From a bacterium (lineage in GTDB: Bacteria; Patescibacteriota; Minisyncoccia; UBA6257; UBA9933): a stretch of DNA of 64,000 nucleotides. The DNA lies in the NCBI GenBank assembly GCA_021791445.1, contig JAJYWO010000002.1, forward strand, positions 21,757 to 85,756. Reading direction: 5' to 3'. Positions within the stretch are counted from its first letter, which is position 1, and the number at the start of each line of letters is the position of its first letter. Positions 1-64,000 of the stretch are shown piece after piece. A program made the position numbers and the translations under genes. The notes beneath the pieces were generated by a model, which was not told the origin of the DNA, did not search any database, and saw nothing but the letters and a program-made list of their open reading frames with translations.

Positions 1-804
1 GAAGTTACCGGACGCCTTGAAGAAACAATGACTTTTTTGGCGGATTATCTTGAAAAGGAAGCCAATTGGCGCTCGAAAATCCGCAATGCCATGATATACC
101 CGGTTTTTATTTTGGTTTTATTGGTGGCGGTTGCCATTTTGCTTTTAGTGGTGGTATTCCCCAAACTGGCGCCGGTTTTTGAAGAAATGGGCACGGATAT
201 CCCGATATTCACCAAAATATTTTTGGGCGCGGGAAATTTTATGCTTAATTGGTGGTGGCTGATTATTTTAATGGGGGGTATGGGAGTCATTATGCTGTTG
301 GAATATCTTCAAACTAAAGAAGGTCAGGTTGTGATGAATGAATTGAAAATCAGGATTCCGGTATTTGGAGGGTTGTTCAAAAAAATTTATGTGGCGCGCT
401 TTTCGGAATCTGTCCGCGTTCTTGTCAAAGGGGGAGTGCCGATCGCCCAGGCCATTGAAATAAGCAGCCACAATATCGGCAATATCGCTTACCGTGACGT
501 TCTCCATGAGATTTCCGAAAATGTGAGGGCTGGAGAAATGCTTTCTTCGCTTTTATTGAAAAACGATTATTATTTTCCGGATTTGGTCGGCCAAATGGTG
601 GCGATAGGCGAGTCAACCGGCCGCTTGGATGAAACGCTTTCCAAGGTGTCGGTTCTTTACACGCGCGAAGTGGACAATACTTTGAACAATTTATCCGAGC
701 TTATTCAGCCGGTTTTAATCAGCGTCATCGGCATTTTTGTCGGTTTGCTGTTTGCGGCGGTTTTGGTTCCGATATATAATATAGCGCAAGGGTTTAAATT
801 ATGA
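1..804 (+). CDS. pilC: Type IV pilus assembly protein PilC, C-terminal part (T2SS-F domain). Partial: the frame is open back to the window edge.
   Basis: Supplied ORF 28..804 is polytopic and GspF/PilC-like. The 9 codons upstream are in frame with no stop, so the gene starts before the window. Confidence 0.75.
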   Translation, partial: EVTGRLEETMTFLADYLEKEANWRSKIRNAMIYPVFILVLLVAVAILLLVVVFPKLAPVFEEMGTDIPIFTKIFLGAGNFMLNWWWLIILMGGMGVIMLLEYLQTKEGQVVMNELKIRIPVFGGLFKKIYVARFSESVRVLVKGGVPIAQAIEISSHNIGNIAYRDVLHEISENVRAGEMLSSLLLKNDYYFPDLVGQMVAIGESTGRLDETLSKVSVLYTREVDNTLNNLSELIQPVLISVIGIFVGLLFAAVLVPIYNIAQGFKL

Positions 805-840
805 TTAAACGGTCGAAGAATAATATTAGAATATTTAAAT

Positions 841-1281
841 ATGAAAAAAAATAAAGGTTTTACATTAATCGAAATGCTTATCGTTATCGCCATTATTTCC
901 ATTTTGGCGTCCGTGTTTTTGGTCGGTTTAAGAGGTTTTCGCGCGGGAGCTTACGATTCCCGAAGATTGGCGGATATGCAAAAAGTTCAGAGCTATTTGG
1001 AAATTTATTACACGAGAAATCGCCAGTATCCGAATGTCTCAACTTGGAGCGCCTTGCAAAGCGAATTGATTAATTCCGAGTTGGGAATATCGGCGATCCC
1101 GAACGATCCGGTGCCAAATCAAACTTATTATTACGGCGTTGACAGCACTGATTTTCAGAGTTATGTTTTGGGCGCGAGATTTTCCACTCCCGACCATTCC
1201 TCGCTTAAAGAGGGGACTGAACTCGACGGAACTCAATTCGGCGTCAATTGCGACGATCCGGTATTTTGCATCAGATTCTAA
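841..1281 (+). CDS. Type IV pilin with a prepilin N-terminal cleavage/methylation motif
   Basis: N-terminus MKKNKGFTLIEMLIVIAIISILA is a class III signal (G|FTLIE) followed by a hydrophobic helix. Confidence 0.75.
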   Translation: MKKNKGFTLIEMLIVIAIISILASVFLVGLRGFRAGAYDSRRLADMQKVQSYLEIYYTRNRQYPNVSTWSALQSELINSELGISAIPNDPVPNQTYYYGVDSTDFQSYVLGARFSTPDHSSLKEGTELDGTQFGVNCDDPVFCIRF

Positions 1282-2130
1282 ATGATTAATTATTTATCCT
1301 TTTTTATTATTGGCGCGGCCATCGGCAGTTTTCTTAATGTCATTTCTTTGCGCTACAAGCCGGGCAAAAAGCTTTTCAGCGAAGATGTTATCGCCGGCCG
1401 TTCGCATTGCCCTCATTGCCGAAAAATATTGAAATGGTACGAACTTGTGCCGGTTTTCAGTTTTATAATTCAAAAAGGGAAGTGCCGGCATTGCAAACAT
1501 AAATTATCGTGGCAATATCCGCTGATTGAAACTTTAAGCGGATTGATTTTTATTTTTATTCCGATTTCTCTCGGCGTGCCGATATTCGCTCCGCAGTCCA
1601 TTATCTGGATTTTGATTTTTTTCATTTTTATTTTAATCAGCCTCATAGATTTCAGGCATTACATTATTCCGGACCAATTGAATTTTTCTTTGGCGATCTT
1701 GGGATTGTTTCTGATAAGCATTAAAGAAAAAACCCGGACTTTCGGAATGTTTGAGGGTTCTTTTTTGGGGCATTATTCCGGACTTTTCGGATTGCGCGAC
1801 AATATTTGGATCAATCATTTTTTCGCCGCTTTGTTGGGAATGATATTTTTCGGCTTGATAATCATTTTAAGCCGCGGCCGGGCAATGGGTTGGGGAGATT
1901 TCAAATTAGTCGGCCCGTTGGGATTTATCTTCGGTTGGCCGGATATTTTAATGATTGTATTTTTGTCTTTCATAATCGGCAGCGTTTTTGTCGCTCCGTT
2001 ATTGATAAAAGGGGTTAAAAAAATGAAGGATGTTGTTCCTTTCGGGCCTTTTTTAATAATCGCTTCCTCTTTGACTTTTTTCTTCGGCTATCAAATTATC
2101 AATAGCTATTTCTCGCTTTTTGGGGTATAA
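1282..2130 (+). CDS. pilD: Prepilin peptidase (A24 family) PilD
   Basis: N-terminal CPHC...CRHC zinc motif followed by multiple TM segments. Directly downstream of the pilin gene. Confidence 0.85.
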   Translation: MINYLSFFIIGAAIGSFLNVISLRYKPGKKLFSEDVIAGRSHCPHCRKILKWYELVPVFSFIIQKGKCRHCKHKLSWQYPLIETLSGLIFIFIPISLGVPIFAPQSIIWILIFFIFILISLIDFRHYIIPDQLNFSLAILGLFLISIKEKTRTFGMFEGSFLGHYSGLFGLRDNIWINHFFAALLGMIFFGLIIILSRGRAMGWGDFKLVGPLGFIFGWPDILMIVFLSFIIGSVFVAPLLIKGVKKMKDVVPFGPFLIIASSLTFFFGYQIINSYFSLFGV

Positions 2131-2137
2131 TTTTAAA

Positions 2138-2653
2138 ATGAAGAAAGGATTTTCATTAACCGAATTATTGGTGGTTTTTGCGGTGATTGGCATATTGTCC
2201 AGCGGGCTGGTAATTTACAATCGCGCTACGGAACGCCAAATAATAATTTTTAAGGAACAAGCCAAAATAATGAGCGCCATTCAAAAAGCGAAATCTTTGG
2301 CTTTGGCGACATTTATTCAGCAAGAAGCGCCTTGCGGATACGGCGTTCATTTTGCGGAACCGAATATAATGATTATATTCAAAGAACTTTCTCCTTCGGG
2401 CGACGCAAATTGTTCCGATGTGGACAATATTTACACTTCCAACGCTGAAAATTTTGAAGAAATTAATCTTGATAAGGTTGTGAAATTCAGCAGTCTTGAA
2501 TTAAAAGATGTGGTTTTTACTCCGCCGGAACCGAAAGTTTTTATCGACGGAACGGATACCAGAAATGAAGCGTTAATAAAAATAAAAACCACCGACAATA
2601 AAGGGGAAAAAATAATCAAAGTCACAAATGCCGGACAAATTACAGCACAATAA
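2138..2653 (+). CDS. Pilin-like protein (prepilin-type N-terminus)
   Basis: MKKGFSLTELLVVFAVIGIL motif. ATG at 2138 preferred over the upstream in-frame Met at 2120. Confidence 0.65.
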   Translation: MKKGFSLTELLVVFAVIGILSSGLVIYNRATERQIIIFKEQAKIMSAIQKAKSLALATFIQQEAPCGYGVHFAEPNIMIIFKELSPSGDANCSDVDNIYTSNAENFEEINLDKVVKFSSLELKDVVFTPPEPKVFIDGTDTRNEALIKIKTTDNKGEKIIKVTNAGQITAQ

Positions 2654-3113
2654 GGGGTATCTTTTAATTGAATCCGTTGTCGCCATTACTCTTTTGGTTG
2701 TGGGTTTTTTGGGCATGTTGGCGTTGCTATCCAATTCAATAGCGTTAAACCGCGTCATCAACGACCAATTCATAGCCAATTATTTGGCGGCGGAAGGAAT
2801 TGAAATCATCAAGAATCTCATTGATTCCAATGTTATACAAGGAAAGCCGTGGAATGAAAATATCAACGCCGGCGATTTTGAAGTTGATTATCAAAGTTCG
2901 CAATTGGAGCCGAATCAAGGTAGACCCATTTTATTTGACGAGAATATTAAAAAATATGGATATGGAAGCGGCAATCAAACATTCTTTAAAAGAAAAATTT
3001 CCGTTGATTTTGTGAGTCCGGAACAAGTAAAAGTTAATTCAATCGTTAATTGGTCCACTCGCAAGGGCAAATTTGAAATAAATTTGGAAGACCATTTTTT
3101 TAACTGGAAATGA
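2628..3113 (+). CDS. Pseudopilin-like protein
   Basis: KGYLLIESVVAITLLVVGF resembles a minor-pilin class III leader. Overlaps the previous gene by 26 nt. Confidence 0.5.
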   Translation: MPDKLQHNKGYLLIESVVAITLLVVGFLGMLALLSNSIALNRVINDQFIANYLAAEGIEIIKNLIDSNVIQGKPWNENINAGDFEVDYQSSQLEPNQGRPILFDENIKKYGYGSGNQTFFKRKISVDFVSPEQVKVNSIVNWSTRKGKFEINLEDHFFNWK

Positions 3114-3688
3114 AAAAAAATCTCAAATCTAAAATCTCAAATCTCAAATCTTCAGACGGCTTTACCTTAGTGGAGCTTATTATGGCAATGAGCATTTTTG
3201 TGATTTTGGTGTCAATCGCGGTTGGCGGATTTATCAACATTTTAAGGAATCAAAGACTAGCCATCGCTTTGATGTCCGTTAACGACAATATGAGTTTAAG
3301 CATGGAACAAATGGCGCGCGAAATAAGAACCGGATATAACTTTATCAAAATATCCGACGAGGAATTCCAATTTGTCAACGCAAATAACAGAATAGTTTGG
3401 TATAGGCTGAGCAAGGGCGCCATAGAAAGAGTCACGGAAAACGCGTCTTTGGAAAAGAATCCCCAAAAAATCACCGCTGACAACGTAAAAATAGTGAAAT
3501 TTAACGTGGGAATTTGCGGGAGAAATCTCGACCCGAATTTAATTCTTGATTCTTGCGGCATCGGAGGAAGCGCGTATCCGCCGAGAATCACTTTAAGTTT
3601 TACCATAACCAGCGCCGAACCGGATATTGAAAGATTGAAAATTTTTACCAATATTCAAACAACAATAAGTTCAAGAATATTGATATAA
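3110..3688 (+). CDS. Pseudopilin-like protein carrying an in-frame heptanucleotide repeat
   Basis: DGFTLVELIMAMSIFVIL prepilin motif. N-terminal NLKSKISNLKSS is encoded by (TCTCAAA)n at 3121-3151. Confidence 0.6.
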   Translation: MKKNLKSKISNLKSSDGFTLVELIMAMSIFVILVSIAVGGFINILRNQRLAIALMSVNDNMSLSMEQMAREIRTGYNFIKISDEEFQFVNANNRIVWYRLSKGAIERVTENASLEKNPQKITADNVKIVKFNVGICGRNLDPNLILDSCGIGGSAYPPRITLSFTITSAEPDIERLKIFTNIQTTISSRILI

Positions 3689-3689
3689 A

Positions 3690-5120
3690 ATGACGGCCAA
3701 TATTCCAAAAAATATCAGAGTGAGATTCGCGCCGAGTCCAACCGGCCCTCTTCATATTGGCAGCTGCCGCACGGCTTTGTTTAATTGGCTTTTTGCCAAA
3801 AATCAGGGCGGGGAATTCATTTTGCGCATTGAAAACACCGATGTTGAGCGTTCAAAAAAAGAATATGAAGACGGCATTGTTGAGGGTATGAAATGGCTCG
3901 GTTTGGATTGGGACGAGTTTTACCGCCAATCGGAACGGCTGGATATTTACGAAAAATATCTTAAACAGCTTTTAGACGAAGAAAAAGCGTATTATTGTTT
4001 TTGTTCCAAAGAAGAACTTGAAGCCGACCGGCAAGCGATGTTAAGCCAGGGGATTGCGCCGAAATACGGCGGCCGATGCAAAAAATTTTCAAAACAAGAA
4101 AGCGAAGAAAAAATAAATAAAGGAGAATCTGCCGTTATCCGTTTTAAGATGCCGTTAAAGGAAATTGAATTTCATGATATGATACGCGGCAAGGTGAAAT
4201 TCAACAGCGAGTTGATAGGGGATATAGTAATAGCGAAAAATCTGAAAGAACCGCTTTATAATTTCGGAGTCGTTGTTGACGACTATGAAATGAAAATCAG
4301 CCATATAATTCGCGGCGAAGACCATCTGGCCAATACGCCGAAACAAATCGCCATTCAGGAAGCGCTTGGATTTGAAAACGTGAAATATGCTCATTTGCCT
4401 TTAATTTTAACTCCGGACCGCCGCAAAATGTCCAAGCGTTATCTTGATGTCGCTTTGGAAGATTACCGGCAAAACGGCTATTTGGCTGAAGCGATCGTCA
4501 ATTTTACGGTATTTTTGGGTTGGCATCCAGTTGATGACAGGGAAATTCTTTCGCTTGAAGATTTAATCAAGGAATTTGACATAAAAAGGGTTCAAAAAGC
4601 CGGCGCGGTTTTTAATGTGGATAAGCTGGACTGGTTGAATTCGCAATACATTAAAAAGATGGACGCTTCGGAATTGGCTTTGAAGATTAAAAATTTTATT
4701 CCCTCGCAATGGCAATCTGACGAAGAATTGCTTATTAAAGCGATTGGAGCGGAAAAAGAAAGAATGAGAACGTTGGCGGAATTCAAAGATTTGGCAGGTT
4801 TCTTTTTTGAATTGCCAAATTACGAAAAAAATCTTTTAATATGGCGCGATGCGGCTCCGGAAAAAATTATTGAAAATTTGAAAATGATCGCCATGGAACT
4901 TGAAAAAATCGATGAAATGATGTTTAATAAAAAGGACTTGGAACAAATAATTATGCCGTTGACGGAAAAATACGGCGTTGGCGACTTGCTTTGGCCATTA
5001 AGAACCGCCTTAAGCGGCAAACAGGCGTCGCCCGGACCGTTTGAGATTTTGGAAGTTTTGGGCAAAAAAGAGTCGCTTAAACGGATTGAAATCGCGATAA
5101 ATAAATTGCAAAATAAATAA
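3690..5120 (+). CDS. gltX: Glutamyl-tRNA synthetase
   Basis: PSPTGPLHIG (HIGH) and KMSKR motifs. 476 aa. Confidence 0.9.
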   Translation: MTANIPKNIRVRFAPSPTGPLHIGSCRTALFNWLFAKNQGGEFILRIENTDVERSKKEYEDGIVEGMKWLGLDWDEFYRQSERLDIYEKYLKQLLDEEKAYYCFCSKEELEADRQAMLSQGIAPKYGGRCKKFSKQESEEKINKGESAVIRFKMPLKEIEFHDMIRGKVKFNSELIGDIVIAKNLKEPLYNFGVVVDDYEMKISHIIRGEDHLANTPKQIAIQEALGFENVKYAHLPLILTPDRRKMSKRYLDVALEDYRQNGYLAEAIVNFTVFLGWHPVDDREILSLEDLIKEFDIKRVQKAGAVFNVDKLDWLNSQYIKKMDASELALKIKNFIPSQWQSDEELLIKAIGAEKERMRTLAEFKDLAGFFFELPNYEKNLLIWRDAAPEKIIENLKMIAMELEKIDEMMFNKKDLEQIIMPLTEKYGVGDLLWPLRTALSGKQASPGPFEILEVLGKKESLKRIEIAINKLQNK

Positions 5121-5123
5121 AAA

Positions 5124-5330
5124 ATGAACGATTTTTCAAATTTTCTTTTAAATAATCAATTTTCCGGCAAATTAAAGGAATTGTTTAATTTAGGCTTAAT
5201 ATTGGCGGATAGGATATCTTTTTTATTAAAAGATGTCATTTTGTGGATATGGGATATATTCAGCAGAGTATTCGGATCTGTTTTGCAATTTACGATTGAT
5301 TTGGTAAATTTGGTTTTGAGTTATATATAA
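5124..5330 (+). CDS. Small hypothetical protein (68 aa)
   Basis: ORF only. No recognisable motif. Follows gltX by 3 nt. Confidence 0.25.
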   Translation: MNDFSNFLLNNQFSGKLKELFNLGLILADRISFLLKDVILWIWDIFSRVFGSVLQFTIDLVNLVLSYI

Positions 5331-5426
5331 GAGAGTAATCGCGAATAATATAAAAAAGCAGATTTTACGATAATCATATTCATATTATTGTCGTAAAATG
5401 TATATTGTGCGACACTTGTGACACAG

Positions 5427-6803
5427 ATGAAGAAAGCAATCCGCATACATTTTATAGGCATAGGAGGCATTGGAGTAAGCGCGTTAGCGCGCTATTTTTT
5501 GTCTGAAGGCCATAAAATCAGCGGTTCGGACGCTTCCCGTTCGGAAATCACAGACGAATTAAAGAAAGAAGGCATAAAGATCTTAATTGGCCACAAAGCG
5601 GCTAATATCTTCAAGAGTATCGATTTAATAATTCATAGCGCCGCTGTTAATAAAAATAACCCAGAAATTGGAGGGGCTGAAAAACTTGGCATTCCCCTGC
5701 AATCTTACAGTCAGGCGCTCGGCGAATTGACGAAACAGCATAAAACAATTGCCGTGGCCGGCACTTGCGGCAAAAGCACCACCACCGCCATGCTTTCGCT
5801 TGTTTTTGCAAAAGCCGGATTAGACCCAACCGTGATAATCGGCACCAAACTTAAAGAATTTGGCGAAAAAAATTTCAGGAAGGGCAAAAGCGATTATTTA
5901 ATAATAGAAGCGGACGAGCATTTCAAGTCTTTTTTGGATTACTCCCCTTTTGCGGCTATTATCACCAATATTGACCGCGATCATTTGGATTTTTATAAAA
6001 ATCTCAATAATTTAAAAAAATCTTTTCTGGACTTCATCGGGAATATTTGTTCAGGCGGCGTTTTAGTTGTTAATAAAGACGATAAAAATTTATTCGGTTT
6101 AAAAAATAAAATCCAAAAAATTGCCAAGAAAAATAAATTAAAAATTATCTGGTATGGCAAAGAGGAAAAATTAAAAAATATTTTAAAAATACCGGGCAAA
6201 CACAATGTTTCCAACGCAACAGCTGTTCTTGAAATGGCAAAAGCGGTCGGCGTAAAAGAAAAAGTCATTTTAAGAGCGTTAAGCGAATACCGCGGCGCCT
6301 GGCGCAGAATGGAATACCGTGGAAATCTCAAATCTCAAATCTCAAATCTCAAAATTTCGGTTTATGACGATTACGCTCATCACCCCTCCAAAATAAAAGC
6401 CGCTTTGGCGGGATTTCGCGAAAAATATCCGAAATCGCGAATTATTTGCGTTTTCCAACCGCATCAGTTACAGCGGTTAAAATATTTATTCAAGGAATTT
6501 TCCGAATCATTCAATGACGCAGATGATTTAATTTTATTGGATGTTTATAAAGTAAAAGGCCGCGATGAGTCTCCTTCTAAAATTAATTCTCAAAAACTGG
6601 CAGAAGCGATAAAGAGAAAGAAAAATTCATCAGAGGTTTTATATCTCAAATCCGCCGGCTGGCGGGAAAATAATCTCAAAAAAGAGATTGAGAATATTAT
6701 TCGCAATTCGCGGCATTCGCATACATTCGCGGATTCGTATCATGTAATAGTGATGATGGGCGCCGGAGACATTTATAAATTAACCGATAAATTAATTAAA
6801 TAA
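5427..6803 (+). CDS. murC: UDP-N-acetylmuramate--L-alanine ligase (MurC/Mpl family)
   Basis: IHFIGIGGIGVSALA..GSD N-terminus and AGTCGKSTTT P-loop. The ATG at 5427 is preferred over the GTG at 5418. Contains an in-frame (AATCTCA)4 repeat at 6324-6352. Confidence 0.8.
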   Translation: MKKAIRIHFIGIGGIGVSALARYFLSEGHKISGSDASRSEITDELKKEGIKILIGHKAANIFKSIDLIIHSAAVNKNNPEIGGAEKLGIPLQSYSQALGELTKQHKTIAVAGTCGKSTTTAMLSLVFAKAGLDPTVIIGTKLKEFGEKNFRKGKSDYLIIEADEHFKSFLDYSPFAAIITNIDRDHLDFYKNLNNLKKSFLDFIGNICSGGVLVVNKDDKNLFGLKNKIQKIAKKNKLKIIWYGKEEKLKNILKIPGKHNVSNATAVLEMAKAVGVKEKVILRALSEYRGAWRRMEYRGNLKSQISNLKISVYDDYAHHPSKIKAALAGFREKYPKSRIICVFQPHQLQRLKYLFKEFSESFNDADDLILLDVYKVKGRDESPSKINSQKLAEAIKRKKNSSEVLYLKSAGWRENNLKKEIENIIRNSRHSHTFADSYHVIVMMGAGDIYKLTDKLIK

Positions 6804-6818
6804 GTTAAAAATAAAAAA

Positions 6819-6846
6819 ACGAGCAGTTTAACGTTAAACTGCTCGT
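6819..6846. terminator. Bidirectional rho-independent terminator between murC and the nudix gene
   Basis: Hairpin acgagcagtttaacgttaaactgctcgt with A/T runs on both sides. Confidence 0.5.
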
Positions 6847-6859
6847 CGTATTTGAGATT

Positions 6860-7252
6860 TTATTTACGCATTTTTTCCACAATCCGACTATGGGCAGGAT
6901 GAAATTCCCCTTTCCTGATTAACTCTAAAACATCGGAAATTGGAAAAATTTTTACTTCTTCATCTTCATCGCTTATTTGTTTTAAGCCGTCGATACAATC
7001 TGTTTTTACGCGGAAGAAAACTTTAATATGATTCCCTTTTTCCTGTTTGGAAATCATTTTTAAGTCTTCTAAATTAACCACAATACCCGTTTCCTCTTCC
7101 AGTTCGCGCACAGCGCATTGTTCTGCGGTCTCGCCGAAATTACTTTTCCCGCCCGGCAGTTTCCAATAAATGGGCGCCGGTTTGTGCGGATCGCGAACTA
7201 CAATCAGTCCAAGCGGCGTTGTAACCATTACTATCGCTGCGTATGGTATCAT
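6860..7252 (-). CDS. Nudix hydrolase
   Basis: Nudix box GGKSNFGETAEQCAVRELEEETGI. RBS GGAGGTG lies upstream. Confidence 0.8.
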   Translation of the reverse strand: MIPYAAIVMVTTPLGLIVVRDPHKPAPIYWKLPGGKSNFGETAEQCAVRELEEETGIVVNLEDLKMISKQEKGNHIKVFFRVKTDCIDGLKQISDEDEEVKIFPISDVLELIRKGEFHPAHSRIVEKMRK

Positions 7253-7263
7253 ACCACACCTCC

Positions 7264-7356
7264 TTAGTATATAAAAATACCGTATAAGATAATCCCCACT
7301 ACTATTAACGCTGGTAATAATGCGCTAATAATAGCCGTATATCTAAAACTTTTCAT
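7264..7356 (-). CDS. Unannotated 30-aa hydrophobic peptide (MKSFRYTAIISALLPALIVVGIILYGIFIY)
   Basis: My own translation. GGAGG RBS 6 nt upstream of the ATG. Its stop is followed immediately by the nudix RBS. Single predicted TM helix. Confidence 0.4.
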   Translation of the reverse strand: MKSFRYTAIISALLPALIVVGIILYGIFIY

Positions 7357-7383
7357 ATTTCCTCCAATTTTAAGAACATTTTT

Positions 7384-7434
7384 ATCTCAAAATGAGATAT
7401 TATAATATAAGCATATTTGATTTATTTTGTCAAT
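7384..7434 (-). promoter_or_regulatory. Sigma70-like promoter (TTGACA-N17-TTATAT, read on the minus strand) with palindrome ATCTCATTTTGAGAT at the predicted start site
   Basis: Hexamers read directly from the sequence. About 50 bp of this module is repeated at 8765-8817. Confidence 0.45.
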
Positions 7435-7471
7435 AGTTGCGCTTTGGCTTTTGAATTGATAAGATAAATTC

Positions 7472-8239
7472 GTGTATTATTCCAATTTAGAGGGTTTTAA
7501 AAAGCTTTCCGGCTATGAAATAGACGGCGTTTGGTATCCGCGCGTCACGAAAATCGTGGAAATCAAGGCTAAGCCGGCTTTATACAGATTTTACGCGGAA
7601 TTGAACAATTTTGCCGAAGGCGAGTCGATAAAGGAAAAATCCGCCAGCGAAGGCACTTTAATCCACGAGGCGGCGGAGAAAATTTTTATCGGCGAATCCC
7701 CTGTCATTGACCCGTCAATCGCGCCTTCCATTGAAGCGCTTGTTAATTTTATTGAGAAAAAGAATATTCAAGTTGACCCGGAATTTGTTGAAAAGCAAGT
7801 TGTCCATTACGGAGACCGTTACGCCGGCACATTGGATGCCGTGGCTTTAATTGACGGGAAATTGGGCATCTTAGACATTAAAACATCGCAAGCCATTTAT
7901 CGCGATTACAATCTTCAGACATCGGCTTACATAGCCGCTTTGCACAGCAGTTTGAATAATCTTCAGACGAGATGGATTTTAAGGATAGATCAAACCAAGA
8001 TTTGCTTGAAATGCGGCGCCGTGTTGCGTTCCAAGGGCGGGCGGGATAAAATCCGCGCGCCGAAAGTGAAAAACGGCGTCAATCACGAAAAATGCGAGCA
8101 TCGCTGGTCCGAGCTTCGCGGTGAAATAGAACTTAAAGAATTTCCCTATTGGCAGGAGGATTACAAGGCGTTTTTGGGAGCGAAAAAGTTATGGGAATGG
8201 GAAAATGAGTATTGGTTGAAGAAGGCGGGATATTTATAA
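7472..8239 (+). CDS. PD-(D/E)XK family nuclease with a C-terminal zinc ribbon
   Basis: GTLDAVALIDGKLGILDIKTSQAIYRDYNLQTSAY gives D..D-x-K and QxxxY motifs. C-terminal CLKCG...HEKCEH. Likely a GTG start. Confidence 0.6.
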   Translation: MYYSNLEGFKKLSGYEIDGVWYPRVTKIVEIKAKPALYRFYAELNNFAEGESIKEKSASEGTLIHEAAEKIFIGESPVIDPSIAPSIEALVNFIEKKNIQVDPEFVEKQVVHYGDRYAGTLDAVALIDGKLGILDIKTSQAIYRDYNLQTSAYIAALHSSLNNLQTRWILRIDQTKICLKCGAVLRSKGGRDKIRAPKVKNGVNHEKCEHRWSELRGEIELKEFPYWQEDYKAFLGAKKLWEWENEYWLKKAGYL

Positions 8240-8264
8240 GGAAAAATTTTATTTTCCCTCAACC

Positions 8265-8365
8265 CGCTTCGCTCGCCCCAGCGAGGCGAGCTCGCTTATT
8301 CCTCGGCTCGCTCCCCCGCCTGCGGCGGGGACCATGCCCGCTCGCCTGCGCAGGTTTCGGAGAAA
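8265..8365. repeat. GC-rich cluster of three hairpins (GCTCGCC/GGCGAGC, CCCCGCC-TGC-GGCGGGG, CCTGCGCAGG), REP-like
   Basis: Seen in the sequence. Strongly GC-rich against an AT-rich background. It generates the spurious ORF 8212..8484. Confidence 0.5.
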
Positions 8366-8454
8366 ACAAAATTTTTCCTTATAAATTTATTATTGTTATA
8401 AAAAAACAGCCCGGCAAGGTTTTTATCCTTGAACCGGGTCTTATTAAATTAATT

Positions 8455-8688
8455 TTACTTTTTTACAAGACGAAATGCTCTTAATTCTGGATTTGCCGTT
8501 TTCCAATCTCTTGCGTACTCAGCCCTAAGATCACTAATAAAAGGTATTATGTCTAGCGCTAAAAGATCAGTGCAGTAAATCTTGTGATTTTCGTTTGTGA
8601 ACCTTATAAAACCATTTTTCATCTGATAAAATTCCATTTTTTCATTTTTTTGATCATAAATAATCATATCTCCTTCTTTCAATTTCAT
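8455..8688 (-). CDS. Hypothetical protein (77 aa)
   Basis: ORF with an AGGAG RBS. Downstream of the second copy of the promoter-operator module. Confidence 0.5.
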   Translation of the reverse strand: MKLKEGDMIIYDQKNEKMEFYQMKNGFIRFTNENHKIYCTDLLALDIIPFISDLRAEYARDWKTANPELRAFRLVKK

Positions 8689-8724
8689 AAATTTTCTCCT
8701 TATATCCTTTCGTTTTTTATAAAG

Positions 8725-8817
8725 AACAAATATCTCTTAATGAGATGTTTATCTTAGGTTTTTAAACATCTCAAAATGAGATGTTATAATATAAGCATAT
8801 TTGACTTAATTTGTCAA
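8725..8817 (-). promoter_or_regulatory. Second copy of the TTGACA/TATAAT promoter, with two ATCTCA..TGAGAT palindromes
   Basis: AACATCTCAAAATGAGATGTT at 8765-8785 and ATCTCTTAATGAGAT at 8731-8745. Same 50-bp module as 7384-7434. Confidence 0.45.
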
Positions 8818-8979
8818 CTAAGAGCACTTTTCAATAATAATCGGGGCGCGGGTGAATTCGCGGTTTGCCAGATAGCCTAAACCGAAACTCAAAGTGGCGA
8901 CAACAATAATTAAAAACGCAATCATAATATCGCGTTGATTTTCTTTAAACCACTCCTTAAAAGAGTTTATAAAGTCCAT
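8818..8979 (-). CDS. Unannotated 53-aa small membrane protein (MDFINSFKEWFKENQRDIMIAFLIIVVATLSFGLGYLANREF...)
   Basis: My own translation. One TM helix. Its stop abuts the -35 box of the downstream promoter. Confidence 0.35.
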   Translation of the reverse strand: MDFINSFKEWFKENQRDIMIAFLIIVVATLSFGLGYLANREFTRAPIIIEKCS

Positions 8980-9002
8980 AAAGTTTATAAAGTTATAAAG
9001 TT

Positions 9003-9731
9003 TTAAATATTAAGATAGTTGCTCCACTTATCGTACAGTTCCTTCGTCGCTCTTAAATCGCCAGCGTTGTATCGGGCGATTTCCAAAAATTTTTTCTCTT
9101 TGTACAATCTGCCAACGTCGTCTCCGGTGACGCCGTCTTCTTTGGGGCTTTTTATGTTAAAAAGTTTGCTCCACAAATGCAGACTCCCCTTTTTGCGCAT
9201 ATTACCTTGAAAAGTGAGCTGGTCCGCCAAATCAATGTGCGTACAAGTTTTTTGTTGATATAAATACCGACTTTCGGAAAGATTTTTCGTGGGTCTGATA
9301 CCGTGATAAGCCGAGCGAATCATCAAAAACGGTCCGTCAAATTGCCGGCTGCTGAATCCGATAAATTCATCGTATATTTGGCTGCCCTTCCAGAAATGTT
9401 CCAACATTTCTTTTTCCGTCATTTGCTTGAAAGTGATGCCGTTTTCGCTGAATTCCTCTCCGCCAGCCGGCGGATTTTGTCCGGGCGCGCTGTAATAAAC
9501 AACCCCTTGGTTTTTCGCGTAATCCAAAACGCCGATTGCCACAATTTCTCCGGTTAAAGGCGAAAAACCGAGCCCGTTTTTCAGTTCTTCCAGAGCCACT
9601 TGATAATCCTCTTCTCCAGTTGATTCCTTTTTAATCCAGCGCGTCAAAGAATCTTGCGTTGTCTCGTCCAAAGAATCAAAATCAACTCCGATTGTCTCAA
9701 TATCAAAAATAAGCTTATTAGTTATTGACAT
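9003..9731 (-). CDS. RNase H-like 3'-5' exonuclease (DEDDy type)
   Basis: FDIET (Exo I), HIDLAD and Y-x3-D (YNAGD) motifs. Confidence 0.55.
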   Translation of the reverse strand: MSITNKLIFDIETIGVDFDSLDETTQDSLTRWIKKESTGEEDYQVALEELKNGLGFSPLTGEIVAIGVLDYAKNQGVVYYSAPGQNPPAGGEEFSENGITFKQMTEKEMLEHFWKGSQIYDEFIGFSSRQFDGPFLMIRSAYHGIRPTKNLSESRYLYQQKTCTHIDLADQLTFQGNMRKKGSLHLWSKLFNIKSPKEDGVTGDDVGRLYKEKKFLEIARYNAGDLRATKELYDKWSNYLNI

Positions 9732-9772
9732 ACGCTTGAATTATATACTATAATTCAAGGAATTCAAAATTT

Positions 9773-10048
9773 ATGGCGCATACTAAATCAGGAGGCTCTA
9801 CTAAGTTAGGCAGGGACTCCATATCAAAAAGACTTGGAATAAAGAGGCAAGAGGGGCAGGCGGTGAAAGCCGGCGAGGTTTTGATTCGCCAAAGAGGAAC
9901 CAGATATTTGCCGGGATTAAACGTTGCCCGAGCCGGAGACGATACTTTGTACGCCTTAAAAGACGGTGTGGTTAAGTTTTCCCAAAAGAAAAAGACGAAA
10001 TTCGACGGTAATCATCGTTATATTACGATGATAACGGTTCAGTCTTAA
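9773..10048 (+). CDS. rpmA: Ribosomal protein L27
   Basis: [21 protein letters not shown]27 signature. Confidence 0.9.
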
Positions 10049-10490
10049 TTTTAACCGTTGTTTTTACTCCTTTACCGAGATTTATCTCTATTTGATGTTC
10101 GCCGATTATTTTAATCGGCTTTTCTAATTTAATTTCCAGATTATTCTCAACATATCCGCGCAAATCTGCGTTTATATCTGCGTCAATCCGCGTTTTGATG
10201 TCTTCTTTCGTAATAGAGCCAAACACTTCACCCTTTTTACCGACATTGAGCGAAAATACGAATTCGCGCTCGGATAATTCTTTTACTAAAGATTCCAGTT
10301 TTGATTTCAATTCTTTTCCTCGTTTTTCCAGCGATAATTTTTTCGCTTCCAATTCTTTTGTCGCGGAATCAGTGGCGATTTTCGCCAACCCTCGGGGAAT
10401 CAGAAAATTTCTGGCGTAGCCGTCTTTAATTTCCTTAATGTCAAATTTTTTGCCGATTCCCTTTATATTTTGGAGAATAATTATTTTCAT
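10023..10490 (-). CDS. rplI: Ribosomal protein L9
   Basis: [32 protein letters not shown]. Confidence 0.85.
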
Positions 10491-11752
10491 AATTGAGATT
10501 TCAAAATCTCTATCGCTTTTTCTAGTTGCGGGTCGCGGTCGGCTTTAATATCTTCTTCCGTGAGATTCACTTCATAATCCGGAATAATGCCGTTTTTCTC
10601 AATCAAGCCGCCGTTCGGCATCAGCCAATGCGCAACGGTTATTTTCACCGATGAACCATCATTTAATTTTTCAAGTTCTTGAACCGTTCCTTTGCCGTAG
10701 CTTTTTTTGCCGATTAATTTAATTCCCCTGTTGTCGCGCAAAGCGCCGGCAAGAATTTCTGAAGCCGAAGCTGAACCCTCGTTTATTAAAATCACCATCG
10801 GCATATCTTTGAAAAATCCGCTGTTATTCGCTTTAAACTCTTCTTTTTCGCCGGAGCCGAATTCTTCGGTTACAACCAATTCGCCCGGTTTCAAAAACCA
10901 ACCCGCTAAATTAACGGATGCTTCCAGATAGCCGCCCGGATTATTCCTTAAATCAAGAATAATTCCTTTTGGATTTTGCATTGCTGCTTTGACGGCTGAT
11001 TGGTAAAACAAGAACGGCGCGTTTTCGTAAAAATTATAAAGATGGAAATATGCGATGTCTTTTCCTTCGGTTTCGCTCAGGGCAAGCATTTCAAAATCAA
11101 TGGTTGGAATTTGAATTATGTCGCGAACAATGGGAAATTCTTTCGGTTCGTTCCAGCCGTTTCTTTGAATGGTTAAAACAACGGTCGTTCCGCGCGGCCC
11201 TCTTATCAATTTAACTGCTTCGTCAACCGACATATCGATTGATACTTTGTCGTCTATTTTTAATATTTTATCCAGCGCTTTTAAGCCCGCTCTTTCCGCC
11301 GGAGTGTCTTTCAGCGGCGAAATTACAACCAGTTGGTCGTTGCGTCGGCCGATTTCCATTCCCACGCCGGAAAATTCGCCGCTGATTTCCTCATTGAATT
11401 TTTTAGCGTCCGACGGCGGCATAAAGACCGTGTTCGGGTCTTCCAAAGAATCAAACAAGCCGGAAATAGCGCCATAAACAAGTTTTTGATTGTCAACTTT
11501 TCCGGTGTCAACGTATTTTTCTTTCAAAATTTTCCACGCCTGCCAGAAGATATTAAAATCAACGGCTTCGGGTTTGCCTTCTTCAATATTGGCGACTCCG
11601 CGGAAAATAACGGTTTGGGGATTTTCAACGCCTTTGTTGTATCCCAAATAAAAGGCTTCTGCGGCTATTACGGCGACGATTGCCAACATAATTATCGCGC
11701 GAAACCATTTATTTTTAATGACTGTTTTGATAAATTTTTTCATTTTAAGCAT
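10487..11752 (-). CDS. ctpA: Carboxy-terminal processing protease (S41, PDZ-containing)
   Basis: GSASASEILAGALRDN...SYGKGTVQ catalytic region. N-terminal TM segment. Confidence 0.85.
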   Translation of the reverse strand: MLKMKKFIKTVIKNKWFRAIIMLAIVAVIAAEAFYLGYNKGVENPQTVIFRGVANIEEGKPEAVDFNIFWQAWKILKEKYVDTGKVDNQKLVYGAISGLFDSLEDPNTVFMPPSDAKKFNEEISGEFSGVGMEIGRRNDQLVVISPLKDTPAERAGLKALDKILKIDDKVSIDMSVDEAVKLIRGPRGTTVVLTIQRNGWNEPKEFPIVRDIIQIPTIDFEMLALSETEGKDIAYFHLYNFYENAPFLFYQSAVKAAMQNPKGIILDLRNNPGGYLEASVNLAGWFLKPGELVVTEEFGSGEKEEFKANNSGFFKDMPMVILINEGSASASEILAGALRDNRGIKLIGKKSYGKGTVQELEKLNDGSSVKITVAHWLMPNGGLIEKNGIIPDYEVNLTEEDIKADRDPQLEKAIEILKSQL

Positions 11753-13172
11753 TTTGATATTTTACACGAAAAAATTGAAAATACAAGACAAAAGTTATTA
11801 TTGCCAGATAATAAATTATTGCGCTTAAAATTCCCATATTGTTGCCGATTGGCAGAGAAATTCCGGAAAATATGTCAATGATTTTCAATTCATAAGCAAG
11901 AAATAAACTCACAAACCAGCCGTAAACCGCTGCCAGCGGCAAAGCGATGAATTCCAACGCCGCTAACGCGAATCCCATAATCATTATAATGGGAATCGCT
12001 TCCAGCACTAAAATATTTGCCGGCAGAGACAATAAGGAAAAATTGCCGAAATTCGCCAGAAGCAAAGGTATAACTGCCAATTGCGCCGAAGTTGTTGTCA
12101 GAAAATTTTCCCGCCAATTCAAAAAACCGCCTCCTTCTTTCATTTTGAAAAATTTTCTGATTGCCGGTGAAAGATAAACAATGCCGAGCAGCGCCATAAA
12201 CGACAGTTGAAATCCCAAATCAAAGCGCAGGATTTTCGGATTGTATAAAATCATTATGAAAGCCGCGGCAATAATGGCGTTGCGCATGCTGTGGACGCGG
12301 CCTATTTGTTTTGCCAATAAAATTATTCCGCCCATTACTGCGGCGCGGACCACCGACGCTTCAGCGCCGGTCATTAAGACAAAAAATGTAATTATTATAA
12401 GCGTGAACCAAAAAACCGATTTTCGGCGGCTGAAAAACTCCAAAAAAGACGAAATGGCGATAACGATAATCGTAATGTTTTGCCCCGATAAAGCTACTAA
12501 ATGAGTTGTGCCACTTTTCGCCATTTTATCTTTCAGTTCTTGGGAAAATTCCGCGCGTTCACCCAATGTGATTCCGGACAAAAAGGCCGCTTTTTCCGCT
12601 TTTAATGTTTTATGAAAAACGGCGATAATATTTTCTTTTAACTTGAAAAGTTTTGATTTTAAATACGAACCTTGATTTTCAATAAGCAGTTCTGTTTTTG
12701 GAAAATTTATCGTTCCAAATATATTGTCTTTGCTGAGATAATCCGCGTATCCTTGCGGTTCGGGTTTTTTAATTACCCCTTCGAATTTTATTAAATCTCC
12801 ATAATTGAAACTCGGGTATTGTCTAACGGTGGCGGTAATTTTTCCGGAATAAGGCGGTTGAAGCGCGATGGTTAATTTTTGCGCATTTCCTTTTTGCGGA
12901 TAGCTAACCACAATTCCGTCAAATGTTGTTTTCTCGTTGAATGAAATATTGGTTTTTTGTTCTTGAATTGCGCCGTATAAATTGCAATAAAAAAATCCGG
13001 CCAAAATAAAAAATGACAAAGCCGCAAACCATTTTAAACGATAAATTAAAAATATGGCTGATATTAAAAAAACCGATAAAACGGCTATTGCCGGAATTAA
13101 TTGAAAACTGGCAATAAAAACACCAATAAGAAAAAAGGAGACGGAATAAAAGAAAATATCGTAAAGGCGCAT
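11745..13172 (-). CDS. comEC: ComEC/Rec2-family competence channel protein. No beta-lactamase domain.
   Basis: Polytopic membrane protein with a GTTHLVALSGQNITII competence-domain motif. Confidence 0.65.
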   Translation of the reverse strand: MRLYDIFFYSVSFFLIGVFIASFQLIPAIAVLSVFLISAIFLIYRLKWFAALSFFILAGFFYCNLYGAIQEQKTNISFNEKTTFDGIVVSYPQKGNAQKLTIALQPPYSGKITATVRQYPSFNYGDLIKFEGVIKKPEPQGYADYLSKDNIFGTINFPKTELLIENQGSYLKSKLFKLKENIIAVFHKTLKAEKAAFLSGITLGERAEFSQELKDKMAKSGTTHLVALSGQNITIIVIAISSFLEFFSRRKSVFWFTLIIITFFVLMTGAEASVVRAAVMGGIILLAKQIGRVHSMRNAIIAAAFIMILYNPKILRFDLGFQLSFMALLGIVYLSPAIRKFFKMKEGGGFLNWRENFLTTTSAQLAVIPLLLANFGNFSLLSLPANILVLEAIPIIMIMGFALAALEFIALPLAAVYGWFVSLFLAYELKIIDIFSGISLPIGNNMGILSAIIYYLAIITFVLYFQFFRVKYQNA

Positions 13173-13173
13173 T

Positions 13174-13701
13174 TTAATATTTCGGCTGGATTTCTTTGAT
13201 TTTTAATTTAAAATTAACTAATCGCGCCAGGGCGTATAATAACGACGAGAGACGGTTTAAATAAGCCAAAGATTCGTCGTTGGGTTGTGTTTTTTCGCTT
13301 TCAAAATACGCGATTGCTCGTCTTTCCGCGCGTCGCGCCACAGCGCGTGTATAATCAAAATACGCCGCTAGTTCATTGCCGCCCGGAAGGAAAAAACTTT
13401 TAATCGGCGGCAATTGTTTTTCAATATCGTCGATTATTTTTTCAATTTCATCTATTTTATCTTGGGTGATTTTTTTATCGGCGCCAGCGATTTTCGCTTG
13501 AATAATAAAAAGATTATTTTGAACTTGTTCGATAATTTTAAGTTCAAAATCAGCCGCTTTTGTTTTACAAATCCCCAATAAGGAATTAAGTTCGTCCAGT
13601 GAACCCAAAGATTCCGTCAAAGCGGAATTTTTGGAAAATCTTTGTTTGCAGCCGAATGCGCTTGTATCCCCTTTGTCGCCTTTACGAGTGTATAAAGCCA
13701 T
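13174..13701 (-). CDS. PduO-type ATP:cob(I)alamin adenosyltransferase-like protein
   Basis: MALYTRKGDKGDTS...LGSLDELNSLLG matches the PduO/MMAB N-terminal signature. Confidence 0.65.
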   Translation of the reverse strand: MALYTRKGDKGDTSAFGCKQRFSKNSALTESLGSLDELNSLLGICKTKAADFELKIIEQVQNNLFIIQAKIAGADKKITQDKIDEIEKIIDDIEKQLPPIKSFFLPGGNELAAYFDYTRAVARRAERRAIAYFESEKTQPNDESLAYLNRLSSLLYALARLVNFKLKIKEIQPKY

Positions 13702-13714
13702 TAAGCAAATTTTA

Positions 13715-14836
13715 TCAAATTATCACCCCGCCGCCAAGCATTTCGCCTTTTTTGTCGTAGAATACGGCGGATTGGCCGGGAGCTATAAATTTAACAGGCG
13801 CGTCAAATTCAATTTTCAATTTTGAATTCTGAATTTTCAATTTCGCCGAAACTAATGGTTGGCGATAACGCACTCGCGCGTAAATTGTTATTCGCTTATT
13901 CGCGCGAATTAGAGAATAACAATTTGGATTTATAAAATTTACACCTGTCAATTGGATTTCTTTTCTGTATAACGCCGGACTATCTTCTCCTTCGGCAACC
14001 ACAATAATATTTTTCTTTATATTTTTTTCAACCACATAATATGGCTTTTTGGAGCCGCCGATGCCCAATCCGTGCCGCTGGCCGATGGTGTAAAAATGCG
14101 CGCCTTTGTGTTTGCCTATTTTTTTGCCGAAAATATCCAAAACATTCCCCCTTTTTTCGGGAATGTATTTTTTTAAAAAATCATCAAGCGAAACTTTTCC
14201 CAAAAAACAAATTCCCTGTGAATCCTTTTTTTCGGCTGTCGCCAATCCGGCTTTTTTGGCGATTTTTCGCACTTCGTTTTTCAAATAACCGCCAATCGGG
14301 AAAAGACAATGCTTTAATTGTTTCTGCGTCAAAGTCCAAAGGAAATACGATTGATCTTTATTTGTGTCTTTGGCTTGCCAAAGACTAAATTTTGAATTTT
14401 GAATTTTGAATTTTGAATTTGTTTGGGATTTGGGATTTCGAATTTGGGATTTTTGCAAGCGGACATAATGACCGCTTGCGATGTAATCCGCTCCCATTTT
14501 CAACGCTTTATTCAGAAATAAGCCGAACTTAATTTCGCGATTACACATCACATCCGGGTTCGGCGTAATCCCCTTCTTATATCCTTTTACCATATATTCC
14601 ACCACTTTCTTTTTGTATTCTTCTTCAAAATCCCAAACGTAAAAAGGAATTTTCAATTTTTCAGCCACGCGGCGAGCGTCTTCGGCGTCGCGCTCGCTGC
14701 ATCCGTCTAAATTATAACAGCGCATAAAAACACCGACTACTTTATAGCCTTGTTTTTTTAATAATAAAGCGGCGACGCTGGAATCAACGCCGCCCGACAT
14801 TGCCACAAATACAGTTTTCTTATTATTTTTCTTCAT
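13715..14836 (-). CDS. mnmA: tRNA 2-thiouridylase MnmA
   Basis: VFVAMSGGVDSSVAA PP-loop. Carries two in-frame heptamer repeats, at 13808-13845 and 14406-14473. Confidence 0.9.
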   Translation of the reverse strand: MKKNNKKTVFVAMSGGVDSSVAALLLKKQGYKVVGVFMRCYNLDGCSERDAEDARRVAEKLKIPFYVWDFEEEYKKKVVEYMVKGYKKGITPNPDVMCNREIKFGLFLNKALKMGADYIASGHYVRLQKSQIRNPKSQTNSKFKIQNSKFSLWQAKDTNKDQSYFLWTLTQKQLKHCLFPIGGYLKNEVRKIAKKAGLATAEKKDSQGICFLGKVSLDDFLKKYIPEKRGNVLDIFGKKIGKHKGAHFYTIGQRHGLGIGGSKKPYYVVEKNIKKNIIVVAEGEDSPALYRKEIQLTGVNFINPNCYSLIRANKRITIYARVRYRQPLVSAKLKIQNSKLKIEFDAPVKFIAPGQSAVFYDKKGEMLGGGVII

Positions 14837-15512
14837 TAAGCTGTTTTATAACATTTTTTAAGTCATCTGGCAATTCGGCTTCTATTTTTATTCGCTCACC
14901 GTTTTTTGAACTGAATTCCAATGATTCGGCGTGAAGAAATTGGCGCTTTAATCCCAATGGATTGTCTTTTGGCCCGTAAAGCGAATCACCGATAATCGGA
15001 TGGCCGATTGAAGCCAAATGCACTCTGATTTGATGAGTTCTGCCGGTTCTTGGTGACGCTTCCACTAAAGAAAAGTTTTTTAAATATTTTAAAACTTTAT
15101 ATTCGGTAATCGCGACTTTTTCATCTTTGCCTTTATGAATCGTTCTTTTAACGCTTCCCGATTTTATCATAATCGGCTTTTCTATAACGCTACTTTTCGG
15201 TTTTATTTCTCCGTACGCCAAAGCCAAATATTTCTTTTTTATTTTATGTTCTTGAAAAAGTTTTTTGGCATAATTGAAAAAAATTTGATTGCGGCAAATT
15301 AAAATCACGCCGGAAGTGTCTTTATCTAAGCGGTGCACTATTCCCGGTCTGATTTGCGGTTCATCCCCCACTTTTTTTATTTCCGGATATTTTTTAAGAA
15401 GCCAATCCGTCAAAGCCGGCTCCGACGAATTTTTTACAGGATGAACCAATAACCCGGCCGGTTTGTTAATTGCCGCAAAATCTGGAGTCTCGTAAATTAC
15501 TTCGATTTTCAT
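14823..15512 (-). CDS. RluA-family pseudouridine synthase
   Basis: HRLDKDTSGVIL catalytic motif. Start moved to the ATG at 15512 so it does not overlap tRNA-Val. Confidence 0.8.
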   Translation of the reverse strand: MKIEVIYETPDFAAINKPAGLLVHPVKNSSEPALTDWLLKKYPEIKKVGDEPQIRPGIVHRLDKDTSGVILICRNQIFFNYAKKLFQEHKIKKKYLALAYGEIKPKSSVIEKPIMIKSGSVKRTIHKGKDEKVAITEYKVLKYLKNFSLVEASPRTGRTHQIRVHLASIGHPIIGDSLYGPKDNPLGLKRQFLHAESLEFSSKNGERIKIEAELPDDLKNVIKQLNEEK

Positions 15513-15587
15513 TGGTGCGCGATAGAAGGATTGAACTTCTGACCTCTTCAATGTCAATGAAGCGCTCTACCACTGAGCTAATCGCGC
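15513..15587 (-). tRNA. tRNA-Val(GAC)
   Basis: Cloverleaf folded by hand. Anticodon loop TTGACAT. CCA is encoded. Confidence 0.85.
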
Positions 15588-15635
15588 ATATTATTTTTAC
15601 GATTAATATTATTTATTATTTTTTTATTTTTGTCC

Positions 15636-15652
15636 GCCTTCGGCGGATGAAC
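15636..15652. repeat. REP-like hairpin TCCGCC-TTC-GGCGGA in the tRNA-Ile/tRNA-Val spacer. A tRNA-Val 5' fragment lies nearby at 15733-15756.
   Basis: Seen in the sequence. The reverse complement of 15733-15756 (GCGCGATTAGCGAAGTGG) resembles the tRNA-Val 5' acceptor and D arm. Confidence 0.45.
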
Positions 15653-15759
15653 GCTCTTCCTGGGTGGCTTTTATTGTCTGTAAGCCGCCCGTTGGCCTGA
15701 TATAAATTTTACTTCGTAAAATTTATGTGGCCAACCCACTTCGCTAATCGCGCAATTTG

Positions 15760-15832
15760 TGCGAGTGGAAGGAATCGGACCTTCGACCTCCATATTATCA
15801 GTATGGCGTTCTACCACTGAACTACACTCGCC
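15760..15832 (-). tRNA. tRNA-Ile(GAT)
   Basis: Cloverleaf folded by hand. Anticodon loop CTGATAA. Confidence 0.85.
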
Positions 15833-15841
15833 TATTAAAAT

Positions 15842-16057
15842 CTATTTCATTATCCCTATTTTTTTTAATCCGTCAAAGTTTATTTTAGGAATTCCATTTT
15901 CTTTAATCGTTCCTTCTCCGAGCGCTCCGCCGGCTTTTATCACTAAAAATCTAATGGCGTAAAAAATAAATCCGATTACGGCAATCAATAAAATCAAGCC
16001 GGAGACAACGAACATAATTTCTTTCTTTTTATTTTTAAAAGTAAAAAACTTTTCCAT
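15842..16057 (-). CDS. Small membrane protein, possibly a PilN-like pilus assembly component
   Basis: Single TM helix. Start is uncertain because the full ORF overlaps the upstream gene. Confidence 0.3.
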   Translation of the reverse strand: MEKFFTFKNKKKEIMFVVSGLILLIAVIGFIFYAIRFLVIKAGGALGEGTIKENGIPKINFDGLKKIGIMK

Positions 16058-16544
16058 TGAATAGCATTTTAAATTTCTTGTCCCGTTCGCTAATATCAAC
16101 ATTTTCCAATTTAACAACGTACTGGCTGTTTTCAACCGATCTCAAAAAAGCGATTAATCCGTTCAATTCCCCTTCCGCGCTGGCTGTCAAGCCGAGCGAT
16201 TTCAAATCGCCCGACGATTTGGCGTCTTCGCCGGAAAAACTTGATGTAAGACTTATTTTATTTTGTCCCGCCGCGATATCCAATTCTTTTGAGAAATTTA
16301 TTAGCTGATCCTTTGTCGGCAAAAGATTTTCAATTCCGAAAACATACGGCTGAACTTTATTGATTTCGCCGCGCATGGTTGACAGAGAATTAATTATTTT
16401 TGAGCGCAAACTTATTTCATTCCGGACTTCCTTTATTTGCTCGGATTTTTTTGAAATGTCAATTCCGACAAAAACCAAACCGCCAGCCAAGATTAAAATC
16501 GCCAAAATTCCCAATCCCGCTGTTAAAATCAACTGCTTTCTCAT
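16035..16544 (-). CDS. PilO-like type IV pilus assembly protein
   Basis: N-terminal TM segment, a coiled-coil stretch, then a periplasmic domain. Lies divergent from dprA. Weak assignment. Confidence 0.4.
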   Translation of the reverse strand: MRKQLILTAGLGILAILILAGGLVFVGIDISKKSEQIKEVRNEISLRSKIINSLSTMRGEINKVQPYVFGIENLLPTKDQLINFSKELDIAAGQNKISLTSSFSGEDAKSSGDLKSLGLTASAEGELNGLIAFLRSVENSQYVVKLENVDISERDKKFKMLFNGKVFYF

Positions 16545-16556
16545 ATAATTATAATA

Positions 16557-17465
16557 ATGAAGAAAAGTTATAAAATCAACAGTATAAAAATAACAGATTC
16601 AAATTACCCTTCTTTGCTTAAAGAGATTCCGGACGCGCCGGAAAAGCTTTATATTATCGGCGAATTGCCGCCGGATTCTCCGATTGGCGGACCGCATATC
16701 GCCATTGTGGGCACAAGAAAAGCCGGTGCGACAGGCCGCAGATTTGCCAGAGAGTTGGCGAAAAAACTTGTTGAATCGGGCGCCGTTATTGTGAGCGGTT
16801 TGGCCATGGGAATTGACACCGCGGCCCACGAAGGCGCGGTTTTGGCCGGCGGCAAAACAATCGCAGTTTTGGCGAATGGACTGGACACAATTTATCCGGC
16901 GCAAAATGAAAATTTGGCCGAGAAAATTCTTGAATTTAACGGAGCAATTATTTCCGAATATGAACCGGGGACGCCGTCTTTCCAAAATCAATTTCTTGAA
17001 CGCAACCGCATTGTAAGCGGTTTAAGCATTGCCACAATCGTCATTGAGGCGCCCGAACATTCCGGTTCTTTGGTTACCGCGCGTTTGGCGGCTGAACAAG
17101 GCCGCGATGTTTTTGTTATTCCGGGCTCTATTGATAATCCTAATTATCGCGGTTCACATAAGCTTATTAGGGACGGCGCGGTATTGGTCGCTTCTATTGA
17201 AGATACTATGGAAGAATTGGGTGATAAAATTCCAAATTATAAATCACAAATTACAAATAAATCACAAATACAAAATTACAAAAAACAAATTAAAGATGAA
17301 AATCAATTGATAATTTATAAAGCGCTTCAAGAAGCCGGCGGACCACTTACTATTGACGAAATTGTCAAAATAACTAAACTTGAACCCCAAATCGCCAATC
17401 AAGCCGTTGCTTTTTTAATTATCGCTGAGATAATAAAAGAAGCGGATGGAAAATATAGTTTATAA
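16557..17465 (+). CDS. dprA: DNA processing protein DprA (Smf)
   Basis: IAIVGTRKAG...VIVSGLAMGIDTAAHEGAL Rossmann-like core. In-frame repeat at 17236-17292. Confidence 0.85.
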   Translation: MKKSYKINSIKITDSNYPSLLKEIPDAPEKLYIIGELPPDSPIGGPHIAIVGTRKAGATGRRFARELAKKLVESGAVIVSGLAMGIDTAAHEGAVLAGGKTIAVLANGLDTIYPAQNENLAEKILEFNGAIISEYEPGTPSFQNQFLERNRIVSGLSIATIVIEAPEHSGSLVTARLAAEQGRDVFVIPGSIDNPNYRGSHKLIRDGAVLVASIEDTMEELGDKIPNYKSQITNKSQIQNYKKQIKDENQLIIYKALQEAGGPLTIDEIVKITKLEPQIANQAVAFLIIAEIIKEADGKYSL

Positions 17466-17468
17466 AAA

Positions 17469-19643
17469 ATGAATTTAATAATTGTAGAGTCCCCGACAAA
17501 GACAAAAACAATTTCAAAATATCTCAAAGGAAATTATATTGTCCGCGCCAGTGTGGGGCATATTCGCGATTTGCCGAAAAGCAACAAAAAAGCTATAGAC
17601 ATTCCGGCCGGTTTTGTTCCGCATTATGAAACCATTCCGGGCAAAGAAAAAATCATTAAAGAAATAAGCAACGACGCCAAAAAAGCGAAAAAAGTCATTC
17701 TAGCCACAGATCCTGACCGCGAAGGAGAAGCAATCGCCTTTCATTTGACTCAAGCGCTTAATTTGGATGAAAACAAAACCCAACGCATTGTTTTCAATGA
17801 AATCACCCAATCTGCCGTTGAAGAAGCTATAAAACATCCGCGCGCCATTGATATGGATTTAGTCAGGGCTCAAGAAGCGCGCAGGGTTTTAGACAGATTG
17901 GTTGGTTACGATTTAAGCGGTTTGATTTGGAAAAAAGTGCGCTACGGCTTGTCGGCCGGCCGCGTTCAATCCCCCGCTTTACGCATAATAATGGAACGGG
18001 AGCGCGAAATCCGCGCTTTTATTCCGGAAGATTATTGGATAATCAGCGGAGAATTCAAAACCGAACACGGCAATAAAATTATTTTAACTTGCGATGAACA
18101 GCCGAAAAACGAAAAAGAAACCAGCCGCATTATTGAAACAGCGAAAAAAAATAAAAATAACTGGCAAATCGTAAATATAAGTCAAACCGAAGCCAAGCGT
18201 TCGCCGCGTCCGCCCTTTATCACTTCCACTTTGCAGCAGACTGCCAGTTCGCGGCTCGGTTATTCCCCTTCCCGCACAATGTCCATTGCCCAGAAACTTT
18301 ACGAACAAGGGCTTATCACTTATATGAGGACGGACAGCGTGAATCTAAGTAAAGAAGTTTTGCCGCAGATTTACGGAACAATAGAAAAGCAATTTGGAAA
18401 AGATTATCTTCAGCCGAGAATTTATACATCCAAAAGCAAAACCGCCCAGGAAGCGCACGAAGCCATTCGGCCGTCCAATGCCGGATTAAAAACAGCGGGG
18501 GCTAACGATGAACAGAAAAAACTTTATCAACTTATCTGGCAAAGAACAATCGCTTCACAAATGGTTGACGCGAAAATTTTACGGACGAAAATTTCCGCGA
18601 ATATTTTGTCAGGAGGAATTCCGAATTTTTCCGTTAACGGCAGTATTATGCTGTTCCCCGGCTGGTTGGCGGCTGATCCCGCGGCGCGCGGCGAAGATGT
18701 TGAATTGCCGAAATTAAATCAAGGCGAGAATTTGAAATTATTGGATATTTCAAGCGAAGGCAAGCAAACCGAACCGCCTTCAAGATACACTGATGCCGGC
18801 CTAATTAAAGAACTTGAAAAACGCGAAATCGGCAGGCCGAGCACTTACGCGTCAATCATTAAGACAATCGTTGACCGCGGTTATGTTGAAAAAGAAGGAA
18901 AAACTTTGAAGCCGACCGATACCGGAGACGTTGTAAGCACTTTTTTGGAAAACAATTTCGCTAAATATATTAGCGATTCTTTTACCGCGGAGATGGAAAA
19001 CAAACTTGATGAAATAGCGGAGGGAAAAAGAAAATACGAAAAAATGCTTGGCGATTTTTACAAGCCGTTTTTGAAAGAAGTAAAAGCTAAGGAAAAAACG
19101 GCGGAAAAAATTACCAATCTCGGCGAAGCGGATAAAAAACATAAATGCCCTGTTTGTAACGGGCCAATGGTGATAAAACTTTCCCGAACCGGCAAGTTTT
19201 TAAGCTGCGCTAAATTTCCCGAATGTTCCGGCGCGCGTAAAATAGACGGTTCAATAATGGAAGGTCCGAAAGAAACCGGTGAAATTTGTCCGCAATGTGG
19301 AGGTAAGTTAATTGAACGCGAAGGCAGGTTTGGGAAATTCGTGGCTTGCTCTAATTATCCGAAGTGTAAATTTATTAAAACCAGTGCTGAAGAAGAAAAT
19401 CGCCGCAAAACCGGTGTGAAATGCCCAAGTTGCGGGAAAGGCGAGATTACGGAACGCCGCGGCAGATTCGGCTTATTTTATTCCTGTTCCAATTATCCCA
19501 ACTGTAAATTCATCATGAAATCCCGCCCAACGGACAATATCTGCAAACTCTGCGGTTCCCTAATGATGGAGGGGACAAAAACAATTCCGGAAAGGTGTAG
19601 TAATGTAAAATGTCCGAATAATAGGCCAGATAAGAAAAAATAA
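17469..19643 (+). CDS. topA: DNA topoisomerase I
   Basis: N-terminal TOPRIM (IVESPTK) and C-terminal C4 zinc ribbons. Confidence 0.9.
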   Translation: MNLIIVESPTKTKTISKYLKGNYIVRASVGHIRDLPKSNKKAIDIPAGFVPHYETIPGKEKIIKEISNDAKKAKKVILATDPDREGEAIAFHLTQALNLDENKTQRIVFNEITQSAVEEAIKHPRAIDMDLVRAQEARRVLDRLVGYDLSGLIWKKVRYGLSAGRVQSPALRIIMEREREIRAFIPEDYWIISGEFKTEHGNKIILTCDEQPKNEKETSRIIETAKKNKNNWQIVNISQTEAKRSPRPPFITSTLQQTASSRLGYSPSRTMSIAQKLYEQGLITYMRTDSVNLSKEVLPQIYGTIEKQFGKDYLQPRIYTSKSKTAQEAHEAIRPSNAGLKTAGANDEQKKLYQLIWQRTIASQMVDAKILRTKISANILSGGIPNFSVNGSIMLFPGWLAADPAARGEDVELPKLNQGENLKLLDISSEGKQTEPPSRYTDAGLIKELEKREIGRPSTYASIIKTIVDRGYVEKEGKTLKPTDTGDVVSTFLENNFAKYISDSFTAEMENKLDEIAEGKRKYEKMLGDFYKPFLKEVKAKEKTAEKITNLGEADKKHKCPVCNGPMVIKLSRTGKFLSCAKFPECSGARKIDGSIMEGPKETGEICPQCGGKLIEREGRFGKFVACSNYPKCKFIKTSAEEENRRKTGVKCPSCGKGEITERRGRFGLFYSCSNYPNCKFIMKSRPTDNICKLCGSLMMEGTKTIPERCSNVKCPNNRPDKKK

Positions 19644-19647
19644 AAAA

Positions 19648-19680
19648 TACCGGCGAGATCTAGATGATCTGCCGGTATCT
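19648..19680 (-). terminator. Rho-independent terminator for the minus-strand operon ending at 19689
   Basis: Hairpin taccggcagatc/gatctgccggta followed by a T-run on the minus strand. Confidence 0.5.
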
Positions 19681-19688
19681 ATTATAGT

Positions 19689-20006
19689 TTAACCCTCTCC
19701 GACTAATCCGTCGTCGGTAATATTTAATGCATCTTCCGTACCATCAATAACAGGGGCACATTCTTTACAGATTTTTATCCATTTTGCGGCCCATAAAACT
19801 TCTTCACGGTAATTGAGGCCTTCCATTCTTGTTCCTTTGAGGATTTTTATGTTTGAAATTTCTTTTTCTATTTTTTCCAAATCCCCATTGTATTTTTCGA
19901 ATAATTTCTCTGCCGTAGCGTGCGCTCCGGCAACTGTGCTTTGCGCATCAACCATGTCAAGTTCCGGACGTATAGTCGGTTTCTGCTTTATGGCTAATTT
20001 CTGCAT
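19689..20006 (-). CDS. Hypothetical protein (105 aa)
   Basis: ORF with an AGGAGG RBS. No motif assigned. Confidence 0.5.
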   Translation of the reverse strand: MQKLAIKQKPTIRPELDMVDAQSTVAGAHATAEKLFEKYNGDLEKIEKEISNIKILKGTRMEGLNYREEVLWAAKWIKICKECAPVIDGTEDALNITDDGLVGEG

Positions 20007-20064
20007 AACATTTCCTCCTTATTTTTGGTCGGGGTGGCCGTTCGCAGGGCGGCTTCTCCTGTTC

Positions 20065-20265
20065 TTAACAGGCAAGAACCTCGGCTTGTCCTACCCACAC
20101 CCGTTTTTTTATGATTTCGGAGTGAAAGAATTCAACGCCCCACACCCGCCTTTTTCCTTGGGACATATTTCTTTCGCCATCGGCCCGCCGTTTTCCAATA
20201 TATATCCGCAGTTTACGCAGATATAATCTATCCTCGGGGTAAGACCTTTAAGATTTGGACTTGTC
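20065..20265 (-). CDS. Unannotated 66-aa basic protein (MTSPNLKGLTPRIDYLRKLRIYIGKRRADGERNMSQGKRRVWG...)
   Basis: My own translation. GGAGGTG RBS 8 nt upstream. Missing from the supplied ORF track. Arg/Lys-rich, which suggests nucleic-acid binding. Confidence 0.35.
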
Positions 20266-20331
20266 ATATACATAAACACCTCCATATAAATTTATTGAAA
20301 ACATCTGATTATATGTTAAACTATAACCACT

Positions 20332-22044
20332 ATGGATGTCAAGGATTTAATTAGGGATTATTTTAATGATGATGAAAAGCGGCTTATCAGGCGCGCTTTT
20401 GATTTTGCCAAAAAACAGCACCAAGGGCAGAAAAGAAAATCCGGCGAGCCGTATTTTACCCATTGTTTTCAAACCGCGCTAAAACTTGCCGAATGGCAAA
20501 TGGACGCTACGACAATCTCCGCCGGTTTGCTTCACGATGTTATTGAAGATACGAAAATCCCGCTGGAAAATTTTAAAAAAGAATTTGGCGAAGAAATCGC
20601 TTTTCTTGTTGACGGCGTCACGAAAATCGGACGTGTGAAATATCGCCAGCAAAATGGTGAAGTGACCGCCATACAATCGGAAAATATCCGCAAGATGATT
20701 TTGGCGTTGAGCCAGGATTTACGCGTCATATTCATCAAACTCGCCGACCGATTGCATAATATGAAAACGCTCGGCGCTCTGCCTCCGCAAAAACAAAAAA
20801 GGATCGCCTTGGAAACCGCGGAAATTTACTCGCCTATCGCCTATCGCTTGGGAATGGCGAATTTGGCCGGCGAATTGGAAGATTTAGCCTTCCCCTTTCT
20901 TCATCAAAAAGAATATAAATGGCTTTCGGAAAACATTAAAGAAAAATTTGAAGAGCGCCAGAAATATTCGGAAAAAGTGAAAATTGAAGTTGAAAAAGCG
21001 CTGAAAGAGCACAAAATAGAGCCGATAAAAATAGATTTCCGCGCCAAAAGATACAGCAGTTTGTATAAAAAATTGTTCCGGACCAGTATGAATCTGGAAC
21101 AGATTTACGATTTAGTGGCGTTGAGAATAATTGTGAAAACAGTTGAAGAATGCTACGCGGTTTTGGGCATTATTCATCAACTTTGGCCGCCTATGCCCGG
21201 CAGAATAAAAGATTATATTGCCATGCCGAAGCCGAACGGCTATCGCAGTTTGCACACCACGGTTTTCTGCGTTGACAACAAGCCGACCGAATTTCAAATC
21301 AGGACTGCGGAAATGCATGAGGAAGCGGAAAACGGCATCGCGGCTTATTGGGCTTATTCCCAGGCAAAAAGCGGCAAAGATTATCAAAAAAAGAAAGCGA
21401 TTTTCGCGGAGAAAAAGGAATTGGCGTGGATTAACCAATTAAAAGAATGGCAGGGAGAAACCGCTGGTTCCGAAGAATTTCTGCAATCATTGAAAATAGA
21501 TTTTTTAAAAGACAGGATTTTCGCCATTACTCCCAAGGGCGAGGTTGTTGATTTGCCGGCTGGTTCCACTCCGGTGGATTTCGCTTATATGATTCATACG
21601 GACATAGGCAACCAATGCGTCGGCGTGAGGATTAACGGTAAAATAATGCCGCTTGATTATCAACTGCAATCCGGAGATTTGGTGGAAATTCTGGTGCAAA
21701 AAAGCAAAAAACCGTCGCAATCCTGGCTTGAATTCGCCAAAACTTCCATTGCCAAAAAAAGAATCAAGGCGGCGCTCAGAGGTTTGCCGAGCATTATGCG
21801 CGGAAAATCCGATATATTTGAATTCAAAATAATCGCCGAAGACAGAGTTGGGTTGATTAAGGATGTTTCATCGGTGTTTTCCCGGAGCCATATTAACATT
21901 CAAAATCTCAATACCGCCGATATGGCGGAACAATCGGTAGTCAGGGCGCGCTGCGAAATAAACGAGGAAAAAACCGCCAAGTTATTGGTCTTGAAATTGA
22001 AAAAAATAAAAGGAGTAAGGGAAATAAGTTTTAGGAGGGCTTAG
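20332..22044 (+). CDS. rsh: Bifunctional (p)ppGpp synthetase/hydrolase (RelA/SpoT homolog)
   Basis: HD domain (HDVIEDT), synthetase motif RIKDYIAMPKPNGYRSLHTTV, TGS and ACT regions. Confidence 0.9.
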   Translation: MDVKDLIRDYFNDDEKRLIRRAFDFAKKQHQGQKRKSGEPYFTHCFQTALKLAEWQMDATTISAGLLHDVIEDTKIPLENFKKEFGEEIAFLVDGVTKIGRVKYRQQNGEVTAIQSENIRKMILALSQDLRVIFIKLADRLHNMKTLGALPPQKQKRIALETAEIYSPIAYRLGMANLAGELEDLAFPFLHQKEYKWLSENIKEKFEERQKYSEKVKIEVEKALKEHKIEPIKIDFRAKRYSSLYKKLFRTSMNLEQIYDLVALRIIVKTVEECYAVLGIIHQLWPPMPGRIKDYIAMPKPNGYRSLHTTVFCVDNKPTEFQIRTAEMHEEAENGIAAYWAYSQAKSGKDYQKKKAIFAEKKELAWINQLKEWQGETAGSEEFLQSLKIDFLKDRIFAITPKGEVVDLPAGSTPVDFAYMIHTDIGNQCVGVRINGKIMPLDYQLQSGDLVEILVQKSKKPSQSWLEFAKTSIAKKRIKAALRGLPSIMRGKSDIFEFKIIAEDRVGLIKDVSSVFSRSHINIQNLNTADMAEQSVVRARCEINEEKTAKLLVLKLKKIKGVREISFRRA

Positions 22045-22064
22045 GTTTTTAATAGCGCCCCCCT

Positions 22065-22322
22065 CTAAAACTTTTCTCGCTCACGACGCTCAGGTTAAAT
22101 AAATCAAATCACTCCAATCGCCCCGCACCTTTTCTTTTAATGATTTTTCTTTAATTTTACACTTAAGACGAAAGTCGGCTTCGCCTTTTAACTTTTTTTA
22201 TACTGTAAATCATGGCTGGAAAAGGTGCGGGGCTTCAATCCGCTCATTGATTTATAATTAACCTTGCGCGATGTTCGCTATGAAAAGTTTTGGAGGAGGG
22301 GTGTAAATAAAACTGAAAAATT
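22065..22322 (+). repeat. MITE-like element, copy A. About 60-bp imperfect terminal inverted repeats flank a 14-bp stem (GCCCCGCACCTTTT/AAAAGGTGCGGGGC) that encloses roughly 95 nt.
   Basis: The termini match the reverse complement of 42055-42306 at about 85%. The core differs between the two copies. Confidence 0.55.
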
Positions 22323-22480
22323 TTTCCGTAGTGAGTATCGCGGAAGAGCGTCTAAAAATCTGTTCATTTATAGCGTAGCGAGCCAGGCCCCCGAGCGAAG
22401 GCGAATTGGGTGGCGAGCAGCGTAATAAATGAACAAGATTTTTACGCTCTGGAGCGCCTACGAACGAGGAAAGATTTTTC
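22323..22480. repeat. Nested long inverted repeats around a GC-rich core (gcgagc-type), between copy A and parB
   Basis: CTGAAAAATTTTTCC/GGAAAGATTTTTCAG and GCGTCTAAAAATCTGTTCATTTAT/ATAAATGAACAAGATTTTTACGC pair with each other. Confidence 0.35.
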
Positions 22481-22492
22481 AGTTTTGATAGC

Positions 22493-23554
22493 TTATTTAG
22501 GATTCAGTTTTTCAATAATCCCTCTGATTTCTTCGGGTGAGAAGAATGAAATGATAATTTTCCCCTTTTCTCCTTCTCCGCCGGCCGGCGGATCTATTTT
22601 CACCGGAGCGCCGAGAAGTTCCATCAACTGTTCCTGTAAGGCGCCGAGTTCCGGGTCTGTTGTTGGAATTTTCGCGTCTGCCGGCTGGCGGATGGTTTTT
22701 TCTTCCGTTGGTTTTGTTTCGCGCCTGATTTTATTTTTTAATTCCCTGACGCTTAAATTATTCGCCAAAAGGTCGTAAAAAGCCGCCATCTGCTGGCTTA
22801 AGTCGTTAATGGTCAAAAGCAACCTCCCTTGGCTGTCGTTTATTTTTCCTTCCGCGAGCGCGTCTTGGATTTCCGTGGGCAGATTCAAAAGTCGTATCGT
22901 GTTGGCGATTGTTTCACGGCTCTTGCCGAGCTTGGCGGCAATTTCCCTTTGAGTCAAACCAAAATGGTCTTGTAATTTGGCGTAAGCTCTGGCGGTTTCA
23001 ATGGAATTAAGATTGGCGCGCTGGATATTTTCCACAATCGCCATTTCCATTTGCGGAGCGCCCGGAGCGATTCTTTTAATAATCGCCGGAATCCGCTCAA
23101 GTCCCGCCAATTTTGAAGCCATCAATCGGCGTTCTCCGGCGATAAGCTGATATTCAATTTGCGTGCCGTTTTCAACTTCGTGTTCTATTTTCGTAACAAC
23201 TATAGGTTGAATAATTCCGAATTCGCGGATTGACGCCGCCAGTTCTTTAAGCGATTCTTCGTCAAAAGTTTTTCGCGGCTGGAAAGGATTGGGTTTTATT
23301 TTTTCTATTTCAATATGAAAAATCGCGTCTTTGTGGAAAGAAGATTTTTCTTCCACTGATTGCGGTTTAACTGCTTGCGGCTGTTCTTGCAGTTGCGTTT
23401 GCTGCGGCTGGACTTGCGGTTGAGAAACTTGCGCTTGTTGAATTTGCGGCGCGAATTCGTGATAATGTTCTGTATCCGTCAAAGGCAGCATAAACGGCGC
23501 TTCTTCCTGCGGCTGTTGAGATTGTTGGGGTTGTTGAATATTTTGTTCGTCCAT
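22493..23554 (-). CDS. parB: ParB/Spo0J-like partition protein with a Gln/Pro-rich N-terminal extension
   Basis: ParB N-domain (GIIQPIVV..GERR) and HTH. The first ~70 aa are Q/P-rich low complexity. A copy of the REP hairpin sits in frame at 22687-22702. Confidence 0.8.
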   Translation of the reverse strand: MDEQNIQQPQQSQQPQEEAPFMLPLTDTEHYHEFAPQIQQAQVSQPQVQPQQTQLQEQPQAVKPQSVEEKSSFHKDAIFHIEIEKIKPNPFQPRKTFDEESLKELAASIREFGIIQPIVVTKIEHEVENGTQIEYQLIAGERRLMASKLAGLERIPAIIKRIAPGAPQMEMAIVENIQRANLNSIETARAYAKLQDHFGLTQREIAAKLGKSRETIANTIRLLNLPTEIQDALAEGKINDSQGRLLLTINDLSQQMAAFYDLLANNLSVRELKNKIRRETKPTEEKTIRQPADAKIPTTDPELGALQEQLMELLGAPVKIDPPAGGEGEKGKIIISFFSPEEIRGIIEKLNPK

Positions 23555-23609
23555 CTCTTGATTTTAACTAAAAAAATAATTATTATCAATAAGTAAATTA
23601 TTAAATTTT

Positions 23610-23690
23610 GCCCGGGTGGCGGAATGGCAGACGCGCGCGACTCAAAATCGCGTGCCGTAAGGCATGGGAGTTCGACTCTCCCCCTGGGCA
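23610..23690 (+). tRNA. tRNA-Leu(CAA)
   Basis: Long variable arm. Anticodon loop CTCAAAA. Hand-folded, and the acceptor pairing is slightly irregular. Confidence 0.75.
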
Positions 23691-23705
23691 CCGACTCATA
23701 TAACC

Positions 23706-23756
23706 GCTCCCATAGCTTAGTGGTAAATCCGCCAGCTGGCGGACTTTTAAGCAATT
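23706..23756 (+). pseudogene. tRNA-Lys 5' fragment in which the D-stem 3' strand and anticodon-stem 5' strand are replaced by palindrome TCCGCCAGCTGGCGGA
   Basis: GCTCCCATAGCTTAGTGGTAAA is identical to the 5' end of the intact tRNA-Lys. It then runs palindrome (23728-23743) followed by CTTTTAAGCAATT. Confidence 0.5.
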
Positions 23757-23768
23757 AATTAATATATT

Positions 23769-24032
23769 ATGGAAAAATTTTTTGTCTATGCTATTTACAA
23801 TAAAGAAAAGAATAAAATTTATATTGGACATACAATTAATTTAGAAAATAGATTAAAAAGACATAATGGGTTATTGAAAAATAAAAATAAATCATTTACA
23901 AGTAAAAATAGCGGCGTATGGGAAATAATTTATAATGAGAATTTAAATGCAAGAAAAGAAGCGATTCTAAGAGAAAAACAATTAAAAAGCGCTAAGGGTA
24001 GAGAATTTGTAAAAAGTTTGATAAGAATATAG
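23769..24032 (+). CDS. Stand-alone GIY-YIG nuclease (YhbQ/Slx1-like, 87 aa)
   Basis: FFVYAIY...IYIGHT.NLE.RLKRHN plus conserved downstream E and R..GRE residues. Confidence 0.75.
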   Translation: MEKFFVYAIYNKEKNKIYIGHTINLENRLKRHNGLLKNKNKSFTSKNSGVWEIIYNENLNARKEAILREKQLKSAKGREFVKSLIRI

Positions 24033-24064
24033 AATATAAAATATTGGGTAAAAAATATAAATAC

Positions 24065-24135
24065 GCTCCCATAGCTTAGTGGTAAAGCAGTTGCCTTTTA
24101 AGCAATTGATCAAGGTTCGATTCCTTGTGGGAGCA
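24065..24135 (+). tRNA. tRNA-Lys(TTT)
   Basis: Canonical cloverleaf. Anticodon loop CTTTTAA. Discriminator A. Confidence 0.9.
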
Positions 24136-24151
24136 CATTTGGCTTTTTTAA

Positions 24152-24228
24152 ATCCATAGCTTAGTGGTAAATCCGCCGGCTGGCGGACTTTTAAGCAATT
24201 GATCAAGGTTCGATTCCTTGTGGGAGCA
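24152..24228 (+). pseudogene. tRNA-Lys-like pseudogene with a degenerate 5' acceptor and palindrome TCCGCCGGCTGGCGGA (24172-24187) in place of the anticodon-stem 5' strand
   Basis: The 3' two-thirds are identical to tRNA-Lys. The 5' acceptor AAATCCA cannot pair with TGGGAGC. Confidence 0.5.
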
Positions 24229-24240
24229 AATTAAATAAAA

Positions 24241-24266
24241 ATACCCGATATTGTCGGGTATTTTTA
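24241..24266 (-). terminator. Terminator after dnaJ
   Basis: Hairpin atacccgatattgtcgggtat plus a T-run. Confidence 0.5.
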
Positions 24267-24267
24267 T

Positions 24268-25383
24268 TTAATCCATTTCTTTTTTTAAATCCTCCAATAT
24301 TTTTTTCGCTTTCGCATTCGGTTTTTTCGGGGTTTTGATTTTCAGTTCAACAACCAGATTACCGCGGCCGTGCGAGCCGAAAATCGGCATCCCCTGTTTT
24401 GAAATTATCAAATCTCCTTTCAAATCAAAATTTTCCGGAATTTCAATCTGGATTTTATTGCCGTCAATCGTTGGCGCTTCAATTTTTTCTCCCAATAAAA
24501 TATCAACCAGCTTCACTTCTTTTTTAACAAACAAATCATTTCCGCGCCTGTTGAAAATATGATGCGGCTTTATTTTGATTCGAACATAAAGGTCGCCGGT
24601 TCCCGCCCCTTTTTCTCCGGCTTCGCCCGCGCCTTGAACTTTTATTAATTGTCCGTCCATTATGCCCGCCAAAATTTCAATTTTTACATTGCGTTCGCCG
24701 GAAATTCTTCCGGCGCCGCGGCAATTATGGCAAACTTTTTTCGGAATCTGTCCGCTGCCTTGGCATTCTTTGCATTGTTTGATTTGGGTAAAATTGCCGA
24801 AAAAGGTGCTTCTCGCTTCTTTAATCTCTCCCCTGCCTCCGCAAACAGCGCATTTTTCCAATCCTTCTTTAATATCATAGCCTTTGCTTTCGCATTTTTC
24901 GCAAGAAACGGAAATGCCGTATTTTAATTCTTTTTTCGCGCCGTAAAAAGCTTCTTCAAGCGTTATTTCCTGGATAATTTCAACATCCGCTCCGCGATGG
25001 TAAGTGCGGCGTTTTTGTCTTACGCCCATTCCTTCGAAAAACGCGTTGAAAATATCGCCCAAGTCGGCCATATCGCCGAAAGCCGAAGGGTCCCAGCCCG
25101 AGGCTGGTCCGCCTTGGGCGGAAAAATCAAATCCGAATCCAAACGGACCGTTTCCATCGGAAGCGAATCCGCTTTGGCCGTCAAAAACCCTGCCGTATTT
25201 GTCATATTGCTCCCGCTTGTTTTTATCCGACAAAACCGCGTACGCCTCGGCGATTTCCTTGAATTTTTTTTCATCGCCGCTTTTTTTGTCCGGATGATAT
25301 TGATGCGCTAATTTTCGGAAAGCTTTTTTAATTTCGTCTTCCGACGCGCCTTTGTTTATGCCGAGAATTTTATAGTAATCCAA
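24268..25383 (-). CDS. dnaJ: Chaperone DnaJ
   Basis: J domain with HPDK and four CxxCxGxG repeats. Apparent TTG start. Confidence 0.9.
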
Positions 25384-25465
25384 CGCAGTTCATAAAGTTA
25401 TAAAGTTATAAAGTTATAAAGTAAAATTTAGAAAACTTTATAACTTTAAAAACATTATAAACTTT

Positions 25466-26470
25466 CTACTTTAATATAATTATCTCCTTGCTTCTTCCTT
25501 CAAGCTCCACATTGGCGAAACCGAACGCCAAAAGAAGTTCGTAGATTATGAACGCCAAAAAAGAAATTATCAAGCGAACCGGCATCGCCAAAATTTCCAA
25601 AGTCATAAAAATAGTCAATACGATGCCGATTAAAATTATTGATTTGATATTTTCCGGAAAAGAATTGAATTTGTATTTCGCCGCCTCGTAAAGCGCTTCG
25701 CTGATTTTAAGATTTCCGCTTACGGGCGCGCCGATGAAATCAACGGCTTTCGCTTCAATTTCTCCGGCCGCTTGTTTGACCATTAAATTTTTGACGGCTT
25801 TCGGCAAAATGCTTAATTCCGGAGTCTGTTCAATCTGTTTTTTCGCCAGACTTTCGGCGAATTCTTTGAATGTGAGCGATAAATCCAATTCAGGATAAAA
25901 TTTTTGCGCCACTAAAACCGAAGGCGACAAGATTTTATTAAAATTAGACTCGGAAATGAAAAAATCTTTTTTCTCCGCGGAATCGGCGTAAATGTAAACA
26001 ACGCTTATAAATAAGAAAATGGCCGCCACGGCCTTCGGCAAAACCGTTTTGCTTATTTTCCAAAAGCTCACTTTAAGCGAATTTTTAAGTTCCCTGATTC
26101 CGTTAAGATTAGCCGCGATCAACGCCAAAAAAACAAAAGCGATTCCGATTAATATCGCGGTATTGGAAACATTGTCGTAAAAAGCCGCCAACAATCCCGC
26201 GCAACTCAAAAAAATCGCCAAAACGCTGATTTTAAAGCTTTTAATGAAAAGCGTTTGCAAAAGAAAAATTATCAGGAAAATAGTTACGGATAATCCGGAA
26301 AATAAAAGAAAATTTCCTTCGTTGCCTTGAAAAAATAATTTAAAAAAATAACCGAAAGCGGAAAGCGAGGCAATGCTTAAAACCGCCAAAACGGCGATTT
26401 TAAGCATTGACCTGTCGGTATCAACCGAATTCGCAATTGTATTACTGCTGCTGTTGTTGTCCTGAGTCAT
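25466..26470 (-). CDS. Polytopic membrane protein of unknown function, between dnaK and dnaJ
   Basis: Multiple hydrophobic helices. No motif assigned. Confidence 0.45.
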
Positions 26471-28277
26471 CTTGTTTTGGTTGATTATACATCGCCGCGC
26501 CGATTTTTTGAAGCTCCGCGGAAAGTTCGGCTGTTTTTGATTTAATCGCTTCCATATCTTGTCCGTCTTTGACTGATTTTAATTCCGTTATTTTAGCGTT
26601 CACCGCGTCTTTAACTTCTTGTGAAACTTTATCGCCGGCTTCGGTAACCGCTTTTTCAGCGGCGTAAACCGCCTGCTCCGCGATATTTTTCGCTTCAATT
26701 AATTCTTTCTTTTTCCTGTCTTCCTCGGCGTGCGCCGCGGCTTCTTGTTTCAATTTTTCTATTTCGTCTTTGGAAAGCTGGGTTGACGCTTCAATGCGCA
26801 CGGTTTGAGTTTTGTTTGTGGCTTTGTCTTTCGCCGAAACGCTCAAAATTCCGTTGGCGTCAATGTCAAAAACGACTTCCACTTGCGGGATGCCGCGGGG
26901 AGACGGCGGAATGCCGTCCAAAATAAATCTGCCCAGTGTTTTATTGTCAGTCGCCATCGCGCGCTCTCCTTGTAAAATATGGATTTCAACGGATGTCTGA
27001 TTATCCGCCGCGGTTGAAAAAACTTGCGATTTGGAAGTCGGAACAGTCGTATTTTTTTCAATCAACGGAGTGAATACTCCGCCGAGAGTTTCAATTCCGA
27101 GTGAAAGCGGAGTAACGTCAAGCAAGAGAATGTCTTTAACGTCGCCCTGGAAAATTCCGGCTTGCACTGCGGCTCCAGATGCCACAACTTCATCGGGATT
27201 GATTCCTTTATGCGGTTCTTTGTTGAAAAGTTTTTTAACCGCTTCCTGAATTGCCGGCATTCTGGTTTGTCCACCGACAAGAACAATTTCATTAATGTCG
27301 GAAATTTTAAATCCCGCGTCTTCTATGGCTTTTTTGGTCAAATCAATTGAATGATTAATGTCTTCGGCCACCAATTCTTCCAACTTGGCGCGCGTCATTT
27401 TTATAACGAAATGTTTCGGTCCGGACGCGTCGGAAGTGATGTACGGCAGATTGATTTCCGTTTCAAAAGCAGTTGAAAGTTCGTGTTTGGCGCGTTCCGC
27501 CGCTTCTTTCAATCTTTGCAGCGCCAATGGATCTTTGGAAATATCAATGCCTTCCTGTTTCTTGTATTCTTCAACCAAAAATTGGATTATCTTCTTGTCA
27601 AAATCGTCTCCGCCAAGATGAGTGTCGCCGCCCGTGCCTTTCACTTCAACCACATCGTCGCCGACTTCCAAAATGGAAATGTCAAAAGTTCCGCCGCCAA
27701 AATCGTAAACAACGATTTTTTCGTTTTTCTGGCGGTTTAAGCCGTAAGCCAGAGCCGCGGCCGTGGGTTCGTTGATGATTCTGCGGACTTTAAGGCCGGC
27801 TATTTCTCCGGCGTTTTTCGTGGCCTGCCTTTGAGAATCGTCAAAATACGCCGGAACCGTGATAACGGCTTCTTCTATTTTTTCTCCGGTTTTCGCCTCG
27901 GCGTCGGCTTTTAATTTCGCCAAAACCATGGCGGAGATTTCTTCCGGCTTATACCACTTGTCGCCCATTTTCACTTCAACGCCTCCGGTTGAAGATTTTT
28001 GAATGTCAAACGGAAACCACGCTTTGTCTCTTTGCACTTCCGCATCGTCAAAATTGCGGCCAATAAGGCGTTTTACCGAAAAAATCGTGTTTTTCGGATT
28101 AACGACTCCCTGGCGCTTCGCCAAGAGCCCAATCAATCGTTCGTTATTTTTGTTTAGCGCCGCAACTGACGGAGTGGTGCGATTGCCTTCGTAATTTTCC
28201 AGAATCTTCGGTTCGCCCGCTTCCACTATCGCCATCGCCGAATTTGTTGTTCCTAAATCTATACCTAAAATTTTCAT
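26442..28277 (-). CDS. dnaK: Chaperone DnaK (Hsp70)
   Basis: [18 protein letters not shown] and the Hsp70 signatures. Confidence 0.95.
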
Positions 28278-28298
28278 AGTTTTATTTTTATTTTAATT

Positions 28299-28790
28299 TT
28301 ATTTACTTATTTTTACCCTTGCCGGCCTGACCAGTTTACCGTGCAATAAATATCCTCTTTCCACTTCTTCAACAATCGCGCCACTCGGCTTATCCGAATC
28401 AACGCTCACAATCGCTTCCTGTAAAGATGGGTCGAACGGCTGCCCGGTTGAAATAATAACTCGTTCCAAACCGTTTTGTTTAAGAATATCCTCCAATTGT
28501 GCCCTGATTAAATAAATACCCTTTTCCACTTTGCCTTCCTTTTCCAATGCCGCCAGAGCCAAATCAAAGCTGTCCAAAACCGTTATCAAATCTTTAATAA
28601 TCGCTTCTTGGGAAAATTTCGCCATCATTTCAAATCTTTTCATCTCGTCTTTCTTGTAATTTATCAAATCCGCTTTCGCCCGCTTCCATCCGTCAAGATA
28701 TTCATCGCGCTCTTTTTGGCATTTGTTTAATTCATTATTTTCTCCGTTTATTTCAGATTTTTGTTCGTCGTTTTTTTGAATATCGTCCAT
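28299..28790 (-). CDS. grpE: Nucleotide exchange factor GrpE
   Basis: GrpE coiled-coil plus a C-terminal beta domain. Positioned upstream of dnaK. Confidence 0.85.
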   Translation of the reverse strand: MDDIQKNDEQKSEINGENNELNKCQKERDEYLDGWKRAKADLINYKKDEMKRFEMMAKFSQEAIIKDLITVLDSFDLALAALEKEGKVEKGIYLIRAQLEDILKQNGLERVIISTGQPFDPSLQEAIVSVDSDKPSGAIVEEVERGYLLHGKLVRPARVKISK

Positions 28791-28864
28791 TGTATAATTA
28801 TAAATATGTTTTCATAAAATATTTATTTTCGACCATTCGCTTTATAAACATTTATCTTATAAAA

Positions 28865-28902
28865 TATAACATTTTATCTACGATCGCAAATAAAATGTTA
28901 TA
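28865..28902. promoter_or_regulatory. 38-bp palindromic operator TATAACATTTTATCTACGATCGCAAATAAAATGTTATA, about 75 nt upstream of grpE
   Basis: Inverted repeat seen in the sequence. It belongs to the four-member family, with the others at 28990, 29688 and 45311. Confidence 0.5.
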
Positions 28903-28989
28903 TTTTAATAATAATATCTATTTTTAATAAATCAATAGTAAATTATATAGATAAAATATAGTTAATTCAATTTTAGAATAAAAATAAAA

Positions 28990-29027
28990 TATAACAAATT
29001 GTTTACGATCGTAAGTAATTTGTTATA
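28990..29027. promoter_or_regulatory. Second palindromic operator TATAACAAATTGTTTACGATCGTAAGTAATTTGTTATA
   Basis: Inverted repeat with a central TTACGATCGTAA. Lies between the regulator stop and grpE. Confidence 0.5.
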
Positions 29028-29038
29028 CAATATTAAAA

Positions 29039-29662
29039 TTATTCTTCAAAATTTTTAAATTTTTCAAATATTCCGTCATCATCTATTTCTCCAATAGTAA
29101 TCATTCTAATACATTGATAGAGATTTTTCCTTAAAATATCCTCATAAACATCTTCTTCAATGGGTCGCTTTCCCATAAAAACACTTCTCTGTATTGGTTG
29201 ATAATTTATTGACAATAATTGAAATCTTAACCAGTCGCGTTCTTTTCTTTTCTTCTCGGGGATATCAAACATCACCATTCTCCATTTACCGTCCCATGTT
29301 TCCCGCTCCGGTTTATTTTCTTTGTTCTTTAAAAAATCGATTATTTTCAAGCCGGCCGAAGTAATATGATATTTCCTGCCTTTTTTCGTTATCAATCCTT
29401 TTTGCTGAAGCCGCCACAGCGTTGTTCGCGCGCTGTTTTTTCTCATATTTTGCAGTTCGTCGTAATAATCCCAAAAATTCCCGAGATTTGCCATTTTGCC
29501 GTAGCTTCTTCCCAAACTATGTCCGCCGGTTTCCAAAATTTCCGAAAGCGCGGCTGTTCCCCTTTCCGCCAGTCCGAAAATCAGGGCCAAGCCGGCCATA
29601 CTGACATTAATCGGCAATTCTTCAACGGTTTTTTTTAGTTGTTTTTTATTTATGCCGGACAT
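29039..29662 (-). CDS. PaaX-like transcriptional regulator (N-terminal wHTH plus PaaX_C-like domain), in the position usually held by hrcA
   Basis: The wHTH region reads LGRSYGKMANLGNFWDYYDELQ...TTLWRLQQKGLI. The C-terminal WDGKWRMVMFDIPE..R..R..LR..L...QRSVFM matches the PaaX C-domain pattern. Confidence 0.55.
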   Translation of the reverse strand: MSGINKKQLKKTVEELPINVSMAGLALIFGLAERGTAALSEILETGGHSLGRSYGKMANLGNFWDYYDELQNMRKNSARTTLWRLQQKGLITKKGRKYHITSAGLKIIDFLKNKENKPERETWDGKWRMVMFDIPEKKRKERDWLRFQLLSINYQPIQRSVFMGKRPIEEDVYEDILRKNLYQCIRMITIGEIDDDGIFEKFKNFEE

Positions 29663-29687
29663 TTATTATTTTTTATTCCGCATTAAA

Positions 29688-29731
29688 AAGTATAACATCT
29701 TACTGCCGATCGGCAATGAAATGTTATACTT
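29688..29731. promoter_or_regulatory. Palindromic operator AAGTATAACATCTTACTGCCGATCGGCAATGAAATGTTATACTT, 26 nt upstream of the regulator gene and divergent from cysS
   Basis: Near-perfect 44-bp palindrome of the same family. Confidence 0.5.
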
Positions 29732-29803
29732 TTTGTATTTTATTAATATCCTTGGAGTTGTCAATAGTTGCGCATAAAGAGGAAATTTAATAGAATTAAC
29801 GCA

Positions 29804-31165
29804 ATGATTAATCTTTATAATACTCTCGCCCGGAAAAAACAGACCTTTAAACCGTTAAGGGGCAAAAATGTCGGAATTTACACTTGCGGACCCACAGTTT
29901 ACAATTTCGCCCATCTTGGAAATTTAAGAACTTATATTTTTGAGGATATTTTGAGGCGCGTTTTAAAATATAACAGCTATAAAGTTAAGCAAATAATGAA
30001 TATAACCGATGTGGAAGATAAAATCATCAAAAAAGCCCAGCAAGAAAAAAAGAATATCAACCAAATTACCAAACCTTACGCGAAAATTTTTCTTGAAGAT
30101 TTGAAGAAATTGAGCATTGAAAAAGCGGAAAAATATCCGCTGGCGACGAAACACATTAAAGAAATGATCGCTTTAATAAGCGGCTTAATAAAAAAAGGCA
30201 TTGCTTATAAAGGAGAAGACGGCTCAATATATTTCAACATTCAAAAATTCAAGAATTACGGCAAACTCTCGCAACTCCAAAAAAGAGAAATTAAAATCGG
30301 CGCAAGAGTGAGCGCTGACGAATACAACAAAGAACAAGCGCAGGATTTTGTTTTATGGAAAACGAAAAAACTAAATGAGCCGTTTTGGAAAAGTCCGTTC
30401 GGCGACGGCCGGCCGGGTTGGCATATTGAATGTTCGGCAATGGCGATGAAATATCTCGGCAAGACCTTTGACATTCACGCCGGCGGCGTTGATTTGATAT
30501 TCCCCCATCATGAAAACGAAATCGCTCAGTCCGAAGCCGCGACCGGAAAAAAATTCGTCAATTACTGGCTGCACGGAGAGCATCTTTTGGTCAATAACGA
30601 AAAAATGTCAAAATCTCTTGGCAATATTTATACTTTGCGCGATTTAGAGCAAAAAAATTTCAATCCCCTTGCCTTTCGCTATCTTGTTTTGACTTCCCAT
30701 TACCGCTCAAAATTGAATTTTACTTGGGAAAGTTTGCAGGCGGCGCAAAATGCGCTAAACAATTTACATAATGAAATGATAATAATTAACGCCGATAAAA
30801 AATCAGCATCAATCAGTGAAAATCAGCGTAAATTAGCGTATGAAAAACAATTTTTAGATGCGATTAATGACGACTTAAACACGCCAAAAGCCATAGCTTT
30901 GGTACGGAAAATTGTTAAAGATAAAAATCTTTCTTCAAACGCCAAAAAAAGCCTTGTTTTAAAACTTGATAAAGCGCTTGGATTGGGGTTGAAAAACGTA
31001 AAATCTGAGAAAATTCCGCTTAAAATCAAACAAATGGCGGATGAACGGGATAAATTAAGAGCAAATAAACAGTTTATCCCCGCCGACCTCTTGCGAAAAA
31101 AAATAGAAGAATTAGGATACATTGTAGAAGACACCGCCGCAGGGCCAAAAATTTTAAGAAAATAA
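29804..31165 (+). CDS. cysS: Cysteinyl-tRNA synthetase
   Basis: MINLYNTL..R start, HLGNLRTY (HIGH) and KMSKS. The ATG at 29804 is preferred over 29768. Confidence 0.9.
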   Translation: MINLYNTLARKKQTFKPLRGKNVGIYTCGPTVYNFAHLGNLRTYIFEDILRRVLKYNSYKVKQIMNITDVEDKIIKKAQQEKKNINQITKPYAKIFLEDLKKLSIEKAEKYPLATKHIKEMIALISGLIKKGIAYKGEDGSIYFNIQKFKNYGKLSQLQKREIKIGARVSADEYNKEQAQDFVLWKTKKLNEPFWKSPFGDGRPGWHIECSAMAMKYLGKTFDIHAGGVDLIFPHHENEIAQSEAATGKKFVNYWLHGEHLLVNNEKMSKSLGNIYTLRDLEQKNFNPLAFRYLVLTSHYRSKLNFTWESLQAAQNALNNLHNEMIIINADKKSASISENQRKLAYEKQFLDAINDDLNTPKAIALVRKIVKDKNLSSNAKKSLVLKLDKALGLGLKNVKSEKIPLKIKQMADERDKLRANKQFIPADLLRKKIEELGYIVEDTAAGPKILRK

Positions 31166-32497
31166 ATGAACATCAAATTGCCTCCGCAAGACATAGAAGC
31201 CGAGCGTTCCGTGTTGGGAGCGCTCATGCTGGACAAAAACGCCATCATCAGAGTGGCGGATTTAATCACAGCCGAAGATTTCTACCAGCCATCGCATTCA
31301 AAAATTTTTAAAGTCATTTCCGATCTTTTTAATAAAAACGAGCCGGTTGATATTTTAAGCGTTACCAACAAATTAAAAGATGGAAAACAATTAGCGGATA
31401 TCGGCGGTTCAAGTTATCTGACGGAGATTGTGAGCGGCGTTCCGACCGCGAGCCATATCGCCCATTACGCGAAAATAATCCGCGACAAAAAAGTTTTGCG
31501 CGAATTGATTACAACTTCTTCTGAAATCGCGGAAAGGGTTTTTGATAGCCAAAAAGATTCCGAAAATCTGCTTGATGAGATAGAACAAAGAATTTTTTCC
31601 ATCGCCCAAAAATCAAATCCGAAAAATTTCATCCACCTAAAAGACGAACTTAAAGACGCTTATGAAAGAATTGAAAAACTGCATCAGGGAGAGAAAGGAT
31701 TGCGCGGCGTGACAACCGGCTTCAGCGAAATAGACCATTATCTTTCCGGACTTCAAAAATCCGATTTGGTGATTCTCGGCGCCAGACCGTCGGTCGGAAA
31801 AACGACTTTTGTCCTTGATATCGCCCGCAACGCGGCCGCGGCCGGACACGCCACGGCAATATTCTCCCTTGAAATGTCCCGCGAACAGATTGTTGACAGA
31901 TTTATTTCATCAGAAGCCAAAGTGCCTTTGTGGCGGCTTAGAACGGGTCGCTTGACTGACGAAATAGACTTCCAGATGATTCAAGAGGCGTTAGACAAAT
32001 TGTCGCAACTGCCGATTTTTATTGACGACACGCCGTCGCCGAATATTCTGCAAATACGAGCAATGGCAAGGCGTTTGCAAGCGGAAAACCCGAATCTCGG
32101 ACTCATTGTTATTGACTATGTCCAACTTGTTATGCCGCGGACCAATTCGGAAAATATGGTTCAGCAATTTACGGAAATCAGCCATGGATTAAAAGCGCTG
32201 GCGAGAGAGCTTAATCTGCCGGTTTTGGCGGTTTCCCAGCTTAACCGCGCTGTTGACCAAAGAGAAGTGAAAATCCCCCGTTTGTCCGACCTTCGCGAAA
32301 CCGGATCTTGGGAACAGGACGCGGATGTTGTGATGTTTATTTACCGTAAAGACCGCGATAAGCTCAATCCCACGCTTGAAGAACAAAATATGGCGGAAAT
32401 TATCATTGCCAAACACAGAAACGGGCCGATTGGTTCGGTGCAGCTGAAATTTGACCCGGAAAAAGTGAGCTTCAGCCAGATAGATAAGCTGCATTAG
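31166..32497 (+). CDS. dnaB: Replicative DNA helicase DnaB
   Basis: N-terminal DnaB domain and Walker A GARPSVGKTTF. Confidence 0.9.
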   Translation: MNIKLPPQDIEAERSVLGALMLDKNAIIRVADLITAEDFYQPSHSKIFKVISDLFNKNEPVDILSVTNKLKDGKQLADIGGSSYLTEIVSGVPTASHIAHYAKIIRDKKVLRELITTSSEIAERVFDSQKDSENLLDEIEQRIFSIAQKSNPKNFIHLKDELKDAYERIEKLHQGEKGLRGVTTGFSEIDHYLSGLQKSDLVILGARPSVGKTTFVLDIARNAAAAGHATAIFSLEMSREQIVDRFISSEAKVPLWRLRTGRLTDEIDFQMIQEALDKLSQLPIFIDDTPSPNILQIRAMARRLQAENPNLGLIVIDYVQLVMPRTNSENMVQQFTEISHGLKALARELNLPVLAVSQLNRAVDQREVKIPRLSDLRETGSWEQDADVVMFIYRKDRDKLNPTLEEQNMAEIIIAKHRNGPIGSVQLKFDPEKVSFSQIDKLH

Positions 32498-32503
32498 CTG
32501 CGC

Positions 32504-32574
32504 TAGCTTCATTAGCTTCGTTAGGTTAAAATTATTTTTCTAAAAGCTAAGGAAGCTAAAAGCTAATGAAGCTA
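32504..32574 (+). promoter_or_regulatory. 15-bp perfect inverted repeat (TAGCTTCATTAGCTT/AAGCTAATGAAGCTA) whose 3' arm contains the recR start codon
   Basis: Seen in the sequence. The arms are 41 nt apart. Additional AGCTAA repeats lie between them. Confidence 0.35.
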
Positions 32575-33207
32575 AAAGTTAAATTGTTGCCTCAATCAAT
32601 TAAAAATTTTATAGACGCTTTCTCGGGTTTGCCGGGAATCGGGCCGCGCCAGGCAACGCGGTTGGCTTTTAAATTGGTGGCCGGCGGAAAAAATAAAATT
32701 GAAGAATTAAGCAGGGCGGTTAGTGAACTAAAAAATCTCAAACTTTGCTCGCAATGCTTTTTTATTCATTCCAATTTTGAAAGTCTTTGCGATATTTGCA
32801 AAAATCCGAACCGCCGAAAAGACATTATAATGATTGTTGAGAAAGAAACCGATGTGATTTCATTGGAACGGCCGAAAAAAATCAACGGCCGCTATCTTGT
32901 TTTAGGAGAATTGGATAAAGCCGGAATTTTGGAAAGCGGGCAAAAACTGCGCTTGAACAATTTGAAAACTTTTATCACTAAGGAATTGGCGGACCCTTCG
33001 GCAGGCTCAGGGCAAGGCAAGGCCGAAGAAATTATAATTGCCACCAATCCCACGACTTACGGCGATTTAAACGCTTCCATCATCGCCAAAGAACTGACGG
33101 GATTCGCCAAAAAAATAACCCGTCTCGGCCGCGGCATCCCGACCGGCGGAGAAATAGAATTCGCGGATGAGGATACTTTAGGAGCGGCGTTGGAGAGAAG
33201 GAATTAA
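32566..33207 (+). CDS. recR: Recombination protein RecR
   Basis: C4 zinc finger CSQC...CDIC plus a Toprim domain. Confidence 0.9.
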   Translation: MKLKVKLLPQSIKNFIDAFSGLPGIGPRQATRLAFKLVAGGKNKIEELSRAVSELKNLKLCSQCFFIHSNFESLCDICKNPNRRKDIIMIVEKETDVISLERPKKINGRYLVLGELDKAGILESGQKLRLNNLKTFITKELADPSAGSGQGKAEEIIIATNPTTYGDLNASIIAKELTGFAKKITRLGRGIPTGGEIEFADEDTLGAALERRN

Positions 33208-33231
33208 AAAAAACCGTCGAAAAGGCGTTTT

Positions 33232-33534
33232 TTACGCGATTTCCACTTCTGTGAACGGCTGTTTGTGGCCTTTTTTCTTGCGATAACGAGTTTTGGAATG
33301 GTATTTGAAGACGATTTTTTTCTTGTCTCTCGCCTGCCTTAATACTTTGGCTTCAACTTTCGCGCCTTCAACATAGGGCGTTCCAATTTTAACGCTATCG
33401 CCGTCAGCCGCGAGCAAAACCTTGTCAAAAACAACTTTGCCGTCTTTTTCAGCGTCCAATTTCTCTATTTTTAATTTTTGGCCGGAAGAAACTTTATATT
33501 GTTTGCCTCCGGTTTGGATGATTGTGAATTCCAT
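33232..33534 (-). CDS. rplU: Ribosomal protein L21
   Basis: MEFTIIQTGGKQYKV. Confidence 0.9.
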   Translation of the reverse strand: MEFTIIQTGGKQYKVSSGQKLKIEKLDAEKDGKVVFDKVLLAADGDSVKIGTPYVEGAKVEAKVLRQARDKKKIVFKYHSKTRYRKKKGHKQPFTEVEIA

Positions 33535-33535
33535 A

Positions 33536-33880
33536 TTAATTAACGGAAATAATAACCGATATCGCTATTAAAATCAAGATGCTGATTACTAAACTGCCAA
33601 AACTAAAAAGATAAGAGAGAAAACGCTGGCGATTATAAAGAAAATCCGCCAGAAAAAAATTCATCAAAATAATGACAAAAGCGGAGAATAAAATGCCGAA
33701 AATATCCGTTTTCCCGCCGAAAAAATCAATTCCTTTGTACGCGTCAAAATGGATAACCAACGGCGAGGGCGTATTTTGCAGCTTCATAAACGCCACAAAA
33801 GATAAAAAAAACAGCGTCAAGAAACTCAACACAAAAACAACTCTTAGATATTTGTCTTTTAATGTGGAATAAAAAAGCAT
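33536..33880 (-). CDS. Hypothetical membrane protein (114 aa)
   Basis: Three hydrophobic helices. Abuts rplU. Confidence 0.4.
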   Translation of the reverse strand: MLFYSTLKDKYLRVVFVLSFLTLFFLSFVAFMKLQNTPSPLVIHFDAYKGIDFFGGKTDIFGILFSAFVIILMNFFLADFLYNRQRFLSYLFSFGSLVISILILIAISVIISVN

Positions 33881-33890
33881 TTATAAAATG

Positions 33891-33962
33891 TGTCCCCACG
33901 AGGAATCGAACCTCGATCTTGGGTTCCGCAAACCCACACTCTATCCATTGAGCTATGAGGAC
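33891..33962 (-). tRNA. tRNA-Arg(GCG), an unusual anticodon
   Basis: Hand-folded. Anticodon stem TGGGT/ACCCA with loop TTGCGGA. Confidence 0.7.
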
Positions 33963-33965
33963 AAA

Positions 33966-34535
33966 TTAAAATCTTATTAATTCCGAAAGCGAATCAGTCA
34001 AAGATTTCGGAAGTTCTTCCTGCGGAGCGAATTCCGCGATAAATCCCTTGATGGCCGGTTCGTCTTTTGGGTAAATGTTGATTTTCAAAAACGGAGATAT
34101 TTTGGCTTTCAGTTTAAGCACCAGTTTTTTATACTCCGCTTCTTCGCCATTCTCGTAGATTTCGGAATGAATGTCAAAGCTTTCCAGATTTTCCATCGGA
34201 TAAAATTTTCTTTTTTCACTGTTCGGCAAACCGATGAATATCCCCTTCTCGTTGATTTTAATTTCCCAAATCGGCGGAAAGCGATTGGATAAATGGTTTA
34301 TTATAAAAAAAGCGATGACAACAAAAACGGCGAACAGAAAATTCTCCTGCCAGATGGAAAAAGCGAACAGGATTATCGCGACAATCAAACTCACCCAAAA
34401 CCACGAAACGTCCTTTGGCCGGTATTCGTATTCCGGAATCTGCCAGGAAATTTCTCCGGATTTTTCCTTCAAATGGCTTGCCCGCTCTTTTTCAATTCGT
34501 ATTGGTTTTTTGTTTCTTAAATCAATTACCGACAT
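33966..34535 (-). CDS. Hypothetical membrane protein. Start trimmed to MSVIDL so it does not overlap tRNA-Ser.
   Basis: Two TM helices then a soluble domain. The longer ORF start would lie inside the tRNA. Confidence 0.4.
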   Translation of the reverse strand: MSVIDLRNKKPIRIEKERASHLKEKSGEISWQIPEYEYRPKDVSWFWVSLIVAIILFAFSIWQENFLFAVFVVIAFFIINHLSNRFPPIWEIKINEKGIFIGLPNSEKRKFYPMENLESFDIHSEIYENGEEAEYKKLVLKLKAKISPFLKINIYPKDEPAIKGFIAEFAPQEELPKSLTDSLSELIRF

Positions 34536-34536
34536 T

Positions 34537-34623
34537 CGGAGAGGGTGGGATTCGAACCCACGGTTCGGTTTCCCGAACAACTTCTTAGCAGGAAGCTGCT
34601 TTCGACCGCTCAGCCACCTCTCC
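34537..34623 (-). tRNA. tRNA-Ser(GCT)
   Basis: Long variable arm. Anticodon loop CTGCTAA. Discriminator G. Confidence 0.85.
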
Positions 34624-34630
34624 AATATTG

Positions 34631-34873
34631 TTATTCTTGAAAAAGATATTTAATTCGTTCTCTTCCTTTCCCTGACTTCAAAAATAATTCTTCTCTTTTG
34701 GCATCTTTCTCTGAAATAAAAGCTTCATAATAAATTAATTCCCAAGGACCATTGTTTTTAGTAAAAATAGAATTGCCGGAATTATGTTCTCTGATTCTTC
34801 GTCTTAAATCATTAGTATAAGCCTTGTATAATTTATTATTTTTTAAACTTTTTAATATATAAACATAATACAT
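34631..34873 (-). CDS. Stand-alone GIY-YIG nuclease (80 aa), immediately upstream of tRNA-Ser
   Basis: YYVYIL...LYKAYTNDLRRRIREHN plus a conserved E and GRE. Confidence 0.75.
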   Translation of the reverse strand: MYYVYILKSLKNNKLYKAYTNDLRRRIREHNSGNSIFTKNNGPWELIYYEAFISEKDAKREELFLKSGKGRERIKYLFQE

Positions 34874-34883
34874 AAAAATTAAT

Positions 34884-34929
34884 ATTACTACTCTCAGCCC
34901 TAGGCTGATCCGCCTCGGGCGGAAGCCAC
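34884..34929 (-). repeat. tRNA-Ser 5'-like fragment (GGAGGCGTGGCT) interrupted by two hairpins, TCCGCC-CGA-GGCGGA and TCAGCC-TAG-GGCTGA, then GGCTGAGAG
   Basis: Minus-strand reading compared with tRNA-Ser GGAGAGGTGGCTGAGCGG. Same architecture as 23706-23756. Confidence 0.45.
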
Positions 34930-34981
34930 GCCTCCAAAAAATCCTTGTAATTATCGCAAATTTCTGATACTTTTACAAGAT

Positions 34982-36430
34982 ATGTCTGAAAATCAAAATA
35001 AAAATTTACTCCTGCGTTCTCCTATTGTGGTGATAATGGGGCATGTTGACCACGGCAAAACCAGTTTGCTGGATTTTATTCGTCGGACAAATATCACTGC
35101 CAAAGAAGCCGGCGGCATTACGCAATCCATCGGCGCGTATGAAATAGAGCACAATTCCAAAAAAATCACATTTATTGACACGCCCGGACACGAGGCGTTT
35201 TCAAAAATGCGCGGACGCGGAGCGAAAGTCGCTGATTTAGCGATTTTAGTGGTAGCGGCTGACGACGGCGTTAAACCGCAAACCAAAGAATCCATTGATA
35301 TAATCAATGAAACAAAAACGCCTTTTATTGTCGCCATCAATAAAATAGACAAACCGAACGCGGATATTGAAAAAACGAAAAATGATTTAATGGCAAACGG
35401 CGTTTTGCTTGAAGGATACGGCGGCAATGTGAGTTGGCAAGCGATTTCCGCCAAAACCGGCCAGGGCGTCAATGAATTGCTTGATTTAATTTTATTGGCC
35501 GCGGAAATGGAGAATTTGACTTACAATCCCGAAGAAAACGCGAGTGGTGTGATTATTGAAGCCAAAGCCGACAGCCGAAGCGGAATAATCGTTTCGGCAA
35601 TCGTCAAAAACGGCGTTCTTAAAACCGGCGACAAAATCGCCACTCCCAGCGCTTGCGGAAAAATAAAAAATCTGGAAAATTTCCTCGGCAAAAAAGTCGC
35701 CGACCTCTCCCCTTCCAGTCCGGCGATGATTCTCGGATTTGAAACTCTACCGCAAATCGGCGAAGAATTTGTAAGCGGGAATATTGAATTGGCTGAAATA
35801 AAAATGGGAACAACGGGAAAAATTCCAACGCAATTTGTTTCTGAAAAAGAAGGATTGATGACTCTTAATTTAATTTTAAAAGCCGATGTTTCCGGTTCGC
35901 TTGAAACCTTGTCTGAAATAATCAAAACACTCGGAAGCGAAACGGTGAAAATCAATATTATCAACGAATCAATCGGCGAAATAACCGACGGCGACATCAA
36001 AAGCGCGGTTTCCAGCAACGCTATAATCGCCGGCTTCCGCGTCAAAACGAACAAAATCGCGGAAAATTTGGCAAAAGCGCAAAACGCAAAAATCATTTTG
36101 TCGGAAATAATTTACGAACTGGTTGAAAAAATACAGGACGAAGTAAAACTTTTGGAAAAACCTTTGCCGCAGGGAGAATTGGAAGTTTTAAAAATTTTCA
36201 ATCAAAAAGGAAAAAAACAATTAGTTGGAGGAAAAGTTATCGCGGGAAAAATAAAAAACAACAGCCGCTTGAAAATTCTGCGCGACAATAATGAAATCGG
36301 CAGCGGTAAAATCGCCAGTTTGAAGAAAATAAAACAAGAAGTCAATGAAGTTCTTCTTAATGAAGAATGCGGGCTTATCTTTGAATCGGATATCGCCGTA
36401 AACGCCGGCGACCGCTTGATATGGCAGTAA
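34982..36430 (+). CDS. infB: Translation initiation factor IF-2, short form lacking the N-terminal region
   Basis: G domain VVIMGHVDHGKTSLLD, DTPGHEAF and NKID. Confidence 0.85.
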   Translation: MSENQNKNLLLRSPIVVIMGHVDHGKTSLLDFIRRTNITAKEAGGITQSIGAYEIEHNSKKITFIDTPGHEAFSKMRGRGAKVADLAILVVAADDGVKPQTKESIDIINETKTPFIVAINKIDKPNADIEKTKNDLMANGVLLEGYGGNVSWQAISAKTGQGVNELLDLILLAAEMENLTYNPEENASGVIIEAKADSRSGIIVSAIVKNGVLKTGDKIATPSACGKIKNLENFLGKKVADLSPSSPAMILGFETLPQIGEEFVSGNIELAEIKMGTTGKIPTQFVSEKEGLMTLNLILKADVSGSLETLSEIIKTLGSETVKINIINESIGEITDGDIKSAVSSNAIIAGFRVKTNKIAENLAKAQNAKIILSEIIYELVEKIQDEVKLLEKPLPQGELEVLKIFNQKGKKQLVGGKVIAGKIKNNSRLKILRDNNEIGSGKIASLKKIKQEVNEVLLNEECGLIFESDIAVNAGDRLIWQ

Positions 36431-36452
36431 TTGTGAAATAAAATAAGCCTGT

Positions 36453-36524
36453 GGCCAGATGGCGAAGAGGTAACGCGGCGGTCTGCAAAACCGCTATGCG
36501 AGGGTTCGAATCCCTCTCTGGCCT
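36453..36524 (+). tRNA. tRNA-Cys(GCA)
   Basis: Anticodon loop CTGCAAA. Discriminator U73. Confidence 0.8.
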
Positions 36525-36526
36525 AT

Positions 36527-36590
36527 TTATAAAAGGCGCTGGGCGATTCCGCCCCAGGCCTCCAAGCTTAAAGGCGCTTTTTTATTTAAT
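36527..36590 (+). terminator. GC-rich hairpins followed by a T-run, after tRNA-Cys
   Basis: CTGGGCG..CGCCCCAG and GGCGCTTTTTTATTT. Confidence 0.4.
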
Positions 36591-36596
36591 AAAAAT

Positions 36597-38009
36597 ATGA
36601 CTAAGAAAACAAAAATAATCGCCACCATCGGGCCGGCGACTGAAAATAAAATAATGATGGAAAAAATGGCGCTGGCGGGAATGAACGTCATCCGTCTCAA
36701 TTTTTCCCACGGTTCGTACGCGGAACACAAAAACAGAATCAATCTGGCGCGTTTTGTTTCGCAAAAAATCAACAAGCCGATTGCGGTTTTACAGGATTTG
36801 TCCGGCCCCAAAATAAGAATCGGCGATTTTTATCAGGAAAACGTTGAATTGAAAAACGGCAAGAAATTTGTTTTAACGACCGAAAAAATCATTGGCGACG
36901 AAAATAAGGTTTTTATAAATTACAAAAATATCGCCGATGAAATTGAAAAAGGCGCGACGATTTTGCTTGATGACGGAAAAGTGGAATTGCGGGTTGAAAA
37001 AATTTCCGGCAATAAAATAATCTGCCGCGTCATCATCGGCGGAAAAATAAAAGGTAGAAGAGGCGTCAATTTCCCGGGAAGCTGTTTGAAAATAAGCTCT
37101 CTTACGGAAAAAGACAAAGAAGACATAAAATTCGGAATTAAAAATAAAGTTGATTTTATGGCGATTTCTTTTGTGCGAACGGTGAATGATATTTTGGAAT
37201 TAAAGAATATTTTAAAAAGAGCGAGGGCGGACATTAAAGTTATCGCCAAAATAGAAACGCAGGAAGCGGTTGAAAACATAGACGAAATAATAAAAGAAGC
37301 GTACGGAATAATGGTGGCGCGCGGAGATTTGGCGGTGGAAGTCGGCGCGGAACAAGTGCCGATTCTCCAAAAAATGATTGTCAAAAAATGCAACGACGCG
37401 GGCAAGCCGGTTATTATCGCCACGCAAATGCTGGAATCAATGATTAAAAATCCCGTGCCGACGCGAGCCGAAGTCAATGACATCGCCAATGCCATTTTAG
37501 ACGGCGCGGACGCGATAATGCTTTCCGAAGAAACCACTTTGGGGGATTTCCCGCTGAAAACAATTGAAGTGATGGCGCGGGTAGCCAGACACACGGAAGT
37601 TAATTTCAATTACGAAAAATTGCTGGAAAACGGCCATTTGACATCTAAAATCATTACCAATTCCGTAAGCTACGCCGTGGCGAATGTCGCTCACAATGTC
37701 GGCGCGAAAGCGATTATCGCGCTCACTGAAAGCGGCGGCACGGCGAAAATGATTTCCCGCTATCGCCTAAAACAGCCGATTCTGGCTTTGACGCCGAATT
37801 CAAAAACATACAATCGCTTGGCGTTAAGTTTTGGCTGCTATCCGTATTTGATAAATCAATTCAAAGACATTTCCGAAGTCGTTGAAACCGCGAAAAAGAT
37901 GGTTTTGAAAAATAAGCTGGCGAAAAAAGGCGAAAAAATCGTGATTTCCGCCGGCATTCCTTTTGGAAAATCCGGCAGCACCAATCTTTTAATCGCGGAA
38001 ATTGTGTAA
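36597..38009 (+). CDS. pyk: Pyruvate kinase
   Basis: TKIIATIGPA...NFSHG and the MVARGDLAVE signature. Confidence 0.9.
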   Translation: MTKKTKIIATIGPATENKIMMEKMALAGMNVIRLNFSHGSYAEHKNRINLARFVSQKINKPIAVLQDLSGPKIRIGDFYQENVELKNGKKFVLTTEKIIGDENKVFINYKNIADEIEKGATILLDDGKVELRVEKISGNKIICRVIIGGKIKGRRGVNFPGSCLKISSLTEKDKEDIKFGIKNKVDFMAISFVRTVNDILELKNILKRARADIKVIAKIETQEAVENIDEIIKEAYGIMVARGDLAVEVGAEQVPILQKMIVKKCNDAGKPVIIATQMLESMIKNPVPTRAEVNDIANAILDGADAIMLSEETTLGDFPLKTIEVMARVARHTEVNFNYEKLLENGHLTSKIITNSVSYAVANVAHNVGAKAIIALTESGGTAKMISRYRLKQPILALTPNSKTYNRLALSFGCYPYLINQFKDISEVVETAKKMVLKNKLAKKGEKIVISAGIPFGKSGSTNLLIAEIV

Positions 38010-38044
38010 TATAATAAAAAAAACGCCCGGGTGGCGGAATGGTA

Positions 38045-38124
38045 TACGCACACGACTTAAAATCGTGAACCGTAAGGTGTGTGGGTTCGAGTCCCACCCC
38101 GGGCAAATCCAATAGCGTGTCGCT
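38045..38124 (+). tRNA. tRNA-Leu(TAA)
   Basis: Long variable arm. Anticodon loop CTTAAAA. Confidence 0.85.
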
Positions 38125-38148
38125 TGATGATTTAATGAAATAACGGCT

Positions 38149-40239
38149 ATGGAATTTTTAACCTCGCTTTTACCTAAAATTCAGCACCTTGGTGCGCTCG
38201 GGTATTGGATAGTATTGCTTATTTCTCTGGCGGAATCGCTGCCATTTATTGGCTTAATCATCCCCGGCGCTATTTTAGCCGGACTTTTTGGTTTTTTCTC
38301 CGCGCAGGGATATCTTGATATCGGAAACCTGATTTTGTTTTCTGCCATAGGCGCAATACTCGGAGATAACATTAGTTATTATCTCGGCACACGGGGTACG
38401 AAACTTTTCCGTCAGGAAAATAAAATACTCAAATTGAGCCATTTAGAAAGCGGCGAGCGATTTTTCAAAAAGCATGGCAATAAAAGCATTTTCTTGGGAA
38501 GGTTTATCGGCCCGCTTCGGCCCATCATTCCGTTTGTCGCGGGACTTTTCCGAATGGATAGAAAAGCTTTTCTGTTTTGGAACATTATCAGCGGTGTTCT
38601 TTGGGCGATTTCTTTTTTGCTTCTTGGCTATTTCTTTGGCGGCGCATTAAACGCGATTGGGATTTGGTCAAGCCGCGTGGGGTTATTTGTTCTTGCAGTG
38701 GTGATTTCTGTAATCATCATTCGTATTCTCGTAAAATACGCGCCGCCGTTTTTTGCCTTTCTCAAATCGATTTCTCTGTCTATAAAAGAAGCTTTTATTC
38801 TCAATCCCGACATCAAAAATTTTATTGTCAAACACCCGATACTTTCAAACTTTGTCCGCAACAGATTGAATAAAGAGAGATTTTCCGGCTTGTCTCTTAC
38901 ATTGCTTGGCGTAGCGTTTGTGTATGTTCTTGTTCTGTTTTTCGGCATTATTGAAAACATCATCACTTCAGATGTTATTGTTGCAGCAGATACGCGCGTG
39001 GCAAATCTTTTAGCCGCTTTTCGCGATGTCGAGCTAATAAGAATTTTTACATGGATAACGCTGCTGGGGAAATGGCAAATTATTATAAGTTCGGCGATCG
39101 TTCTTTCCGCAATTCTTTGGTTATGGCGAAAAAGATTGTATCTGCTCCCTTTTTGGGTAACGATTGTCGGAAGCGAACTTTTTAATTCTCTCGGAAAGTT
39201 GGCATTCCATCGCGCGCGACCCGGTGTTGCTTTTTATGCCGAGGACACTTTTTCGTTCCCCAGCGGGCACGCAACGATTTCTGTCGCGTTTTATGGCTTT
39301 CTCGCATATATTTTGTTTAGGCAAATCAAAAAATGGAAGTACAAAATCAACGCGCTTTTTTTCGGAATTGTAATTATTCTCGCAATCGGCTTAAGCCGTC
39401 TGTATCTCGGAGTCCATTTTTTGAGTGATGTATGGGGCGGTTATCTTTTGGGCGCACTTTGGCTTTTAATAGGAATATCTATCTCGGAATGGTTGCGCCG
39501 CCGCAAGCCGTCGCCGTCATTTACTCCGGCACAGCAAGCAAAAGTTTTTGCGTCAATCCTGATTCTTGCCGAAATTATTTTTTATGTTAATTTTGCTCTT
39601 CGTTATAATCCGCCTGTCGTCCGCCAAGAAACGACAAATGTGTTTGTGGTTGCCAATGTGTTAAGGGAATTTTCCGACAAAAATATCCCGCGTTTTACCG
39701 AAACTCTAATTGGCGATACGCAAGAGCCGTTAAGTTTTATCGTGATTGCCGAAAATGACCAGAAAATTTTTGGTGCGATGCGAAAGGCGGGATGGTATCG
39801 CGCTGATACCGCAACGTTTGCTTCTGTTGCCAAGCTTGCGAAATCGGCAATTTTAAATAAAAACTACCCGACCGCGCCGATGACCCCGTCATTTTGGAAC
39901 GCCAAAGTGCATGATTTTGGTTTTGAAAAACCGACCGAAACACAAAGCGTACGCGAGCGGCATCACGCGCGATTTTGGCGAACGCCATTTGAGATGCAAA
40001 ACGGCAGGCGCGTATATATCGGAACGGCAAGCGAAGATGTTGGCTTGAAGTGGTTTATCACTCATATGATCAAACCGGATATTGATACGGAGCGAGAGCT
40101 TTTGTTTTCCGATTTGGAAAATACCGGTTTTATCCTCAATTTTGCAAAAAAAAAATTTGTTGAGCCGACGCTCGGCAAGAATTTTTCAGGGGACCAATTT
40201 TTCACTGACGGCGAGGTGTATATTATTAATCTGAAATAA
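38149..40239 (+). CDS. Membrane protein fusing a DedA/SNARE-associated domain, a PAP2 phosphatase domain, and a roughly 230-aa C-terminal extracytoplasmic domain
   Basis: DedA motif in LAESLPFIGLIIPG. PAP2 motifs RP, PSGH and SR..LGVHFLSD. Confidence 0.65.
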   Translation: MEFLTSLLPKIQHLGALGYWIVLLISLAESLPFIGLIIPGAILAGLFGFFSAQGYLDIGNLILFSAIGAILGDNISYYLGTRGTKLFRQENKILKLSHLESGERFFKKHGNKSIFLGRFIGPLRPIIPFVAGLFRMDRKAFLFWNIISGVLWAISFLLLGYFFGGALNAIGIWSSRVGLFVLAVVISVIIIRILVKYAPPFFAFLKSISLSIKEAFILNPDIKNFIVKHPILSNFVRNRLNKERFSGLSLTLLGVAFVYVLVLFFGIIENIITSDVIVAADTRVANLLAAFRDVELIRIFTWITLLGKWQIIISSAIVLSAILWLWRKRLYLLPFWVTIVGSELFNSLGKLAFHRARPGVAFYAEDTFSFPSGHATISVAFYGFLAYILFRQIKKWKYKINALFFGIVIILAIGLSRLYLGVHFLSDVWGGYLLGALWLLIGISISEWLRRRKPSPSFTPAQQAKVFASILILAEIIFYVNFALRYNPPVVRQETTNVFVVANVLREFSDKNIPRFTETLIGDTQEPLSFIVIAENDQKIFGAMRKAGWYRADTATFASVAKLAKSAILNKNYPTAPMTPSFWNAKVHDFGFEKPTETQSVRERHHARFWRTPFEMQNGRRVYIGTASEDVGLKWFITHMIKPDIDTERELLFSDLENTGFILNFAKKKFVEPTLGKNFSGDQFFTDGEVYIINLK

Positions 40240-41980
40240 AGCCGGCGATTGATAAAGAGGTTTGCGGTTTGGCGGATACCGGAAAAATTGTTCTCGCCAC
40301 CACTCGTTCGCCTTCATTCAATCCAAAAATAATTTCCGTGAATTCGTCGCTGGCGATTCCGATTTCCACTTTTTGCTTTCTCGGCGCTTTGTCTGAAACA
40401 AATCCTTGCCTGTCTCTTGAACTTGCCAACGGCCCGTCGAATATCTCAACATAATGCGAATCCCCCTGAGATTTTACGGCGCTGTTCGGAATAATAAGAA
40501 CATCTTGTTTTGTGTCCGTAATTATGGAAGCGCTCATGCTCATTCCGGGTTTTATCAATTCTTCTTGCGAATCAAAAATTATTTTTACGGTATAAGAAAC
40601 GACTCCGAAAGAAATTTCGCCAATAGTGTCAATTTCGCTCACTTCGCCGTTAACGCTTAAGTCCGGGATCGCGTCAAAAGTCAGAACCGCTTTTTGTCCG
40701 GTTTTTATTTTAGCGGCGTCAATTTCATTCAAACTTATCTCGGCAATATGGTAAGTCGTCACCATGGTCGCCGCCGCGCTGTTAACGGAAATTGTGTCTC
40801 CTTGTTTAAAATTTATTTTCGCCGCAATGCCGTCAAAAGGCGCGCGAATGGAATAATCGTTAAGATTTTCCTTGGCATCCAAAAGCGCGTTTTCTTTCTG
40901 CTGAACCGCCAATTCCTGCGCCTGAATATCCAACTCATCCGCTCCGGCTTTAAGTTTGGCAAGCGATTCAATTTTTTCGGCGATTGTCCTATCGGCATTA
41001 GCAATGGCTGTTTTGGAATCTTCAATAGTTTGCTTAATCGCCAAAAGATTCAATAAATGCGAATTTGCTTTTGAAGTGTAGGTGTTAAGCGAACTTTGAT
41101 GCGCCGCTACGGTTGAAGGCGCGGTAATACTATGCAGAGTCATCACATCTTTTACAAAATCAATGAAATTATTGGAGGTTTTTACGGCGTCTGCGATTGT
41201 TTTCGCGGTGCCGTAAGTTTCCATAATTAAAGATTCCAAAGTTTGCGCGTCGGAAGTTCTGGAAACAGCTTTGTAATTTTCAAAATTTTTATTATATTGC
41301 TGCCGCGCCAAAGTGTATGCCTGATTAACGCCGATTTTATACGTGTCCGTTTTTTGCTGTTCCCAAGTTGAAGACTGGCTGGCGTACCAATCTATATTCC
41401 ATTGAGAAACGGATATTGTGCTTTTGTATAAAATATCCTCCAAGCCGGTTATTATGGTCGGGAAATCAAGAAAAGCATTGGAAACCGCGTTAAATCCGTC
41501 GTCATACGCTTTCTGCAAATCGTTTTCCGCTTTTCGTTTTGATTCTTTTGCCTGCGCCAGAGCGTTTTCCGCCTGTAAGATAGAAAGGGTGTCGGCCGGT
41601 TTTTTCAATTTTTCCAAAGCCAGTTTCGCGGAATCAAGATTCGTTTGGGCGTCGCGAACCGCTTTTTGAGCGTCGCGGCTGCCAATTTGAAGAAGTAAAT
41701 CTCCAGTTTTTACTTCTTGGCCGTTAGCGACCGCCACAAAAATCACATCTCCGGAAACTTTTGATTTGACGTCTATTTGGTTAAAAGCGGAAATTTGTCC
41801 GGTTCCGGAAATGGAAGCCGTAATCGTTCCCTTTTCCGCCCGCGCCAAAATATAAACCGTCTCTTCGCCTTTTTTAAAAACCAAAGAATAAATTCCATAT
41901 CCGCCTCCCAAAACCGCCAAGGCGATTATCAATGAAACAATTTTTCGTTTAATAATAAATTTTATAATTTTTTTTAACAT
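40226..41980 (-). CDS. HlyD-family periplasmic adaptor (membrane fusion protein)
   Basis: N-terminal TM segment, long coiled coils, and a C-terminal beta-barrel region. No partner pump is adjacent. Confidence 0.55.
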   Translation of the reverse strand: MLKKIIKFIIKRKIVSLIIALAVLGGGYGIYSLVFKKGEETVYILARAEKGTITASISGTGQISAFNQIDVKSKVSGDVIFVAVANGQEVKTGDLLLQIGSRDAQKAVRDAQTNLDSAKLALEKLKKPADTLSILQAENALAQAKESKRKAENDLQKAYDDGFNAVSNAFLDFPTIITGLEDILYKSTISVSQWNIDWYASQSSTWEQQKTDTYKIGVNQAYTLARQQYNKNFENYKAVSRTSDAQTLESLIMETYGTAKTIADAVKTSNNFIDFVKDVMTLHSITAPSTVAAHQSSLNTYTSKANSHLLNLLAIKQTIEDSKTAIANADRTIAEKIESLAKLKAGADELDIQAQELAVQQKENALLDAKENLNDYSIRAPFDGIAAKINFKQGDTISVNSAAATMVTTYHIAEISLNEIDAAKIKTGQKAVLTFDAIPDLSVNGEVSEIDTIGEISFGVVSYTVKIIFDSQEELIKPGMSMSASIITDTKQDVLIIPNSAVKSQGDSHYVEIFDGPLASSRDRQGFVSDKAPRKQKVEIGIASDEFTEIIFGLNEGERVVARTIFPVSAKPQTSLSIAGFISD

Positions 41981-42054
41981 ATTTTCCGCTTACCTTTTAA
42001 ACAATTATATCAAAAATATTGCAAAAAATCTTTTCGCATGTTCTAATAACCTTT

Positions 42055-42306
42055 TTTTTATTACGCCCCTCTCCAAAACTTTTCATAGCGAACATCGCGC
42101 AAGGTTAAGGATAAATCAATGAGCGGAATGAAGGATTTTTTGACTATAAATTTAATGGTCGGAAAACTCCTGACATAATTTTACGAAGTAAAATTATGGC
42201 GGAGGGTAAACGGGCACCGTTAAATTTATTCAAAAAATCAGATTGGAGCGATTTGATTTATTTAACCTGAGCGTCGTGAGCGAGAAAAGTTTTAGAGAAG
42301 GGCGCA
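42055..42306 (-). repeat. MITE-like element, copy B. Inverted relative to copy A, with the same terminal repeats and a different core that contains hairpin CATAATTTTAC-TTCG-GTAAAATTATG.
   Basis: Both ends match 22065-22322 in reverse complement. Abuts the stop codon of the SIMPL gene. Confidence 0.55.
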
Positions 42307-42311
42307 CCTCC

Positions 42312-43094
42312 CTACTCTATCTCGTATCTTAAAATTACATTGACCTTTATTTCCTGCGAACCGGGTTCTATTTGCGGGGCCGGCAAAGAAGTTTCCATCG
42401 CGGTTTTCGCAAAACCGCCGATTCCATATCCGTAAATCGGCTCCGAATAGCCGCCCTCGTCAATGGAAAGCAATTTCCCGACTTTAAAATCCCCCGCTTC
42501 GGCAATCAATTTCGCCCGCTCTTTAGCTTTTTTAATCGCTTCTTCGCGCGCTTTATCTTGAATAACTGATAAATCGTCAATGTTGAAAGAAAGCTGGGAA
42601 ACCGAATTGGCGCCGTTTTGGACAACTCCCGCCATAATATCGCCTATTTTTTCAAAATTTCTTATTTTTACGGCAATCGTTTGGGTAATCGTATATCCGA
42701 CGATTTCAGCCGGCGGACACGGCTCTGCCGCTTCCCGCGAAATCGGACAAGAATAATACTGGTACCGCGGGTCAAGATTGTAATTTTGCGTTTTAATGTC
42801 TTTATCCACGACTCCGCTTAATTTCGCGAAATTGATTATTTTATTCGTTTTGTCGGTATTTTCCTTTTGCAATTTAGCGATATCTTTGCCGCCCTCGGTT
42901 ATCACGCTAAAAGTGAATTGCGCGATATCCGGAATCGCCGTTATTTTACCCTCTCCGCTCGCTGAAAAACTGCGGAAAGAAGACGGCTGAATAGATTTTG
43001 AATAACTGTTCACGTACGACATTACCGACAAAGCGAAAATAAACAAAACCGCGATTATGGCAATACCGAGATAATTTTTTATTTTTATATTCAT
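42312..43094 (-). CDS. SIMPL/DUF541 (BP26-like) periplasmic protein
   Basis: N-terminal signal/TM segment. Family-level resemblance only. Confidence 0.45.
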   Translation of the reverse strand: MNIKIKNYLGIAIIAVLFIFALSVMSYVNSYSKSIQPSSFRSFSASGEGKITAIPDIAQFTFSVITEGGKDIAKLQKENTDKTNKIINFAKLSGVVDKDIKTQNYNLDPRYQYYSCPISREAAEPCPPAEIVGYTITQTIAVKIRNFEKIGDIMAGVVQNGANSVSQLSFNIDDLSVIQDKAREEAIKKAKERAKLIAEAGDFKVGKLLSIDEGGYSEPIYGYGIGGFAKTAMETSLPAPQIEPGSQEIKVNVILRYEIE

Positions 43095-43171
43095 ATTAAT
43101 TTAATTTTAAATTACATCAACAATATAAAACCCCTAAATTTTAGGTTTGATAAAATTTTATCATAAAAACA

Positions 43172-43423
43172 TTACGCTGAATACACTTTGTCGTTTTCAC
43201 GCGCCTTTTCCTCCACCTTAATCCCCACTTCCTGTCCTTCTTCCGCTTTGTCTATTTCCTTATGATTATACTGCATTGAATCAATTTTCTGCGTAAAATC
43301 CGTGTGGCTGCCCCTGATAGCAATCGTTTCTCCCCTTTTAATTGCCTTATTAAACTTAACAATCGCTACGCCAATGCCGCCGTAATAATGGGTTATTTCG
43401 CCGATTGGCTTTTCTTCTGCCAT
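43172..43423 (-). CDS. Hypothetical 83-aa protein, possibly an EF-Tu-domain-2-like beta-barrel
   Basis: GEITHYYGGIGVAIVKF..GETIAIRG. Weak. Confidence 0.35.
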   Translation of the reverse strand: MAEEKPIGEITHYYGGIGVAIVKFNKAIKRGETIAIRGSHTDFTQKIDSMQYNHKEIDKAEEGQEVGIKVEEKARENDKVYSA

Positions 43424-43567
43424 AAAAATGATTTTGAATTAACGCGACCTTTGGATTATTTTAATTTTTTATAAGCCAGATAAATTAAAACGCCAAGAGC
43501 GATGCCGAGAATTATGAACCGCAGATAATCCTGCATCGCGGACCAATCATGAATAAATTATACTTTA

Positions 43568-43867
43568 TTATTCCAAATTTTGCCAAGCTAAAATTCCGCC
43601 TTCGAGATTAAAACAATCTTTGTTTAACGAAGCCGCTATATTTGCGGCTACGGCGCTTCTGGCTCCGCTGCGGCACATAAAAATAATTTCCTTATTCCAA
43701 TCAATTTCATTTATCCGTTCGGATAATTCCCCCAAAGGAATCAATTTCGCGCCTTCAATATGCGATTCTTCATATTCTTCCGGCTGGCGGACATCTATAA
43801 TTTCAATGTCGCCGCCTTTTGATTTGATAAGTTCGCGCAATTCTTCGGCGCTTATATTTTTAACCAT
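43568..43867 (-). CDS. Single-domain rhodanese (sulfurtransferase)
   Basis: Active-site CRSGARS. Confidence 0.8.
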   Translation of the reverse strand: MVKNISAEELRELIKSKGGDIEIIDVRQPEEYEESHIEGAKLIPLGELSERINEIDWNKEIIFMCRSGARSAVAANIAASLNKDCFNLEGGILAWQNLE

Positions 43868-43927
43868 TTTTATATTTTACGCTTATTGTAAAAAAATAAA
43901 AGGGCTCCGAAGAACCCCTAAACATAT

Positions 43928-45304
43928 TTATTCTCCTTTTATAACCGCCACGGGAACCAAGCGCGCGACTTTTTTTGACAATCCGGCTTGATGGGTAATT
44001 TCAACGACTTCGTCTATATTTTTGTACGCCTGCGGCGCTTCTTCGGCGATGCCGCGCATTGAATAACATTTCACTATGATATTTTTACTTCTTAAATTTT
44101 CGACAATCTCTTTCCCGGATAATGTTTTTATCGCCTGATGCCGGCTCATCATTCTGCCCGCGCCATGAGCCGAAGAATAAAACGCTTCCTTGCCGCTTTC
44201 TTGGCCGATTAAAACATAAGAAGCCGTTCCCATTGAACCCGGAATCAAAACCGGCTGGCCGGGGAAAGCCCGTGTGGCGCCCTTGCGATGAACTATTAAA
44301 TTATTCTCAATTTTAGCGATATTATGCGCGACATCGTATAAAACACTCAACCCTCGGCCATTTAACGCTTTATCCCACACTTGCCGAACATAATGAGTAA
44401 TCATTTGCCTGTTCGCCCAGGCGAAATTCGCTCCGCAAGCCATTGCCTTGAAAAATCTTTGGCCTTCCGCGGAATTAAACGGCGCGCAAGCCAATTCCCT
44501 ATCCGGCAATTCAATGCCGTATTTCGGCATCACTTGAACCATTAAGCGAATATAATCCGTGGCAATCTGATGCCCTAAACCGCGGCTGCCGGTGTGAATC
44601 ATTACAACGACTTGATTCTCAAATAAGCCGAATTTTTTGGCGGTTTCTTTATCGTATATTTTATCAACTTTCTGAATTTCCAAAAAATGATTGCCCGAGC
44701 CGAGCGTGCCGACTTGATCTCGGCCGCGATTTTTCGCAATTTGCGAAACTTCTAAAGCGTCCGCCCAATCCAATTTGCCGTTAGATTCGCAATTTTCAAT
44801 ATCCTGTTTTTCGCCGAATCCTCGTCTTACAATTTCCTGCGCTCCGTTTTCCAAAATTTTATCCAATTCGGAAACGTTTAATTTCTGCAGATGCCCCCTG
44901 CCTAATCCTGATGGCACAGTTCTTTGGATTTCCGTTGCCAAAGCGTCAAGATGATTTTTGATTTCATCAATAAAAATATTTGATTTCAATAATCTCACCC
45001 CGCAATTCTGATCATAACCCACGGCGCCCGGAGAAATTACGCCACCCTCAACGCGTGTGGCGAAAACGCCGCCGATAGGACTGCCATATCCTTCATGCGC
45101 GTCCGGCATCACAATCGCGTATTTTTCAATCCCCGGAAGCGTCGTCAAATTAACCAACTGCTCCAAGCTTCTGTCCTGAAAAATATATTCCAGCATTTTT
45201 TCGCTGGCGTAAATTCTTGCCGGCACTTTCATATCGCTCCGAAAAGATTTGGGGATTTCCCATAAATAATCGCTGATTTTAATTAAATCTTGTTTATTTA
45301 TCAT
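43928..45304 (-). CDS. rtcB: RNA 3'-phosphate ligase RtcB
   Basis: Conserved RtcB histidine-containing segments: HTGSRGLGHQ, HNIAKIE and SAHGAGR. Confidence 0.9.
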   Translation of the reverse strand: MINKQDLIKISDYLWEIPKSFRSDMKVPARIYASEKMLEYIFQDRSLEQLVNLTTLPGIEKYAIVMPDAHEGYGSPIGGVFATRVEGGVISPGAVGYDQNCGVRLLKSNIFIDEIKNHLDALATEIQRTVPSGLGRGHLQKLNVSELDKILENGAQEIVRRGFGEKQDIENCESNGKLDWADALEVSQIAKNRGRDQVGTLGSGNHFLEIQKVDKIYDKETAKKFGLFENQVVVMIHTGSRGLGHQIATDYIRLMVQVMPKYGIELPDRELACAPFNSAEGQRFFKAMACGANFAWANRQMITHYVRQVWDKALNGRGLSVLYDVAHNIAKIENNLIVHRKGATRAFPGQPVLIPGSMGTASYVLIGQESGKEAFYSSAHGAGRMMSRHQAIKTLSGKEIVENLRSKNIIVKCYSMRGIAEEAPQAYKNIDEVVEITHQAGLSKKVARLVPVAVIKGE

Positions 45305-45310
45305 TTATTT

Positions 45311-45356
45311 AAAGTATAACATTTTGTTGTCGATCGACAACAAAATGTTATACTTT
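45311..45356. promoter_or_regulatory. 46-bp perfect palindrome AAAGTATAACATTTTGTTGTCGATCGACAACAAAATGTTATACTTT, 6 nt upstream of the rtcB ATG
   Basis: Same family as the grpE and regulator operators. No Shine-Dalgarno sequence lies between it and the ATG. Confidence 0.55.
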
Positions 45357-45378
45357 TCGCAATTTATAATTATTATTC

Positions 45379-45900
45379 TTACAATCTAAATCTCTCCAAA
45401 ATTTCGTATTCCGCGCCGTTGCGCGATAAATGCGAGCGCATAATTATAAATTCTTCGACTATTTCTCGCCAATTGATTTTATCGTCTATTTTTTTAACGG
45501 GAAAATTTTTAAAATCTTCCGGCCGAAAGCGCGCCAAAGTTAAATGCAGTAAAAAATCGTTTCTTTCGCTCGGCATATTCAGCGCGTTTTCCAATAATTT
45601 CTTCAATTCAATAATTTGCTTCGGCGTTTTACCGATTGCCCAAATTAAGCGTGGCGAATAACTATTTGTACCAAAAGAAACTTTTTCAAAATTCATTTCA
45701 AAAGAACCGATTTTGCTTTCAATTGTCTTTAAAATATCCTTAACTTCGTCAATATTGTCTTCCTCCCACGGAGGAATTAAGGTAATATGAAGATTTTTGC
45801 CCTCCAACCAGCGCGCCGGCAAATCCGAATAAAATTCCCGATATTTCTCAATTTCCTTTTGCAATTTTTTCGAAATCGGAATGGCAATGAATATTCTCAT
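45379..45900 (-). CDS. thpR: 2H phosphoesterase (LigT/ThpR, 2'-5' RNA ligase)
   Basis: Two H-x-T-x motifs (HITLIP and HLTLAR). Confidence 0.75.
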   Translation of the reverse strand: MRIFIAIPISKKLQKEIEKYREFYSDLPARWLEGKNLHITLIPPWEEDNIDEVKDILKTIESKIGSFEMNFEKVSFGTNSYSPRLIWAIGKTPKQIIELKKLLENALNMPSERNDFLLHLTLARFRPEDFKNFPVKKIDDKINWREIVEEFIIMRSHLSRNGAEYEILERFRL

Positions 45901-46304
45901 ACATCAAAAACCAAAATAGTTTCCCATTCGCCTTTTTCGTTTTTCTTAATATCGGCTTCGTGGTAAGTGACAGCCTTGATATCTTCGTCAAAATTTTCAA
46001 CCGCTACGCCGTAAATTTCCGCTTTTAATTCTGTCTCGCTGAACTGTAAAAATTTTACATCAGCATAAATCTCTTTGTTTATTTGCGATTGCGCCAAAAC
46101 CTCGCTTAGAAAATCCACCAAAAGCGCTGTTTTGTCCGGCGATTGAATTTTAATCAGTTTTTTCGATATTGAAATTTGTGGTTTGTAATTTGGAATTTGA
46201 ACAAATGTCATTCCTTGTAACGCGTCGCGAAAAAGCGTTTCCAAATCTCCCGCCCTTACCGACATTCTCACATCCGCCGTATGTTTCAAAAATTTAAAAG
46301 GCAT
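45897..46304 (-). CDS. Archease (RtcB activator)
   Basis: N-terminus MPFKFLKHTADV matches the archease pattern and the size is right. Co-oriented with ligT and rtcB. Confidence 0.65.
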   Translation of the reverse strand: MPFKFLKHTADVRMSVRAGDLETLFRDALQGMTFVQIPNYKPQISISKKLIKIQSPDKTALLVDFLSEVLAQSQINKEIYADVKFLQFSETELKAEIYGVAVENFDEDIKAVTYHEADIKKNEKGEWETILVFDV

Positions 46305-46412
46305 AAAATAAAATCACTTTTTTAATCTTTTGATTTATTATATCATTTTTTGCTTTATTGCGATATCTGAATTCGTATTGCGCGTTAAATTATAATTTTC
46401 TATAATAAAGTT

Positions 46413-46829
46413 ATGGCTTTTATAAAATGGGATATGTCGTACAGCGTCGGCGTAAAAATGATTGATGCCCAGCATCAGAAGCTTTTTGCGCTGATTAACG
46501 ATTTTTATAATTCCGTAAAAATGAAAACGGAAAATCTGGAACCGGTGGATTCCGCTTTGCAGGATTTATTTTCCTACATTGATTTTCATTTCAAAACCGA
46601 AGAGAAGTATTTTGAAGAGTTCGGCTACGAAAAAACCGAAGAGCATAAAAAACAACACAAATTTTACGAAGACAAAATAAAAGACTTGAATGAACGGTAT
46701 CAAAAAACCAAAAACGAACAAGAAATCAGCGAAGAAATAATAAATTTCATCAAAGACTGGATTTCAAACCACATTAAAATTTCCGACAAAGAATATAAAA
46801 TATGCTTTAACGAACACGGATTGGTTTAA
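46413..46829 (+). CDS. Hemerythrin-like metal-binding protein
   Basis: The translation has spaced His/Glu pairs compatible with an HHE cation-binding fold: H..H...E...F, HKKQH and EH. Confidence 0.6.
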   Translation: MAFIKWDMSYSVGVKMIDAQHQKLFALINDFYNSVKMKTENLEPVDSALQDLFSYIDFHFKTEEKYFEEFGYEKTEEHKKQHKFYEDKIKDLNERYQKTKNEQEISEEIINFIKDWISNHIKISDKEYKICFNEHGLV

Positions 46830-47584
46830 TCAAATTCTCTTACTGCGGAAACATAGGCGCAATAATCGCAATTGTCGCCTGCCTCGGGAATTTCATCTCT
46901 TACTAAACACTTATGCGCTTCTGTAATAGCGCCCTCCACCCATTTATCATCGCCTTCGTAAGGGATAAGCGTAATGTCAAATTCCAATCTTGCGTCAAAC
47001 GCTTTTTTATCCGTTATGCCGTTGCAATAAACGAAATATCCGGTGTCTGAAACCTTGAATTCGTTTTTCCGCAAAAGCCACTGATAAATTTCCATCTGCC
47101 TTTTATAGCTGTCCTGCCACGCTTTGTCCAACGCTTCTATTTTTTCATTCTTGCTGGTTGCCTTGTAATCAACCACAATATATTCCCTTTTTGAGTTTTG
47201 CCACAGATCGTCAATCGCGCCGGTTATTAAAAAATTCGTCGGCTCATGCAAATACTGCACTCCGGTAAAATTATGCCGCCACAAATCCAAATTTTTATGG
47301 TTAATGGGAACGGCGTCAATGCCGTATTTTTCAATCAAAGGATGTTTCTGATTTTTCGCCCGGTGGATGTCAAATTCTTTTTTAAGCAAAGCGTCAACCG
47401 CGCTGTTCAAGCTGAAAGGAAATCCCGGGGGACGGCCGATTCCCAAACGCCGATCCAAATAAAAACACCTCGGGCATTCCAAAAAGAGCTCCAACTTGGA
47501 ACGGCTCACTTTGAACGGACTGCTTGAATTCGGATTAAAGATATTATTTGTTCTTTTGGGATTATAATATTCGGACATTATCAA
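46826..47584 (-). CDS. Cas4/RecB-like PD-(D/E)XK nuclease with Cys pairs at both termini
   Basis: ECPRC N-terminal and CDYC C-terminal pairs. Motifs IDDLW...VVDYK and QMEIYQWLL (QxxxY). Confidence 0.55.
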   Translation of the reverse strand: MIMSEYYNPKRTNNIFNPNSSSPFKVSRSKLELFLECPRCFYLDRRLGIGRPPGFPFSLNSAVDALLKKEFDIHRAKNQKHPLIEKYGIDAVPINHKNLDLWRHNFTGVQYLHEPTNFLITGAIDDLWQNSKREYIVVDYKATSKNEKIEALDKAWQDSYKRQMEIYQWLLRKNEFKVSDTGYFVYCNGITDKKAFDARLEFDITLIPYEGDDKWVEGAITEAHKCLVRDEIPEAGDNCDYCAYVSAVREFD

Positions 47585-47625
47585 AGTATAGCCGAATAAA
47601 AGAGTAAAGCAATATTAGCTTTTAT

Positions 47626-47844
47626 TTAATTTAATTCAATAATCTTCTGCTTTGAATTTTTTCCCAAAACGATTTCCAAGCGCGATTTGGGGATTTTAAG
47701 GTGTTCCGCCAGCGCCTTAATAACCGCCGCGTTGGCCTTTCCCTCTTGCGCCGGCTCTTTTACTTGAATTTCAAAGCTTGTTTCGCCGATTTTTTTGATT
47801 TTCGCTTCTTTGGAATTCGGTTTCGCTTTGACAAAAAATTTCAT
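47626..47844 (-). CDS. DUF167/YggU family protein
   Basis: Overall similarity to YggU (72 aa). Confidence 0.6.
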   Translation of the reverse strand: MKFFVKAKPNSKEAKIKKIGETSFEIQVKEPAQEGKANAAVIKALAEHLKIPKSRLEIVLGKNSKQKIIELN

Positions 47845-47956
47845 TTTCTTATTATTTCAACTTTACCATTTTTAAATTTTACCAATTTTGACGAATGTCC
47901 AATAATTTCCCCTCCATTATGAAGCAAAGCGAGTTTTCCCCACGGCGGATTTTTTT

Positions 47957-48352
47957 TCATATAACGCTCAATGCCTCATAAATCTCGCCCGTTATTTTTC
48001 TCAATAATTCCCGTTTTTTCCAGAAAGAATTGCTTTCCGAAACATTTTTATCCTTAATTTTATTCAATTCCAAAAGCGCCATATATCTCTCGTGCCCCAA
48101 ATCAACGTTTGATTTTGCGTTGGCGTCCTCCAACCCCTGATAAATTTTTTTCAAATTTTTATATTTATCGGGAATTTTTAATGCTTGGTTGGATTTTTTC
48201 CGCGACGAAAGACCGCTAGAAAGAGACGGGTTTAATTCAATATACTCCACAAAATCGTGGATAGCTTTGAAAAAATCAAAACTCGCGGGCGTTTTTGACA
48301 CCTTTTTAAACTTTTTATCCAAACCGATTTTTAAATTCTTCGCTGATTTCAC
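47957..48352 (-). CDS. Hypothetical protein (131 aa)
   Basis: ORF only. Confidence 0.4.
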   Translation of the reverse strand: MKSAKNLKIGLDKKFKKVSKTPASFDFFKAIHDFVEYIELNPSLSSGLSSRKKSNQALKIPDKYKNLKKIYQGLEDANAKSNVDLGHERYMALLELNKIKDKNVSESNSFWKKRELLRKITGEIYEALSVI

Positions 48353-48518
48353 CCCCGCATCATAACGAGTTTATATTTAAAACTTTTTATTTAAAATTGT
48401 TTTAAAATTTGGCTCGCAATTTTTTATTTTATCCCCCGCAATCACCAAGTAAAACTCGTTTGGTGTGGGGGTTCATTAATTATATTTTACCATAATTCCG
48501 GCAAAATAGCGAATTTTA

Positions 48519-48547
48519 TTTGACAGAAACATTATTATCTACTATGC
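48519..48547 (+). promoter_or_regulatory. Putative cspA promoter TTGACA-N17-TATGCT, with a leader of about 60 nt
   Basis: Hexamers seen in the sequence. The long 5' UTR is typical of cold-shock genes. Confidence 0.4.
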
Positions 48548-48605
48548 TTTAATAGTGTTATTTACACAGGAAACATAGTCGAATTTCTGAATAAAAAATA
48601 AACAT

Positions 48606-48806
48606 ATGAACGGAACTATTAAAAAATTGATTACGGACAAGGGATTTGGATTCATTTCTCGCGAAGGCGAAGCAAAAGATCTCTTTTTCCATTCCAATGA
48701 ATTAATTGGAGTGACATTTGACGAACTTAAAGAGGGCGATGCCGTCACCTTTGAAGTCGTTGATGGCGAAAAAGGCCCGAGCGCCAAAAACGTGTCGCGC
48801 GCTTAA
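48606..48806 (+). CDS. cspA: Cold-shock protein (CspA family)
   Basis: GFGFI (RNP1) and FFH (RNP2). 66 aa. Confidence 0.9.
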   Translation: MNGTIKKLITDKGFGFISREGEAKDLFFHSNELIGVTFDELKEGDAVTFEVVDGEKGPSAKNVSRA

Positions 48807-48821
48807 GCGTAACATTTTAAA

Positions 48822-48850
48822 AACCGCCCTTTATCGGGGCGGTTTTTTAT
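48822..48850 (+). terminator. cspA terminator
   Basis: CCGCCCTTTATCGGGGCGG followed by TTTTTTATTT. Confidence 0.6.
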
Positions 48851-48949
48851 TTAAAAAATATCGGAATTTCCAGAGCATCGTCATAATTTCTTTGCTTATG
48901 TTTTTTTAACCAAGTCATTGAACAATTCCATAGAATTGTTCAATAAATC

Positions 48950-48980
48950 AAAAACCTCCTGATTATCAGGAGGTTTTTAT
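48950..48980 (-). terminator. Terminator downstream of the intron-containing tRNA
   Basis: AAACCTCCTGATTATCAGGAGGTTT hairpin with T-runs on both strands. Confidence 0.5.
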
Positions 48981-48988
48981 TTGTAAAG

Positions 48989-49273
48989 CTCCGCAGGTAG
49001 GATTCGAACCTACGACCAACCGCTTACACTTATCTTAATATTTCTATTAAGGGTGGACTATATCTTCGCCATTAATAAATAAATTTATTATTAGGCGTTT
49101 TGGTATCTAGTCTCTACGGCGCCTCCGACAAAACGTCGGAGTTCCCACGGTATTACCACTTCCTTACTATGGCGGAAAAGGCTTCACCGTTATCCCAAAA
49201 TGTTCATTACTAAGTTTCCTTAGAAAGCTGCGTTATTTCACAGGCGGCCGCTCTACCACTGAGCTACTGCGGA
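48989..49273 (-). tRNA. tRNA, probably tRNA-Asn(GTT), interrupted by a 213-nt group I intron in the anticodon loop
   Basis: Exons give TCCGCAG/CTGCGGA acceptor, D arm GCTC/GAGC, anticodon stem GCCGC/GCGGT, T arm GTAGG-TTCGAAT-CCTAC, and discriminator G. The Asn identity assumes the splice follows CUGU and lands before UAA. Confidence 0.65.
49027..49239 (-). ncRNA. Group I intron (self-splicing ribozyme) with no ORF
   Basis: R-like element GTAGAGACTAGA and S element AAGATATAGTCC, which form P7. The 5' exon ends in U and the intron ends in G. A possible P1 pairs exon CUGU with intron GCAG. Confidence 0.6.
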
Positions 49274-49311
49274 ATATTCAATTTTTACGAATTACAGTAT
49301 ATAATTTCGGA

Positions 49312-50661
49312 ATGAAAATTGCAATCTTGGGATTCGGCAGCGAAGGAAAAGCGGTTTTGAAATTCCTTCAACAACGCGGACAGACGCGGAACAAACGCGG
49401 AATAACGCGGAATAATAATGAAATTTGGATTTTGGACAAAAATCATAATTTAAGGCCTCCGCAAGGCCTTCAATTTCAAGTTGGCGAAAATTATCTAAAA
49501 AACCTCGCTGATTTTGACATTGTTTTTCGCTCACCCGGAATCCCCTACAACTTGCCAGAAATTCAAAACGCGATTAAAAAAGGCGTAAAATTTTCCGGCG
49601 CCACAGACTTATTTTTTCAAAACGCCAGAAAAATCGGCTGTAAAATAATCGGCATTACCGGCACCAAAGGCAAGGGCACGATTTCAACTTTGCTTTACAA
49701 AATTTTGCGGAATGCCGGCAAAGATGTTTTTTTGGCGGGCAATATCGGCAAGCCCGCGTTGGATATTCTAGCGAAACTCAAAAAAAATTCCATCGTTATT
49801 TTGGAAATGTCCAGTTTTCAATTACAAGACTTACAACATTCTCCGGACATCGCCGTTGTTTTAAATGTTTTTGAAGATCATCTGGATAGCCATAAAAATT
49901 TTAAAGAATACATCAGCGCCAAGGCGCAAATTGCCAAATTCCAAAAACCAAATTCCAAAATATTCTATGACGCGAGCAATAAATGGAGCAAGTGGATTGC
50001 GCAAAAAAGCCCTGCCCAAAAATTCCCAATAAACCCTTTATTCTCTAATTCTGCAGAATTAGAGAATAAAGTAAAATCTGTCGTAAAAATACCGGGCGAA
50101 CATAATTTAAAAAACGCCGTAATAACGGCGACAGTGGCTAAATCCCTCGGCATTCCGGAAAATATCATCTTAAAAACCGTCAAAAACTACCGCGGCATGG
50201 AGCACCGCCTGGAATTGGTTCATTCCAACATTCTCAAGAATGTTGGAATGAATTTTTTTAACGATTCTGCTTCAACGAATCCTTATACAGCTGCGGCCGC
50301 GATTCGCGCTTTTCCGAATCAGCCGAAAATTTTAATCTGCGGAGGAAAAGACAAAAATCTTGACTACGCTCCCCTCGCCCAGGCATTAAAAAATTCTAAA
50401 ACGAAAATGGTAATTTTATTCGGCGAAAATAAAAAAAAAATAAATAAGGCAATCAATAATCAAAAACTAGCAATCAGGAAAGTGGAAAATCTACAACAAG
50501 CCGTTCAACTCGCCTACAAAACCGCTAAGCAATTACAACAATTAAAACAATATAACAATACAAACATCATCTTCTCCCCCGCCGCCGCCAGTTTTGACAT
50601 GTTTAAAGATTATAAAGACCGAGGCGAACAATTCAAAAAAATCGTGAAAAAGTTGAAATAA
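49312..50661 (+). CDS. murD: UDP-N-acetylmuramoylalanine--D-glutamate ligase
   Basis: MKIAILGFG N-terminus and GITGTKGKGT P-loop. In-frame decamer repeat (AACGCGGAAT)n at 49370-49412. Confidence 0.85.
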   Translation: MKIAILGFGSEGKAVLKFLQQRGQTRNKRGITRNNNEIWILDKNHNLRPPQGLQFQVGENYLKNLADFDIVFRSPGIPYNLPEIQNAIKKGVKFSGATDLFFQNARKIGCKIIGITGTKGKGTISTLLYKILRNAGKDVFLAGNIGKPALDILAKLKKNSIVILEMSSFQLQDLQHSPDIAVVLNVFEDHLDSHKNFKEYISAKAQIAKFQKPNSKIFYDASNKWSKWIAQKSPAQKFPINPLFSNSAELENKVKSVVKIPGEHNLKNAVITATVAKSLGIPENIILKTVKNYRGMEHRLELVHSNILKNVGMNFFNDSASTNPYTAAAAIRAFPNQPKILICGGKDKNLDYAPLAQALKNSKTKMVILFGENKKKINKAINNQKLAIRKVENLQQAVQLAYKTAKQLQQLKQYNNTNIIFSPAAASFDMFKDYKDRGEQFKKIVKKLK

Positions 50662-50691
50662 ATTAAATTTGATGATAATATTCGTTTCAAT

Positions 50692-50765
50692 GCGGGTGTA
50701 GCTTAGCGGTCTAAAGCACTGCCCTGTCACGGCAGGGATCGCCGGTTCAAATCCGGTCACCCGCG
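50692..50765 (+). tRNA. tRNA-Asp(GTC)
   Basis: Anticodon loop CTGTCAC. Discriminator G. Confidence 0.9.
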
Positions 50766-50771
50766 CAATCA

Positions 50772-50800
50772 TAAAAAGAGGCGAATCGCCTCTTTTTATA
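50772..50800. terminator. Bidirectional terminator (tRNA-Asp on one side, gatA on the other)
   Basis: AAAAGAGGCGAATCGCCTCTTTTT. Confidence 0.6.
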
Positions 50801-52250
50801 TTTTTTCATACCACTGCCCTATTCCCAAAATATCCGCTTCGCGGAAGGGCTTACCGATTAACTGAAAGCCGACAGGTAGTCCGTTTGTTCGCGTTGGAAT
50901 GGAAATCGCCGGTAAACCCGCCAAATTCACGGGAATCGTGAAAATATCCTCCAAATACATCTGCAAGGGGTCGCTGGTTTTTTCGCCGATTTTGAAAGCC
51001 GGCGACGGCGAAACCGGAGTCAAAATCACATCAATATCCTGAAACGCCTTGTCAAAATCATTTTTTATCAATCTCCGCACTTTCTGCGCTTTGGAATAAT
51101 AAGCGTCGTAATAGCCGTGAGACAACACGAAAGTTCCCAAAATAATTCTCCGTTTCACTTCATCACCAAATCCCAACCCCCTTTGTTTCAAATAAATGTC
51201 CGAAAGATTTAAGATTTGAGATTTGAGATTTGAGATTTGACTATAACGGATGCCATCAAATCGCGCCAAATTTGCGCTCACTTCCGCCGGCATAATAATA
51301 TAATAAGAAGACAAGGCGTATTTCGTATGCGGCAGACTAATTTCCTTAAATTCAAAACCTTGCGATTTTAAAATATTTATCGTTTCCTGAACCGCTTTTT
51401 GGGTTTCTTTATCAAGACCCTTAATAAAATATTCTTTTGGCAATCCGATTTTCAATTTTTTGATTTTTTCAAAATCCGGATTCAATAATTCATCGCTATA
51501 TCTGCCAGTCGACGGATTAACGCTTGTGGAATCAAATTCGTCTTTCCCGCTGATTTCTTTGAATAAAATCGCCGCGTCTTCAACGGTTTTCGTTATGGGT
51601 CCGATTTGATCCAAACTGGACGCCATTGCCATCAATCCATAACGCGAAACCGCACCGTAAGTCGGCTTTAATCCGACCACACCGCAAAAATTGGCTGGCT
51701 GGCGGATTGAACCGCCGGTATCCGAACCCAAGGCCGCCACGCACATATTCGCGGCAACAGCGGCCGCCGAACCGCCGGAAGAACCGCCCGGCACTCTTTC
51801 CAAATCGCGGGGATTTCTCGTTTTCTGAAAAGCGGAATTCTCCGTTGACGAACCCATGGCAAATTCATCCATATTGGTCTTTCCTAAAAATATCGCGTCG
51901 GATTTTTTTAATTTTTTAATGACTGTGGCGTCATAACTCGCTTTGTAATTTTCCAAAATTTTTGAAGCCGAAGTCGTTATTTCCCCGTTTATTAAAATAT
52001 TGTCTTTAATCGCCAGAGGAACGGCGCCAAGAACGCCTATTTTGCCGCTACTGTTTAATTCGGCGTCAACAATATTCGCTTTCGCCAAAGCCGCGTCTTC
52101 GCTTGTTCGCAAATACGCGCCGATTTCTTTATCCCGCGATTTTATCAAATCAAAAACCGCTTTCGTAATTTCAAGAGCGGAAAATTTTCTATCAACCAAC
52201 CCCTGATGAAATTTTTTAATGGTTAAATTTTTTAAATCCATTTTATTCAA
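50796..52250 (-). CDS. gatA: Glutamyl-tRNA(Gln) amidotransferase subunit A
   Basis: Amidase signature GGSSGGSAAAVA and GGSIRQPA. In-frame (GATTTGA)4 repeat at 51209-51241. Confidence 0.9.
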   Translation of the reverse strand: MNKMDLKNLTIKKFHQGLVDRKFSALEITKAVFDLIKSRDKEIGAYLRTSEDAALAKANIVDAELNSSGKIGVLGAVPLAIKDNILINGEITTSASKILENYKASYDATVIKKLKKSDAIFLGKTNMDEFAMGSSTENSAFQKTRNPRDLERVPGGSSGGSAAAVAANMCVAALGSDTGGSIRQPANFCGVVGLKPTYGAVSRYGLMAMASSLDQIGPITKTVEDAAILFKEISGKDEFDSTSVNPSTGRYSDELLNPDFEKIKKLKIGLPKEYFIKGLDKETQKAVQETINILKSQGFEFKEISLPHTKYALSSYYIIMPAEVSANLARFDGIRYSQISNLKSQILNLSDIYLKQRGLGFGDEVKRRIILGTFVLSHGYYDAYYSKAQKVRRLIKNDFDKAFQDIDVILTPVSPSPAFKIGEKTSDPLQMYLEDIFTIPVNLAGLPAISIPTRTNGLPVGFQLIGKPFREADILGIGQWYEKI

Positions 52251-52551
52251 AAACGCCGGGAACCTTCAAAAAATCCCTTTCTTTTTCCGGAAAAGCGTTG
52301 ATTAAATCAATCGCCGGAGTTTCGCATTTTATTTCTTTGTCCTCACAGAAAACATTTGTCAATTCCGCGGCGCCGGCCATCGGCTCAACGCCGGAAACGT
52401 CAACTTCTTTCAATTCCTCAAAATGACCGAAAATAGCGGCTAAGTCGCCCAATAATTTTTCTTCTTTGCTTGAATCAATTTCAATTCTCGCCAATTCCGC
52501 CAATTTTTCCAAAGTTTGCTTATTGATTTTTTCGCTCATAAATTTTTTCAA
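52243..52551 (-). CDS. gatC: Glutamyl-tRNA(Gln) amidotransferase subunit C
   Basis: Size (102 aa) and position immediately upstream of gatA. Confidence 0.75.
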   Translation of the reverse strand: MKKFMSEKINKQTLEKLAELARIEIDSSKEEKLLGDLAAIFGHFEELKEVDVSGVEPMAGAAELTNVFCEDKEIKCETPAIDLINAFPEKERDFLKVPGVFE

Positions 52552-52927
52552 TATCTTTTTCCATTTTCCCTATTTTTTCTTTAAGCTCAAACAAAACTTT
52601 CATCTGAGCGCGCTGTAAATCCAATTCAGTTCTTATTTCCGATTCTTCTTTTTCTTCTATCTTCTTTTCCTGTTTCAGACCGGAAAAAATAATGTAATGG
52701 CCGATAAAAAACGAAACAAAAAGTCCGGTCATTAAAAGGATAATTAAACTGATTATAATGGAAGCCATTGCGCCCAAACCGATTTCATCCGCCAAATGCC
52801 AAATTCCGCGCCAAAAAAGCACAATTCCGGTTCCGCCGACCAAGGCGTACAAAATCGGATAATGGCTTAATTTACTTCTTAACTTATCCTCTAATTTGTC
52901 AAAAAATTTTATTATTTTTCCCGCCAT
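52520..52927 (-). CDS. Hypothetical membrane protein (135 aa)
   Basis: Two TM helices and a charged coiled-coil tail. Confidence 0.4.
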   Translation of the reverse strand: MAGKIIKFFDKLEDKLRSKLSHYPILYALVGGTGIVLFWRGIWHLADEIGLGAMASIIISLIILLMTGLFVSFFIGHYIIFSGLKQEKKIEEKEESEIRTELDLQRAQMKVLFELKEKIGKMEKDIEKIYERKNQ

Positions 52928-52934
52928 TTTACTT

Positions 52935-53939
52935 TTAATAATTTATTCCAACTGCTTTTTTTACTTCTTGCATTGTTTTTGCGGCAATTAATTTCGCTTT
53001 TTCCGCGCCGCTTTGCAAAATTTTTCTGACTTTATCCGGATTTTCCTTAAGTTTTTTCAGATCTTTTTGAAACGGCTCTAAAAACCCGACAACCGCTTCA
53101 CCGACATCTTTTTTGAATTCACCGTAATTCTTCCCTTCATATTCCTTTTCAAGCTGTTTTATTGTTTTTCCGGAAGCCAGCGAATAGATTTCCAAAAGAT
53201 TGGAAATGCCGGGCTTTTTTTCTTTATTGTAAATTACTTCTTTTCCCGAATCCGTTACCGCTCTTTTTATTTTTTCTTTTATTAAATTCGGCTCGTCGGT
53301 CAAAGCGATGTAATTGGCGGGGCTCTTGGCCGATTTTGACATTTTTTTCAGCGGATCATCCAATCCCATAATGCGCGCGCCTTCTTTTCTGATAATCGCC
53401 TGCGGAACAACAAAAATATCGCCGTACAAATTATTAAACCTTCTGGCAAGCGTTCTGGCAAGCTCAACATGTTGTTTTTGGTCTTCACCCACCGGCACAA
53501 AATCCGTTTTGTAAAGCAAAATATCGGCTGCCATTAAAACCGGATAATTAAAAAGTCCGACATTAACTTTACTGCGAAATCTTTTCGCTTTGTCTTTAAA
53601 TTGCGTCATTAATTCCAATTCCGGAATTTTCGCGATTGTATTCAAAATCCACGCCAATTCCGTATGCTCTGACACATCGGATTGAATAAAAATCGTCGAT
53701 TTCTCCGGATTTATGCCGGCCGCCAGATAAATCATCGCGGTTTCTAAAATTTTTTCGCGAAGCTTTTTCGGCTCCTGATAAACTGTCATCGCGTGATAAT
53801 CAACAATGGAAAACACGCATTTATGTTTATTCTGCAACTCCACCCATTGCTTAATGGCGCCCAAATAATTGCCCAAATGAAGAACCCCGCTCGGCTGCGC
53901 CGCCGAAAAAACCACTTTATTTTTAAAATCCTTTTGCAT
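52935..53939 (-). CDS. trpS: Tryptophanyl-tRNA synthetase
   Basis: FSAAQPSGVLHLGNYLGA (HIGH-like) and KMSKS. Confidence 0.9.
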   Translation of the reverse strand: MQKDFKNKVVFSAAQPSGVLHLGNYLGAIKQWVELQNKHKCVFSIVDYHAMTVYQEPKKLREKILETAMIYLAAGINPEKSTIFIQSDVSEHTELAWILNTIAKIPELELMTQFKDKAKRFRSKVNVGLFNYPVLMAADILLYKTDFVPVGEDQKQHVELARTLARRFNNLYGDIFVVPQAIIRKEGARIMGLDDPLKKMSKSAKSPANYIALTDEPNLIKEKIKRAVTDSGKEVIYNKEKKPGISNLLEIYSLASGKTIKQLEKEYEGKNYGEFKKDVGEAVVGFLEPFQKDLKKLKENPDKVRKILQSGAEKAKLIAAKTMQEVKKAVGINY

Positions 53940-53953
53940 ATATACAGATTATA

Positions 53954-56038
<2,085 letters not shown>

Positions 56039-56076
56039 TTAAACATTATATCAATAAAAAACAGCCGCGTGAACGG

Positions 56077-56526
56077 CTAATTTTTTATTGATATAATCCT
56101 TTCGTTTTCTTTTTCTCCGTATTTTAACTTTATCGCAATAACTTTTTTCGGCAGTATACGCCCTATTCTTTCCGGCCATTCTATTAAAACGATGTTTTCC
56201 GGATTATTTAATATTTCTCTTATTCCCATATTTAAAATATCTTTCGGCTTGTGGATGCGGTAGCAATCAATATGATAAATTGATTTATAATCTTTATAAC
56301 TTTTAACTTTATAACTTTTAACTATTGTGAAGGTGGGACTGGTGATTTTTTTTCTGATTCCCGCGCCGCGCAAAAAACCTTGGACAAAAGTCGTTTTGCC
56401 GGCTCCCAAATCGCCGCTTAAAGTCAACGTCAACGCAGATTTGCGCAAAAATTTAGCGCCTAAAATTTCCCGCGCCAATAATTTCGCGATTTTTTTCGTT
56501 TGAAACGAAGAAGTTGTTTTAATCAA
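56077..56526 (-). CDS. tsaE: tRNA t6A37 biosynthesis ATPase TsaE
   Basis: GDLGAGKTTFVQG P-loop. In-frame 15-bp tandem repeat at 56289-56324. Confidence 0.8.
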   Translation of the reverse strand: MIKTTSSFQTKKIAKLLAREILGAKFLRKSALTLTLSGDLGAGKTTFVQGFLRGAGIRKKITSPTFTIVKSYKVKSYKDYKSIYHIDCYRIHKPKDILNMGIREILNNPENIVLIEWPERIGRILPKKVIAIKLKYGEKENERIISIKN

Positions 56527-57043
56527 ACCTTACTCTTAATTTTTTCGGTTTGTCGCGGAGAATTTTAGGAAGAACAATTCTTAAAATTCCATTCCTGAAA
56601 GAAGCCACCGCTCTATCGGCGTCAATTTCTTGCGGCAAAATAACAGTACGGGTGAATTTCCCCCAAAAACATTCTTGGCAAAGATATTCCTTGTTGGAAT
56701 CTTTGTCTTCTTTGGAACGCTTGCCGTTTATGGTAACCGAATCAATCGTTATTGAAACGTCTATGTCTTCCCCTTTTACGCCGGCAATCGCCGACTCTAT
56801 CACATAACTCGTATCCGTCGCGTAAACGTCAACCGCCAACTGGCCCTCTTCTTGTTCGTCGGCCATTTCATTAGTTTTATCTTTTAAATCTTTTTCCATT
56901 TTTATATTTTCCTTGCCGCTATTTTCATCGGCAGCAAATTTAAAACTCTTTCCGTTTTGCCGACCATTTGAAGAGTTAAAACCGGAAAATTTTCCATCCG
57001 GCCCAACGCCGGCCAATTTTGCAAAAAAATTTTTCTCATCCAT
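56519..57043 (-). CDS. Hsp20/alpha-crystallin family small heat-shock protein
   Basis: ACD with a C-terminal ILRIVLPK motif. Confidence 0.7.
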   Translation of the reverse strand: MDEKNFFAKLAGVGPDGKFSGFNSSNGRQNGKSFKFAADENSGKENIKMEKDLKDKTNEMADEQEEGQLAVDVYATDTSYVIESAIAGVKGEDIDVSITIDSVTINGKRSKEDKDSNKEYLCQECFWGKFTRTVILPQEIDADRAVASFRNGILRIVLPKILRDKPKKLRVRFD

Positions 57044-57049
57044 AAAATT

Positions 57050-57748
57050 TTATTTTATTTGTTCAAAATCCTTAAAAACGACCAATGCGATAATTATCAA
57101 TAAAAACAGCGGATAAAGTAACATGCTTAAAACGCTTATCTTGCTGGAAATAAGTATAAGATAATTGAAAAAACCGTGCAAGACACTGGCGATGACAAGA
57201 CCTGTAATAATTTTTAATTTCCATCCGCCGGCCGACGGATTAATTTTCAATAAACCCTTTGCCCAATAATAGCCGACAATGGCCGAGCTTAAAGCGTGCA
57301 ATAAAGTGGCGCCATTGAAACGAATAACTAAAAGTCCGTAAATTCCGCCGTCTTGCCAACCGTTGTCTATGAAAGCGCTCGCGGCCAAAAAGATATTTTC
57401 CAAAGCCGCGAACCCCAAAGCCGCGGTAATCATATAAATCATCGCGTCAACCGGCTCGTCGAAATCCTTATCGCCTTTCACGGTGGCGTAAACCACCAAA
57501 AATTTCAAAACTTCCTCAACCGCCCCTAAAACCAAAAAAGAGAAAAAATCAAATTCTCCGATTTTAAAAAAATTCAAAATGTCCTTGAAAAAAATCTGGA
57601 AAACCACCGCCATAAAAGCGACTATCATTCCCCAGATAAAAACCCGCGCCAGCTTTTTTTTCGGCTCCGGGTGGTCATCCTCTTTCAAAAAGAAAACAAG
57701 CCAGATTAAAGACGGCAAAACGCCGAGCAAAATAGCAAAAATCAACAT
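57050..57748 (-). CDS. PrsW-like intramembrane protease
   Basis: EEVLKF (EExxK), GFAALENI and conserved His residues within TM helices. Confidence 0.5.
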   Translation of the reverse strand: MLIFAILLGVLPSLIWLVFFLKEDDHPEPKKKLARVFIWGMIVAFMAVVFQIFFKDILNFFKIGEFDFFSFLVLGAVEEVLKFLVVYATVKGDKDFDEPVDAMIYMITAALGFAALENIFLAASAFIDNGWQDGGIYGLLVIRFNGATLLHALSSAIVGYYWAKGLLKINPSAGGWKLKIITGLVIASVLHGFFNYLILISSKISVLSMLLYPLFLLIIIALVVFKDFEQIK

Positions 57749-57775
57749 TAATAAATTATACTTGAAAATTTAATT

Positions 57776-59851
57776 TTATTCCCATTTGTCAACCATTAAA
57801 AAGTCCGCATTTTTACTGGGCAAATTCTGGTAAATTTCCTCGGTAATAAACGGCATAAAAGGATGGAGGAGTTTAAGAACAGTATAAAGTATAAAGTATA
57901 AAACAGTAAGCGTTTCGGCTGAATTGTTGTTTTTTGAATATTCAATGTATTTATCCGCTAAATCATGCCAGATAAAATCATAAAGCGTATGAAGCGCCTG
58001 TCCGAATTCATAATTTTCAATATCTTTTTCAACGGATTTTTTCACTTGTTCTAATTTCTCCAAAATTTCTTTATCTTCTTTTGATAATTTTAAATTTGAA
58101 AATTCATTGGAAATTGGAAATTGGAAATTGGAAATTCCAGTTCGTTCCAAGACGAATCTGGCTATATTCCAAATTTTATTAGCAAATTTCTTTCCGGCCA
58201 TCACGTGTTCTTCCGCCCAATGAATATCCTGTCCGCCCATCGCCTGCCAAATCAAACCGAAACGCGTGGCGTCGGCGCCGTATTTTTCAATCAATCCCAT
58301 CGGGTCTATTCCGGTCCCAAGCGATTTTGACATTCGCTTGCCGTCTTTGGTTAAAATCGTCGCGTGAATAATAACATCGCTGAACGGCTCCTTGCCCATA
58401 AATTCCGTTCCGGAAAACACCATTCTTGCTACCCAAAGGTTGATAATATCGCGCGCGGTTGATAAAACCTGTGTCGGATAAAATTCTTTCAAATCCTTGT
58501 TGTTTTTATCGGGCCAACCAAGAGTGGCAAAAGGCCAAAGCGCCGAAGAAAACCAAGTGTCCATAACGTCATTTACGCCTTCAATTGGTATTTTATGCCC
58601 CCACCAAATCTGCCGCGAAATACACCAGTCTTTGATGTTTTTCAGCCAATCCAAATAAACCTTTTCCCATTTCTGCGGATGAAATCTTATTCTCCCGCTT
58701 TCAACGGCCTTAATGGCTGATTTCGCCAATTCATCCATTTTTACGAACCATTGCAAAGACGGGATCGGTTCCACTATGCCATTACAACGATAACATTTGG
58801 CGACGCCATGAGTATAATCTTCCTCTTTTTCCAATAATCCCAATTCTTTCAATTTTTCAATCACTTTTTCCCGACATTCTAAAACTTTTAACCCTTCGCA
58901 AATCTCCCCCGCCAATTGAGTCATTCTGCCTTTCTCGTCAATAATTTTATAAATCGGCAAATTATGCTTTTCTCCCATTTGCGCGTCATTAAAATCGTGC
59001 GCCGGAGTAACTTTCACCGCGCCGGTGCCGAATTCTTTTTCAACCAAATCATCGGCAATAATCGGAATTTCCCTGTTTTGAATCGGCAATAAAACGGATT
59101 GTTCGACAAATTCTTCATATCTTTCATCTTTGGGATTAACCGCCACCGCGGAATCTCCCAACATTGTTTCGGGACGCGTTGTGGCAACAATTATATTACC
59201 GCCCCTTTTTAGCGAATATTTGATATACCATAACTTTGTTTTTTCCTCTACATATTCAAGCTCTAAATCTGACAAACTGGTTCCGCAACGCGGACACCAA
59301 TTTACGACTCTTTCTCCCTGATATATCCATCCTTTTTTATAATAATGATTAAACGCTTCCTGAACCGCTTTTGAATAATTTTCATCCATTGTGAAAGCAG
59401 TGCGCGACCAATCGCAAGAAGCGCCCAGTTTTTTAAGCTGGTCCAAAATTATATTCCCGTATTTTTCTTTCCATTCCCAAACTTTTTCCAGAAATTTTTC
59501 TCTTCCCAATTGATGGCGGGACAATCCTTCTTTTTTTAATTGTTTTTCAACGACATTCTGCGTGGCAATGCCGGCGTGGTCCGTGCCAGGAATCCAAAGT
59601 GCCTTGTATCCTTGCATTCTTTTATAACGAATCAAAATATCCTGAATTGTCGCGTTTAAAGCATGCCCCATATGAAGCGAGCCCGTCACATTCGGCGGCG
59701 GAAGAACGATGGTGAACGTTTTACCTTCATTCGGATTATCAGCCCGAGGCTGATGCGCTTCCGGCGCAAAAAAACCGCTCTGCTCCCAAAACTTGTAAAT
59801 TTTTTCTTCCGTTTCTTTTGGATTATATGGCTGATTAAATTTCTCGTTCAT
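57776..59851 (-). CDS. valS: Valyl-tRNA synthetase (short form)
   Basis: PPPNVTGSLHMGHAL and KMSKSLGT. In-frame (GGAAATT)4 at 58109-58136 and a REP hairpin at 59735-59751. Confidence 0.9.
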   Translation of the reverse strand: MNEKFNQPYNPKETEEKIYKFWEQSGFFAPEAHQPRADNPNEGKTFTIVLPPPNVTGSLHMGHALNATIQDILIRYKRMQGYKALWIPGTDHAGIATQNVVEKQLKKEGLSRHQLGREKFLEKVWEWKEKYGNIILDQLKKLGASCDWSRTAFTMDENYSKAVQEAFNHYYKKGWIYQGERVVNWCPRCGTSLSDLELEYVEEKTKLWYIKYSLKRGGNIIVATTRPETMLGDSAVAVNPKDERYEEFVEQSVLLPIQNREIPIIADDLVEKEFGTGAVKVTPAHDFNDAQMGEKHNLPIYKIIDEKGRMTQLAGEICEGLKVLECREKVIEKLKELGLLEKEEDYTHGVAKCYRCNGIVEPIPSLQWFVKMDELAKSAIKAVESGRIRFHPQKWEKVYLDWLKNIKDWCISRQIWWGHKIPIEGVNDVMDTWFSSALWPFATLGWPDKNNKDLKEFYPTQVLSTARDIINLWVARMVFSGTEFMGKEPFSDVIIHATILTKDGKRMSKSLGTGIDPMGLIEKYGADATRFGLIWQAMGGQDIHWAEEHVMAGKKFANKIWNIARFVLERTGISNFQFPISNEFSNLKLSKEDKEILEKLEQVKKSVEKDIENYEFGQALHTLYDFIWHDLADKYIEYSKNNNSAETLTVLYFILYTVLKLLHPFMPFITEEIYQNLPSKNADFLMVDKWE

Positions 59852-59872
59852 AATGAATCAGCGCGCTCCGTT

Positions 59873-60670
59873 TTAACGGAGCGGCTCGACATAAATTTCC
59901 GTTCTATTCGGGTCCGCGAAAGTGAAGCTCACTGCCGAAGGCGCCGTTGCGCCGAGCAAAACTACTTCTTTCGGGAAAATTATTTTGAAATATCTTTCCT
60001 CAAACGCTTTCAAATTGTCCAGTTCGGTTTTGGAAGCGCTGATTTTAATATTATTGGAGGTCGCCAAAAATCCGACCAGCCGGATTTTTCTCAGCGGATA
60101 AGCGTTTTCATTGATTATATATCCGCTCACCTCCACGCCCTTGCCGCTCTCGCTCATTTTTACAATCCTTTCTCTGATCTGCGTCTTGGGCTTCGGAAAT
60201 TTCTCGGTTGCCAGCCATTGAACATCCGAAAAGGAAATTTTAATTTCGCCGATATCGGAATAATTCAAATCCGCGAGTTCAAACACGTATTTTATTTCCG
60301 AAGCGTAAATAAAAGAACTGTTGGAAATTGTTTTTATTTTTACGCCGCTTTTATTATAAATATCAAAAACATAAGAAAATCGGCTGGCGCCGTAATTGGT
60401 ATTGGAATTTTTAATCTGCGTCGCAAACGCCGCTTTGCCGTTAATCGGAAAATAATTGCTCCAAACCGATTGAAGCGGCAATAAAGTTTTTATTTCGCAA
60501 GCCGCGCACGGCCCGCCGCAATCAATTCCGATTTCGCCCTGATTTTTTTTCTCGTCAAAACAAGTCGGCGCCGGCTTTAAAAACAAAAAATAAATTCCCG
60601 CCAGAATCAAAAAAACAATCGCCAAATATCCGGAACCGTAAATTATTTGCTTAATCAAACGTTTTCCCAT
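59873..60670 (-). CDS. Hypothetical secreted or membrane protein. Start trimmed so it does not overlap 5S rRNA.
   Basis: The ORF as listed would run into the 5S gene, so an internal Met at MGKRLIKQ is used. One N-terminal TM helix. Confidence 0.35.
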   Translation of the reverse strand: MGKRLIKQIIYGSGYLAIVFLILAGIYFLFLKPAPTCFDEKKNQGEIGIDCGGPCAACEIKTLLPLQSVWSNYFPINGKAAFATQIKNSNTNYGASRFSYVFDIYNKSGVKIKTISNSSFIYASEIKYVFELADLNYSDIGEIKISFSDVQWLATEKFPKPKTQIRERIVKMSESGKGVEVSGYIINENAYPLRKIRLVGFLATSNNIKISASKTELDNLKAFEERYFKIIFPKEVVLLGATAPSAVSFTFADPNRTEIYVEPLR

Positions 60671-60705
60671 TAATAAAATTATACATATTTTCGGCAAATA
60701 AAAAA

Positions 60706-60821
60706 GCCGGCAAACCCTACTTTCCCAGCCGTCGAAACAGCAAGTATCATCGGGACTGCGCACTTTCACTGTCCTGTTCGGAATGGGAAGGAGTGGTGCA
60801 TACGCAGCTAAATCACCGGCA
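60706..60821 (-). rRNA. rrf: 5S rRNA
   Basis: Reverse complement contains CCCATTCCGAACAGGACAGTGAAA with complementary termini GCCGGTG/TTGCCGGC. Confidence 0.8.
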
Positions 60822-60843
60822 GAATACCAAACATACCAATAGC

Positions 60844-60932
60844 AATCGTAAAATTATTTCTGAAACCTAAACGGAAGCGCAGTCCGCCCTGGGCGGACGT
60901 GAGCGGGTTGAAGAAATAATTTTACGATTGCG
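60844..60932. repeat. 20-bp perfect inverted repeat (GCAATCGTAAAATTATTTCT/AGAAATAATTTTACGATTGC) enclosing REP hairpin TCCGCC-CTG-GGCGGA, in the 23S-5S spacer
   Basis: Seen in the sequence. Could be a processing stem or an inserted element. Confidence 0.4.
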
Positions 60933-60979
60933 TTTCAAAACTTATCCAACTTATTGAATCTTAAATTTTTGAAGAAAAC

Positions 60980-63958
<2,979 letters not shown>

Positions 63959-64000
63959 CTTCTCGAATTTAAGATTCAAGAAGTTGGACAATTTATATTT

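Follow-up and report, generated by a model that had tools for sequence, protein, structure and literature searches.

A non-coding repeat of about 245 nt was found in two inverted copies, A and B, in the 64-kb stretch of DNA analysed here (the window), and contigs from other assemblies of the same species point to a third copy, X. The three copies are probably members of a non-autonomous mobile repeat family of a REPIN/MITE-like kind in a Wolfebacteria-like genome. The repeat behaves like a small parasitic mobile element that has settled after at least three housekeeping genes. Its build of conserved arms around a swappable core is unusual, and so is its host; the general kind of element is known. 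The host was placed in Candidatus Wolfebacteria (Patescibacteria) by homologues of its rsh and SIMPL genes.

Genomes of CPR bacteria (Patescibacteria) are approximately 1 Mb in size, tightly packed, and generally thought to be poor in mobile DNA. Full-text literature searches returned no paper on miniature repeat elements in CPR. Here, one 64-kb window and a few related contigs contained at least four families of long hairpin repeats, which replace one another at the same gene ends among close relatives while pairing is kept via compensatory change. Such repeats probably mediate chromosome rearrangements and break short-read assemblies. In practice, they explain contig breakpoints in CPR genome bins and provide strain markers, and they offer a tractable case of how non-autonomous elements persist in minimal genomes and of the enzyme that moves them.

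Structure and sites of copies A, B, and X

Copy A is located between the convergent genes rsh (RelA/SpoT) and parB, and copy B between a SIMPL gene and an HlyD-like membrane-fusion gene, the start of which is 83 nt downstream of the copy. All of these are ordinary housekeeping genes. The copies and their parts were delimited as follows (window coordinates, strand in brackets).

22055-22303 (+): copy A, 249 nt, starting 10 nt after the rsh stop codon (22042-22044); from repeat finder, alignment, and fold
22055-22119 (+): left arm of A, 95% identical to the minus strand of B 42241-42305
22120-22232 (+): core of A (type 1), 113 nt, a 15-16-bp perfect stem around weakly structured ~80 nt
22233-22303 (+): right arm of A, 93% identical to B 42066-42133 on the minus strand
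42064-42305 (-): copy B, 242 nt, starting 6 nt past the stop codon of SIMPL (42312-42314, minus strand)
42241-42305 (-): left arm of B; from repeat finder and alignment
42134-42240 (-): core of B (type 2), 107 nt, a GATTTTTTGAATAAATTTAA stem and an apical TTCG-capped hairpin
42064-42133 (-): right arm of B, inside which the crossover or assembly switch with copy X falls

The original prediction had placed the elements at 22065-22322 and 42055-42306, the first 20 nt after the rsh stop and the second abutting the SIMPL stop, with ends matching in inverted orientation at about 85% identity. The inverted match was confirmed; the limits and distances are corrected above, and the identity was higher. 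By the repeat finder, 22233-22300 pairs with 42066-42133 (68 nt, 93% complementary) and 22055-22119 with 42241-42305 (65 nt, 95%), and no other inverted repeat in the window is as long as these two arm pairs. The termini of each copy are also imperfect inverted repeats of each other, as had been described (32 nt at 75% in A, 21 nt at 90% in B), and in the folds the gapped pairing runs for ~65 nt.

When A (plus strand) was aligned with B (minus strand), conservation ended abruptly at ...CTCCAATC and restarted at CTTCAWTCCGCTC. The cores in between could not be aligned, which agrees with the claim of distinct structured cores: that of A has a stem of 15-16 bp (GCCCCGCACCTTTTC/GAAAAGGTGCGGGGC), and that of B has the stem GATTTTTTGA.../...TCAAAAAATC below its TTCG-capped hairpin. 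According to the fold, the left arm of A consists of an outer stem GCGCCCCCCTCTAAAACTTTTC, a poorly paired middle TCGCTCACGACGCTC, an inner stem AGGTTAAATAAATCAA, and an internal-loop strand ATCACTCCAATC. The right arm starts with the other internal-loop strand, CTTCAATCCGCTCA, continues with the strands opposite the inner stem, the middle, and the outer stem, and ends in GGAGGAGGGGTG. Each internal-loop strand differs by 1 nt between A and B. By eye, the arms hold only local stems of 3-4 bp (TCG-CTCA-CGA, GCGA-ACA-TCGC). The features common to the left arm and the reverse-complemented right arm were written as the pattern AAACTTTTC-N12-20-GGTTAA-N0-5-TAAATCA, which matched exactly the four arms in the window and gave 0 matches in 100 shuffles.

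Each copy folds as a rod of ~120 bp (A: -98 kcal/mol, z -10.5; B: -92 kcal/mol, z -9.6). The opposite strands reached -95.8 kcal/mol each, and the nearly equal folding of both strands is as expected of a DNA palindrome and gives no evidence for one transcribed strand. The outermost layer of the rod is a nearly perfect outer stem of 20-22 bp. Next come the conserved middle segment, in which TCGCTCACGACGCTC faces GCGCGATGTTCGCTAT with poor pairing, and an inner stem of 16 bp; beyond these, ATCRCTCCAATC and CTTCAWTCCGCTCA form the two sides of a conserved internal loop. The apex is the ~110-nt core, a hairpin in both copies despite the unrelated sequence.

The final codons of rsh (AAGTTTTAGGAGGG) show complementarity to the beginning of the A left arm (CCCCTCTAAAACTT; window 22015-22084), and the end of SIMPL and copy B show a similar short pairing (window 42293-42314). 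Either pairing could give rise to an alternative fold in competition with the long hairpin. As the rsh sequence is ancestral (it is present in the related contig L032), its match to A may be either a coincidence or a target preference.

The repeat has no coding capacity. A terminator scan of both loci detected no T-run after A or B, and the terminator-like matches found there were short internal or junction stems, not the long hairpin. Promoter-like sites numbered 0 in A and one, weak, in core B. The combined promoter and terminator counts were within ~1 standard deviation of shuffles at A and ~3 above them at B. The extended -10 promoter of the HlyD-like gene was left intact by B.

The sequence of A and B is no assembly artefact, since one or the other was found identical in NCBI, ENA, and Logan assemblies from several samples. 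Copy A is unchanged in the NCBI contig DAHWPA010000047, and copy B is identical in NCBI GCA_023474725.1 and in an ENA contig. Four Logan contigs stop 48 nt past the rsh stop, at the first 30-mer common to A and B, and Logan contigs that reach B from both sides also end within the B arms, behaviour typical of a repeat.

The order DprA-TopA-(small ORF)-rsh, followed by convergent parB, is kept in three relatives, where the stop-to-stop spacer between rsh and parB is 31 nt (L032, rsh 83% identical), 6 nt (L048, 82%), and 16 nt (L035, 75%). In the window, this spacer is 448 nt and comprises 10 nt, A, 5 nt, the neighbouring hairpin element C (178 nt), and 6 nt. Given the 6-31-nt spacers in the relatives, A and C are lineage-specific additions to an originally tiny spacer, and on this comparative evidence A is an insertion at rsh/parB. 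Gene order on either side of A and of B is that of relatives, so the 20-kb segment between them is not inverted.

Copy X was recognised from two short hybrid contigs in other assemblies of the same species, L052 (GCA_021836325.1) and L059 (GCA_021841705.1). L059 runs from a UPF0102 gene through 12 nt, a left arm, a B-type core, and a right arm to HlyD. Over 2300 nt it has 6 differences from the window, all in the left arm and core (window 42141-42277), so that right arm, spacer, and 1.75-kb gene are free of differences; the core of X is ~97% identical to that of B. L052 consists of SIMPL and B, identical up to ...GTTTTGGAGA, and then an unrelated promoter, a 105-aa ORF, and FolD. Together, the two contigs are the reciprocal junctions expected if B exchanged with X within the 68-nt right arm. 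Judging from these junctions, X is a third copy, presumably located between UPF0102 and FolD, whether the hybrids are real or assembly switches. The hybrids could reflect recombination between copies (an inversion, if the copies are inverted on the chromosome) or path switching by the assembler, which suggests either a population-polymorphic, element-mediated rearrangement or systematic assembly chimeras at the repeat. A look-up of FolD returned a relative at 96% with a different upstream region.

The distance from the preceding stop codon is 6-12 nt for A, B, and X, and all three have one orientation with respect to the gene before them. The genes concerned (rsh, SIMPL, and UPF0102, respectively) represent non-homologous loci. 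No target-site duplication was found at A (flanks AATA and TAAA), B (AGGT and TAAT), or X (TAATT and AAATC).

At gathering thresholds, Rfam models applied to the whole window gave no family at A, B, or C, which agrees with the prediction in excluding a known ncRNA there. At a permissive threshold (E <= 10), the only matches at the A and B loci were to plant miRNA hairpin models, far below threshold (best 30 bits against 230 needed). The hybrid B/X copies (L052, L059) and the related elements of contigs L037 and L041 likewise gave no Rfam family. The arm pattern, which is degenerate, has two gaps, and fits all four arms, was searched in 185,579 GTDB species genomes, JGI metagenomes, and IMG/VR (the source genome being absent), and only single chance matches were found, as checked by BLAST and by eye; if mobile, the family is thus confined to a very narrow lineage. 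A C-core pattern gave 0 matches in IMG/VR, and phage and plasmid collections returned no match when the entire 448-nt spacer was used as a blastn query. With the four arms combined in an nhmmer profile, no extra copies were detected in ~270 kb of Wolfebacteria sequence, nor was there a further copy in 9.2 kb of the same strain added to the left of the window.

The original prediction noted that no transposase was present. This holds for the window, where Pfam searches of ~55 ORFs revealed no transposase, integrase, reverse transcriptase, or Nop-domain protein. The only nuclease-like small genes in the window are two GIY-YIG ORFs, a clear PD-(D/E)XK protein (46826-47584), and a PolB-type exonuclease; ORF 7472-8239 has a weak, sub-threshold PD-(D/E)XK match. 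No candidate transposase or IS with matching ends was found in ~73 kb of the strain and ~200 kb from relatives, and Y1_Tnp (RAYT) had no match in the scanned ORFs or in the Pfam lists of related loci, a search that covered ~73 kb of the strain. The description as MITE-like is supported by the inverted repeats, by the further copy X elsewhere in the same species, and by the rsh/parB sites empty in three related species. It does not extend to strict MITE membership, as neither a target-site duplication nor a cognate transposase was found.

Neighbouring hairpin families

Other long hairpins were identified in the window and in related contigs. L041 is a Hainich groundwater contig from another species, with a SIMPL protein 84% identical to that of the window.

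22309-22486 (-): element C, a 178-nt hairpin in tandem with A, 6 nt from the parB stop codon
L041:10925-11105: second C copy, 86% identical, 9 nt after the stop of an HlyD-like gene, a non-orthologous site
L041:11109-11315: element F, a 207-nt hairpin in tandem after the L041 C copy
8232-8386 (+): element D8k, a hairpin starting at the stop codon of ORF 7472-8239
L037:10799-10945: element G, a 147-nt hairpin after SIMPL
60842-60931 (-): window copy of element E, a hairpin in the 23S-5S spacer
L041:9001-9105: L041 copy of element E, 105 nt, after SIMPL

The two E copies are 76% identical over 87 nt (E 4e-10); they differ in the apical hairpin and one outer stem block and have an identical middle. 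A centre of ~50 nt in D8k is related to G (z 8.2). Homology between A/B and C was also considered, on the basis of a likeness of their middle segments by eye, and was rejected: local alignment gave z 1.5-2.4, within the range of dinucleotide shuffles.

The site after SIMPL carries a different hairpin in each of four lineages: B in the window, E in L041, G in L037, and a small hairpin in L036. In covariation counts based on two sequences per family, 9 of 60 stem pairs in C and 8 of 32 in E were changed on both sides, with 0 broken, and the asymmetric middle segments were nearly invariant in both pairs. Like the A/B family, members of the C, E, and D8k/G pairs are located 0-18 nt after a stop codon or in the rRNA operon spacer, each in the same orientation to transcription as its partner, a statistic that is weak with four pairs (P about 0.06).

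The strand antisense to the upstream gene folded more stably by 0.4-15 kcal/mol in seven of nine elements, via extra G-T pairs (compared were A, B, C, D8k, and E of the window, C, E, and F of L041, and G of L037). This bias may reflect compositional skew or a bottom-strand function.

The small hairpin of L036, ATTGAACAATTC-CATA-GAATTGTTCAAT, is shared with the window together with its left flank (window 48907-48945, L036:1920-1944). In L036 it directly follows the SIMPL stop (SIMPL 91% identical), and the contig ends there. The two occurrences suggest another short repeated hairpin.

Nature of the repeat and alternative explanations

Mobility is supported by copies at non-homologous loci, by the empty rsh/parB sites in relatives, and by the presence of unrelated hairpin families at non-orthologous sites as well. 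In the mechanism that we propose, the arms would carry the recognition sites of an enzyme whose gene lies elsewhere in the genome. Such an enzyme would act on a folded or extruded hairpin, as RAYT does on REPINs and single-strand transposases do on IS200/IS605 ends. The arms are conserved and presumably recognised, and the core would be exchangeable wholesale, constrained only to pair. Because these genomes are almost devoid of other spare DNA, an insertion would be tolerated only within the few bases that separate a stop codon from the next gene or promoter. Where ancestral spacers measure 6-31 nt and promoters must be preserved, no targeting mechanism is needed to account for the proximity to stop codons. 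The copies would be co-transcribed with the upstream gene and could serve as substrates of homologous recombination that rearranges the chromosome.

Among known systems, REPINs are doublets of REP sequences that form hairpins and are mobilised by RAYT tyrosine transposases. The present repeat resembles them in being non-coding and extragenic, mostly at gene 3' ends, with inverted conserved ends and without target-site duplication, and in its tandem clusters and lineage persistence. REPINs have conserved inverted ends and a less conserved hairpin-forming spacer, with common compensatory changes (PMC3116915). The differences are in size (~245 nt here versus about 90-110 nt, with ends of ~65 nt versus REP palindromes of 20-35 nt), in the core (replaced wholesale here, drifting in REPINs), in copy number (three copies known so far versus tens to hundreds), and in that no RAYT gene was seen within ~73 kb of the strain. 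Considering the conserved arms, the free but paired core, and the compensatory changes in neighbouring hairpin families, the REPIN fit is at least as good as that of a classical DDE-derived MITE. Of the systems compared, REPINs come closest to the repeat, though not to the point of strict membership.

Correia elements of Neisseria and the enterobacterial ERIC/IRU elements are co-transcribed bacterial MITEs with a hairpin fold at the RNA level. They share with the repeat the form of 100-250-nt imperfect palindromes with long terminal inverted repeats in transcribed intergenic regions, variation of internal length at fixed positions, and presence in some relatives but not in others. However, Correia/ERIC elements come from known IS families and generate a TA target duplication, whereas neither a duplication nor, in ~73 kb of the strain and ~200 kb from relatives, a parent IS was found here, and the host is a Patescibacteria genome of ~1 Mb.

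Against mobility, only three copies are known, none with a target-site duplication, and no candidate transposase was found in ~73 kb of the strain and ~200 kb from relatives; the enzyme and its mechanism are ones that we infer. The compensatory stem changes in C and E and the shared orientation of A, B, and X would equally fit selection on a transcribed RNA structure. The main rival explanation, which we regard as unlikely, is accordingly that the hairpins are primarily cis-acting 3' UTR RNA (3' exonuclease barriers, RNase III sites, or weak terminators), kept because selection favours their folding and dispersed through occasional duplication, with no dedicated transposase. The positions of A/B/X, C, E, and D8k/G, 0-18 nt after stops or in an rRNA spacer and in one orientation, agree with such a role, as do the C and E stems, which change almost only by compensatory pairs, and one C:G to U:A double change between the outer stems of A and B. 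However, the elements are absent at the same genes in close relatives and hence dispensable, and the proximity to stop codons is forced where the ancestral spacer is as short as 6-31 nt. Folding does not favour the transcribed strand: A and B fold equally on both, and most of the elements compared fold better on the antisense strand. As for termination, A and B have no T-run, and the E copy between 23S and 5S cannot be a strong terminator. Structural drift also leaves the wholesale replacement of a 110-nt core unexplained.

We consider it rather improbable that A, B, and X are stacks of nested palindromes, built by hairpin units that insert preferentially into hairpin apices, with the cores as the youngest layer and the GCGCCC/GGGGCG tips as the oldest. 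Such nesting would suit the two unrelated cores, which occupy the same apical position, each with its own perfect terminal inverted repeat, and are flanked by the direct repeat TCCAATC...TTCAWTC. However, the right-hand repeat has the same T in A and in B/X and so predates the core difference, which does not fit two independent duplications. In copy X, pairing of the outermost flanks (ATTTT/AAAAT) persists although the GCGCCC/GGGGCG tips seen in A and B are missing, and the E copies, with their identical middle, differ at the apex and in an outer stem block, both as expected of layers; tandem arrangements (A next to C, C next to F) also occur. A second occurrence of the innermost TTCG hairpin of core B, standing by itself, is at 15702-15728, but this 24-nt match (23 of 24 positions, E 0.015) is of borderline significance, and neither core type was found free-standing in about 270 kb.

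Little credence is likewise given to a more far-reaching proposal, in which the elements, rather than ordinary MITEs driven by a transposase, would be Patescibacteria-specific, structure-selected palindromic replicators. These would comprise several families of 90-250-nt rods, with a conserved asymmetric middle and an exchangeable apex or outer stem, and would target hairpins or gene 3' ends by an enzyme type new to mobile DNA. One candidate would be the small stand-alone GIY-YIG nucleases, which are also lineage-specific insertions in the window.

That the copies are sites of a site-specific recombinase, whether cassette ends of the integron attC type or inversion sites on either side of the 20-kb segment from A to B, is a highly improbable explanation and was rejected on motifs, recombinase content, and synteny: although attC sites are likewise structure-defined imperfect palindromes after a stop codon, with conserved basal boxes, unpaired bases, and variable terminal structure, and A and B are inverted at gene 3' ends, the repeat has no R/L box consensus (RYYYAAC/GTTRRRY is absent, the ends reading CTAAAAC ... 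GTTTTGG) and is two to four times longer than attC, the window has no integrase, recombinase, or cassette array, the upstream rsh and SIMPL are conserved core genes in conserved synteny rather than cassettes, and the flanking gene order shows that the segment is not inverted.

A TIGR-Tas array was also ruled out. TIGR stem-loop arrays (Tas/Nop-domain systems) are present in CPR bacteria too, and consist of units in tandem, next to a Nop-domain Tas protein, with box C/D motifs on the flanks of variable 8-12-nt spacers (PMC12045711). The repeat is similar in its palindromic stems around a two-stranded internal loop and in its variable intervening segment. However, the elements here are single units, the loop strands are conserved between copies, in contrast to the variable spacers, and no Nop match was obtained even at E <= 1.

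Other features of the window

The two stand-alone GIY-YIG ORFs encode 87 aa (23769-24032, plus strand) and 80 aa (34631-34873, minus strand), are 37% identical to each other, and both adjoin tRNA genes. Around the first lie a partial 5' tRNA-Lys (23700-23762), an intact tRNA-Lys (24065-24136), and a tRNA-Lys-like copy (24150-24228) in which the palindrome TCCGCCGGCTGGCGGA replaces the 5' strand of the anticodon stem. In L032, the gap syntenic to this region is shorter, and no ORF was called in it.

A group I intron (RF00028, 59.9 bits versus a gathering threshold of 50, E 7e-15) was detected at 49034-49267 (minus strand) inside a tRNA gene at ~48990-49278, which it splits into the halves 49249-49278 and 48990-49020. 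This interrupted tRNA gene was picked up neither by the Rfam run on the whole window nor by ARAGORN or Rfam's tRNA model.

A perfect palindrome of ~46 bp, AAAGTATAACA-N-CGATCG-N-TGTTATACTTT, occurs at 28861-28908, 28986-29034, 29685-29734, and 45309-45357, upstream of grpE-dnaK-dnaJ, a PaaX-like regulator gene, and an rtcB-archease-LigT cluster. It is kept in a relative (L032:17748-17791 and 18439-18476). The palindrome looks like a putative operator of the PaaX-like regulator, which would place chaperones and RNA repair in one regulon.

A shorter palindrome of 16 nt, TCCGCCRGCYGGCGGA, is present at 11 sites in the window (e.g., 22577-22592, 54385-54400, and 57224-57239), usually followed by a T-rich tail, and is probably the standard intrinsic terminator of this genome. 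It was also found within the parB coding region and in tRNA-Lys-like copies.

Follow-up and report, generated by a model that had tools for sequence, protein, structure and literature searches.

Hairpin-bearing tRNA gene fragments and a minimal GIY-YIG nuclease gene: a recurrent cassette beside tRNA genes of Patescibacteria

Elements that integrate into tRNA genes do so by means of a tyrosine integrase, and the only tRNA sequence that they duplicate is the 3' end. REP elements are short, GC-rich, extragenic palindromes, and the RAYT transposases are HUH/Y1 enzymes. The palindromic elements of Rickettsia and the GC clusters of yeast mitochondria are 30–150 bp in length, and no dedicated nuclease gene is known for either. 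[quoted passage not shown] SegB, a GIY-YIG homing endonuclease of phage tRNA clusters, cuts in tRNA genes and leads to recombination-dependent segmental amplification (PMC13096335). The UPF0213 proteins, also of the GIY-YIG type, are regarded as vertically inherited and of repair type, and Dunin-Horkawicz et al. (2006) described neither a linkage to tRNA nor a hairpin partner for them (PMC1564403).

I consider here a locus where a GIY-YIG gene lies amongst whole and broken tRNA genes, within a 64-kb stretch of patescibacterial DNA (the window). The cassette to which it belongs recurs beside tRNA genes in hundreds of Patescibacteria, and I found no prior description of it in the open-access papers that were searched.

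The tRNA-Lys locus and its nuclease

The features of the locus are collected in Table 1, together with related features elsewhere in the window. On the plus strand they run from tRNA-Leu through fragment A, the GIY-YIG open reading frame, an intact tRNA-Lys(UUU) (copy B) and copy C to a terminator, the order given up to that point in a preliminary description of the sequence and borne out by ARAGORN, Rfam, Pfam and the sequence itself. Fragment A matches tRNA-Lys perfectly through position 22, after which, as had been described, a palindrome replaces GCAGTTGC and the sequence continues with CTTTTAAGCAATT; its start must be moved by one nucleotide, G1 lying at 23706 and not at 23705. The downstream copy indeed carries a variant of the palindrome, TCCGCCGGCTGGCGGA, followed by an intact 3' part. 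Fragment A and copy C do form a direct repeat, which measures 53 nt at 94% identity with a spacing of 444 nt. Examined as possible functional tRNAs, neither was called by ARAGORN and neither exceeded the Rfam threshold (copy C scored 21.9 bits against a threshold of 29, and fragment A found no match).

Table 1. Positions of the tRNA-Lys cassette, related modules and solo hairpins within the window
Feature	Position	Strand	Evidence or remark
Promoter-like site 5' of tRNA-Leu	23558–23586	+	TTGATT-17-TATTAT, 9/12 consensus matches; weak evidence
tRNA-Leu(CAA), upstream neighbour of module	23610–23692	+	ARAGORN; Rfam tRNA 53 bits
Fragment A, whole	23706–23756	+	
Fragment A, arm L: tRNA-Lys positions 1–22, GCTCCCATAGCTTAGTGGTAAA	23706–23727	+	sequence match; same as copy B
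Fragment A, hairpin P, TCCGCCAGCTGGCGGA, in place of tRNA positions ~23–30 (GCAGTTGC)	23728–23743	+	predicted DNA hairpin -6.5 kcal/mol
Fragment A, arm R': anticodon loop and 3' anticodon-stem strand, CTTTTAAGCAATT	23744–23756	+	
Stand-alone GIY-YIG nuclease gene, 87 aa, Slx1/UPF0213-like	23769–24032	+	Pfam PF01541
Copy B, intact tRNA-Lys(UUU), functional gene	24065–24136	+	ARAGORN; Rfam 77.7 bits
Copy C, whole	24154–24228	+	
Copy C, arm L': tRNA-Lys positions 5–22	24154–24171	+	first 4 nt of acceptor strand gone
Copy C, hairpin P, TCCGCCGGCTGGCGGA	24172–24187	+	predicted DNA hairpin -7.5 kcal/mol
Copy C, arm R: anticodon loop to 3' end of tRNA-Lys	24188–24228	+	same as B; repeat at 98%
Terminator-like hairpin, 20 bp, ending the unit	24230–24272	+	common to end of convergent dnaJ
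Second module, same design, at tRNA-Ser	34536–34935	-	tblastn 37% identity to first ORF
Second module, tRNA-Ser-like 5' fragment	34924–34935	-	
Second module, hairpin TCCGCCCGAGGCGGA	34909–34923	-	
Second module, hairpin TCAGCCTAGGGCTGA	34894–34908	-	
Second module, GIY-YIG ORF, 80 aa	34631–34873	-	Pfam E = 2.4e-14
Second module, tRNA-Ser(GCU)	34536–34624	-	
ORF-less relative at tRNA-Val	15513–15753	-	
ORF-less relative, tRNA-Val 5' fragment	15743–15753	-	
ORF-less relative, hairpin TCCGCCGAAGGCGGA	15633–15647	-	ends structured spacer of ~110 nt
ORF-less relative, intact tRNA-Val	15513–15587	-	
Solo hairpin in parB	22577–22592	.	encodes DPPAGG; +12-nt indel vs L085
Second hairpin in parB, TCTGCCGGCTGGCGGA	22677–22692	.	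slightly degenerate
Double hairpin in dnaJ, G/F region	25093–25122	.	encodes 10 residues
Solo hairpin in ligA	54385–54400	.	
Second solo hairpin in ligA	55516–55531	.	
Solo hairpin in Mur-ligase gene	6651–6666	.	
Solo hairpin in PolB-exonuclease-like gene	9459–9474	.	
Degenerate hairpin in PrsW-protease gene	57224–57239	.	

The sequence 3' of copy C is homologous to that downstream of the lone tRNA-Lys gene in the related genome L085, with a score of 26; shuffles reached at most 16, and the flank of copy B scored 7. To judge by this resemblance, the 3' part of copy C is probably what remains of the gene originally resident there. The promoter-like site is a possible start of a transcription unit extending from tRNA-Leu to copy C. 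Tests for known RNA families found only tRNAs above threshold in the region: Rfam gave no match to Intron_gpI in 23300–24500 even at E<=1, the tRNA-Lys is uninterrupted, and sub-threshold matches on the terminator hairpin were dismissed as chance. There is no integrase or recombinase at the locus, the only gene between the repeats being the 264-nt GIY-YIG ORF, and what is repeated upstream is the tRNA's 5' part, unlike the 3'-end repeats of integrase-type islands.

An independent ENA assembly (L001) covers the whole locus with a single mismatch, at 24205, which rules out an artefact of assembly. Of three further contigs, one from NCBI and one from Logan match the locus at 100%, and another from Logan reaches 99.8%, with three mismatches upstream (22238–22257); each of the three stops within the repeats or at their margin.

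The encoded protein belongs to the GIY-YIG superfamily (PF01541; E = 1.9e-16, 60.5 bits with a cut-off of 22.6). The catalytic domain as matched by Pfam takes up residues 4–78 of 87, nearly the entire protein. In addition, Y7, Y18-I19-G20, R28, H32 and E69 are invariant across 42 homologues. The AlphaFold2 model (pLDDT 93.6) consists of a three-strand sheet and helices. The best matches in PDB by sequence are the UPF0213 proteins 1ywl and 1zg2 (E~2e-6), and Foldseek, given the model, matched 1zg2 and Slx1 with a probability of 1.0 (TM 0.63–0.67) and I-TevI with an E-value of about 1.1. The minimal domain and the nearest relatives by both sequence and fold thus place the protein in the stand-alone Slx1/UPF0213 branch. 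It scored below the cut-offs of the SegE_GIY-YIG model (17.9 vs 25 bits) and the NCBIfam group-I-intron endonuclease model (31 vs 56 bits), no named NCBIfam family or housekeeping ortholog was found at cut-off, and it has no DNA-binding domain fused to the nuclease, as Seg and Mob proteins do. Judged by sequence and predicted fold, it is a minimal Slx1/UPF0213-type domain and not an I-TevI/Seg-type homing enzyme, and the homing-endonuclease module of the preliminary description gives way to a bare catalytic domain. The modelled fold suggests structure-specific cleavage of branched or hairpin DNA. Homologues are mostly 80–110 aa in length, nearly all without an obvious DNA-binding domain, and the family comprises 2,520 protein clusters at E<=1e-10. 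A phage origin was rejected on the basis of IMG/VR, which yielded no close relatives; its matches numbered just 15, and these were distant, partial and to the N-terminal motif.

Distribution of the cassette and of its hairpin

The syntenic locus, running from ParB and tRNA-Leu to tRNA-Lys and DnaJ, was compared in five related genomes, and the arrangement of the window was found in none of them (0/5). The empty sites that the preliminary description had suggested looking for exist: L085/L086 and L106 have a clean, single tRNA-Lys without the cassette, identical in sequence to copy B. The locus in L088 holds a remnant without an ORF, in L105 it is heavily rearranged, and L107 has no tRNA-Lys within the recovered sequence; the contigs of L104 and L107, identified by their ParB homologues, stop before reaching it. 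The resident tRNA-Leu of L105 is broken in two, a 5' and a 3' piece, each with a hairpin; by local alignment they are identical to the window's gene at 13/13 and 48/49 positions, and they surround a different intact tRNA-Leu that is identical at only 60/86. The cassette is therefore sporadic at one and the same locus in close relatives. Tandem arrays, remnants without ORFs and truncated ORFs (in L046, L088 and L105) look like the decay of a parasite. Neither a circular or excised form of the cassette nor a gain event in the act was observed. The variable arrangement supports the earlier proposal of a mobile or recombining unit that uses tRNA-Lys as target and scaffold. The two findings that had been named as counting against it, a fixed, ancient arrangement or a YhbQ ortholog at a constant site, did not appear in the five relatives.

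The wider survey of the first nuclease subfamily covered 80 GTDB loci that encode homologues of the 87-aa ORF. A tRNA gene (Lys, Asn or His) lies -45 to +150 nt downstream of the ORF in 64 of the 80 and directly upstream in 7, and the order hairpin, ORF, tRNA holds in 63. The hairpin TCCGCC-N4-GGCGGA was found within 400 nt of the ORF in 70 loci, amounting to 119 copies, as compared to 18 copies in the 340 kb of flanking sequence, and it has a fixed position 10–35 nt 5' of the start codon. The fragments (59/61) are the local tRNA exactly up to the start of the GC-rich hairpin; those of the Asn, His and Ser types end before the anticodon and so have no anticodon loop, while the Lys type retains it. 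The stop codon of the ORF lies within the tRNA in 40 of the 64 loci (in 31 of these as TAG at tRNA positions 8–10), implying that ORF and tRNA are co-transcribed. Some loci, termed type II, have a hairpin copy downstream of the ORF, and L046, L058, L023 and L070 contain tandem arrays of fragments. In 20 of the 80, the recovered sequence ends less than or about 600 nt from the locus.

The second subfamily, to which the tRNA-Ser module of the window belongs, was surveyed in 80 metagenome loci; a Ser, Tyr or Cys tRNA lies downstream in 67, at a distance of 0–16 nt in 59 of these. The design is thus found at Lys, Asn, His, Ser, Tyr and Cys tRNAs, which extends the notion of target and scaffold well beyond tRNA-Lys, and the architecture is kept across two nuclease subfamilies and at least 8 tRNA species, in more than 140 loci from unrelated samples. 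The design is old. ORF identity between lineages is only 50–70%, and ORF subfamilies track the tRNA isotype (the nearest neighbor has the same tRNA type in 51/67 cases), a combination that also fits long-term vertical retention or a role beneficial to the host. The ORF-less relative at tRNA-Val has a core of ~65 nt in common with the tRNA-Lys remnant of L088, and its spacer folds with a z of -5.15.

The palindrome is not particular to the tRNA-Lys locus but is a hairpin conserved throughout the lineage: besides its presence at 70/80 homologous loci, the window has about 15 copies, against 0.01–0.04 expected by chance. In the second subfamily its stems covary. All 372 of 372 stem cells are paired, with only 1 G-T pair, and 60 cells have changes on both sides, as compared to 19.4 in shuffles, none of which (0/500) reached 60. 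A dimeric DNA-binding protein could be an alternative source of such palindromic covariation. Close relatives differ in the hairpins of parB and dnaJ, which are indels that keep the reading frame; the window and L105 have the double hairpin of dnaJ, and L085, L086 and L088 lack it. No common target motif was found at the flanks of solo hairpins. Solo hairpins are much rarer in most other genomes than in the window, and their dispersal may therefore be a separate process.

Explanations of the cassette

The best overall explanation, to which I would give slightly better than even chances, is a selfish, recombination-driven cassette of tRNA genes whose hairpin serves the nuclease as DNA substrate. 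The cassette would consist of the minimal GIY-YIG gene, a hairpin-interrupted partial tRNA copy and an intact tRNA. Homologous recombination would bring it into a tRNA gene by way of the arms derived from tRNA, these being the only sequence shared between genomes. Two pieces of the resident gene would be left outside, the 5' one (A) and the 3' one together with the terminator (C), and the intact copy B inside would keep the cell viable. The hairpin may inactivate the spare tRNA copies and break their homology with B, slowing loss of the cassette by recombination between repeats. The association of nuclease with hairpin is positional, and the hairpin is probably the DNA structure that the Slx1-like, structure-specific enzyme nicks or cuts. 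A break there could start the gene conversion or duplication by which the cassette is copied into naive tRNA genes, and the same events might build the tandem arrays of fragments and seed solo hairpins elsewhere in the genome. Points against this explanation are the age of the design and its tracking of isotype, the scarcity of solo hairpins in most other genomes, the failure to observe a circular, excised or newly gained form, and the want, in nearly all homologues, of an obvious domain with which a specific hairpin sequence might be read. Campbell-type, ends-in and SDSA schemes were considered, and none alone explains a hairpin in both flanking copies, so I assert no particular scheme of recombination. 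Whether the 15–16-nt hairpin and the minimal Slx1-like enzyme together make up a new mobile DNA system, one that inserts cassettes with a replacement tRNA, amplifies in tandem and seeds solo hairpins in frame, is a more tentative proposition, possible but on the doubtful side.

Less probable than that, though to be taken seriously, is a classical free-standing homing endonuclease that cuts the intact tRNA gene, in the region of the D-loop or the anticodon stem, with repair from the cassette allele. The hairpin would then simply protect the spare copy from being cut, as an insertion in it, and provide a left arm of homology that is portable. Presence and absence in close relatives, a hairpin exactly where a target site would be destroyed, arms made of tRNA and the tracking of isotype by ORF would all be expected, and SegB provides a precedent in phage tRNA clusters for cutting inside tRNA genes (PMC13096335). 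The intact copy B is itself the naive allele, however, so it too would be cut, which makes the cleavage of tRNA-Lys DNA, put forward for testing in the preliminary description, awkward. The protein is nothing but a catalytic domain, below the cut-off for SegE and only weakly matched to the fold of I-TevI. Moreover, any insertion would confer immunity, leaving unexplained why the same covarying hairpin is found across phylum-level lineages and tRNA species, as well as why solo hairpins lie in protein genes.

A domesticated host module is somewhat more improbable still: a co-transcribed pair of nuclease and tRNA, with the hairpin fragment serving as RNA leader in processing, stability or regulation, and the protein having a host function such as DNA repair. 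The very broad conservation of the design with intact ORFs speaks for it, as do the fixed distance of the hairpin from the start codon, the stop codons within tRNA, and the promoter-like site and terminator that bracket the unit from tRNA-Leu to copy C. But close relatives with an identical tRNA at the same locus do without the cassette, and in type II loci the hairpin copy is downstream of the ORF instead of in a leader. Nor does it fit the loci (L046, L088, L105) with tandem arrays, truncated ORFs or remnants lacking an ORF, and the stems have almost no wobble pairs, which an RNA helix would usually contain. Coding regions of unrelated genes have these hairpins as well.

Anticodon nucleases classically attack the tRNAs for Lys, Asn and His, and the Lys-type fragment keeps its anticodon loop, which would suit the decoy-tRNA system raised in the preliminary description; the palindrome-bearing copies would be transcribed as tRNA mimics that absorb such nucleases or other tRNA-targeting toxins. 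I consider this very improbable, as fragment A lacks the entire 3' half and copy C the 5' acceptor strand, so that neither can form an acceptor stem and C falls below the Rfam threshold; fragments of the Asn, His and Ser types stop short of the anticodon, and the nuclease gene is given no role. Finally, remains of an integrase island at a tRNA gene, or a faulty assembly, are effectively refuted: partial tRNA copies are typical of integrative elements and several assemblies do break in the repeats, but no integrase accompanies the sole 264-nt ORF, the repeats include the tRNA 5' part and the hairpin, and an independent assembly spans the locus, with over 140 loci from unrelated samples alike.

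Comparison with known systems

If the preferred reading of a selfish cassette is correct, an essential gene is invaded while a working copy is carried or regenerated, and the tRNA itself supplies homology that is available universally. In the tiny genomes of Patescibacteria, tRNA genes are single-copy, and it is a puzzle that hundreds of species nonetheless tolerate a nuclease cassette in them. A hairpin substrate would provide a concrete DNA target for the uncharacterised bacterial Slx1/UPF0213 family and would explain short, GC-rich, in-frame insertions in housekeeping proteins of these organisms. The more tentative reading of a new mobile system, if true, would set it beside REP/RAYT, IS200/IS605 and similar hairpin-dependent elements as their GIY-YIG counterpart, and few of the autonomous mobile units known in bacteria would be as small as the cassette. 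In practical terms, the tRNA fragments can confuse tRNA annotation and the repeats break assemblies, while presence or absence of the cassette could serve as a fine-scale strain marker.

Like integrative elements that target tRNA genes, the cassette is inserted in a tRNA gene and duplicates tRNA sequence so that a functional gene is kept, but it has no integrase, it is the 5' part or the whole of the tRNA that is duplicated, and the spare copies bear hairpins. The tRNA introns are found in the same phylum and in tRNA hosts that include tRNA-Asn, and they too are selfish elements that tolerate an essential tRNA; the cassette differs in lacking an intron fold, in leaving the tRNA uninterrupted and in placing an intact copy beside broken ones. 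The REPtrons (REP/RAYT) offer an analogy only: they share a dispersed GC-rich palindrome, a nuclease gene flanked by copies of it and a hairpin constrained over primary sequence, but the protein associated with the present palindromes is GIY-YIG, not an HUH/Y1 transposase, and the hairpins lie in tRNA fragments and in frame inside genes. In contrast to Rickettsia palindromic elements and GC clusters, the hairpin is 15–16 nt in length, or 30 nt in its double form, and is linked to a GIY-YIG cassette.

Amongst GIY-YIG proteins, the UPF0213/Slx1-like proteins (PDB 1zg2, 1ywl) share with that of the cassette a minimal domain without any auxiliary domain, although identity to UPF0213 is only about 20–25%. 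The gene for SegB and the other free-standing GIY-YIG homing endonuclease genes of T-even phages (PMC13096335; PMC2988022) resemble the cassette in lying among tRNA genes, in their sporadic occurrence and in the recombination-driven duplication of tRNA segments. SegB, however, is a phage protein with a DNA-binding region that cuts intact tRNA genes at a loose motif, with no hairpin-interrupted half copy and no preference for tRNA isotype, whereas the cassette encodes an 80–90-aa domain of the Slx1/UPF0213 type, is chromosomal in Patescibacteria and is specific to isotype.

The tRNA-Lys locus in the window and in related genomes

The GIY-YIG gene of the window lies between a 5' tRNA-Lys fragment interrupted by a GC-rich hairpin (A) and an intact tRNA-Lys(UUU) gene (B), the latter followed by a 5'-truncated, hairpin-bearing copy (C). 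A and C form a 53-nt direct repeat with 94% identity, and the whole lies between two minus-strand genes, parB on the upstream side and dnaJ on the downstream side. The preliminary description had noted this order of tRNA, GIY-YIG gene and palindrome-bearing copies, and the observation is confirmed, since the full arrangement is reproduced in an independent ENA assembly with one mismatch, and identity is 100% for an NCBI contig and a Logan contig and 99.8% for another Logan contig (three mismatches, upstream). The NCBI contig and both Logan contigs stop inside or at the edge of the repeats.

Cassettes, their relatives and solo hairpins in the window
Feature	Position	Strand	Description
Solo hairpin, Mur ligase gene	6651
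Solo hairpin, PolB-exonuclease-like gene	9459
ORF-less relative at tRNA-Val	15513-15753	-	5' fragment, spacer ending in TCCGCCGAAGGCGGA, intact tRNA-Val
Solo hairpins (two), parB	22577, 22677
tRNA-Leu(CAA)	23610-23692	+
Fragment A	23706-23756	+	tRNA-Lys positions 1-22, then 16-nt palindrome TCCGCCAGCTGGCGGA replacing GCAGTTGC, then CTTTTAAGCAATT
87-aa GIY-YIG ORF	23769-24032	+	Pfam E=1.9e-16
Copy B, intact tRNA-Lys(UUU)	24065-24136	+	Rfam 77.7 bits
Copy C	24154-24228	+	tRNA positions 5-22, then TCCGCCGGCTGGCGGA, then perfect 3' part; 21.9 bits, below threshold
Terminator-like hairpin, 20-bp	24230-24272	+
30-nt double hairpin, dnaJ	25093-25122
Second module	34536-34935	-	tRNA-Ser-like 5' fragment, two 15-nt hairpins, 80-aa GIY-YIG ORF (34631-34873), tRNA-Ser(GCU)
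Solo hairpins (two), ligA	54385, 55516
Solo hairpin, PrsW protease gene	57224

ParB homologues place the organism among the Patescibacteria as a Wolfebacteria-like member. The locus running from parB through tRNA-Leu and tRNA-Lys to dnaJ was recovered from relatives found through their ParB homologues. In L085 and L086 (ParB 82-85% identical) it holds tRNA-Leu, an unrelated 158-aa ORF and one intact tRNA-Lys identical to B, and neither the GIY-YIG gene nor tRNA fragments were found there. The locus in L106 is clean too, with a different unrelated ORF. In L088, a 5' Lys fragment and about 130 nt of hairpins with no ORF precede the intact gene. The L105 locus is heavily rearranged: tRNA-Lys is accompanied by 5' fragments with other hairpins, a truncated GIY-YIG ORF of another subfamily and a 3' fragment with a T-loop insert, and at 2150-2432 (minus strand of the locus) the resident tRNA-Leu(CAA) is broken in two, a 5' part with a hairpin (13/13 identical to the window gene) and a 3' part (48/49). 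The intact tRNA-Leu(CAA) between the two parts is another gene, identical at 60/86 positions, flanked by a 14-nt inverted repeat and clearly foreign. The tRNA-Leu gene is markedly divergent among the remaining relatives as well (65-77 identical columns of 83-87).

The flank downstream of C, with the terminator, shows homology to the region beside the lone tRNA-Lys of L085 (score 26 vs a shuffle maximum of 16; the flank of B scores 7). Because it is the flank of C, not that of B, that matches, C probably keeps the original gene's 3' end, and B sits within inserted material.

Distribution and constancy of the cassette

A profile built from 42 homologues found at least 546 loci in GTDB species genomes, the best 80 of which were analysed. 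These 80 span many Patescibacteria lineages, including Moranbacteria, Kerfeldbacteria, Shapirobacteria, Woesebacteria, Saccharibacteria and Doudnabacteria. A same-strand tRNA gene lies at -45 to +150 nt from the end of the ORF in 64 of them and directly upstream of the ORF in 7 more; most of the 9 without an adjacent tRNA are cut by the end of the recovered sequence. The partners, typed in 67 loci, are Asn(GUU) (25), Lys(UUU) (22), Lys(CUU) (18) and His (2). In 40 of these 64 (e.g., L052, at 3228-3246, L047 and L076) the ORF runs into the tRNA gene and has its stop codon there; the overlap is exactly 10 nt in 31 loci, which puts a TAG stop at tRNA positions 8-10. If a co-transcript were processed by RNase P, the stop codon would be lost and a non-stop mRNA left, which could serve as a built-in brake on expression.

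Nearly every locus carries, on the opposite side of the ORF, a partial copy of the same tRNA. Of 61 such fragments, 59 match the local gene without a difference from position 1 to the start of the hairpin. The match stops at position 22-25 in most Lys copies and at 13-14 in Asn, His and a few Lys copies, exactly where the GC-rich hairpin starts, and this hairpin is nearly always the same palindrome. The motif CCGCC-N2-10-GGCGG occurs within 400 nt of the ORF in 70 of the 80 loci, hairpin copies number 119 near ORFs vs 18 in 340 kb of flanking DNA, and TCCGCCAGCTGGCGGA alone accounts for 49 copies. The order hairpin-ORF-tRNA holds in 63 of the 80 loci, 16 of which have extra downstream hairpin copies as in the window, and a mirror form (tRNA-ORF-hairpin copy) is seen in 7. 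There are also tandem arrays, A-ORF-A-ORF-B-C in L058 and at least five 65-nt A units in L046. For 20 of the 80 loci the recovered sequence breaks off, usually at a contig end, no more than 600 nt away; the cassette seems to break short-read assemblies and is therefore probably under-counted.

The design extends outside the Patescibacteria. A Chlorobiota MAG (L053, 1100-2010) has the mirror form, running from tRNA-Asn through the GIY-YIG ORF to a 3' copy whose anticodon region and T-loop bear hairpins; beyond these come a second ORF and one more T-arm fragment. The hairpins, TCCGTT-AGCT-AACGGA and TCCCGAC-TGTT-GTCGGGA, are compensated variants. Homologues at about 50% identity also occur in Bacteroidota and Ignavibacteria.

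The window itself holds a second module, whose ORF was found by tblastn (37% identical to the first, Pfam E=2.4e-14). Its tRNA-Ser-like 5' fragment and two hairpins precede the ORF, and tRNA-Ser(GCU) starts 6 nt after it. This subfamily is abundant across the phylum (780 hits, 70-95% identity). Among 80 metagenome loci, a tRNA follows the ORF in 67, at a distance of 0-16 nt in 59. The 67 tRNAs are 34 Ser(GCU), 14 Ser(UGA), 8 Ser(CGA), 6 Ser(GGA), 3 Tyr and 2 Cys. About 40 loci have a 5' fragment that matches exactly (positions 1-12 or 1-13), with the double hairpin between positions 12 and 13. The relative at tRNA-Val has an 11-nt 5' fragment (15743-15753) and a strongly folding spacer of about 110 nt (z = -5.15), which has in common with the tRNA-Lys remnant of L088 a core of about 65 nt, about 75% identical. 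It may be a non-autonomous derivative or a small RNA.

The nuclease and the hairpin

The GIY-YIG domain has invariant Y7, Y18-I19-G20, R28, H32 and E69 among the 42 homologues. The nearest solved sequences are the UPF0213 proteins 1ywl and 1zg2, and the AlphaFold2 model (pLDDT 93.6) matches 1zg2 and Slx1 with probability 1.0 (TM 0.63-0.67) and I-TevI only at E~1. By these sequence and fold matches, the nuclease belongs to the minimal stand-alone Slx1-like branch of Dunin-Horkawicz et al. (PMC1564403), in which the eukaryotic proteins cleave branched and stem-loop DNA. The window protein has no DNA-binding domain of the kind found in homing enzymes. The family comprises 2,520 clusters at E<=1e-10, and no close relatives were found in IMG/VR. 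ORF similarity follows tRNA isotype: for 51 of 67 ORFs the nearest neighbor is linked to a tRNA of the same type, and Asn-linked ORFs are 60% identical among themselves vs 49-51% to Lys-linked ORFs.

Judged by its pattern of substitution, the hairpin is under structural constraint. Across 31 distinct double hairpins, none of the 372 stem cells is unpaired, and compensatory changes (T-A to C-G; C-G to A-T or G-C) are found at 5 of the 12 stem pairs. Changes on both sides number 60 cells vs 19.4 in shuffles, a value reached by none of 500, and the slid controls collapse. Only one of the 372 is a G-T pair. The near-perfect palindromy, together with copies in either orientation inside genes, would fit a hairpin or cruciform in DNA better than an RNA helix; the predicted stability as single-stranded DNA is -6.5 to -7.5 kcal/mol. 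In tRNA-Lys the hairpin stands at the center of a native quasi-palindrome, GCTTA..AAAG[..]CTTT..TAAGC, and over all tRNA types its sites are loop regions of the gene's own stem-loops (D-loop, T-loop or that center).

About 15 hairpins occur in the window, as compared to 0.01-0.04 expected by chance, and the solo copies in its housekeeping genes are in frame. The parB hairpin encodes DPPAGG and amounts to a +12-nt indel, which is present, degenerate or absent among close homologues; the dnaJ double hairpin is found in the window and L105 and is absent from L085, L086 and L088. Solo copies are far fewer in other genomes, and their dispersal is therefore pronounced in the lineage of the window. 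Hairpin-like matches at 60883 and 62671, in or beside the minus-strand 23S (60969-63962) and 5S (60705-60820) rRNA genes, may be native rRNA helices, not inserted elements. The window also has two inverted copies (22060-22305 and 42056-42305) of a MITE-like element of about 240 nt, its conserved ends (about 55-75 nt) mutual inverted repeats and its interior divergent; one copy lies between a relA/spoT-like gene and parB.

Interpretation and known systems

The conserved unit is a cassette of three parts, a nuclease gene, a hairpin-interrupted partial tRNA and an intact tRNA, with arms held identical to the local tRNA and a presence that varies among close relatives. It is most likely a selfish element whose tRNA arms let homologous recombination maintain and spread it. 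This supports the main proposal of the preliminary description, a small mobile or recombining unit using tRNA-Lys, as the locus varies among close relatives. The Slx1-like nuclease would act on the hairpin as a structure in DNA; I infer this link, and likewise the route of insertion. From the geometry of the repeats, recombination between B and C would yield the common hairpin-ORF-tRNA form, and an exchange between the A and B arms would excise the ORF precisely and leave a naive site again, a single clean tRNA-Lys.

It is possible that the cassette instead serves a domesticated host role, as an old and regular design might suggest, but it is absent from close relatives, and the mirror forms, arrays and decayed copies argue for a parasite. 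Classical homing, in which the enzyme cuts the intact tRNA gene, is weaker: B is itself a naive allele in sequence, and immunity leaves the conserved, covarying hairpin unexplained. The decoy-tRNA system, also raised earlier, is not supported.

In its behavior the hairpin resembles REP/RAYT systems, Rickettsia palindromic elements and the GC clusters of yeast mitochondria. No description of the cassette was found in the open-access literature, which was searched with the palindrome sequence as well, and the feature in the window is one instance of a large, apparently undescribed class. The group I introns in Patescibacteria tRNA genes (PMC13011429) are a different element. The cassette would belong among the selfish nuclease cassettes at tRNA genes, and there is a substantial chance that its pairing of hairpin and nuclease represents a new mobility mechanism. 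In function, SegB of T-even phages comes closest. This GIY-YIG homing endonuclease, found in tRNA clusters, cleaves tRNA genes and drives segmental amplification that depends on recombination (PMC13096335), but SegB has another protein architecture and another host, and it lacks the hairpin-bearing half copies.

Follow-up and report, generated by a model that had tools for sequence, protein, structure and literature searches.

A PaaX-like protein and its candidate palindromic sites at the dnaK operon of a Patescibacteria clade

We analyzed a 64-kb stretch of a Patescibacteria genome (hereafter, the window), in which a grpE-dnaK-dnaJ cluster, with a gene for a membrane protein between dnaK and dnaJ, lies just downstream of a gene encoding a 207-aa protein that we term REG (Table 1). 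This gene order had been predicted from the DNA alone, and it was borne out by Pfam matches for each of the chaperone genes and by the hydrophobicity of the membrane protein. The latter contains ~7 hydrophobic segments, has no match in Pfam or NCBIfam, and is found at the same position in five related loci (L002, L005, L006, L017, and L021). The inverted repeat at the end of dnaJ is likely the operon terminator. On the other side of REG lies cysS, the probable start of which is the ATG at 29805, and a separate part of the window carries rtcB, preceded by genes encoding archease and a LigT-like enzyme.

Table 1. Features of the REG-dnaK and rtcB regions, with positions in the window
Feature	Position	Strand	Description
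Inverted repeat	24230..24272	.	Perfect, 19 bp; at dnaJ stop codon
dnaJ	24268..25383	-	Pfam DnaJ, DnaJ_C, DnaJ_CXXCXGXG
Membrane protein gene	25466..26470	-	334 aa, conserved, multi-pass; between dnaK and dnaJ
dnaK	26442..28277	-	Pfam HSP70, 5.9e-248
grpE	28299..28790	-	Pfam GrpE, 7.8e-38
P1 palindrome	28862..28905	.	AAATATAACATTTTATCTACGATCGCAAATAAAATGTTATATTT; 20/22 arm pairs; PWM 51.0 bits
Candidate grpE promoter	28942..28970	-	TTGAAT-17-TATAAT; between P2 and P1
P2 palindrome	28987..29030	.	AAATATAACAAATTGTTTACGATCGTAAGTAATTTGTTATACAA; PWM 49.4 bits
REG	29039..29662	-	207 aa; winged helix + Cas2-like (PaaX_M), a "mini-PaaX" without PaaX_C
P3 palindrome	29688..29731	.	AAGTATAACATCTTACTGCCGATCGGCAATGAAATGTTATACTT; 19/22 arm pairs; PWM 50.7 bits
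Candidate REG promoter	29737..29764	-	TTGACA-16-TAAAAT; 11/12 consensus positions
cysS	29768..31165	+	Pfam tRNA-synt_1e, 2.1e-118; divergent from REG, shares P3
rtcB	43928..45304	-	RNA ligase; Pfam RtcB, 4.6e-161
P4 palindrome	45312..45355	.	22/22 arm pairs; PWM 48.6 bits; perfect 46-bp palindrome over 45311..45356
LigT-like gene	45379..45900	-	2',5' RNA ligase/phosphoesterase; Pfam LigT_PEase, 3.8e-14; upstream of P4
Archease gene	45897..46304	-	Pfam Archease, 3.9e-26; upstream of P4 (block 45379..46304)

Embedded in these regions are the members of a 44-bp palindrome family with the consensus AAGTATAACA-N9-CGATCG-N9-TGTTATACTT, three of which surround REG. Under a weight matrix derived from 104 distinct related sites, four sites in the window scored 48.6–51.0 bits, the next best position -10.1 bits, and the best of 20 shuffles -0.5; this gap therefore leaves exactly four sites, far beyond chance, and the bimodal scores led us to reject weak additional sites. 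The original prediction had named four long palindromes sharing arms around CGATCG, and all are real, with starts at most 3 nt from those measured here. Between P1 and the grpE start codon downstream lie 71 nt, and the center of P1 is 125 bp from that of P2. Beginning 9 nt past the REG stop codon, P2 represents the 3' palindrome typical of the whole REG family; its arm pairing is below the 18/22 cut-off of our palindrome scan, and its RNA copy has a folding energy of -13.4 kcal/mol, with UUUUAUUUUU coming next. P3, located between the divergent cysS and REG genes, is separated from the REG start codon by 25 nt, close to the 26 nt originally estimated. It starts 6 nt after the -10 element of the candidate REG promoter and itself contains TTGCCG-16-TGTTATACT, and we propose it as the autoregulatory operator of REG. 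The ligT-rtcB intergenic region is largely taken up by P4, which lies 7 nt upstream of rtcB and contains the promoter-like TTGTCG-16-TGTTATACT on both strands, with the -10 ending 8 nt before the rtcB ATG; rtcB is our proposed second REG target. The window also holds a second palindrome family, which is entirely intragenic.

REG matches the Pfam families PaaX_M (PF20803), which models the Cas2-like middle domain of PaaX (E 5.4e-17; 62 bits, cut-off 24), CRISPR_Cas2 (E 4.6e-5, 24.0 bits against 23.8), and, below the cut-off of that family, HTH_45 (E 3.6e-4, 20.9 bits), a weak winged-helix match. Among NCBIfam models, its C-terminal half marginally passes cas2 (TIGR01573; 26.6 bits against 24.5), and its score for the PaaX equivalog TIGR02277, 43.3 bits, is far below the cut-off of 264.55. 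Neither the Pfam PaaX N-domain nor PaaX_C matches REG, which in an AF2 model (pLDDT 72) ends ~20 residues after the Cas2-like domain. The PaaX_C-like domain that had been predicted was thus a misreading, although the link to the PaaX family holds through PaaX_M; no HrcA domain in Pfam or NCBIfam matched. The REG family profile aligns to the recognition helix and wing of E. coli PaaX 8a39, its best PDB match (E 2e-4), and the same structure is the top fold match of the REG model in Foldseek (E 1.5e-5), which also returned Cas2 chains. Assignment of REG as a distant PaaX relative is supported. PaaX_M is precomputed on 94/94 REG homologues, and D132, at the end of strand 1 in the motif FDIPE, is invariant across the family, which comprises ~2,860 clusters at 50% identity and for which our literature searches found no published description. 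There is no second copy of REG in the window; an identical REG is encoded in assembly GCA_023474725.1. We rejected a phage origin, as viral contigs (IMG/VR) contain no relatives; a defense system, as PADLOC gives only weak Cas2 matches; and a CRISPR/Cas2 context, as a tandem-repeat scan of the window detected no CRISPR-like array.

PaaX is the repressor of phenylacetate catabolism in E. coli and Pseudomonas (PDB 8a39, 3l09) and is released from DNA by phenylacetyl-CoA. As in PaaX, a probable winged helix at the N-terminus of REG precedes the Cas2-like middle domain with its WDGKW motif, and the PaaX operator and the candidate REG sites both consist of short inverted repeats ~2.5–3 helical turns apart. 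REG differs in its length (207 aa versus ~316 aa), in its lack of PaaX_C, in its TIGR02277 score (43 versus 264.5 bits), and in its surroundings, which include cysS, dnaB, and grpE-dnaK-dnaJ but no paa genes; its proposed targets are grpE-dnaK-dnaJ and rtcB. The E. coli PaaX site is TGATTC-N27-GAATCA (PMC9493321), and this 6-N27-6 arrangement is resembled by the 7-N24-7 geometry of the sites studied here (TATAACA-N24-TGTTATA), in which, by contrast, the palindrome extends across all 44 bp and includes a conserved CGATCG center.

Across 79 related loci, the density of 44-bp palindromes is 1.36 per kb beside REG homologues against 0.061 per kb in the rest of the same loci, a 22-fold difference, with 0 in shuffles; a palindrome lies upstream of the homologue in 35 of the 79 loci and downstream in 39. 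This specificity for REG genes is observed directly, as is co-variation between protein and site. Arms and center change together with the recognition helix of the homologue; for example, NSARTILWRL pairs with TATAACA/CGATCG, NNxKVILYRL with ATTACA, QKYQYSETINRM with TTACA/CGGCCG, and DRYRVxQA with TGTCA/TCATGA. Inside each subfamily the CGATCG-type center is conserved as a 6-bp dyad, and where a genome encodes several paralogues, each has its own palindrome (L026/L052, L035/L067, and L043/L079). Sequence comparison thus supports the view that the palindromes behave as cognate sites of REG, and because of the enrichment near REG homologues, the helix co-variation, and the PaaX-like spacing, REG very probably binds them.

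Conservation extends to the chaperone locus. The regions upstream of grpE in related genomes, singled out for comparison in the original prediction, retain the palindrome in seven GTDB species with the order REG-palindrome-grpE-dnaK-X-dnaJ, where X denotes the gene between dnaK and dnaJ (L001, L002, L003, L005, L006, L017, and L021), and in six more GrpE groups (95% identity; metagenome contigs). REG-palindrome-grpE is kept in at least 13 loci of a Wolfebacteria-like clade. In at least four loci (L001/L100, L005, L021/L095, and L132), the end of the palindrome abuts a consensus grpE promoter, TTGACA-16/17-TATAAT, and at REG in L001, L005, L017, and L132, 15 nt separate a TTGACA -35 from the left arm downstream, TATAAC, which thus falls at the expected -10 position. 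With its proximal arm around -41, the grpE site might be equally suited to activation. A REG promoter (TTGACA-16-TAAAAT) followed directly by the palindrome is also present in L021 and L095, and the divergent cysS-REG pair with its palindrome recurs in 5 cysS groups. The only targets that recur across many species are REG (12 groups), grpE (6), and cysS (5), all grouped at 95% identity. CIRCE, TTAGCACTC-N9-GAGTGCTAA, is absent from the window and from every REG-grpE locus when up to 4 mismatches are allowed, and tblastn with a CPR HrcA, that of L035, likewise detects no hrcA in these sequences; for the window, both absences had been predicted. The sole CIRCE match in 1.48 Mb of scanned sequence is in L035 itself (Moranbacteria, CPR), where a perfect CIRCE, hrcA (TIGR00331, 220.8 bits), grpE, and dnaK occur in canonical order.

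The explanation that we favor, with moderate confidence, is that REG is a PaaX-type autorepressor that also represses the dnaK operon and rtcB. REG would act as a dimeric DNA-binding protein, with a winged helix at the N-terminus and a Cas2-like domain, and would recognize the 44-bp palindrome as a duplex, with winged helices on the outer arms TATAACA and TGTTATA, 31 bp apart center to center. It would repress its own promoter, because P3 covers the -10/+1 region, and rtcB, because the whole rtcB promoter lies within P4. At the proposed grpE-dnaK-X-dnaJ target, the promoter in the window is bracketed by P2 and P1, the 125-bp spacing of which (~12 helical turns) would suit looping or cooperative binding. 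Relatives have a single site, which abuts the grpE -35. Autorepression and control of the dnaK operon are well supported, owing to the conserved synteny, the palindrome on the REG promoter, the palindrome abutting the grpE promoter, and the lack of CIRCE there; the sign of regulation is one that we infer. REG is probably a new kind of dnaK-operon regulator, and in the Wolfebacteria-like clade it would fill the genomic and regulatory slot that hrcA/CIRCE occupies in other bacteria, CPR included. By analogy with HrcA and HspR, proteotoxic or other stress could relieve repression, and we only infer from such analogy that control by REG responds to heat.

The likeness to HrcA/CIRCE lies in position and layout. 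REG is encoded directly upstream of grpE-dnaK-dnaJ in the same orientation, and both REG and the chaperone operon have inverted-repeat sites at their promoters, which are of the consensus sigma-70 type. Position, palindrome over the regulator's own promoter, and conservation of both constitute a functional analogy only. REG is unrelated to HrcA in sequence and domains, and its site spans 44 bp, in contrast to the 9-N9-9 of CIRCE. We know of no GroEL link for REG, unlike HrcA. In Actinobacteria and Helicobacter, HspR, which acts with HAIR, is likewise an autoregulated repressor that is encoded within the dnaK operon and binds inverted repeats at the operon promoter, but it is of the MerR type, its gene closes the operon at the 3' end, and its fold and site are unlike those of REG. 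Feedback by DnaK, as in HspR, is a plausible model for REG.

An alternative reading of the grpE promoters, which we regard as improbable, is that REG represses itself but is a local activator or dual regulator of the dnaK operon, touching RNA polymerase from the grpE site with the proximal arm around -41, or that it answers to something other than heat, for instance a small ligand. In four species the palindrome ends exactly at the grpE -35, with its proximal arm at -45 to -39, the classical position of a class II activator; yet the promoters in question already carry the consensus TTGACA-16/17-TATAAT and so need no activator, and in the case of REG and of rtcB, it is the -10/+1 region or the entire promoter that lies under the site. 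PaaX itself represses its own promoter by steric hindrance, and PaaX relatives are ligand-controlled (PMC9493321). Such ligand control, and the translation and envelope genes among the targets in other species, would suit a ligand-responsive REG, although REG is without the PaaX C-terminal domain, to which phenylacetyl-CoA binding is assigned (reviewed in PMC9493321).

Several features sit less easily with a plain operator. All REG subfamilies have 5' and 3' palindromes, whatever their neighbors (ksgA, rnhB, thrS, gyrA, and others), and the 3' palindrome is present even when the next gene is convergent (gyrA in L026, thrS in L056, and an rpoC-like gene in L041). Because the 3' palindrome is family-wide, a site between REG and grpE is expected even without regulation of grpE. 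On metagenome contigs, the 82 intergenic motifs comprise 49 in tandem, 21 in convergent, and 12 in divergent contexts, and 12 more are intragenic, inside MurC, RluD-like, and KsgA genes. The genes flanking the motifs were checked as real; convergent and intragenic sites are not predicted by a plain promoter operator. The two arms moreover co-vary (within-locus odds ratio 12.6, 46 compensatory double changes), and spacer positions are 60–82% complementary versus 30–53% expected. A symmetric dimer binding the site would not by itself account for such co-variation.

We consider it possible, though not probable, that the palindromes serve chiefly as genomic elements that form hairpins or cruciforms, for example REP-like elements, bidirectional terminators or roadblock sites, or genome-structuring sites, and that REG is their cognate binding or maintenance protein. 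The REG unit would then merely be located between cysS and grpE, its position at grpE being incidental, much as REP sequences flank a RAYT gene or as Ter/parS lie beside tus/rtp/parB. A palindrome-gene-palindrome unit in all subfamilies irrespective of neighbors, separate palindromes for the paralogues of one genome, and the co-varying arms would fit such elements, as would a distribution of contexts that resembles a random draw over gene boundaries and the wholly intragenic second family of the window. As RNA, moreover, the sites fold at -13 to -27 kcal/mol with U-rich tracts after them, and on the sense strand G·T mismatches exceed A·C mismatches in REG-3' palindromes (56 versus 22; 27 versus 23 in 5' palindromes). 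Copy number, however, is low: the 64-kb window has 4 sites, and a 660-kb contig contains 3 exact matches. Moreover, synteny within subfamilies is stable, giving no sign of recent mobility. Site positions at REG, grpE, cysS, fmt, and ksgA are conserved between species, and the site inside ksgA evolved in place, because KsgA is without the 15-aa insertion that a mobile palindrome would have left; we rejected such an insertion. REG matches no HUH, transposase, or nuclease family besides the Cas2-like fold that it shares with the repressor PaaX, and it has no relatives in viral contigs. This reading is further opposed by a simple terminator scan, which does not flag the palindromes; by the 48 tandem sites, which show no G·U bias (22 versus 30); and by a site between divergent genes, where a terminator would make no sense.

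Comparison with REP/RAYT sharpens these points. The shared features are a single-copy gene flanked on both sides by cognate palindromes, lineage-specific palindromes that co-vary with the protein, and extra copies between genes in every orientation. REG differs in having only PaaX_M, Cas2, and wHTH matches and no HUH/Y1 tyrosine transposase domain; its palindromes are ~ten- to hundred-fold fewer, their positions are conserved between species, and some are embedded in promoters and some evolved inside genes. Likewise, the C-terminal half of REG superposes on Cas2 structures, in keeping with its marginal TIGR01573 score, but it is fused to a winged helix and the family context consists of housekeeping genes.

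The folding of the sites raises the question of whether they act as RNA, as 5'-leader or 3'-end hairpins of the REG, grpE, and rtcB mRNAs through which stability, attenuation, or translation would be controlled; REG would then bind RNA or play no part. Stable hairpins followed by U-tracts and the weak G·U bias at REG-3' sites would accord with this, P3 would form the first 44 nt of the REG mRNA if TTGACA-16-TAAAAT is in use, and winged-helix and ferredoxin-like folds are able to bind RNA. We nevertheless judge an RNA-level role highly improbable: G·U bias is absent from the 48 tandem sites, a result that led us to reject general selection for RNA hairpins, and from the 5' sites; what is conserved at the center is a 6-bp dyad and not a free loop; sites lie between divergent and between convergent genes, where strand is irrelevant; and the geometry is that of the operator of a DNA-binding homologue. 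No Rfam family matches the palindromes, and we rejected a known RNA family, as the only hits were chance miRNA-like hairpin matches below threshold.

A broader and unlikely reading is that these ~190-aa wHTH-Cas2-like CPR proteins and their perfect 44-bp palindromes form an unrecognized protein-palindrome system rather than ordinary operators. Each paralogue may mark its own gene on both sides, along with a few gene boundaries and even coding regions, and the arms may be kept self-complementary through recognition of a hairpin or cruciform. Such a system may provide protein-dependent bidirectional transcription boundaries or roadblock terminators, or it may be a REP/RAYT-like domesticated Cas2-fold element; the link to the dnaK operon would then be one local consequence. 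The 3' sites, intragenic sites, and co-varying arms make the REG family a candidate for something beyond the classical operator.

CPR/Patescibacteria constitute a large part of bacterial diversity and have tiny genomes with very few recognizable regulators. To our knowledge, control of chaperone genes in these organisms is essentially undescribed, and literature searches returned nothing linking PaaX-like proteins to dnaK, nor any regulator-site pair for the CPR lineage. If REG is the regulator we propose, it would represent about a fifth independent negative control of the dnaK operon, besides HrcA, HspR, CtsR, and RheA, and one built on a PaaX/Cas2-like scaffold. A large unannotated family would also gain a function, a DNA motif, and a specificity code relating recognition helix to arm sequence, and with such a code regulons in uncultured CPR genomes would become predictable by sequence alone.

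Of the heat-shock repressor/operator pair originally suggested, the lineage-specific pair at the dnaK operon stands on the comparisons above. The sites are not chaperone-specific, and a dedicated heat-shock regulator is only one reading among others. Sites also occur next to fmt, dgkA, bipA, htrA, map, and trxB, in 1–2 groups each (95% identity) or as single sightings, and the regulon is therefore not purely one of chaperones. We also rejected a heat-shock neighborhood as a family-wide property: other subfamilies adjoin ksgA, thrS, gyrA/B, dnaE, rnhB, recG, recJ, uvrD, secA, and SHMT, with one clpB ~550 bp away. In another locus (L126), the motif lies directly upstream of an archease gene.

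Direct reading of the region confirmed that the window holds four long palindromes of one family (P1 to P4; see table), as the original prediction described, with the common consensus AAGTATAACA-N9-CGATCG-N9-TGTTATACTT. Scored with a weight matrix trained on 104 distinct related sites, they reach 48.6–51.0 bits, against at most −10.1 anywhere else in the 64-kb window and a peak of −0.5 in shuffled sequence (n = 20); the family therefore has exactly four members here, beyond chance. As RNA, P1–P4 have folding energies of −13 to −27 kcal/mol, with U-rich tracts after them, and they match no Rfam family. A second 44-bp palindrome family has copies at 13882–13925 and 50032–50075 (20/22 and 18/22 arm pairs; common GAATTAGAGAATAA), both intragenic: one in mnmA (13715–14836, minus), the other in the gene for a MurD-like ligase (49312–50661, plus), around residue 240, where the Mur_ligase_M domain ends. 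A TATAACA-type palindrome occupies roughly the same place in MurC of loci L080, L117 and L191. The window contains no paralogue of REG, the 207-aa protein encoded in the hrcA-like slot upstream of grpE.

Pfam assigns REG the Cas2-like middle domain of PaaX (PF20803, 5e-17), with a marginal Cas2 match and a weak winged helix; the PaaX_C-like domain proposed earlier found no PaaX_C match. In NCBIfam it scores 43 bits with the PaaX equivalog (cut-off 264.5) and 26.6 bits with cas2, slightly over the 24.5 cut-off. Among solved structures, a profile of 26 homologues finds E. coli PaaX (8a39) as the best relative, aligned from the recognition helix to the WDGKW motif; the AlphaFold model (pLDDT 72, with residues 44–63 a disordered insert) matches, in order, 8a39, the PaaX-like structures 3l09 and 3kfw, and Cas2 chains. 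A full HMM search (E ≤ 1e-10) yielded 2,860 clusters at 50% identity, the best-scoring matches being almost all 170–220 aa; hosts are Candidatus Wolfebacteria and other Patescibacteria (CPR), and no relatives were found in viral contigs. The searchable literature yielded no account of this family, nor of how chaperones are regulated in CPR. We classify REG and the palindromes as a putative repressor with its operators at a chaperone operon, the repressor having a PaaX/Cas2-like scaffold.

The pairing of protein and palindrome extends well beyond this genome. Across 79 loci that carry REG homologues, drawn from GTDB species representatives (of 375 matches), palindromes of 44 bp with at least 17/22 arm pairs occur at 1.36 per kb beside the homologue, 0.061 per kb in the rest of the same loci and 0 in shuffles, lying upstream in 35/79 loci, downstream in 39/79 and on both sides in 22/79. 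They are lineage specific, with centres that include CGATCG, CGGCCG, CCATGG, CTATAG and TCATGA and arms that vary too; this variation follows the recognition helix, and two paralogues in a genome go with two palindrome types. The conserved-arm spacing at REG sites, 7-N24-7, matches that of the TGATTC-N27-GAATCA operator of E. coli PaaX (PMC9493321). Together, the enrichment, tracking of the recognition helix, paralogue-matched types and PaaX-like spacing are strong comparative evidence that REG proteins would bind the palindromes as duplex DNA, and we consider it very likely that REG binds them.

L001, L002, L003, L005, L006, L017 and L021 all retain the gene order REG-grpE-dnaK-membrane protein-dnaJ (REG identity 40–66%), and cysS, divergent from REG in the window, usually lies divergently upstream where REG-grpE order is conserved. 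Scanning metagenome contigs for the exact pattern gave 120 loci, in which the only genes starting beside a site and recurring over many 95%-identity groups are REG (12), grpE (6) and cysS (5). Promoter architecture at REG and grpE is conserved. At REG, the palindrome immediately follows TTGACA-16-TAAAAT in the window and L021/L095, while in L001, L005, L017 and L132 the left arm TATAAC follows 15 nt after TTGACA, at the expected −10 position. At grpE, a consensus TTGACA-16/17-TATAAT directly adjoins the right end of the palindrome in L001/L100, L005, L021/L095 and L132; in the window, a candidate promoter (TTGAAT-17-TATAAT) lies between P2 and P1, 125 bp apart. P4, which fills the space separating a LigT-like gene from rtcB and lies downstream of an archease gene, holds TTGTCG-16-TGTTATACT on both strands; because the −10-like TGTTATACT ends 8 nt before the rtcB ATG (45304–45356), the rtcB mRNA may be leaderless. 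Similar −10 spacing precedes the REG start codons of L002 and L008, which suggests leaderless or nearly leaderless mRNAs. REG probably regulates its own gene and the grpE-dnaK-dnaJ promoter, as well as rtcB in this genome.

Positions of palindromes and of genes of the REG–dnaK region
Feature	Sequence	Position	Strand	Remarks
P1	window	28862–28905		44-bp palindrome
P2	window	28987–29030		44-bp palindrome
P3	window	29688–29731		44-bp palindrome
P4	window	45312–45355		44-bp palindrome, perfect over 46 bp
REG	window	29039–29662	minus	
grpE	window	28299–28790	minus	
dnaK	window	26442–28277	minus	
334-aa protein	window	25466–26470	minus	no Pfam or NCBIfam match; ~7 hydrophobic segments
dnaJ	window	24268–25383	minus	
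ksgA-internal palindrome	L010	7258–7301		
ksgA-internal palindrome	L013	5815–5858		
ksgA-internal palindrome	L181	6781–6824		
ksgA-internal palindrome	L167	about 6133		

As predicted for this locus, no CIRCE element, the HrcA operator, was found with up to 4 mismatches in any REG-grpE locus. In contrast, L035 (Moraniibacteriota) has a perfect CIRCE (349–375) followed by hrcA (572–1324; TIGR00331, 220.8 bits; apparently divided between two reading frames), then by grpE and dnaK (span 349–4159). REG thus sits in the position of hrcA in one CPR clade, and another has kept the canonical system. Since L035 also carries, 2 kb downstream, a REG homologue (5886–6599) with its own CGGCCG-centred palindromes, the two systems coexist in some CPR. 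By analogy, REG may plausibly be a stress- or heat-responsive repressor functionally replacing HrcA. On contig L164 a TATAACA-type site separates groEL from a lemA gene, and ahead of groES-groEL stands another 44-bp palindrome that is of this class but has a different sequence (3255–3298; TAATTACTATGATATCGGACGATCGTCGGATATAATAGTAATTC), ~23 nt upstream of a consensus TTGACA-16-TATAAT and with no CIRCE there, hinting that a REG paralogue may control groESL.

Of the proposed regulator–operator pair at the dnaK operon, the lineage-restricted REG-palindrome-grpE order with adjoining promoters stood, but chaperone specificity did not, as sites lie beside many other genes. The palindrome-gene-palindrome unit occurs family-wide, beside ksgA, rnhB/dnaE, thrS/gyrB, gyrA, recG, recJ, secA and SHMT, even with a convergent next gene. 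Among 82 classifiable intergenic cases of the exact motif, 49 are tandem, 21 convergent and 12 divergent, and 12 more are intragenic; genes flanking or hosting the motif are real ones (YchF/PMT, Obg/DEAD-box helicase, MurC, RluD-like synthase, KsgA). Other neighbours (fmt, dgkA, bipA/typA-like, htrA, map, maf, trxB-like, archease, DNA glycosylase, gyrA) each come from one or two 95%-identity groups or a single occurrence, a set that is loosely stress- and translation-flavoured, not purely chaperone. The nine spacer positions differ from site to site, but within a site they are complementary in 60–82% of cases, against 30–53% expected. When the 5′ and 3′ palindromes of a locus are compared, a change in one arm goes with a change in the other (odds ratio 12.6, p 9e-32), and 46 double changes are compensatory; part of the 'both arms differ' tally stems from the outermost positions, which are unrelated flanking sequence in the two copies. 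Such co-variation is not expected from a symmetric dimer. It would be expected from selection on hairpins or cruciforms, and also from the homogenisation of quasi-palindromes by template switching, which is a known mutational process. RNA-level tests were mixed: sense-strand G·U pairs show no excess at tandem sites (22 vs 30) and a weak one at REG-3′ sites (56 vs 22). The family-wide units, non-promoter sites and co-variation misfit a simple heat-shock operator, and there is a real chance that the REG family as a whole does something less conventional. The main rival reading, which we consider less likely, takes the palindromes to be structured genomic elements that have a cognate protein and whose link to dnaK is positional.

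The ksgA-linked REG subfamily has a third palindrome, located within ksgA ~570–650 bp past the one after REG. Its position is kept across lineages with different palindrome sequences, in a variable linker whose peptide varies with the palindrome (e.g., KCY = TGTTAT vs KCN = TGTAAT); a 15-aa insertion was ruled out, the site having evolved in place. In L121, gyrA (1–717), with an intein splicing domain within, lies directly downstream of a TATAACA-type site.

The 334-aa membrane protein, an unusual insertion in a dnaK operon, is kept between dnaK and dnaJ in this clade, namely in L002, L005, L006, L017 and L021 (26–69% identity). After its gene, directly upstream of dnaJ, stand 4–5 tandem 8-bp repeats (TTTATAAC / AGTTATAA; 25387–25422) whose unit includes the TATAAC of the palindrome arm and which could act as an internal promoter or a distinct regulatory element; similar arrays lie at 8964–9007, 54177–54214 and 56284–56323. 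The wider neighbourhood (22493–23554, 31166–32497, 20332–22044, 60705–63962) holds parB, dnaB, a RelA/SpoT-type (p)ppGpp enzyme, 23S and 5S rRNA and nine tRNAs; the 5S–23S spacer contains a 26-nt inverted repeat (60842–60867 / 60906–60931) that is probably a processing stem.

Follow-up and report, generated by a model that had tools for sequence, protein, structure and literature searches.

A GIY-YIG gene set between a tRNA stub with paired hairpins and an intact tRNA: a recurrent bacterial layout, probably a small mobile cassette

Architecture of the tRNA-Ser(GCT) locus

The window, that is, the whole 64,000-nucleotide stretch of patescibacterial DNA analysed here, carries a compact arrangement on the minus strand at its tRNA-Ser(GCT) gene. 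In order, this consists of a promoter-like site, a 5′ tRNA stub, a double-hairpin element (DHE; at this locus two adjoining 15-nt GC hairpins), an AT-rich linker, a GIY-YIG open reading frame (ORF), a 6-nt spacer and the tRNA-Ser(GCT) itself (Table 1). All elements that an earlier sequence-only reading had listed at this locus were found where it had placed them. The DHE (34894..34923, 30 nt) is inserted between nt 12 and 13 of the tRNA, and the whole insert amounts to approximately 390 nt with one 80-aa ORF. Hairpin 2 had been read as a part of the tRNA-Ser D-arm, which is refuted by a near-identical two-hairpin unit in dnaJ. An origin of the hairpins from the D-arm is likewise ruled out, because the two-hairpin unit occurs at at least 60 loci with differing tRNA sequences.

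The promoter-like site has a TG upstream of its second hexamer, and the sequence flanking it is kept in the related loci L173 and L174. The hairpins end just 20 nt before the ATG, too close for a promoter in between; judged from its sequence, the site upstream of the stub would be the sole plausible promoter for stub, ORF and tRNA alike. The acceptor stem, variable arm and T stem of the intact tRNA-Ser are unlike those of syntenic relatives. In a comparison aimed at co-transfer of the tRNA with the ORF, this tRNA is approximately 80% identical to the tRNAs of host relatives and to the tRNAs beside GIY homologs alike, and it looks mosaic.

Table 1. Positions of the features at the Ser, Lys and Val loci and of the solo hairpin units in the window
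Locus	Feature	Position	Strand	Evidence
Ser	Promoter-like site, TTGTAA-17 nt-GATAAT	34950..34978	-	Consensus match only
Ser	Stub of former resident tRNA-Ser(GCT), nt 1-12, GGAGGCGTGGCT	34924..34935	-	tRNA match
Ser	DHE hairpin 1, TCCGCC-CGA-GGCGGA	34923-34909	-	
Ser	DHE hairpin 2, TCAGCC-TAG-GGCTGA	34908-34894	-	
Ser	GAG (tRNA nt 13-15 resuming) and 17-nt AT-rich linker TAGTAATATTAATTTTT	34874..34893	-	
Ser	GIY-YIG ORF, 80 aa, ATG at 34873	34631..34873	-	Pfam PF01541, E = 2.4e-14
Ser	tRNA-Ser(GCT), intact replacement copy	34536..34624	-	ARAGORN; Rfam 59.2 bits
Lys	tRNA-Lys 5′ stub, nt 1-22	23706-23727	+	tRNA match
Lys	Palindrome TCCGCCAGCTGGCGGA, 16 nt, in place of tRNA-Lys nt 23-30	23728-23743	+	
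Lys	tRNA-Lys nt 31-43 after palindrome	23744-23756	+	
Lys	Lys-type GIY-YIG ORF, 87 aa	23769..24032	+	Pfam, E = 1.9e-16
Lys	tRNA-Lys(TTT), intact	24065..24136	+	ARAGORN; Rfam
Lys	Displaced disrupted tRNA-Lys copy: nt 5-22, palindrome TCCGCCGGCTGGCGGA (24172-24187), nt 31-71	24154..24228	+	
Val	ORF-less version, whole	15633..15753	-	
Val	Stub of ORF-less version, nt 1-11	15753-15743	-	
dnaJ	Solo DHE in frame, encodes 10 residues	25093..25122	-	Near-same unit as Ser DHE
valS	Solo DHE-like unit, in frame near the N-terminus	59739..59769	-	

The Lys and Val loci of the window

The Lys locus shares the syntax of the Ser locus, as had been claimed from the sequence, but with one 16-nt palindrome instead of the two hairpins. 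The linker AATTAATATATT precedes the ATG at 23769, and the same architecture was observed in L118 and L150. The intact tRNA-Lys is identical in sequence to the single tRNA-Lys at the empty sites of two relatives (L093 and L100). The disrupted tRNA-Lys copy, which scores 21.9 bits with the Rfam tRNA model and thus falls under the gathering score, adjoins the terminator, the position held in these relatives by their sole tRNA-Lys. An expected sequence likeness between the upstream regions of the Ser and Lys loci was not borne out, since no alignment extends past the hairpin core and AT-richness; the two regions have their syntax in common, not their sequence. The Ser-type and Lys-type proteins are 37% identical, and the Lys locus is best read as a second, distantly related member of the class of the Ser element.

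A third site, at tRNA-Val, holds a version with no ORF. Its stub is followed by a hairpin-rich sequence of approximately 95 nt and by TCCGCC-GAA-GGCGGA (15647-15633), and it ends with an AT linker and the intact tRNA-Val (15587-15513, minus strand). A related ORF-less insert was found at tRNA-Lys in L094. The sequence-only reading had been silent on this version and on the disrupted third copy at the Lys locus.

The GIY-YIG protein

The two proteins score 53.8 and 60.5 bits against Pfam PF01541 (cut-off 22.6), and neither (80–87 aa) contains a Pfam domain besides GIY-YIG. In an alignment of 22 sequences, Y5, Y16, R26, H30 and E62 are invariant, which we take to be the counterparts of Y6, Y17, R27, H31 and E75 of I-TevI. 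The PDB profile matches of the 80-aa protein are 1zg2 (E = 3.2e-12) and 1ywl (E = 1.2e-6), and its nearest sequence relatives are BH0048 and EF2693, of the single-domain class of approximately 80–100 aa. The AF2 model of this protein (pLDDT 92.8) contains three strands and four helices, and Foldseek matches it to UPF0213 (1zg2), Slx1, I-TevI and UvrC, with TM values of 0.65–0.71 to 1zg2 and the Slx1 nuclease domain. Sequence and model together point to a minimal UPF0213/Slx1-like predicted nuclease.

The dN/dS values of 0.02–0.13 indicate purifying selection, and synonymous sites are saturated in most homolog pairs; the family is old. No very recent transfer was caught among the homolog pairs compared. 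Protein identity is 70–84% across many lineages of Patescibacteria, and recent horizontal transfer is not supported as its cause, since dS is saturated and the conservation therefore reflects selection. A phage origin was rejected, because IMG/VR gives just one weak relative. Relatives of the Lys-type protein exist at 50–55% identity in Bacteroidota and Ignavibacteria.

Recurrence of the layout at tRNA genes

Loci of Patescibacteria were fetched by protein homology alone, yielding 75 species loci with enough sequence, and a locus was considered tRNA-linked when a same-strand tRNA starts no more than 150 nt from where the protein match ends. Such a tRNA closely follows the homolog in 65 of these loci, 58 of them with a tRNA-Ser (four anticodons) and the rest with tRNA-Tyr, Asp, Cys, Thr or Gln. 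Of the 65 tRNA-linked loci, 60 have a DHE upstream of the ORF, enclosed by a 5′ tRNA stub. The layout comprises tRNA nt 1 to p, the DHE, 3–12 nt in which the tRNA resumes, 9–41 nt of usually AT-rich sequence, the ORF, 0–30 nt and the intact tRNA. Whether p is 8, 12/13, 21 or 34–36, the DHE is set a few nt short of the stub end, and this tracking at every p argues that it is coupled to the insertion of the ORF and is no later coloniser. Junction position and DHE variant are clade-specific in the protein tree. The tRNA partner differs inside a single clade (Ser-GCT, Ser-TGA and Cys), and a basal clade of eight homologs has neither a tRNA nor a DHE nearby.

In species-representative genomes, at least 557 loci were counted, Bacteroidota and Ignavibacteria being left out of this number. 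These two groups carry a mirror image of the arrangement, formed by a tRNA, a terminator, the ORF and a palindrome-disrupted 3′ tRNA copy. The palindrome TCCGCCAGCTGGCGGA of the window is found unchanged in L184 (Pedobacter) and L186 (Prolixibacteraceae). Overall, hundreds of bacterial species, belonging to at least three phyla, show this layout at tRNA genes. The layout is apparently undescribed in bacteria; the literature searched, with subscription journals largely outside its scope, held no account of a GIY-YIG gene with tRNA stubs and hairpins in bacteria.

Hairpins and palindromes

The motif TCCGCC-N3-5-GGCGGA occurs in 11 copies in the window, compared with 0.04 expected, and four of the 11 fall in the three tRNA-stub loci. 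The DHE family has the consensus NCNGCC-CRA-GGCNGN NCNGCC-TNG-GGCNGN (65 sequences). Across these 65 DHEs, which were chosen by complementarity, 99.7% of the cells are paired and 108 double-sided changes exist, compared with 36.5 in shuffles. The outer positions of the stems show co-variation, whereas the inner GCC/GGC and the loops are fixed and have a set orientation; the DHE as a whole keeps one orientation relative to transcription. In the RNA minimum-free-energy fold of the leader, the 5′ arm of hairpin 1 is taken up by pairing with the stub, and the two hairpins do not form. The DNA centroid fold contains both, and the z-scores of single-sequence folding are just -2.2 and -2.6; support for the two hairpins thus comes from the comparative data, not from energy. 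The hairpins or palindrome vary in step with the protein lineage, and one palindrome is the same in different phyla; on these grounds, they are considered an integral cis element.

Hairpins or DHEs away from tRNAs were observed in dnaJ, near the valS N-terminus (Table 1), in parB and in intergenic DNA. The window and L099 have an identical 30-nt DHE in their DnaJ genes, and L104 has it with a single substitution; the DnaJ proteins of L099 and L104 are 62–64% identical to that of the window. The closest DnaJ relatives (77–78% identical) are without the DHE and of unchanged protein length. The idea of a generic genome-wide REP holds in one respect only: the hairpin is dispersed across the genome, but it is strongly enriched at GIY-YIG/tRNA-stub sites. 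In 297 kb of related loci, 66 of the 80 double hairpins fall in the 140 nt before the ORF, and the remainder belong mostly to other tRNA fragments.

Empty, occupied and relic sites

The syntenic tRNA-Ser loci of relatives L173, L176, L177 and L178 contain no ORF, stub or DHE, and L174 is a relic with the stub and a different tRNA but no ORF. Over its 12 positions, the stub of the window agrees fully with the start of the tRNA-Ser in L173, L177 and L178 (12 of 12) and at 11 of 12 in L176, compared with only 10 of 12 for nt 1–12 of the window's own tRNA-Ser. A stub mismatching the adjacent tRNA was also observed in L048, L050 and L056. At the dnaJ-linked tRNA-Lys loci, just four of approximately 50 are occupied, and the Lys sites of L093 and L100 are empty. 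In L066, a valid tRNA-Ser(TGA) results when the insert is taken out and the upstream stub is joined to the displaced 3′ part, and both halves of a split resident gene are also retained in L113, L042 and L086. Nested or tandem copies occur in L022, L029, L033 and L187; L184 probably holds a second copy as well, its contig ending approximately 70 nt into it. Degenerate ORFs and ORF-less relics are represented by L099, L174 and L020.

The two proteins are found on 12 and 6 contigs from independent assemblies, and the neighboring genes are the same wherever flanks are present. An assembly artefact is thereby ruled out. L180, considered as a closer occupied relative, proved to be of the same species as the window source and gave no further information on the junctions. 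The recurrence, the empty sites at both window loci and the origin of the stub support the proposal that the shared layout reflects a mobile module rather than coincidence.

Proposed explanation

In our view, the tRNA-Ser(GCT) gene has probably become host to a small, selfish and mobile cassette that brings a replacement tRNA and uses the tRNA promoter. The insert would extend from the DHE through the 80-aa GIY-YIG gene to the complete tRNA-Ser and would have replaced the resident gene from nt 13 onward, leaving the 12-nt 5′ stub capped by the DHE as its remnant. Given the 20 nt between hairpins and ATG, the ORF would most likely rely on the resident tRNA promoter and form the leader of a tRNA precursor transcript. 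With its tRNA still supplied, the host would bear little cost from the insertion. The predicted nuclease may cut the tRNA gene within or close to a loop of the DNA that encodes the cloverleaf, and repair of the cut would then draw on the occupied allele. The stub on one side and the intact tRNA on the other would act as homology arms, with the DNA between them copied in as in intronless homing. The hairpins or palindrome would mark the insert end at the break site, possibly serving as a recognition site or substrate of the nuclease, or as a block to re-cleavage and to deletion between repeats.

Compared with free-standing homing genes, the ORF similarly lies outside any intron or intein (Rfam finds the tRNA alone), between a stub and a tRNA, and presence/absence polymorphism was found. 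However, the 80-aa protein has no separate DNA-binding module, unlike the characterised GIY-YIG homing enzymes, which speaks against the cassette. In addition, the intact tRNA beside the ORF keeps the junction sequence of the stub (e.g., GTGGCT/GAG), so that the occupied allele is without obvious sequence immunity; the DHE disrupts the stub in this allele, and the nested copies suggest re-invasion. Homology arms as short as 12 nt are poor recombination substrates, and the cassette leaves the hairpins in dnaJ, valS and parB unaccounted for. The old age of the family, with no very recent transfer caught, and the basal clade that has neither a tRNA nor a DHE nearby count against it as well.

A broader reading, which we hold only tentatively, is that the window element belongs to an unrecognised cross-phylum class of mobile elements, in which a minimal Slx1/UPF0213-type nuclease works with its own terminal palindrome or DHE and targets by structure. 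Its targets would be the loops of tRNA (perhaps rRNA) genes, as heavily transcribed DNA folds. The palindrome would be the recognition or cleavage element of the enzyme, and the same machinery may seed solo palindromes in frame in essential genes.

Alternative explanations

The palindrome or DHE itself might instead be the mobile or convertible unit, in a REP/RAYT-like manner, with the GIY-YIG protein as its trans-acting nuclease, either a dimer or tetramer recognising the palindrome as double-stranded DNA or an Slx1-like cutter of extruded hairpins. The tRNA copy with the ORF would then be an autonomous master, with the solo hairpins of dnaJ, valS, parB and intergenic DNA as its non-autonomous copies. 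This overlaps with the cassette and is not exclusive of it, and we regard it as rather unlikely. The palindrome shared with L184 and L186, the excess of hairpins in the window with some inside genes, the DHE in three DnaJ genes but not in the closest relatives, the co-varying outer stems around a fixed and oriented core, and the structure-specific Slx1 nucleases as nearest structural relatives are all in line with it. GIY-YIG restriction enzymes that bind palindromes as tetramers also exist, such as Cfr42I (PMC2241918), and agree with such an arrangement. Nevertheless, a hydrolytic GIY-YIG nuclease is incapable of strand transfer, so repair would still be needed; an element keeping its cleavage site beside its own gene would cut itself; and the concentration of DHEs at the ORF and in tRNA fragments indicates limited dispersal outside the window. 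A domesticated host gene with a cellular role in a tRNA operon, such as nucleic-acid processing or repair, is improbable. The stub and hairpins would in that case be a cis-regulatory leader, acting as tRNA mimic, mRNA stabiliser or translational control. Strong purifying selection with saturated dS, the protein identity kept over many Patescibacteria lineages and the fixed orientation of the DHE accord with such a role, as does a possible GGGAG-like Shine-Dalgarno sequence, formed by the DHE 3′ arm and GAG at 3–12 nt before the ATG at several loci. Conversely, the gene is patchily present among close relatives at both loci, its tRNA partner changes inside one protein clade, and the ORF is degenerate or lost in three related loci. 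The stub–tRNA mismatches indicate that pairing with the tRNA is not maintained, and the palindrome of Bacteroidota and Ignavibacteria is located downstream of the ORF, where it could not serve as a 5′ leader.

Unrelated events, in which tRNA duplicates decayed, generic hairpins colonised them later and the ORF is a passenger, or an artefact of assembly, are extremely improbable. The dispersal of hairpins in the window genome and the frequent contig breaks of the source species at the Ser and Lys loci would fit, but this explanation is largely refuted by a DHE that follows the stub end at any position (60 of 65 tRNA-linked loci), by the architecture in independent assemblies, many species and three phyla, and by naive sites that have no stub. 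Known element types were also rejected. At the Ser, Lys and Val loci, Rfam (gathering threshold and E ≤ 1) gives tRNAs alone, which speaks against a group I intron or another known RNA family; moreover, the tRNA after the ORF is complete, so no gene is split into two exons. An integrase island is contradicted by the small insert, which has no integrase gene, and by the duplicated part being the tRNA 5′ end (nt 1–12), and REP/RAYT or IS200/IS605 proper by the sole ORF being GIY-YIG, with no HUH (Y1) transposase.

Comparison with known systems

The cassette resembles the Seg family of T-even phages, which are also intron-free GIY-YIG ORFs among tRNA genes, present or absent between relatives, and whose presumed route of spread is a break followed by co-conversion of the surrounding DNA (intronless homing). 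SegB of T4, for instance, lies in the tRNA gene cluster and drives the preferential inheritance of that cluster (PMC2330249). However, Seg proteins contain approximately 200 aa or more with DNA-binding modules, whereas the window protein is the catalytic domain only; Seg genes are not described with a target stub, a regenerated target or a terminal palindrome; and the hosts here are cellular genomes, not phages. In the mitochondrion of Allomyces macrogynus, the GIY-YIG-type ORF of atp6-ORF360, attributed to Paquin and colleagues in 1994, reportedly entered its gene with a partial replacement copy, and the displaced resident part is said to survive as a pseudogene fragment. The double-hairpin elements of Allomyces, attributed to the same group in 2000, are reportedly GC-rich and dispersed in an AT-rich genome, including coding and rRNA regions. 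An ORF with a replacement gene copy and dispersed GC-rich double hairpins are common to both, a resemblance of form alone. The Allomyces system is mitochondrial with a protein-coding target gene, and its hairpins and ORF are said to be loosely linked, whereas the DHE is a fixed terminal part of the window insert.

UPF0213 (YazA/YhbQ, BH0048, EF2693) and Slx1 provide the best sequence and fold matches, but Slx1 has a RING/PHD domain and acts together with Slx4, and the literature searched gives UPF0213 neither a tRNA nor a palindrome context. REP/RAYT, IS200/IS605 and Rickettsia palindromic elements are short dispersed palindromes, with a nuclease gene flanked by the same palindrome, and the Rickettsia palindromic elements sit in frame inside essential genes. 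Similarly, the palindrome beside the nuclease gene of the window is dispersed (11 copies) and in frame in dnaJ and valS, but the enzyme is a hydrolytic GIY-YIG nuclease rather than an HUH/Y1 transposase, the palindrome exists on one side of the ORF only, and a strong tie to tRNA fragments exists. Tyrosine-integrase islands also insert in tRNA genes and regenerate the intact tRNA through a carried copy; here, the insert of approximately 390 nt has no integrase, the 5′ end of the tRNA is the duplicated part (in Patescibacteria), and the leftover copy is interrupted by a palindrome. Within the same phylum, rRNA genes of CPR bacteria contain GIY-YIG ORFs in insertions that are not group I/II introns, most insertions of that survey being situated at the top or base of a stem-loop (PMC11270868). 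Both systems concern structured-RNA genes, with junctions here that fall within the D, anticodon and T loops or adjoin them. This comparison is one of descriptions, and the survey does not mention tRNA or flanking hairpins (PMC11270868).

Implications

If the explanation is true, the tRNA-linked members of UPF0213 would gain a biological role, two solved structures having been deposited just as hypothetical UPF0213 proteins. If targeting by structure is also true, some of the UPF0213 family, so far of no assigned function, would acquire one, and a new mode of targeting for structured-RNA genes would emerge. As an overlooked and widespread factor, the element would contribute to tRNA-gene turnover, to fragmentary tRNA pseudogenes and to breaks in assemblies, and would represent a low-cost parasitism, in which the cassette disrupts an essential gene yet delivers its replacement and appears to borrow its promoter. 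An 80-aa predicted nuclease with a palindromic partner of 16–30 bp might offer a DNA cutter of very small size, programmable or directed by structure. Meanwhile, the in-frame hairpins in dnaJ and valS parallel the Rickettsia palindromic elements and suggest a general route by which proteins are reshaped in reduced genomes.

Organization of the tRNA loci in the window

The Ser locus as a whole spans window 34978-34536 on the minus strand, and the elements that the sequence-only reading had described there are all present on that strand. In the case of the Lys locus, tRNA-Lys nt 1-22 is followed by the 16-nt palindrome TCCGCCAGCTGGCGGA, which stands in place of nt 23-30, and then by nt 31-43, AATTAATATATT, an 87-aa GIY-YIG ORF, and the intact tRNA-Lys. 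After this intact gene lies an additional tRNA-Lys copy (24154-24228), absent from the sequence-only reading and composed of nt 5-22, the palindrome, and nt 31-71. The Ser-type and Lys-type proteins share 37% identity, and no other GIY-YIG ORF occurs in the window; pairwise alignment of the two upstream regions, whose layouts had been read as matching, found nothing alignable outside the hairpin core. The tRNA-Val locus displays the same syntax without an ORF: tRNA-Val nt 1-11 precede approximately 95 nt of hairpin-rich DNA, the last part of which is TCCGCC-GAA-GGCGGA, and an AT linker then leads to the intact tRNA-Val.

Features of the Ser locus and hairpin units in other genes of the window (DHE, double-hairpin element)
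Feature	Position	Strand	Remark
Promoter-like TTGTAA-17-GATAAT	34978-34950	minus	Ser locus; consensus-like site
Stub GGAGGCGTGGCT	34935-34924	minus	Ser locus
Hairpin 1, TCCGCC-CGA-GGCGGA	34923-34909	minus	Ser locus
Hairpin 2, TCAGCC-TAG-GGCTGA	34908-34894	minus	Ser locus
GAG + 17-nt AT linker	between hairpin 2 and ORF	minus	Ser locus
Ser-type GIY-YIG ORF, 80 aa	34873-34631	minus	Pfam GIY-YIG, E = 2.4e-14
tRNA-Ser(GCT)	34624-34536	minus	Ser locus; 6 nt past ORF
DHE in dnaJ, near-identical to the Ser unit	25093-25122	minus	in frame, G/F region of DnaJ
DHE-like unit in valS, TGCGCC-GGA-AGCGCA + TCAGCC-TCG-GGCTGA	59739-59769	minus	in frame
16-nt palindrome TCCGCC(A/G)GC(C/T)GGCGGA	9459-9474; 22577-22592 (parB); 54385-54400; 55516-55531		no tRNA nearby

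The ORF-less, hairpin-rich tRNA-Val insert, approximately 150 nt between the stub and the intact gene (window 15588-15742, minus strand), contains CCCAGGAAGAGCGTTCA-TCCGCCGAAGGCGGA. A similar insert (CCCAGGAAAAGCAGTAA-TCCGCCGAAGGCGGA) is situated between a tRNA-Lys stub and tRNA-Lys in L094, a locus of another genome (2868-2965). Neither insert has a match in Rfam, and each may be either a cassette that has decayed or a non-coding passenger of a distinct kind. Furthermore, an intergenic stretch of 18 nt that copies the D-arm region of tRNA-Val exactly (TAGCTCAGTGGTAGAGCG), followed by GCCGCCTGTGAAAT (window 49249-49266, minus strand), may be another tRNA stub.

Recurrence and shared architecture in Patescibacteria

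Databases contain 798 relatives of the Ser-type protein, which in many lineages of Patescibacteria are 70-84% identical to it. Scanning a single genome for each species yielded at least 557 confirmed loci, of which the best 80, selected by protein match alone, were fetched. Among the 75 of these best 80 with sufficient downstream sequence, a same-strand tRNA starts no more than 150 nt from where the protein match ends in 65 loci, and no more than 50 nt from it in 58. The tRNA is Ser in 58 of the 65 (TGA 19, GCT 18, GGA 11, and CGA 10), the others being Tyr, Asp, Cys, Thr, and Gln. Two adjacent 15-nt hairpins occur within 130 nt upstream of the ORF in 60/65 tRNA-linked loci. The upstream regions display a common order of tRNA nt 1 to p, DHE, tRNA from p+1 for 3-12 nt, a further 9-41 nt, usually AT-rich, and the ATG.

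In the 36 loci whose stub matches the adjacent tRNA exactly, p equals 12 or 13 in 21 loci and 8 in another five, and the remainder are 9, 10, 11, 14, 16, 21, 28, 34, and 36; these junctions are located in the connector at 8/9, in the D loop, and in the anticodon loop. Junctions in the T loop occur in displaced 3' fragments (three loci, L060, L086, and L113). The DHE always lies a few nt ahead of the stub end, wherever the stub ends, and is therefore part of the ORF insertion and not a later coloniser.

Empty, relic, and split tRNA genes

For the Ser locus, relatives of IF-2, the divergent neighbour, were found and their loci fetched. In L173 (84% IF-2 identity), L176 (76%), and L177 and L178 (both 74%), infB adjoins a tRNA-Ser(GCT) with no ORF, stub, or DHE. 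The 5' end of this tRNA is GGAGGCGTGGCT in L173, L177, and L178, exactly as in the window stub, and has one mismatch in L176. The window's own tRNA-Ser begins with GGAGAGGTGGCT, and its 3' acceptor strand, variable arm, and T stem differ as well. Since the naive genes begin as the stub does, the stub is the remainder of the former resident gene. In another IF-2-anchored locus, L174 (78% IF-2 identity), the upstream flank is common to the window and is accompanied by AGGGCGTGGCG, GTTATAATAT, and another different tRNA-Ser(GCT), without an ORF; this locus looks like a relic after ORF loss.

The Lys-locus comparison was anchored on dnaJ. Two relatives (L093 and L100, DnaJ 77-78% identity) possess a single tRNA-Lys beside the terminator, identical in sequence to that of the window. 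In the window, this terminator-side position is held by the palindrome-disrupted copy, and the cassette and the intact copy are situated upstream. A GIY ORF exists in just four of approximately 50 dnaJ-linked tRNA-Lys loci, and two of the dnaJ-anchored loci (L118 and L150) repeat the Lys layout of the window, with nt 1-22, the palindrome, and CTTTTAAGC leading to the ATG. In a further locus (L066), the upstream stub (nt 1-36) and the displaced 3' part (nt 37-end) together form a valid tRNA-Ser(TGA) according to ARAGORN, and three others (L042, L086, and L113) retain both halves of the split resident gene, each capped by a hairpin. The loci thus show directly a short insert in which a nuclease gene accompanies an intact tRNA, a remnant of the resident tRNA with a hairpin cap, and empty as well as relic alleles. 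The sequence-only reading had argued from the shared Ser and Lys layout for a mobile module and against coincidence; recurrence at tRNA genes, the empty and relic sites, and the identity of the stub with the tRNA-Ser start of naive relatives support that view.

Two side observations concern the Ser locus. A different GIY-YIG-like ORF (MYYVYTLRCSDNHLYTGCTENIEER) is located in L178 (1-110, reverse), approximately 80 nt downstream of the naive tRNA-Ser(GCT) and past a GC-rich hairpin region; it represents a putative second element type, of Bacteroidota-like polarity, within a Patescibacteria relative. In L180, a locus of the same species, the sequence is 100% identical save for eight clustered substitutions in the GIY-YIG ORF (window 34767-34777, NSGNSIF vs NSKKITF), perhaps a patch of micro-conversion, perhaps strain variation.

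The nuclease

The Ser-type protein is a minimal GIY-YIG domain with invariant Y5, Y16, R26, H30, and E62. A profile search retrieved UPF0213 BH0048 (E = 3e-12), EF2693, and then Slx1. The AF2 model (pLDDT 92.8) matches 1zg2 and Slx1 nuclease domains with TM 0.65-0.71, and I-TevI and UvrC rank lower. The dN/dS is 0.02-0.13 where measurable, and dS is saturated in most pairs; hence the family has long existed and evolves under purifying selection, and recent transfer is not supported as the source of the protein conservation. In identity clustering, each clade has its own junction position (8/9, 12/13, 13/14, 21/22, and 35/36) and DHE variant. The tRNA partner can switch within a protein clade, e.g., from Ser to Cys, both with GTGGCC/GAGTGGTT. 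Eight homologs forming a basal clade have neither a tRNA nor a DHE nearby.

The double-hairpin element and its copies away from tRNA genes

The DHE consensus is NCNGCC-CRA-GGCNGN NCNGCC-TNG-GGCNGN, in which the inner GCC/GGC and the loops are almost invariant. The outer three stem pairs covary perfectly, for example with C/A/G at position 3 (23/19/11) facing G/T/C at position 13 (23/19/11). Overall, 99.7% of cells are paired, a percentage that is partly circular because the DHEs were picked by complementarity; the covariation pattern and the 60/65 occupancy are not circular. Double-sided changes number 108, against 36.5 in shuffles (0/500 reach the observed value), and sliding the 3' partners abolishes the pairing. 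The dyad symmetry fits either hairpin/cruciform formation or binding by a symmetric oligomer. As the two loops are unlike each other, the DHE has an orientation, which is constant relative to the ORF and follows the transcription direction in dnaJ and valS.

The hairpin is in part a generic repeat. TCCGCC-N3-5-GGCGGA has 11 copies in the 64 kb, compared with 0.04 expected; these copies are dispersed, including in parB, dnaJ, the 5S-23S spacer, and 23S rRNA, and the three tRNA-stub loci hold 4/11. The association with GIY-YIG genes and tRNA stubs is far stronger in the comparative data: in 297 kb of related loci, 66/80 DHEs accompany the ORF, and additional tRNA fragments hold most of the remaining 14. 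The origin of the Ser hairpin unit from the tRNA D-arm, as first read, is contradicted by the near-identical 30 nt in dnaJ and the related unit in valS. The valS unit lies close to the valyl-tRNA synthetase N-terminus, where it encodes APEAHQPRADN. The dnaJ unit has an identical 30 nt in dnaJ of L099, one substitution in L104, and the same peptide in L102, loci whose DnaJ is just 62-64% identical to that of the window. It is absent from the closest relatives (DnaJ 77-78% identical), which carry a different stretch of equal length there, and thus looks like a converted patch, not an insertion. The parB palindrome copy encodes PPAGG close to the C-terminus. RecR contains a GC-rich insertion of approximately 8 aa (KELADPSAGSGQGKAEE vs KELGGQAEE in L173; window 32989-33030), possibly a further case of GC-rich DNA inserted into a coding gene.

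Mirrored elements in other phyla

Relatives of the Lys-type protein with 50-55% identity occur in Stygiobacter (Ignavibacteria), Pedobacter, Bacteroidales, Prolixibacteraceae, and a MAG labelled Chlorobi. All five looked up (one locus each) are tRNA-linked with mirrored polarity, in the order of intact tRNA (Met or Asn), terminator, ORF, palindrome-disrupted 3' tRNA copy, and duplicated terminator. The palindrome in L184 and L186 is TCCGCCAGCTGGCGGA, exactly that of the window, and L185 and L187 contain the variants TCCGCCGCTTGGCGGA and TCCGTTAGCTAACGGA; L187 comprises two elements in a tandem array. In both polarities, the palindrome is situated where the insert with the ORF meets the disrupted tRNA copy, and so it forms an integral part of the element at the DNA level, not a single-genome repeat or merely a 5' UTR feature. 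Cross-species and cross-phylum recurrence is thus directly evident, as is a conserved nuclease fold under selection.

Proposed mechanism and relation to known systems

The ORF would be transcribed from the tRNA promoter, because the hairpins lie 20 nt from the ATG and a promoter-like site exists upstream of the stub. The nuclease would cut a tRNA gene in or next to a loop, and an occupied allele would be the template for repair of the break, with the stub and the intact tRNA serving as homology arms. Such repair would copy all DNA between the arms, including the palindrome. The palindrome may serve the enzyme as a recognition site or a substrate, or may act as a protective cap.

One of the closest mechanistic analogues is the Allomyces atp6-ORF360 element, together with the double-hairpin elements of Allomyces. 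The other is T4 SegB (PMC2330249). Full-text searches of the literature returned no account from bacteria of the arrangement of GIY-YIG gene, tRNA stub, and hairpin. The closest reports are of CPR rRNA genes in which non-intron insertions contain GIY-YIG ORFs and most rRNA insertions are at the top or base of stem-loops (PMC11270868), and of the minimal prokaryotic Slx1-like branch (PMC1564403). The cassette is best placed among free-standing GIY-YIG homing cassettes, as a variant apparently not described before; that it represents a new element class, based on a minimal nuclease and its palindrome, is less likely but a real possibility.

Nested or tandem copies exist in three loci (L022, L029, and L033) and fit re-invasion of a still-cleavable tRNA, which would also account for why no sequence immunity is obvious. 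In L022 (1808-1895), where two GIY elements stand in tandem, ARAGORN detects between them a tRNA-Ser whose anticodon is ACT; the invasions probably gave rise to it as a mutated or pseudo tRNA. Independent assemblies of the window's species (L001, L010, and others) frequently break approximately 100-200 nt past GIY ORFs, inside the duplicated tRNA sequence; GIY-YIG/tRNA elements are a practical source of MAG fragmentation.
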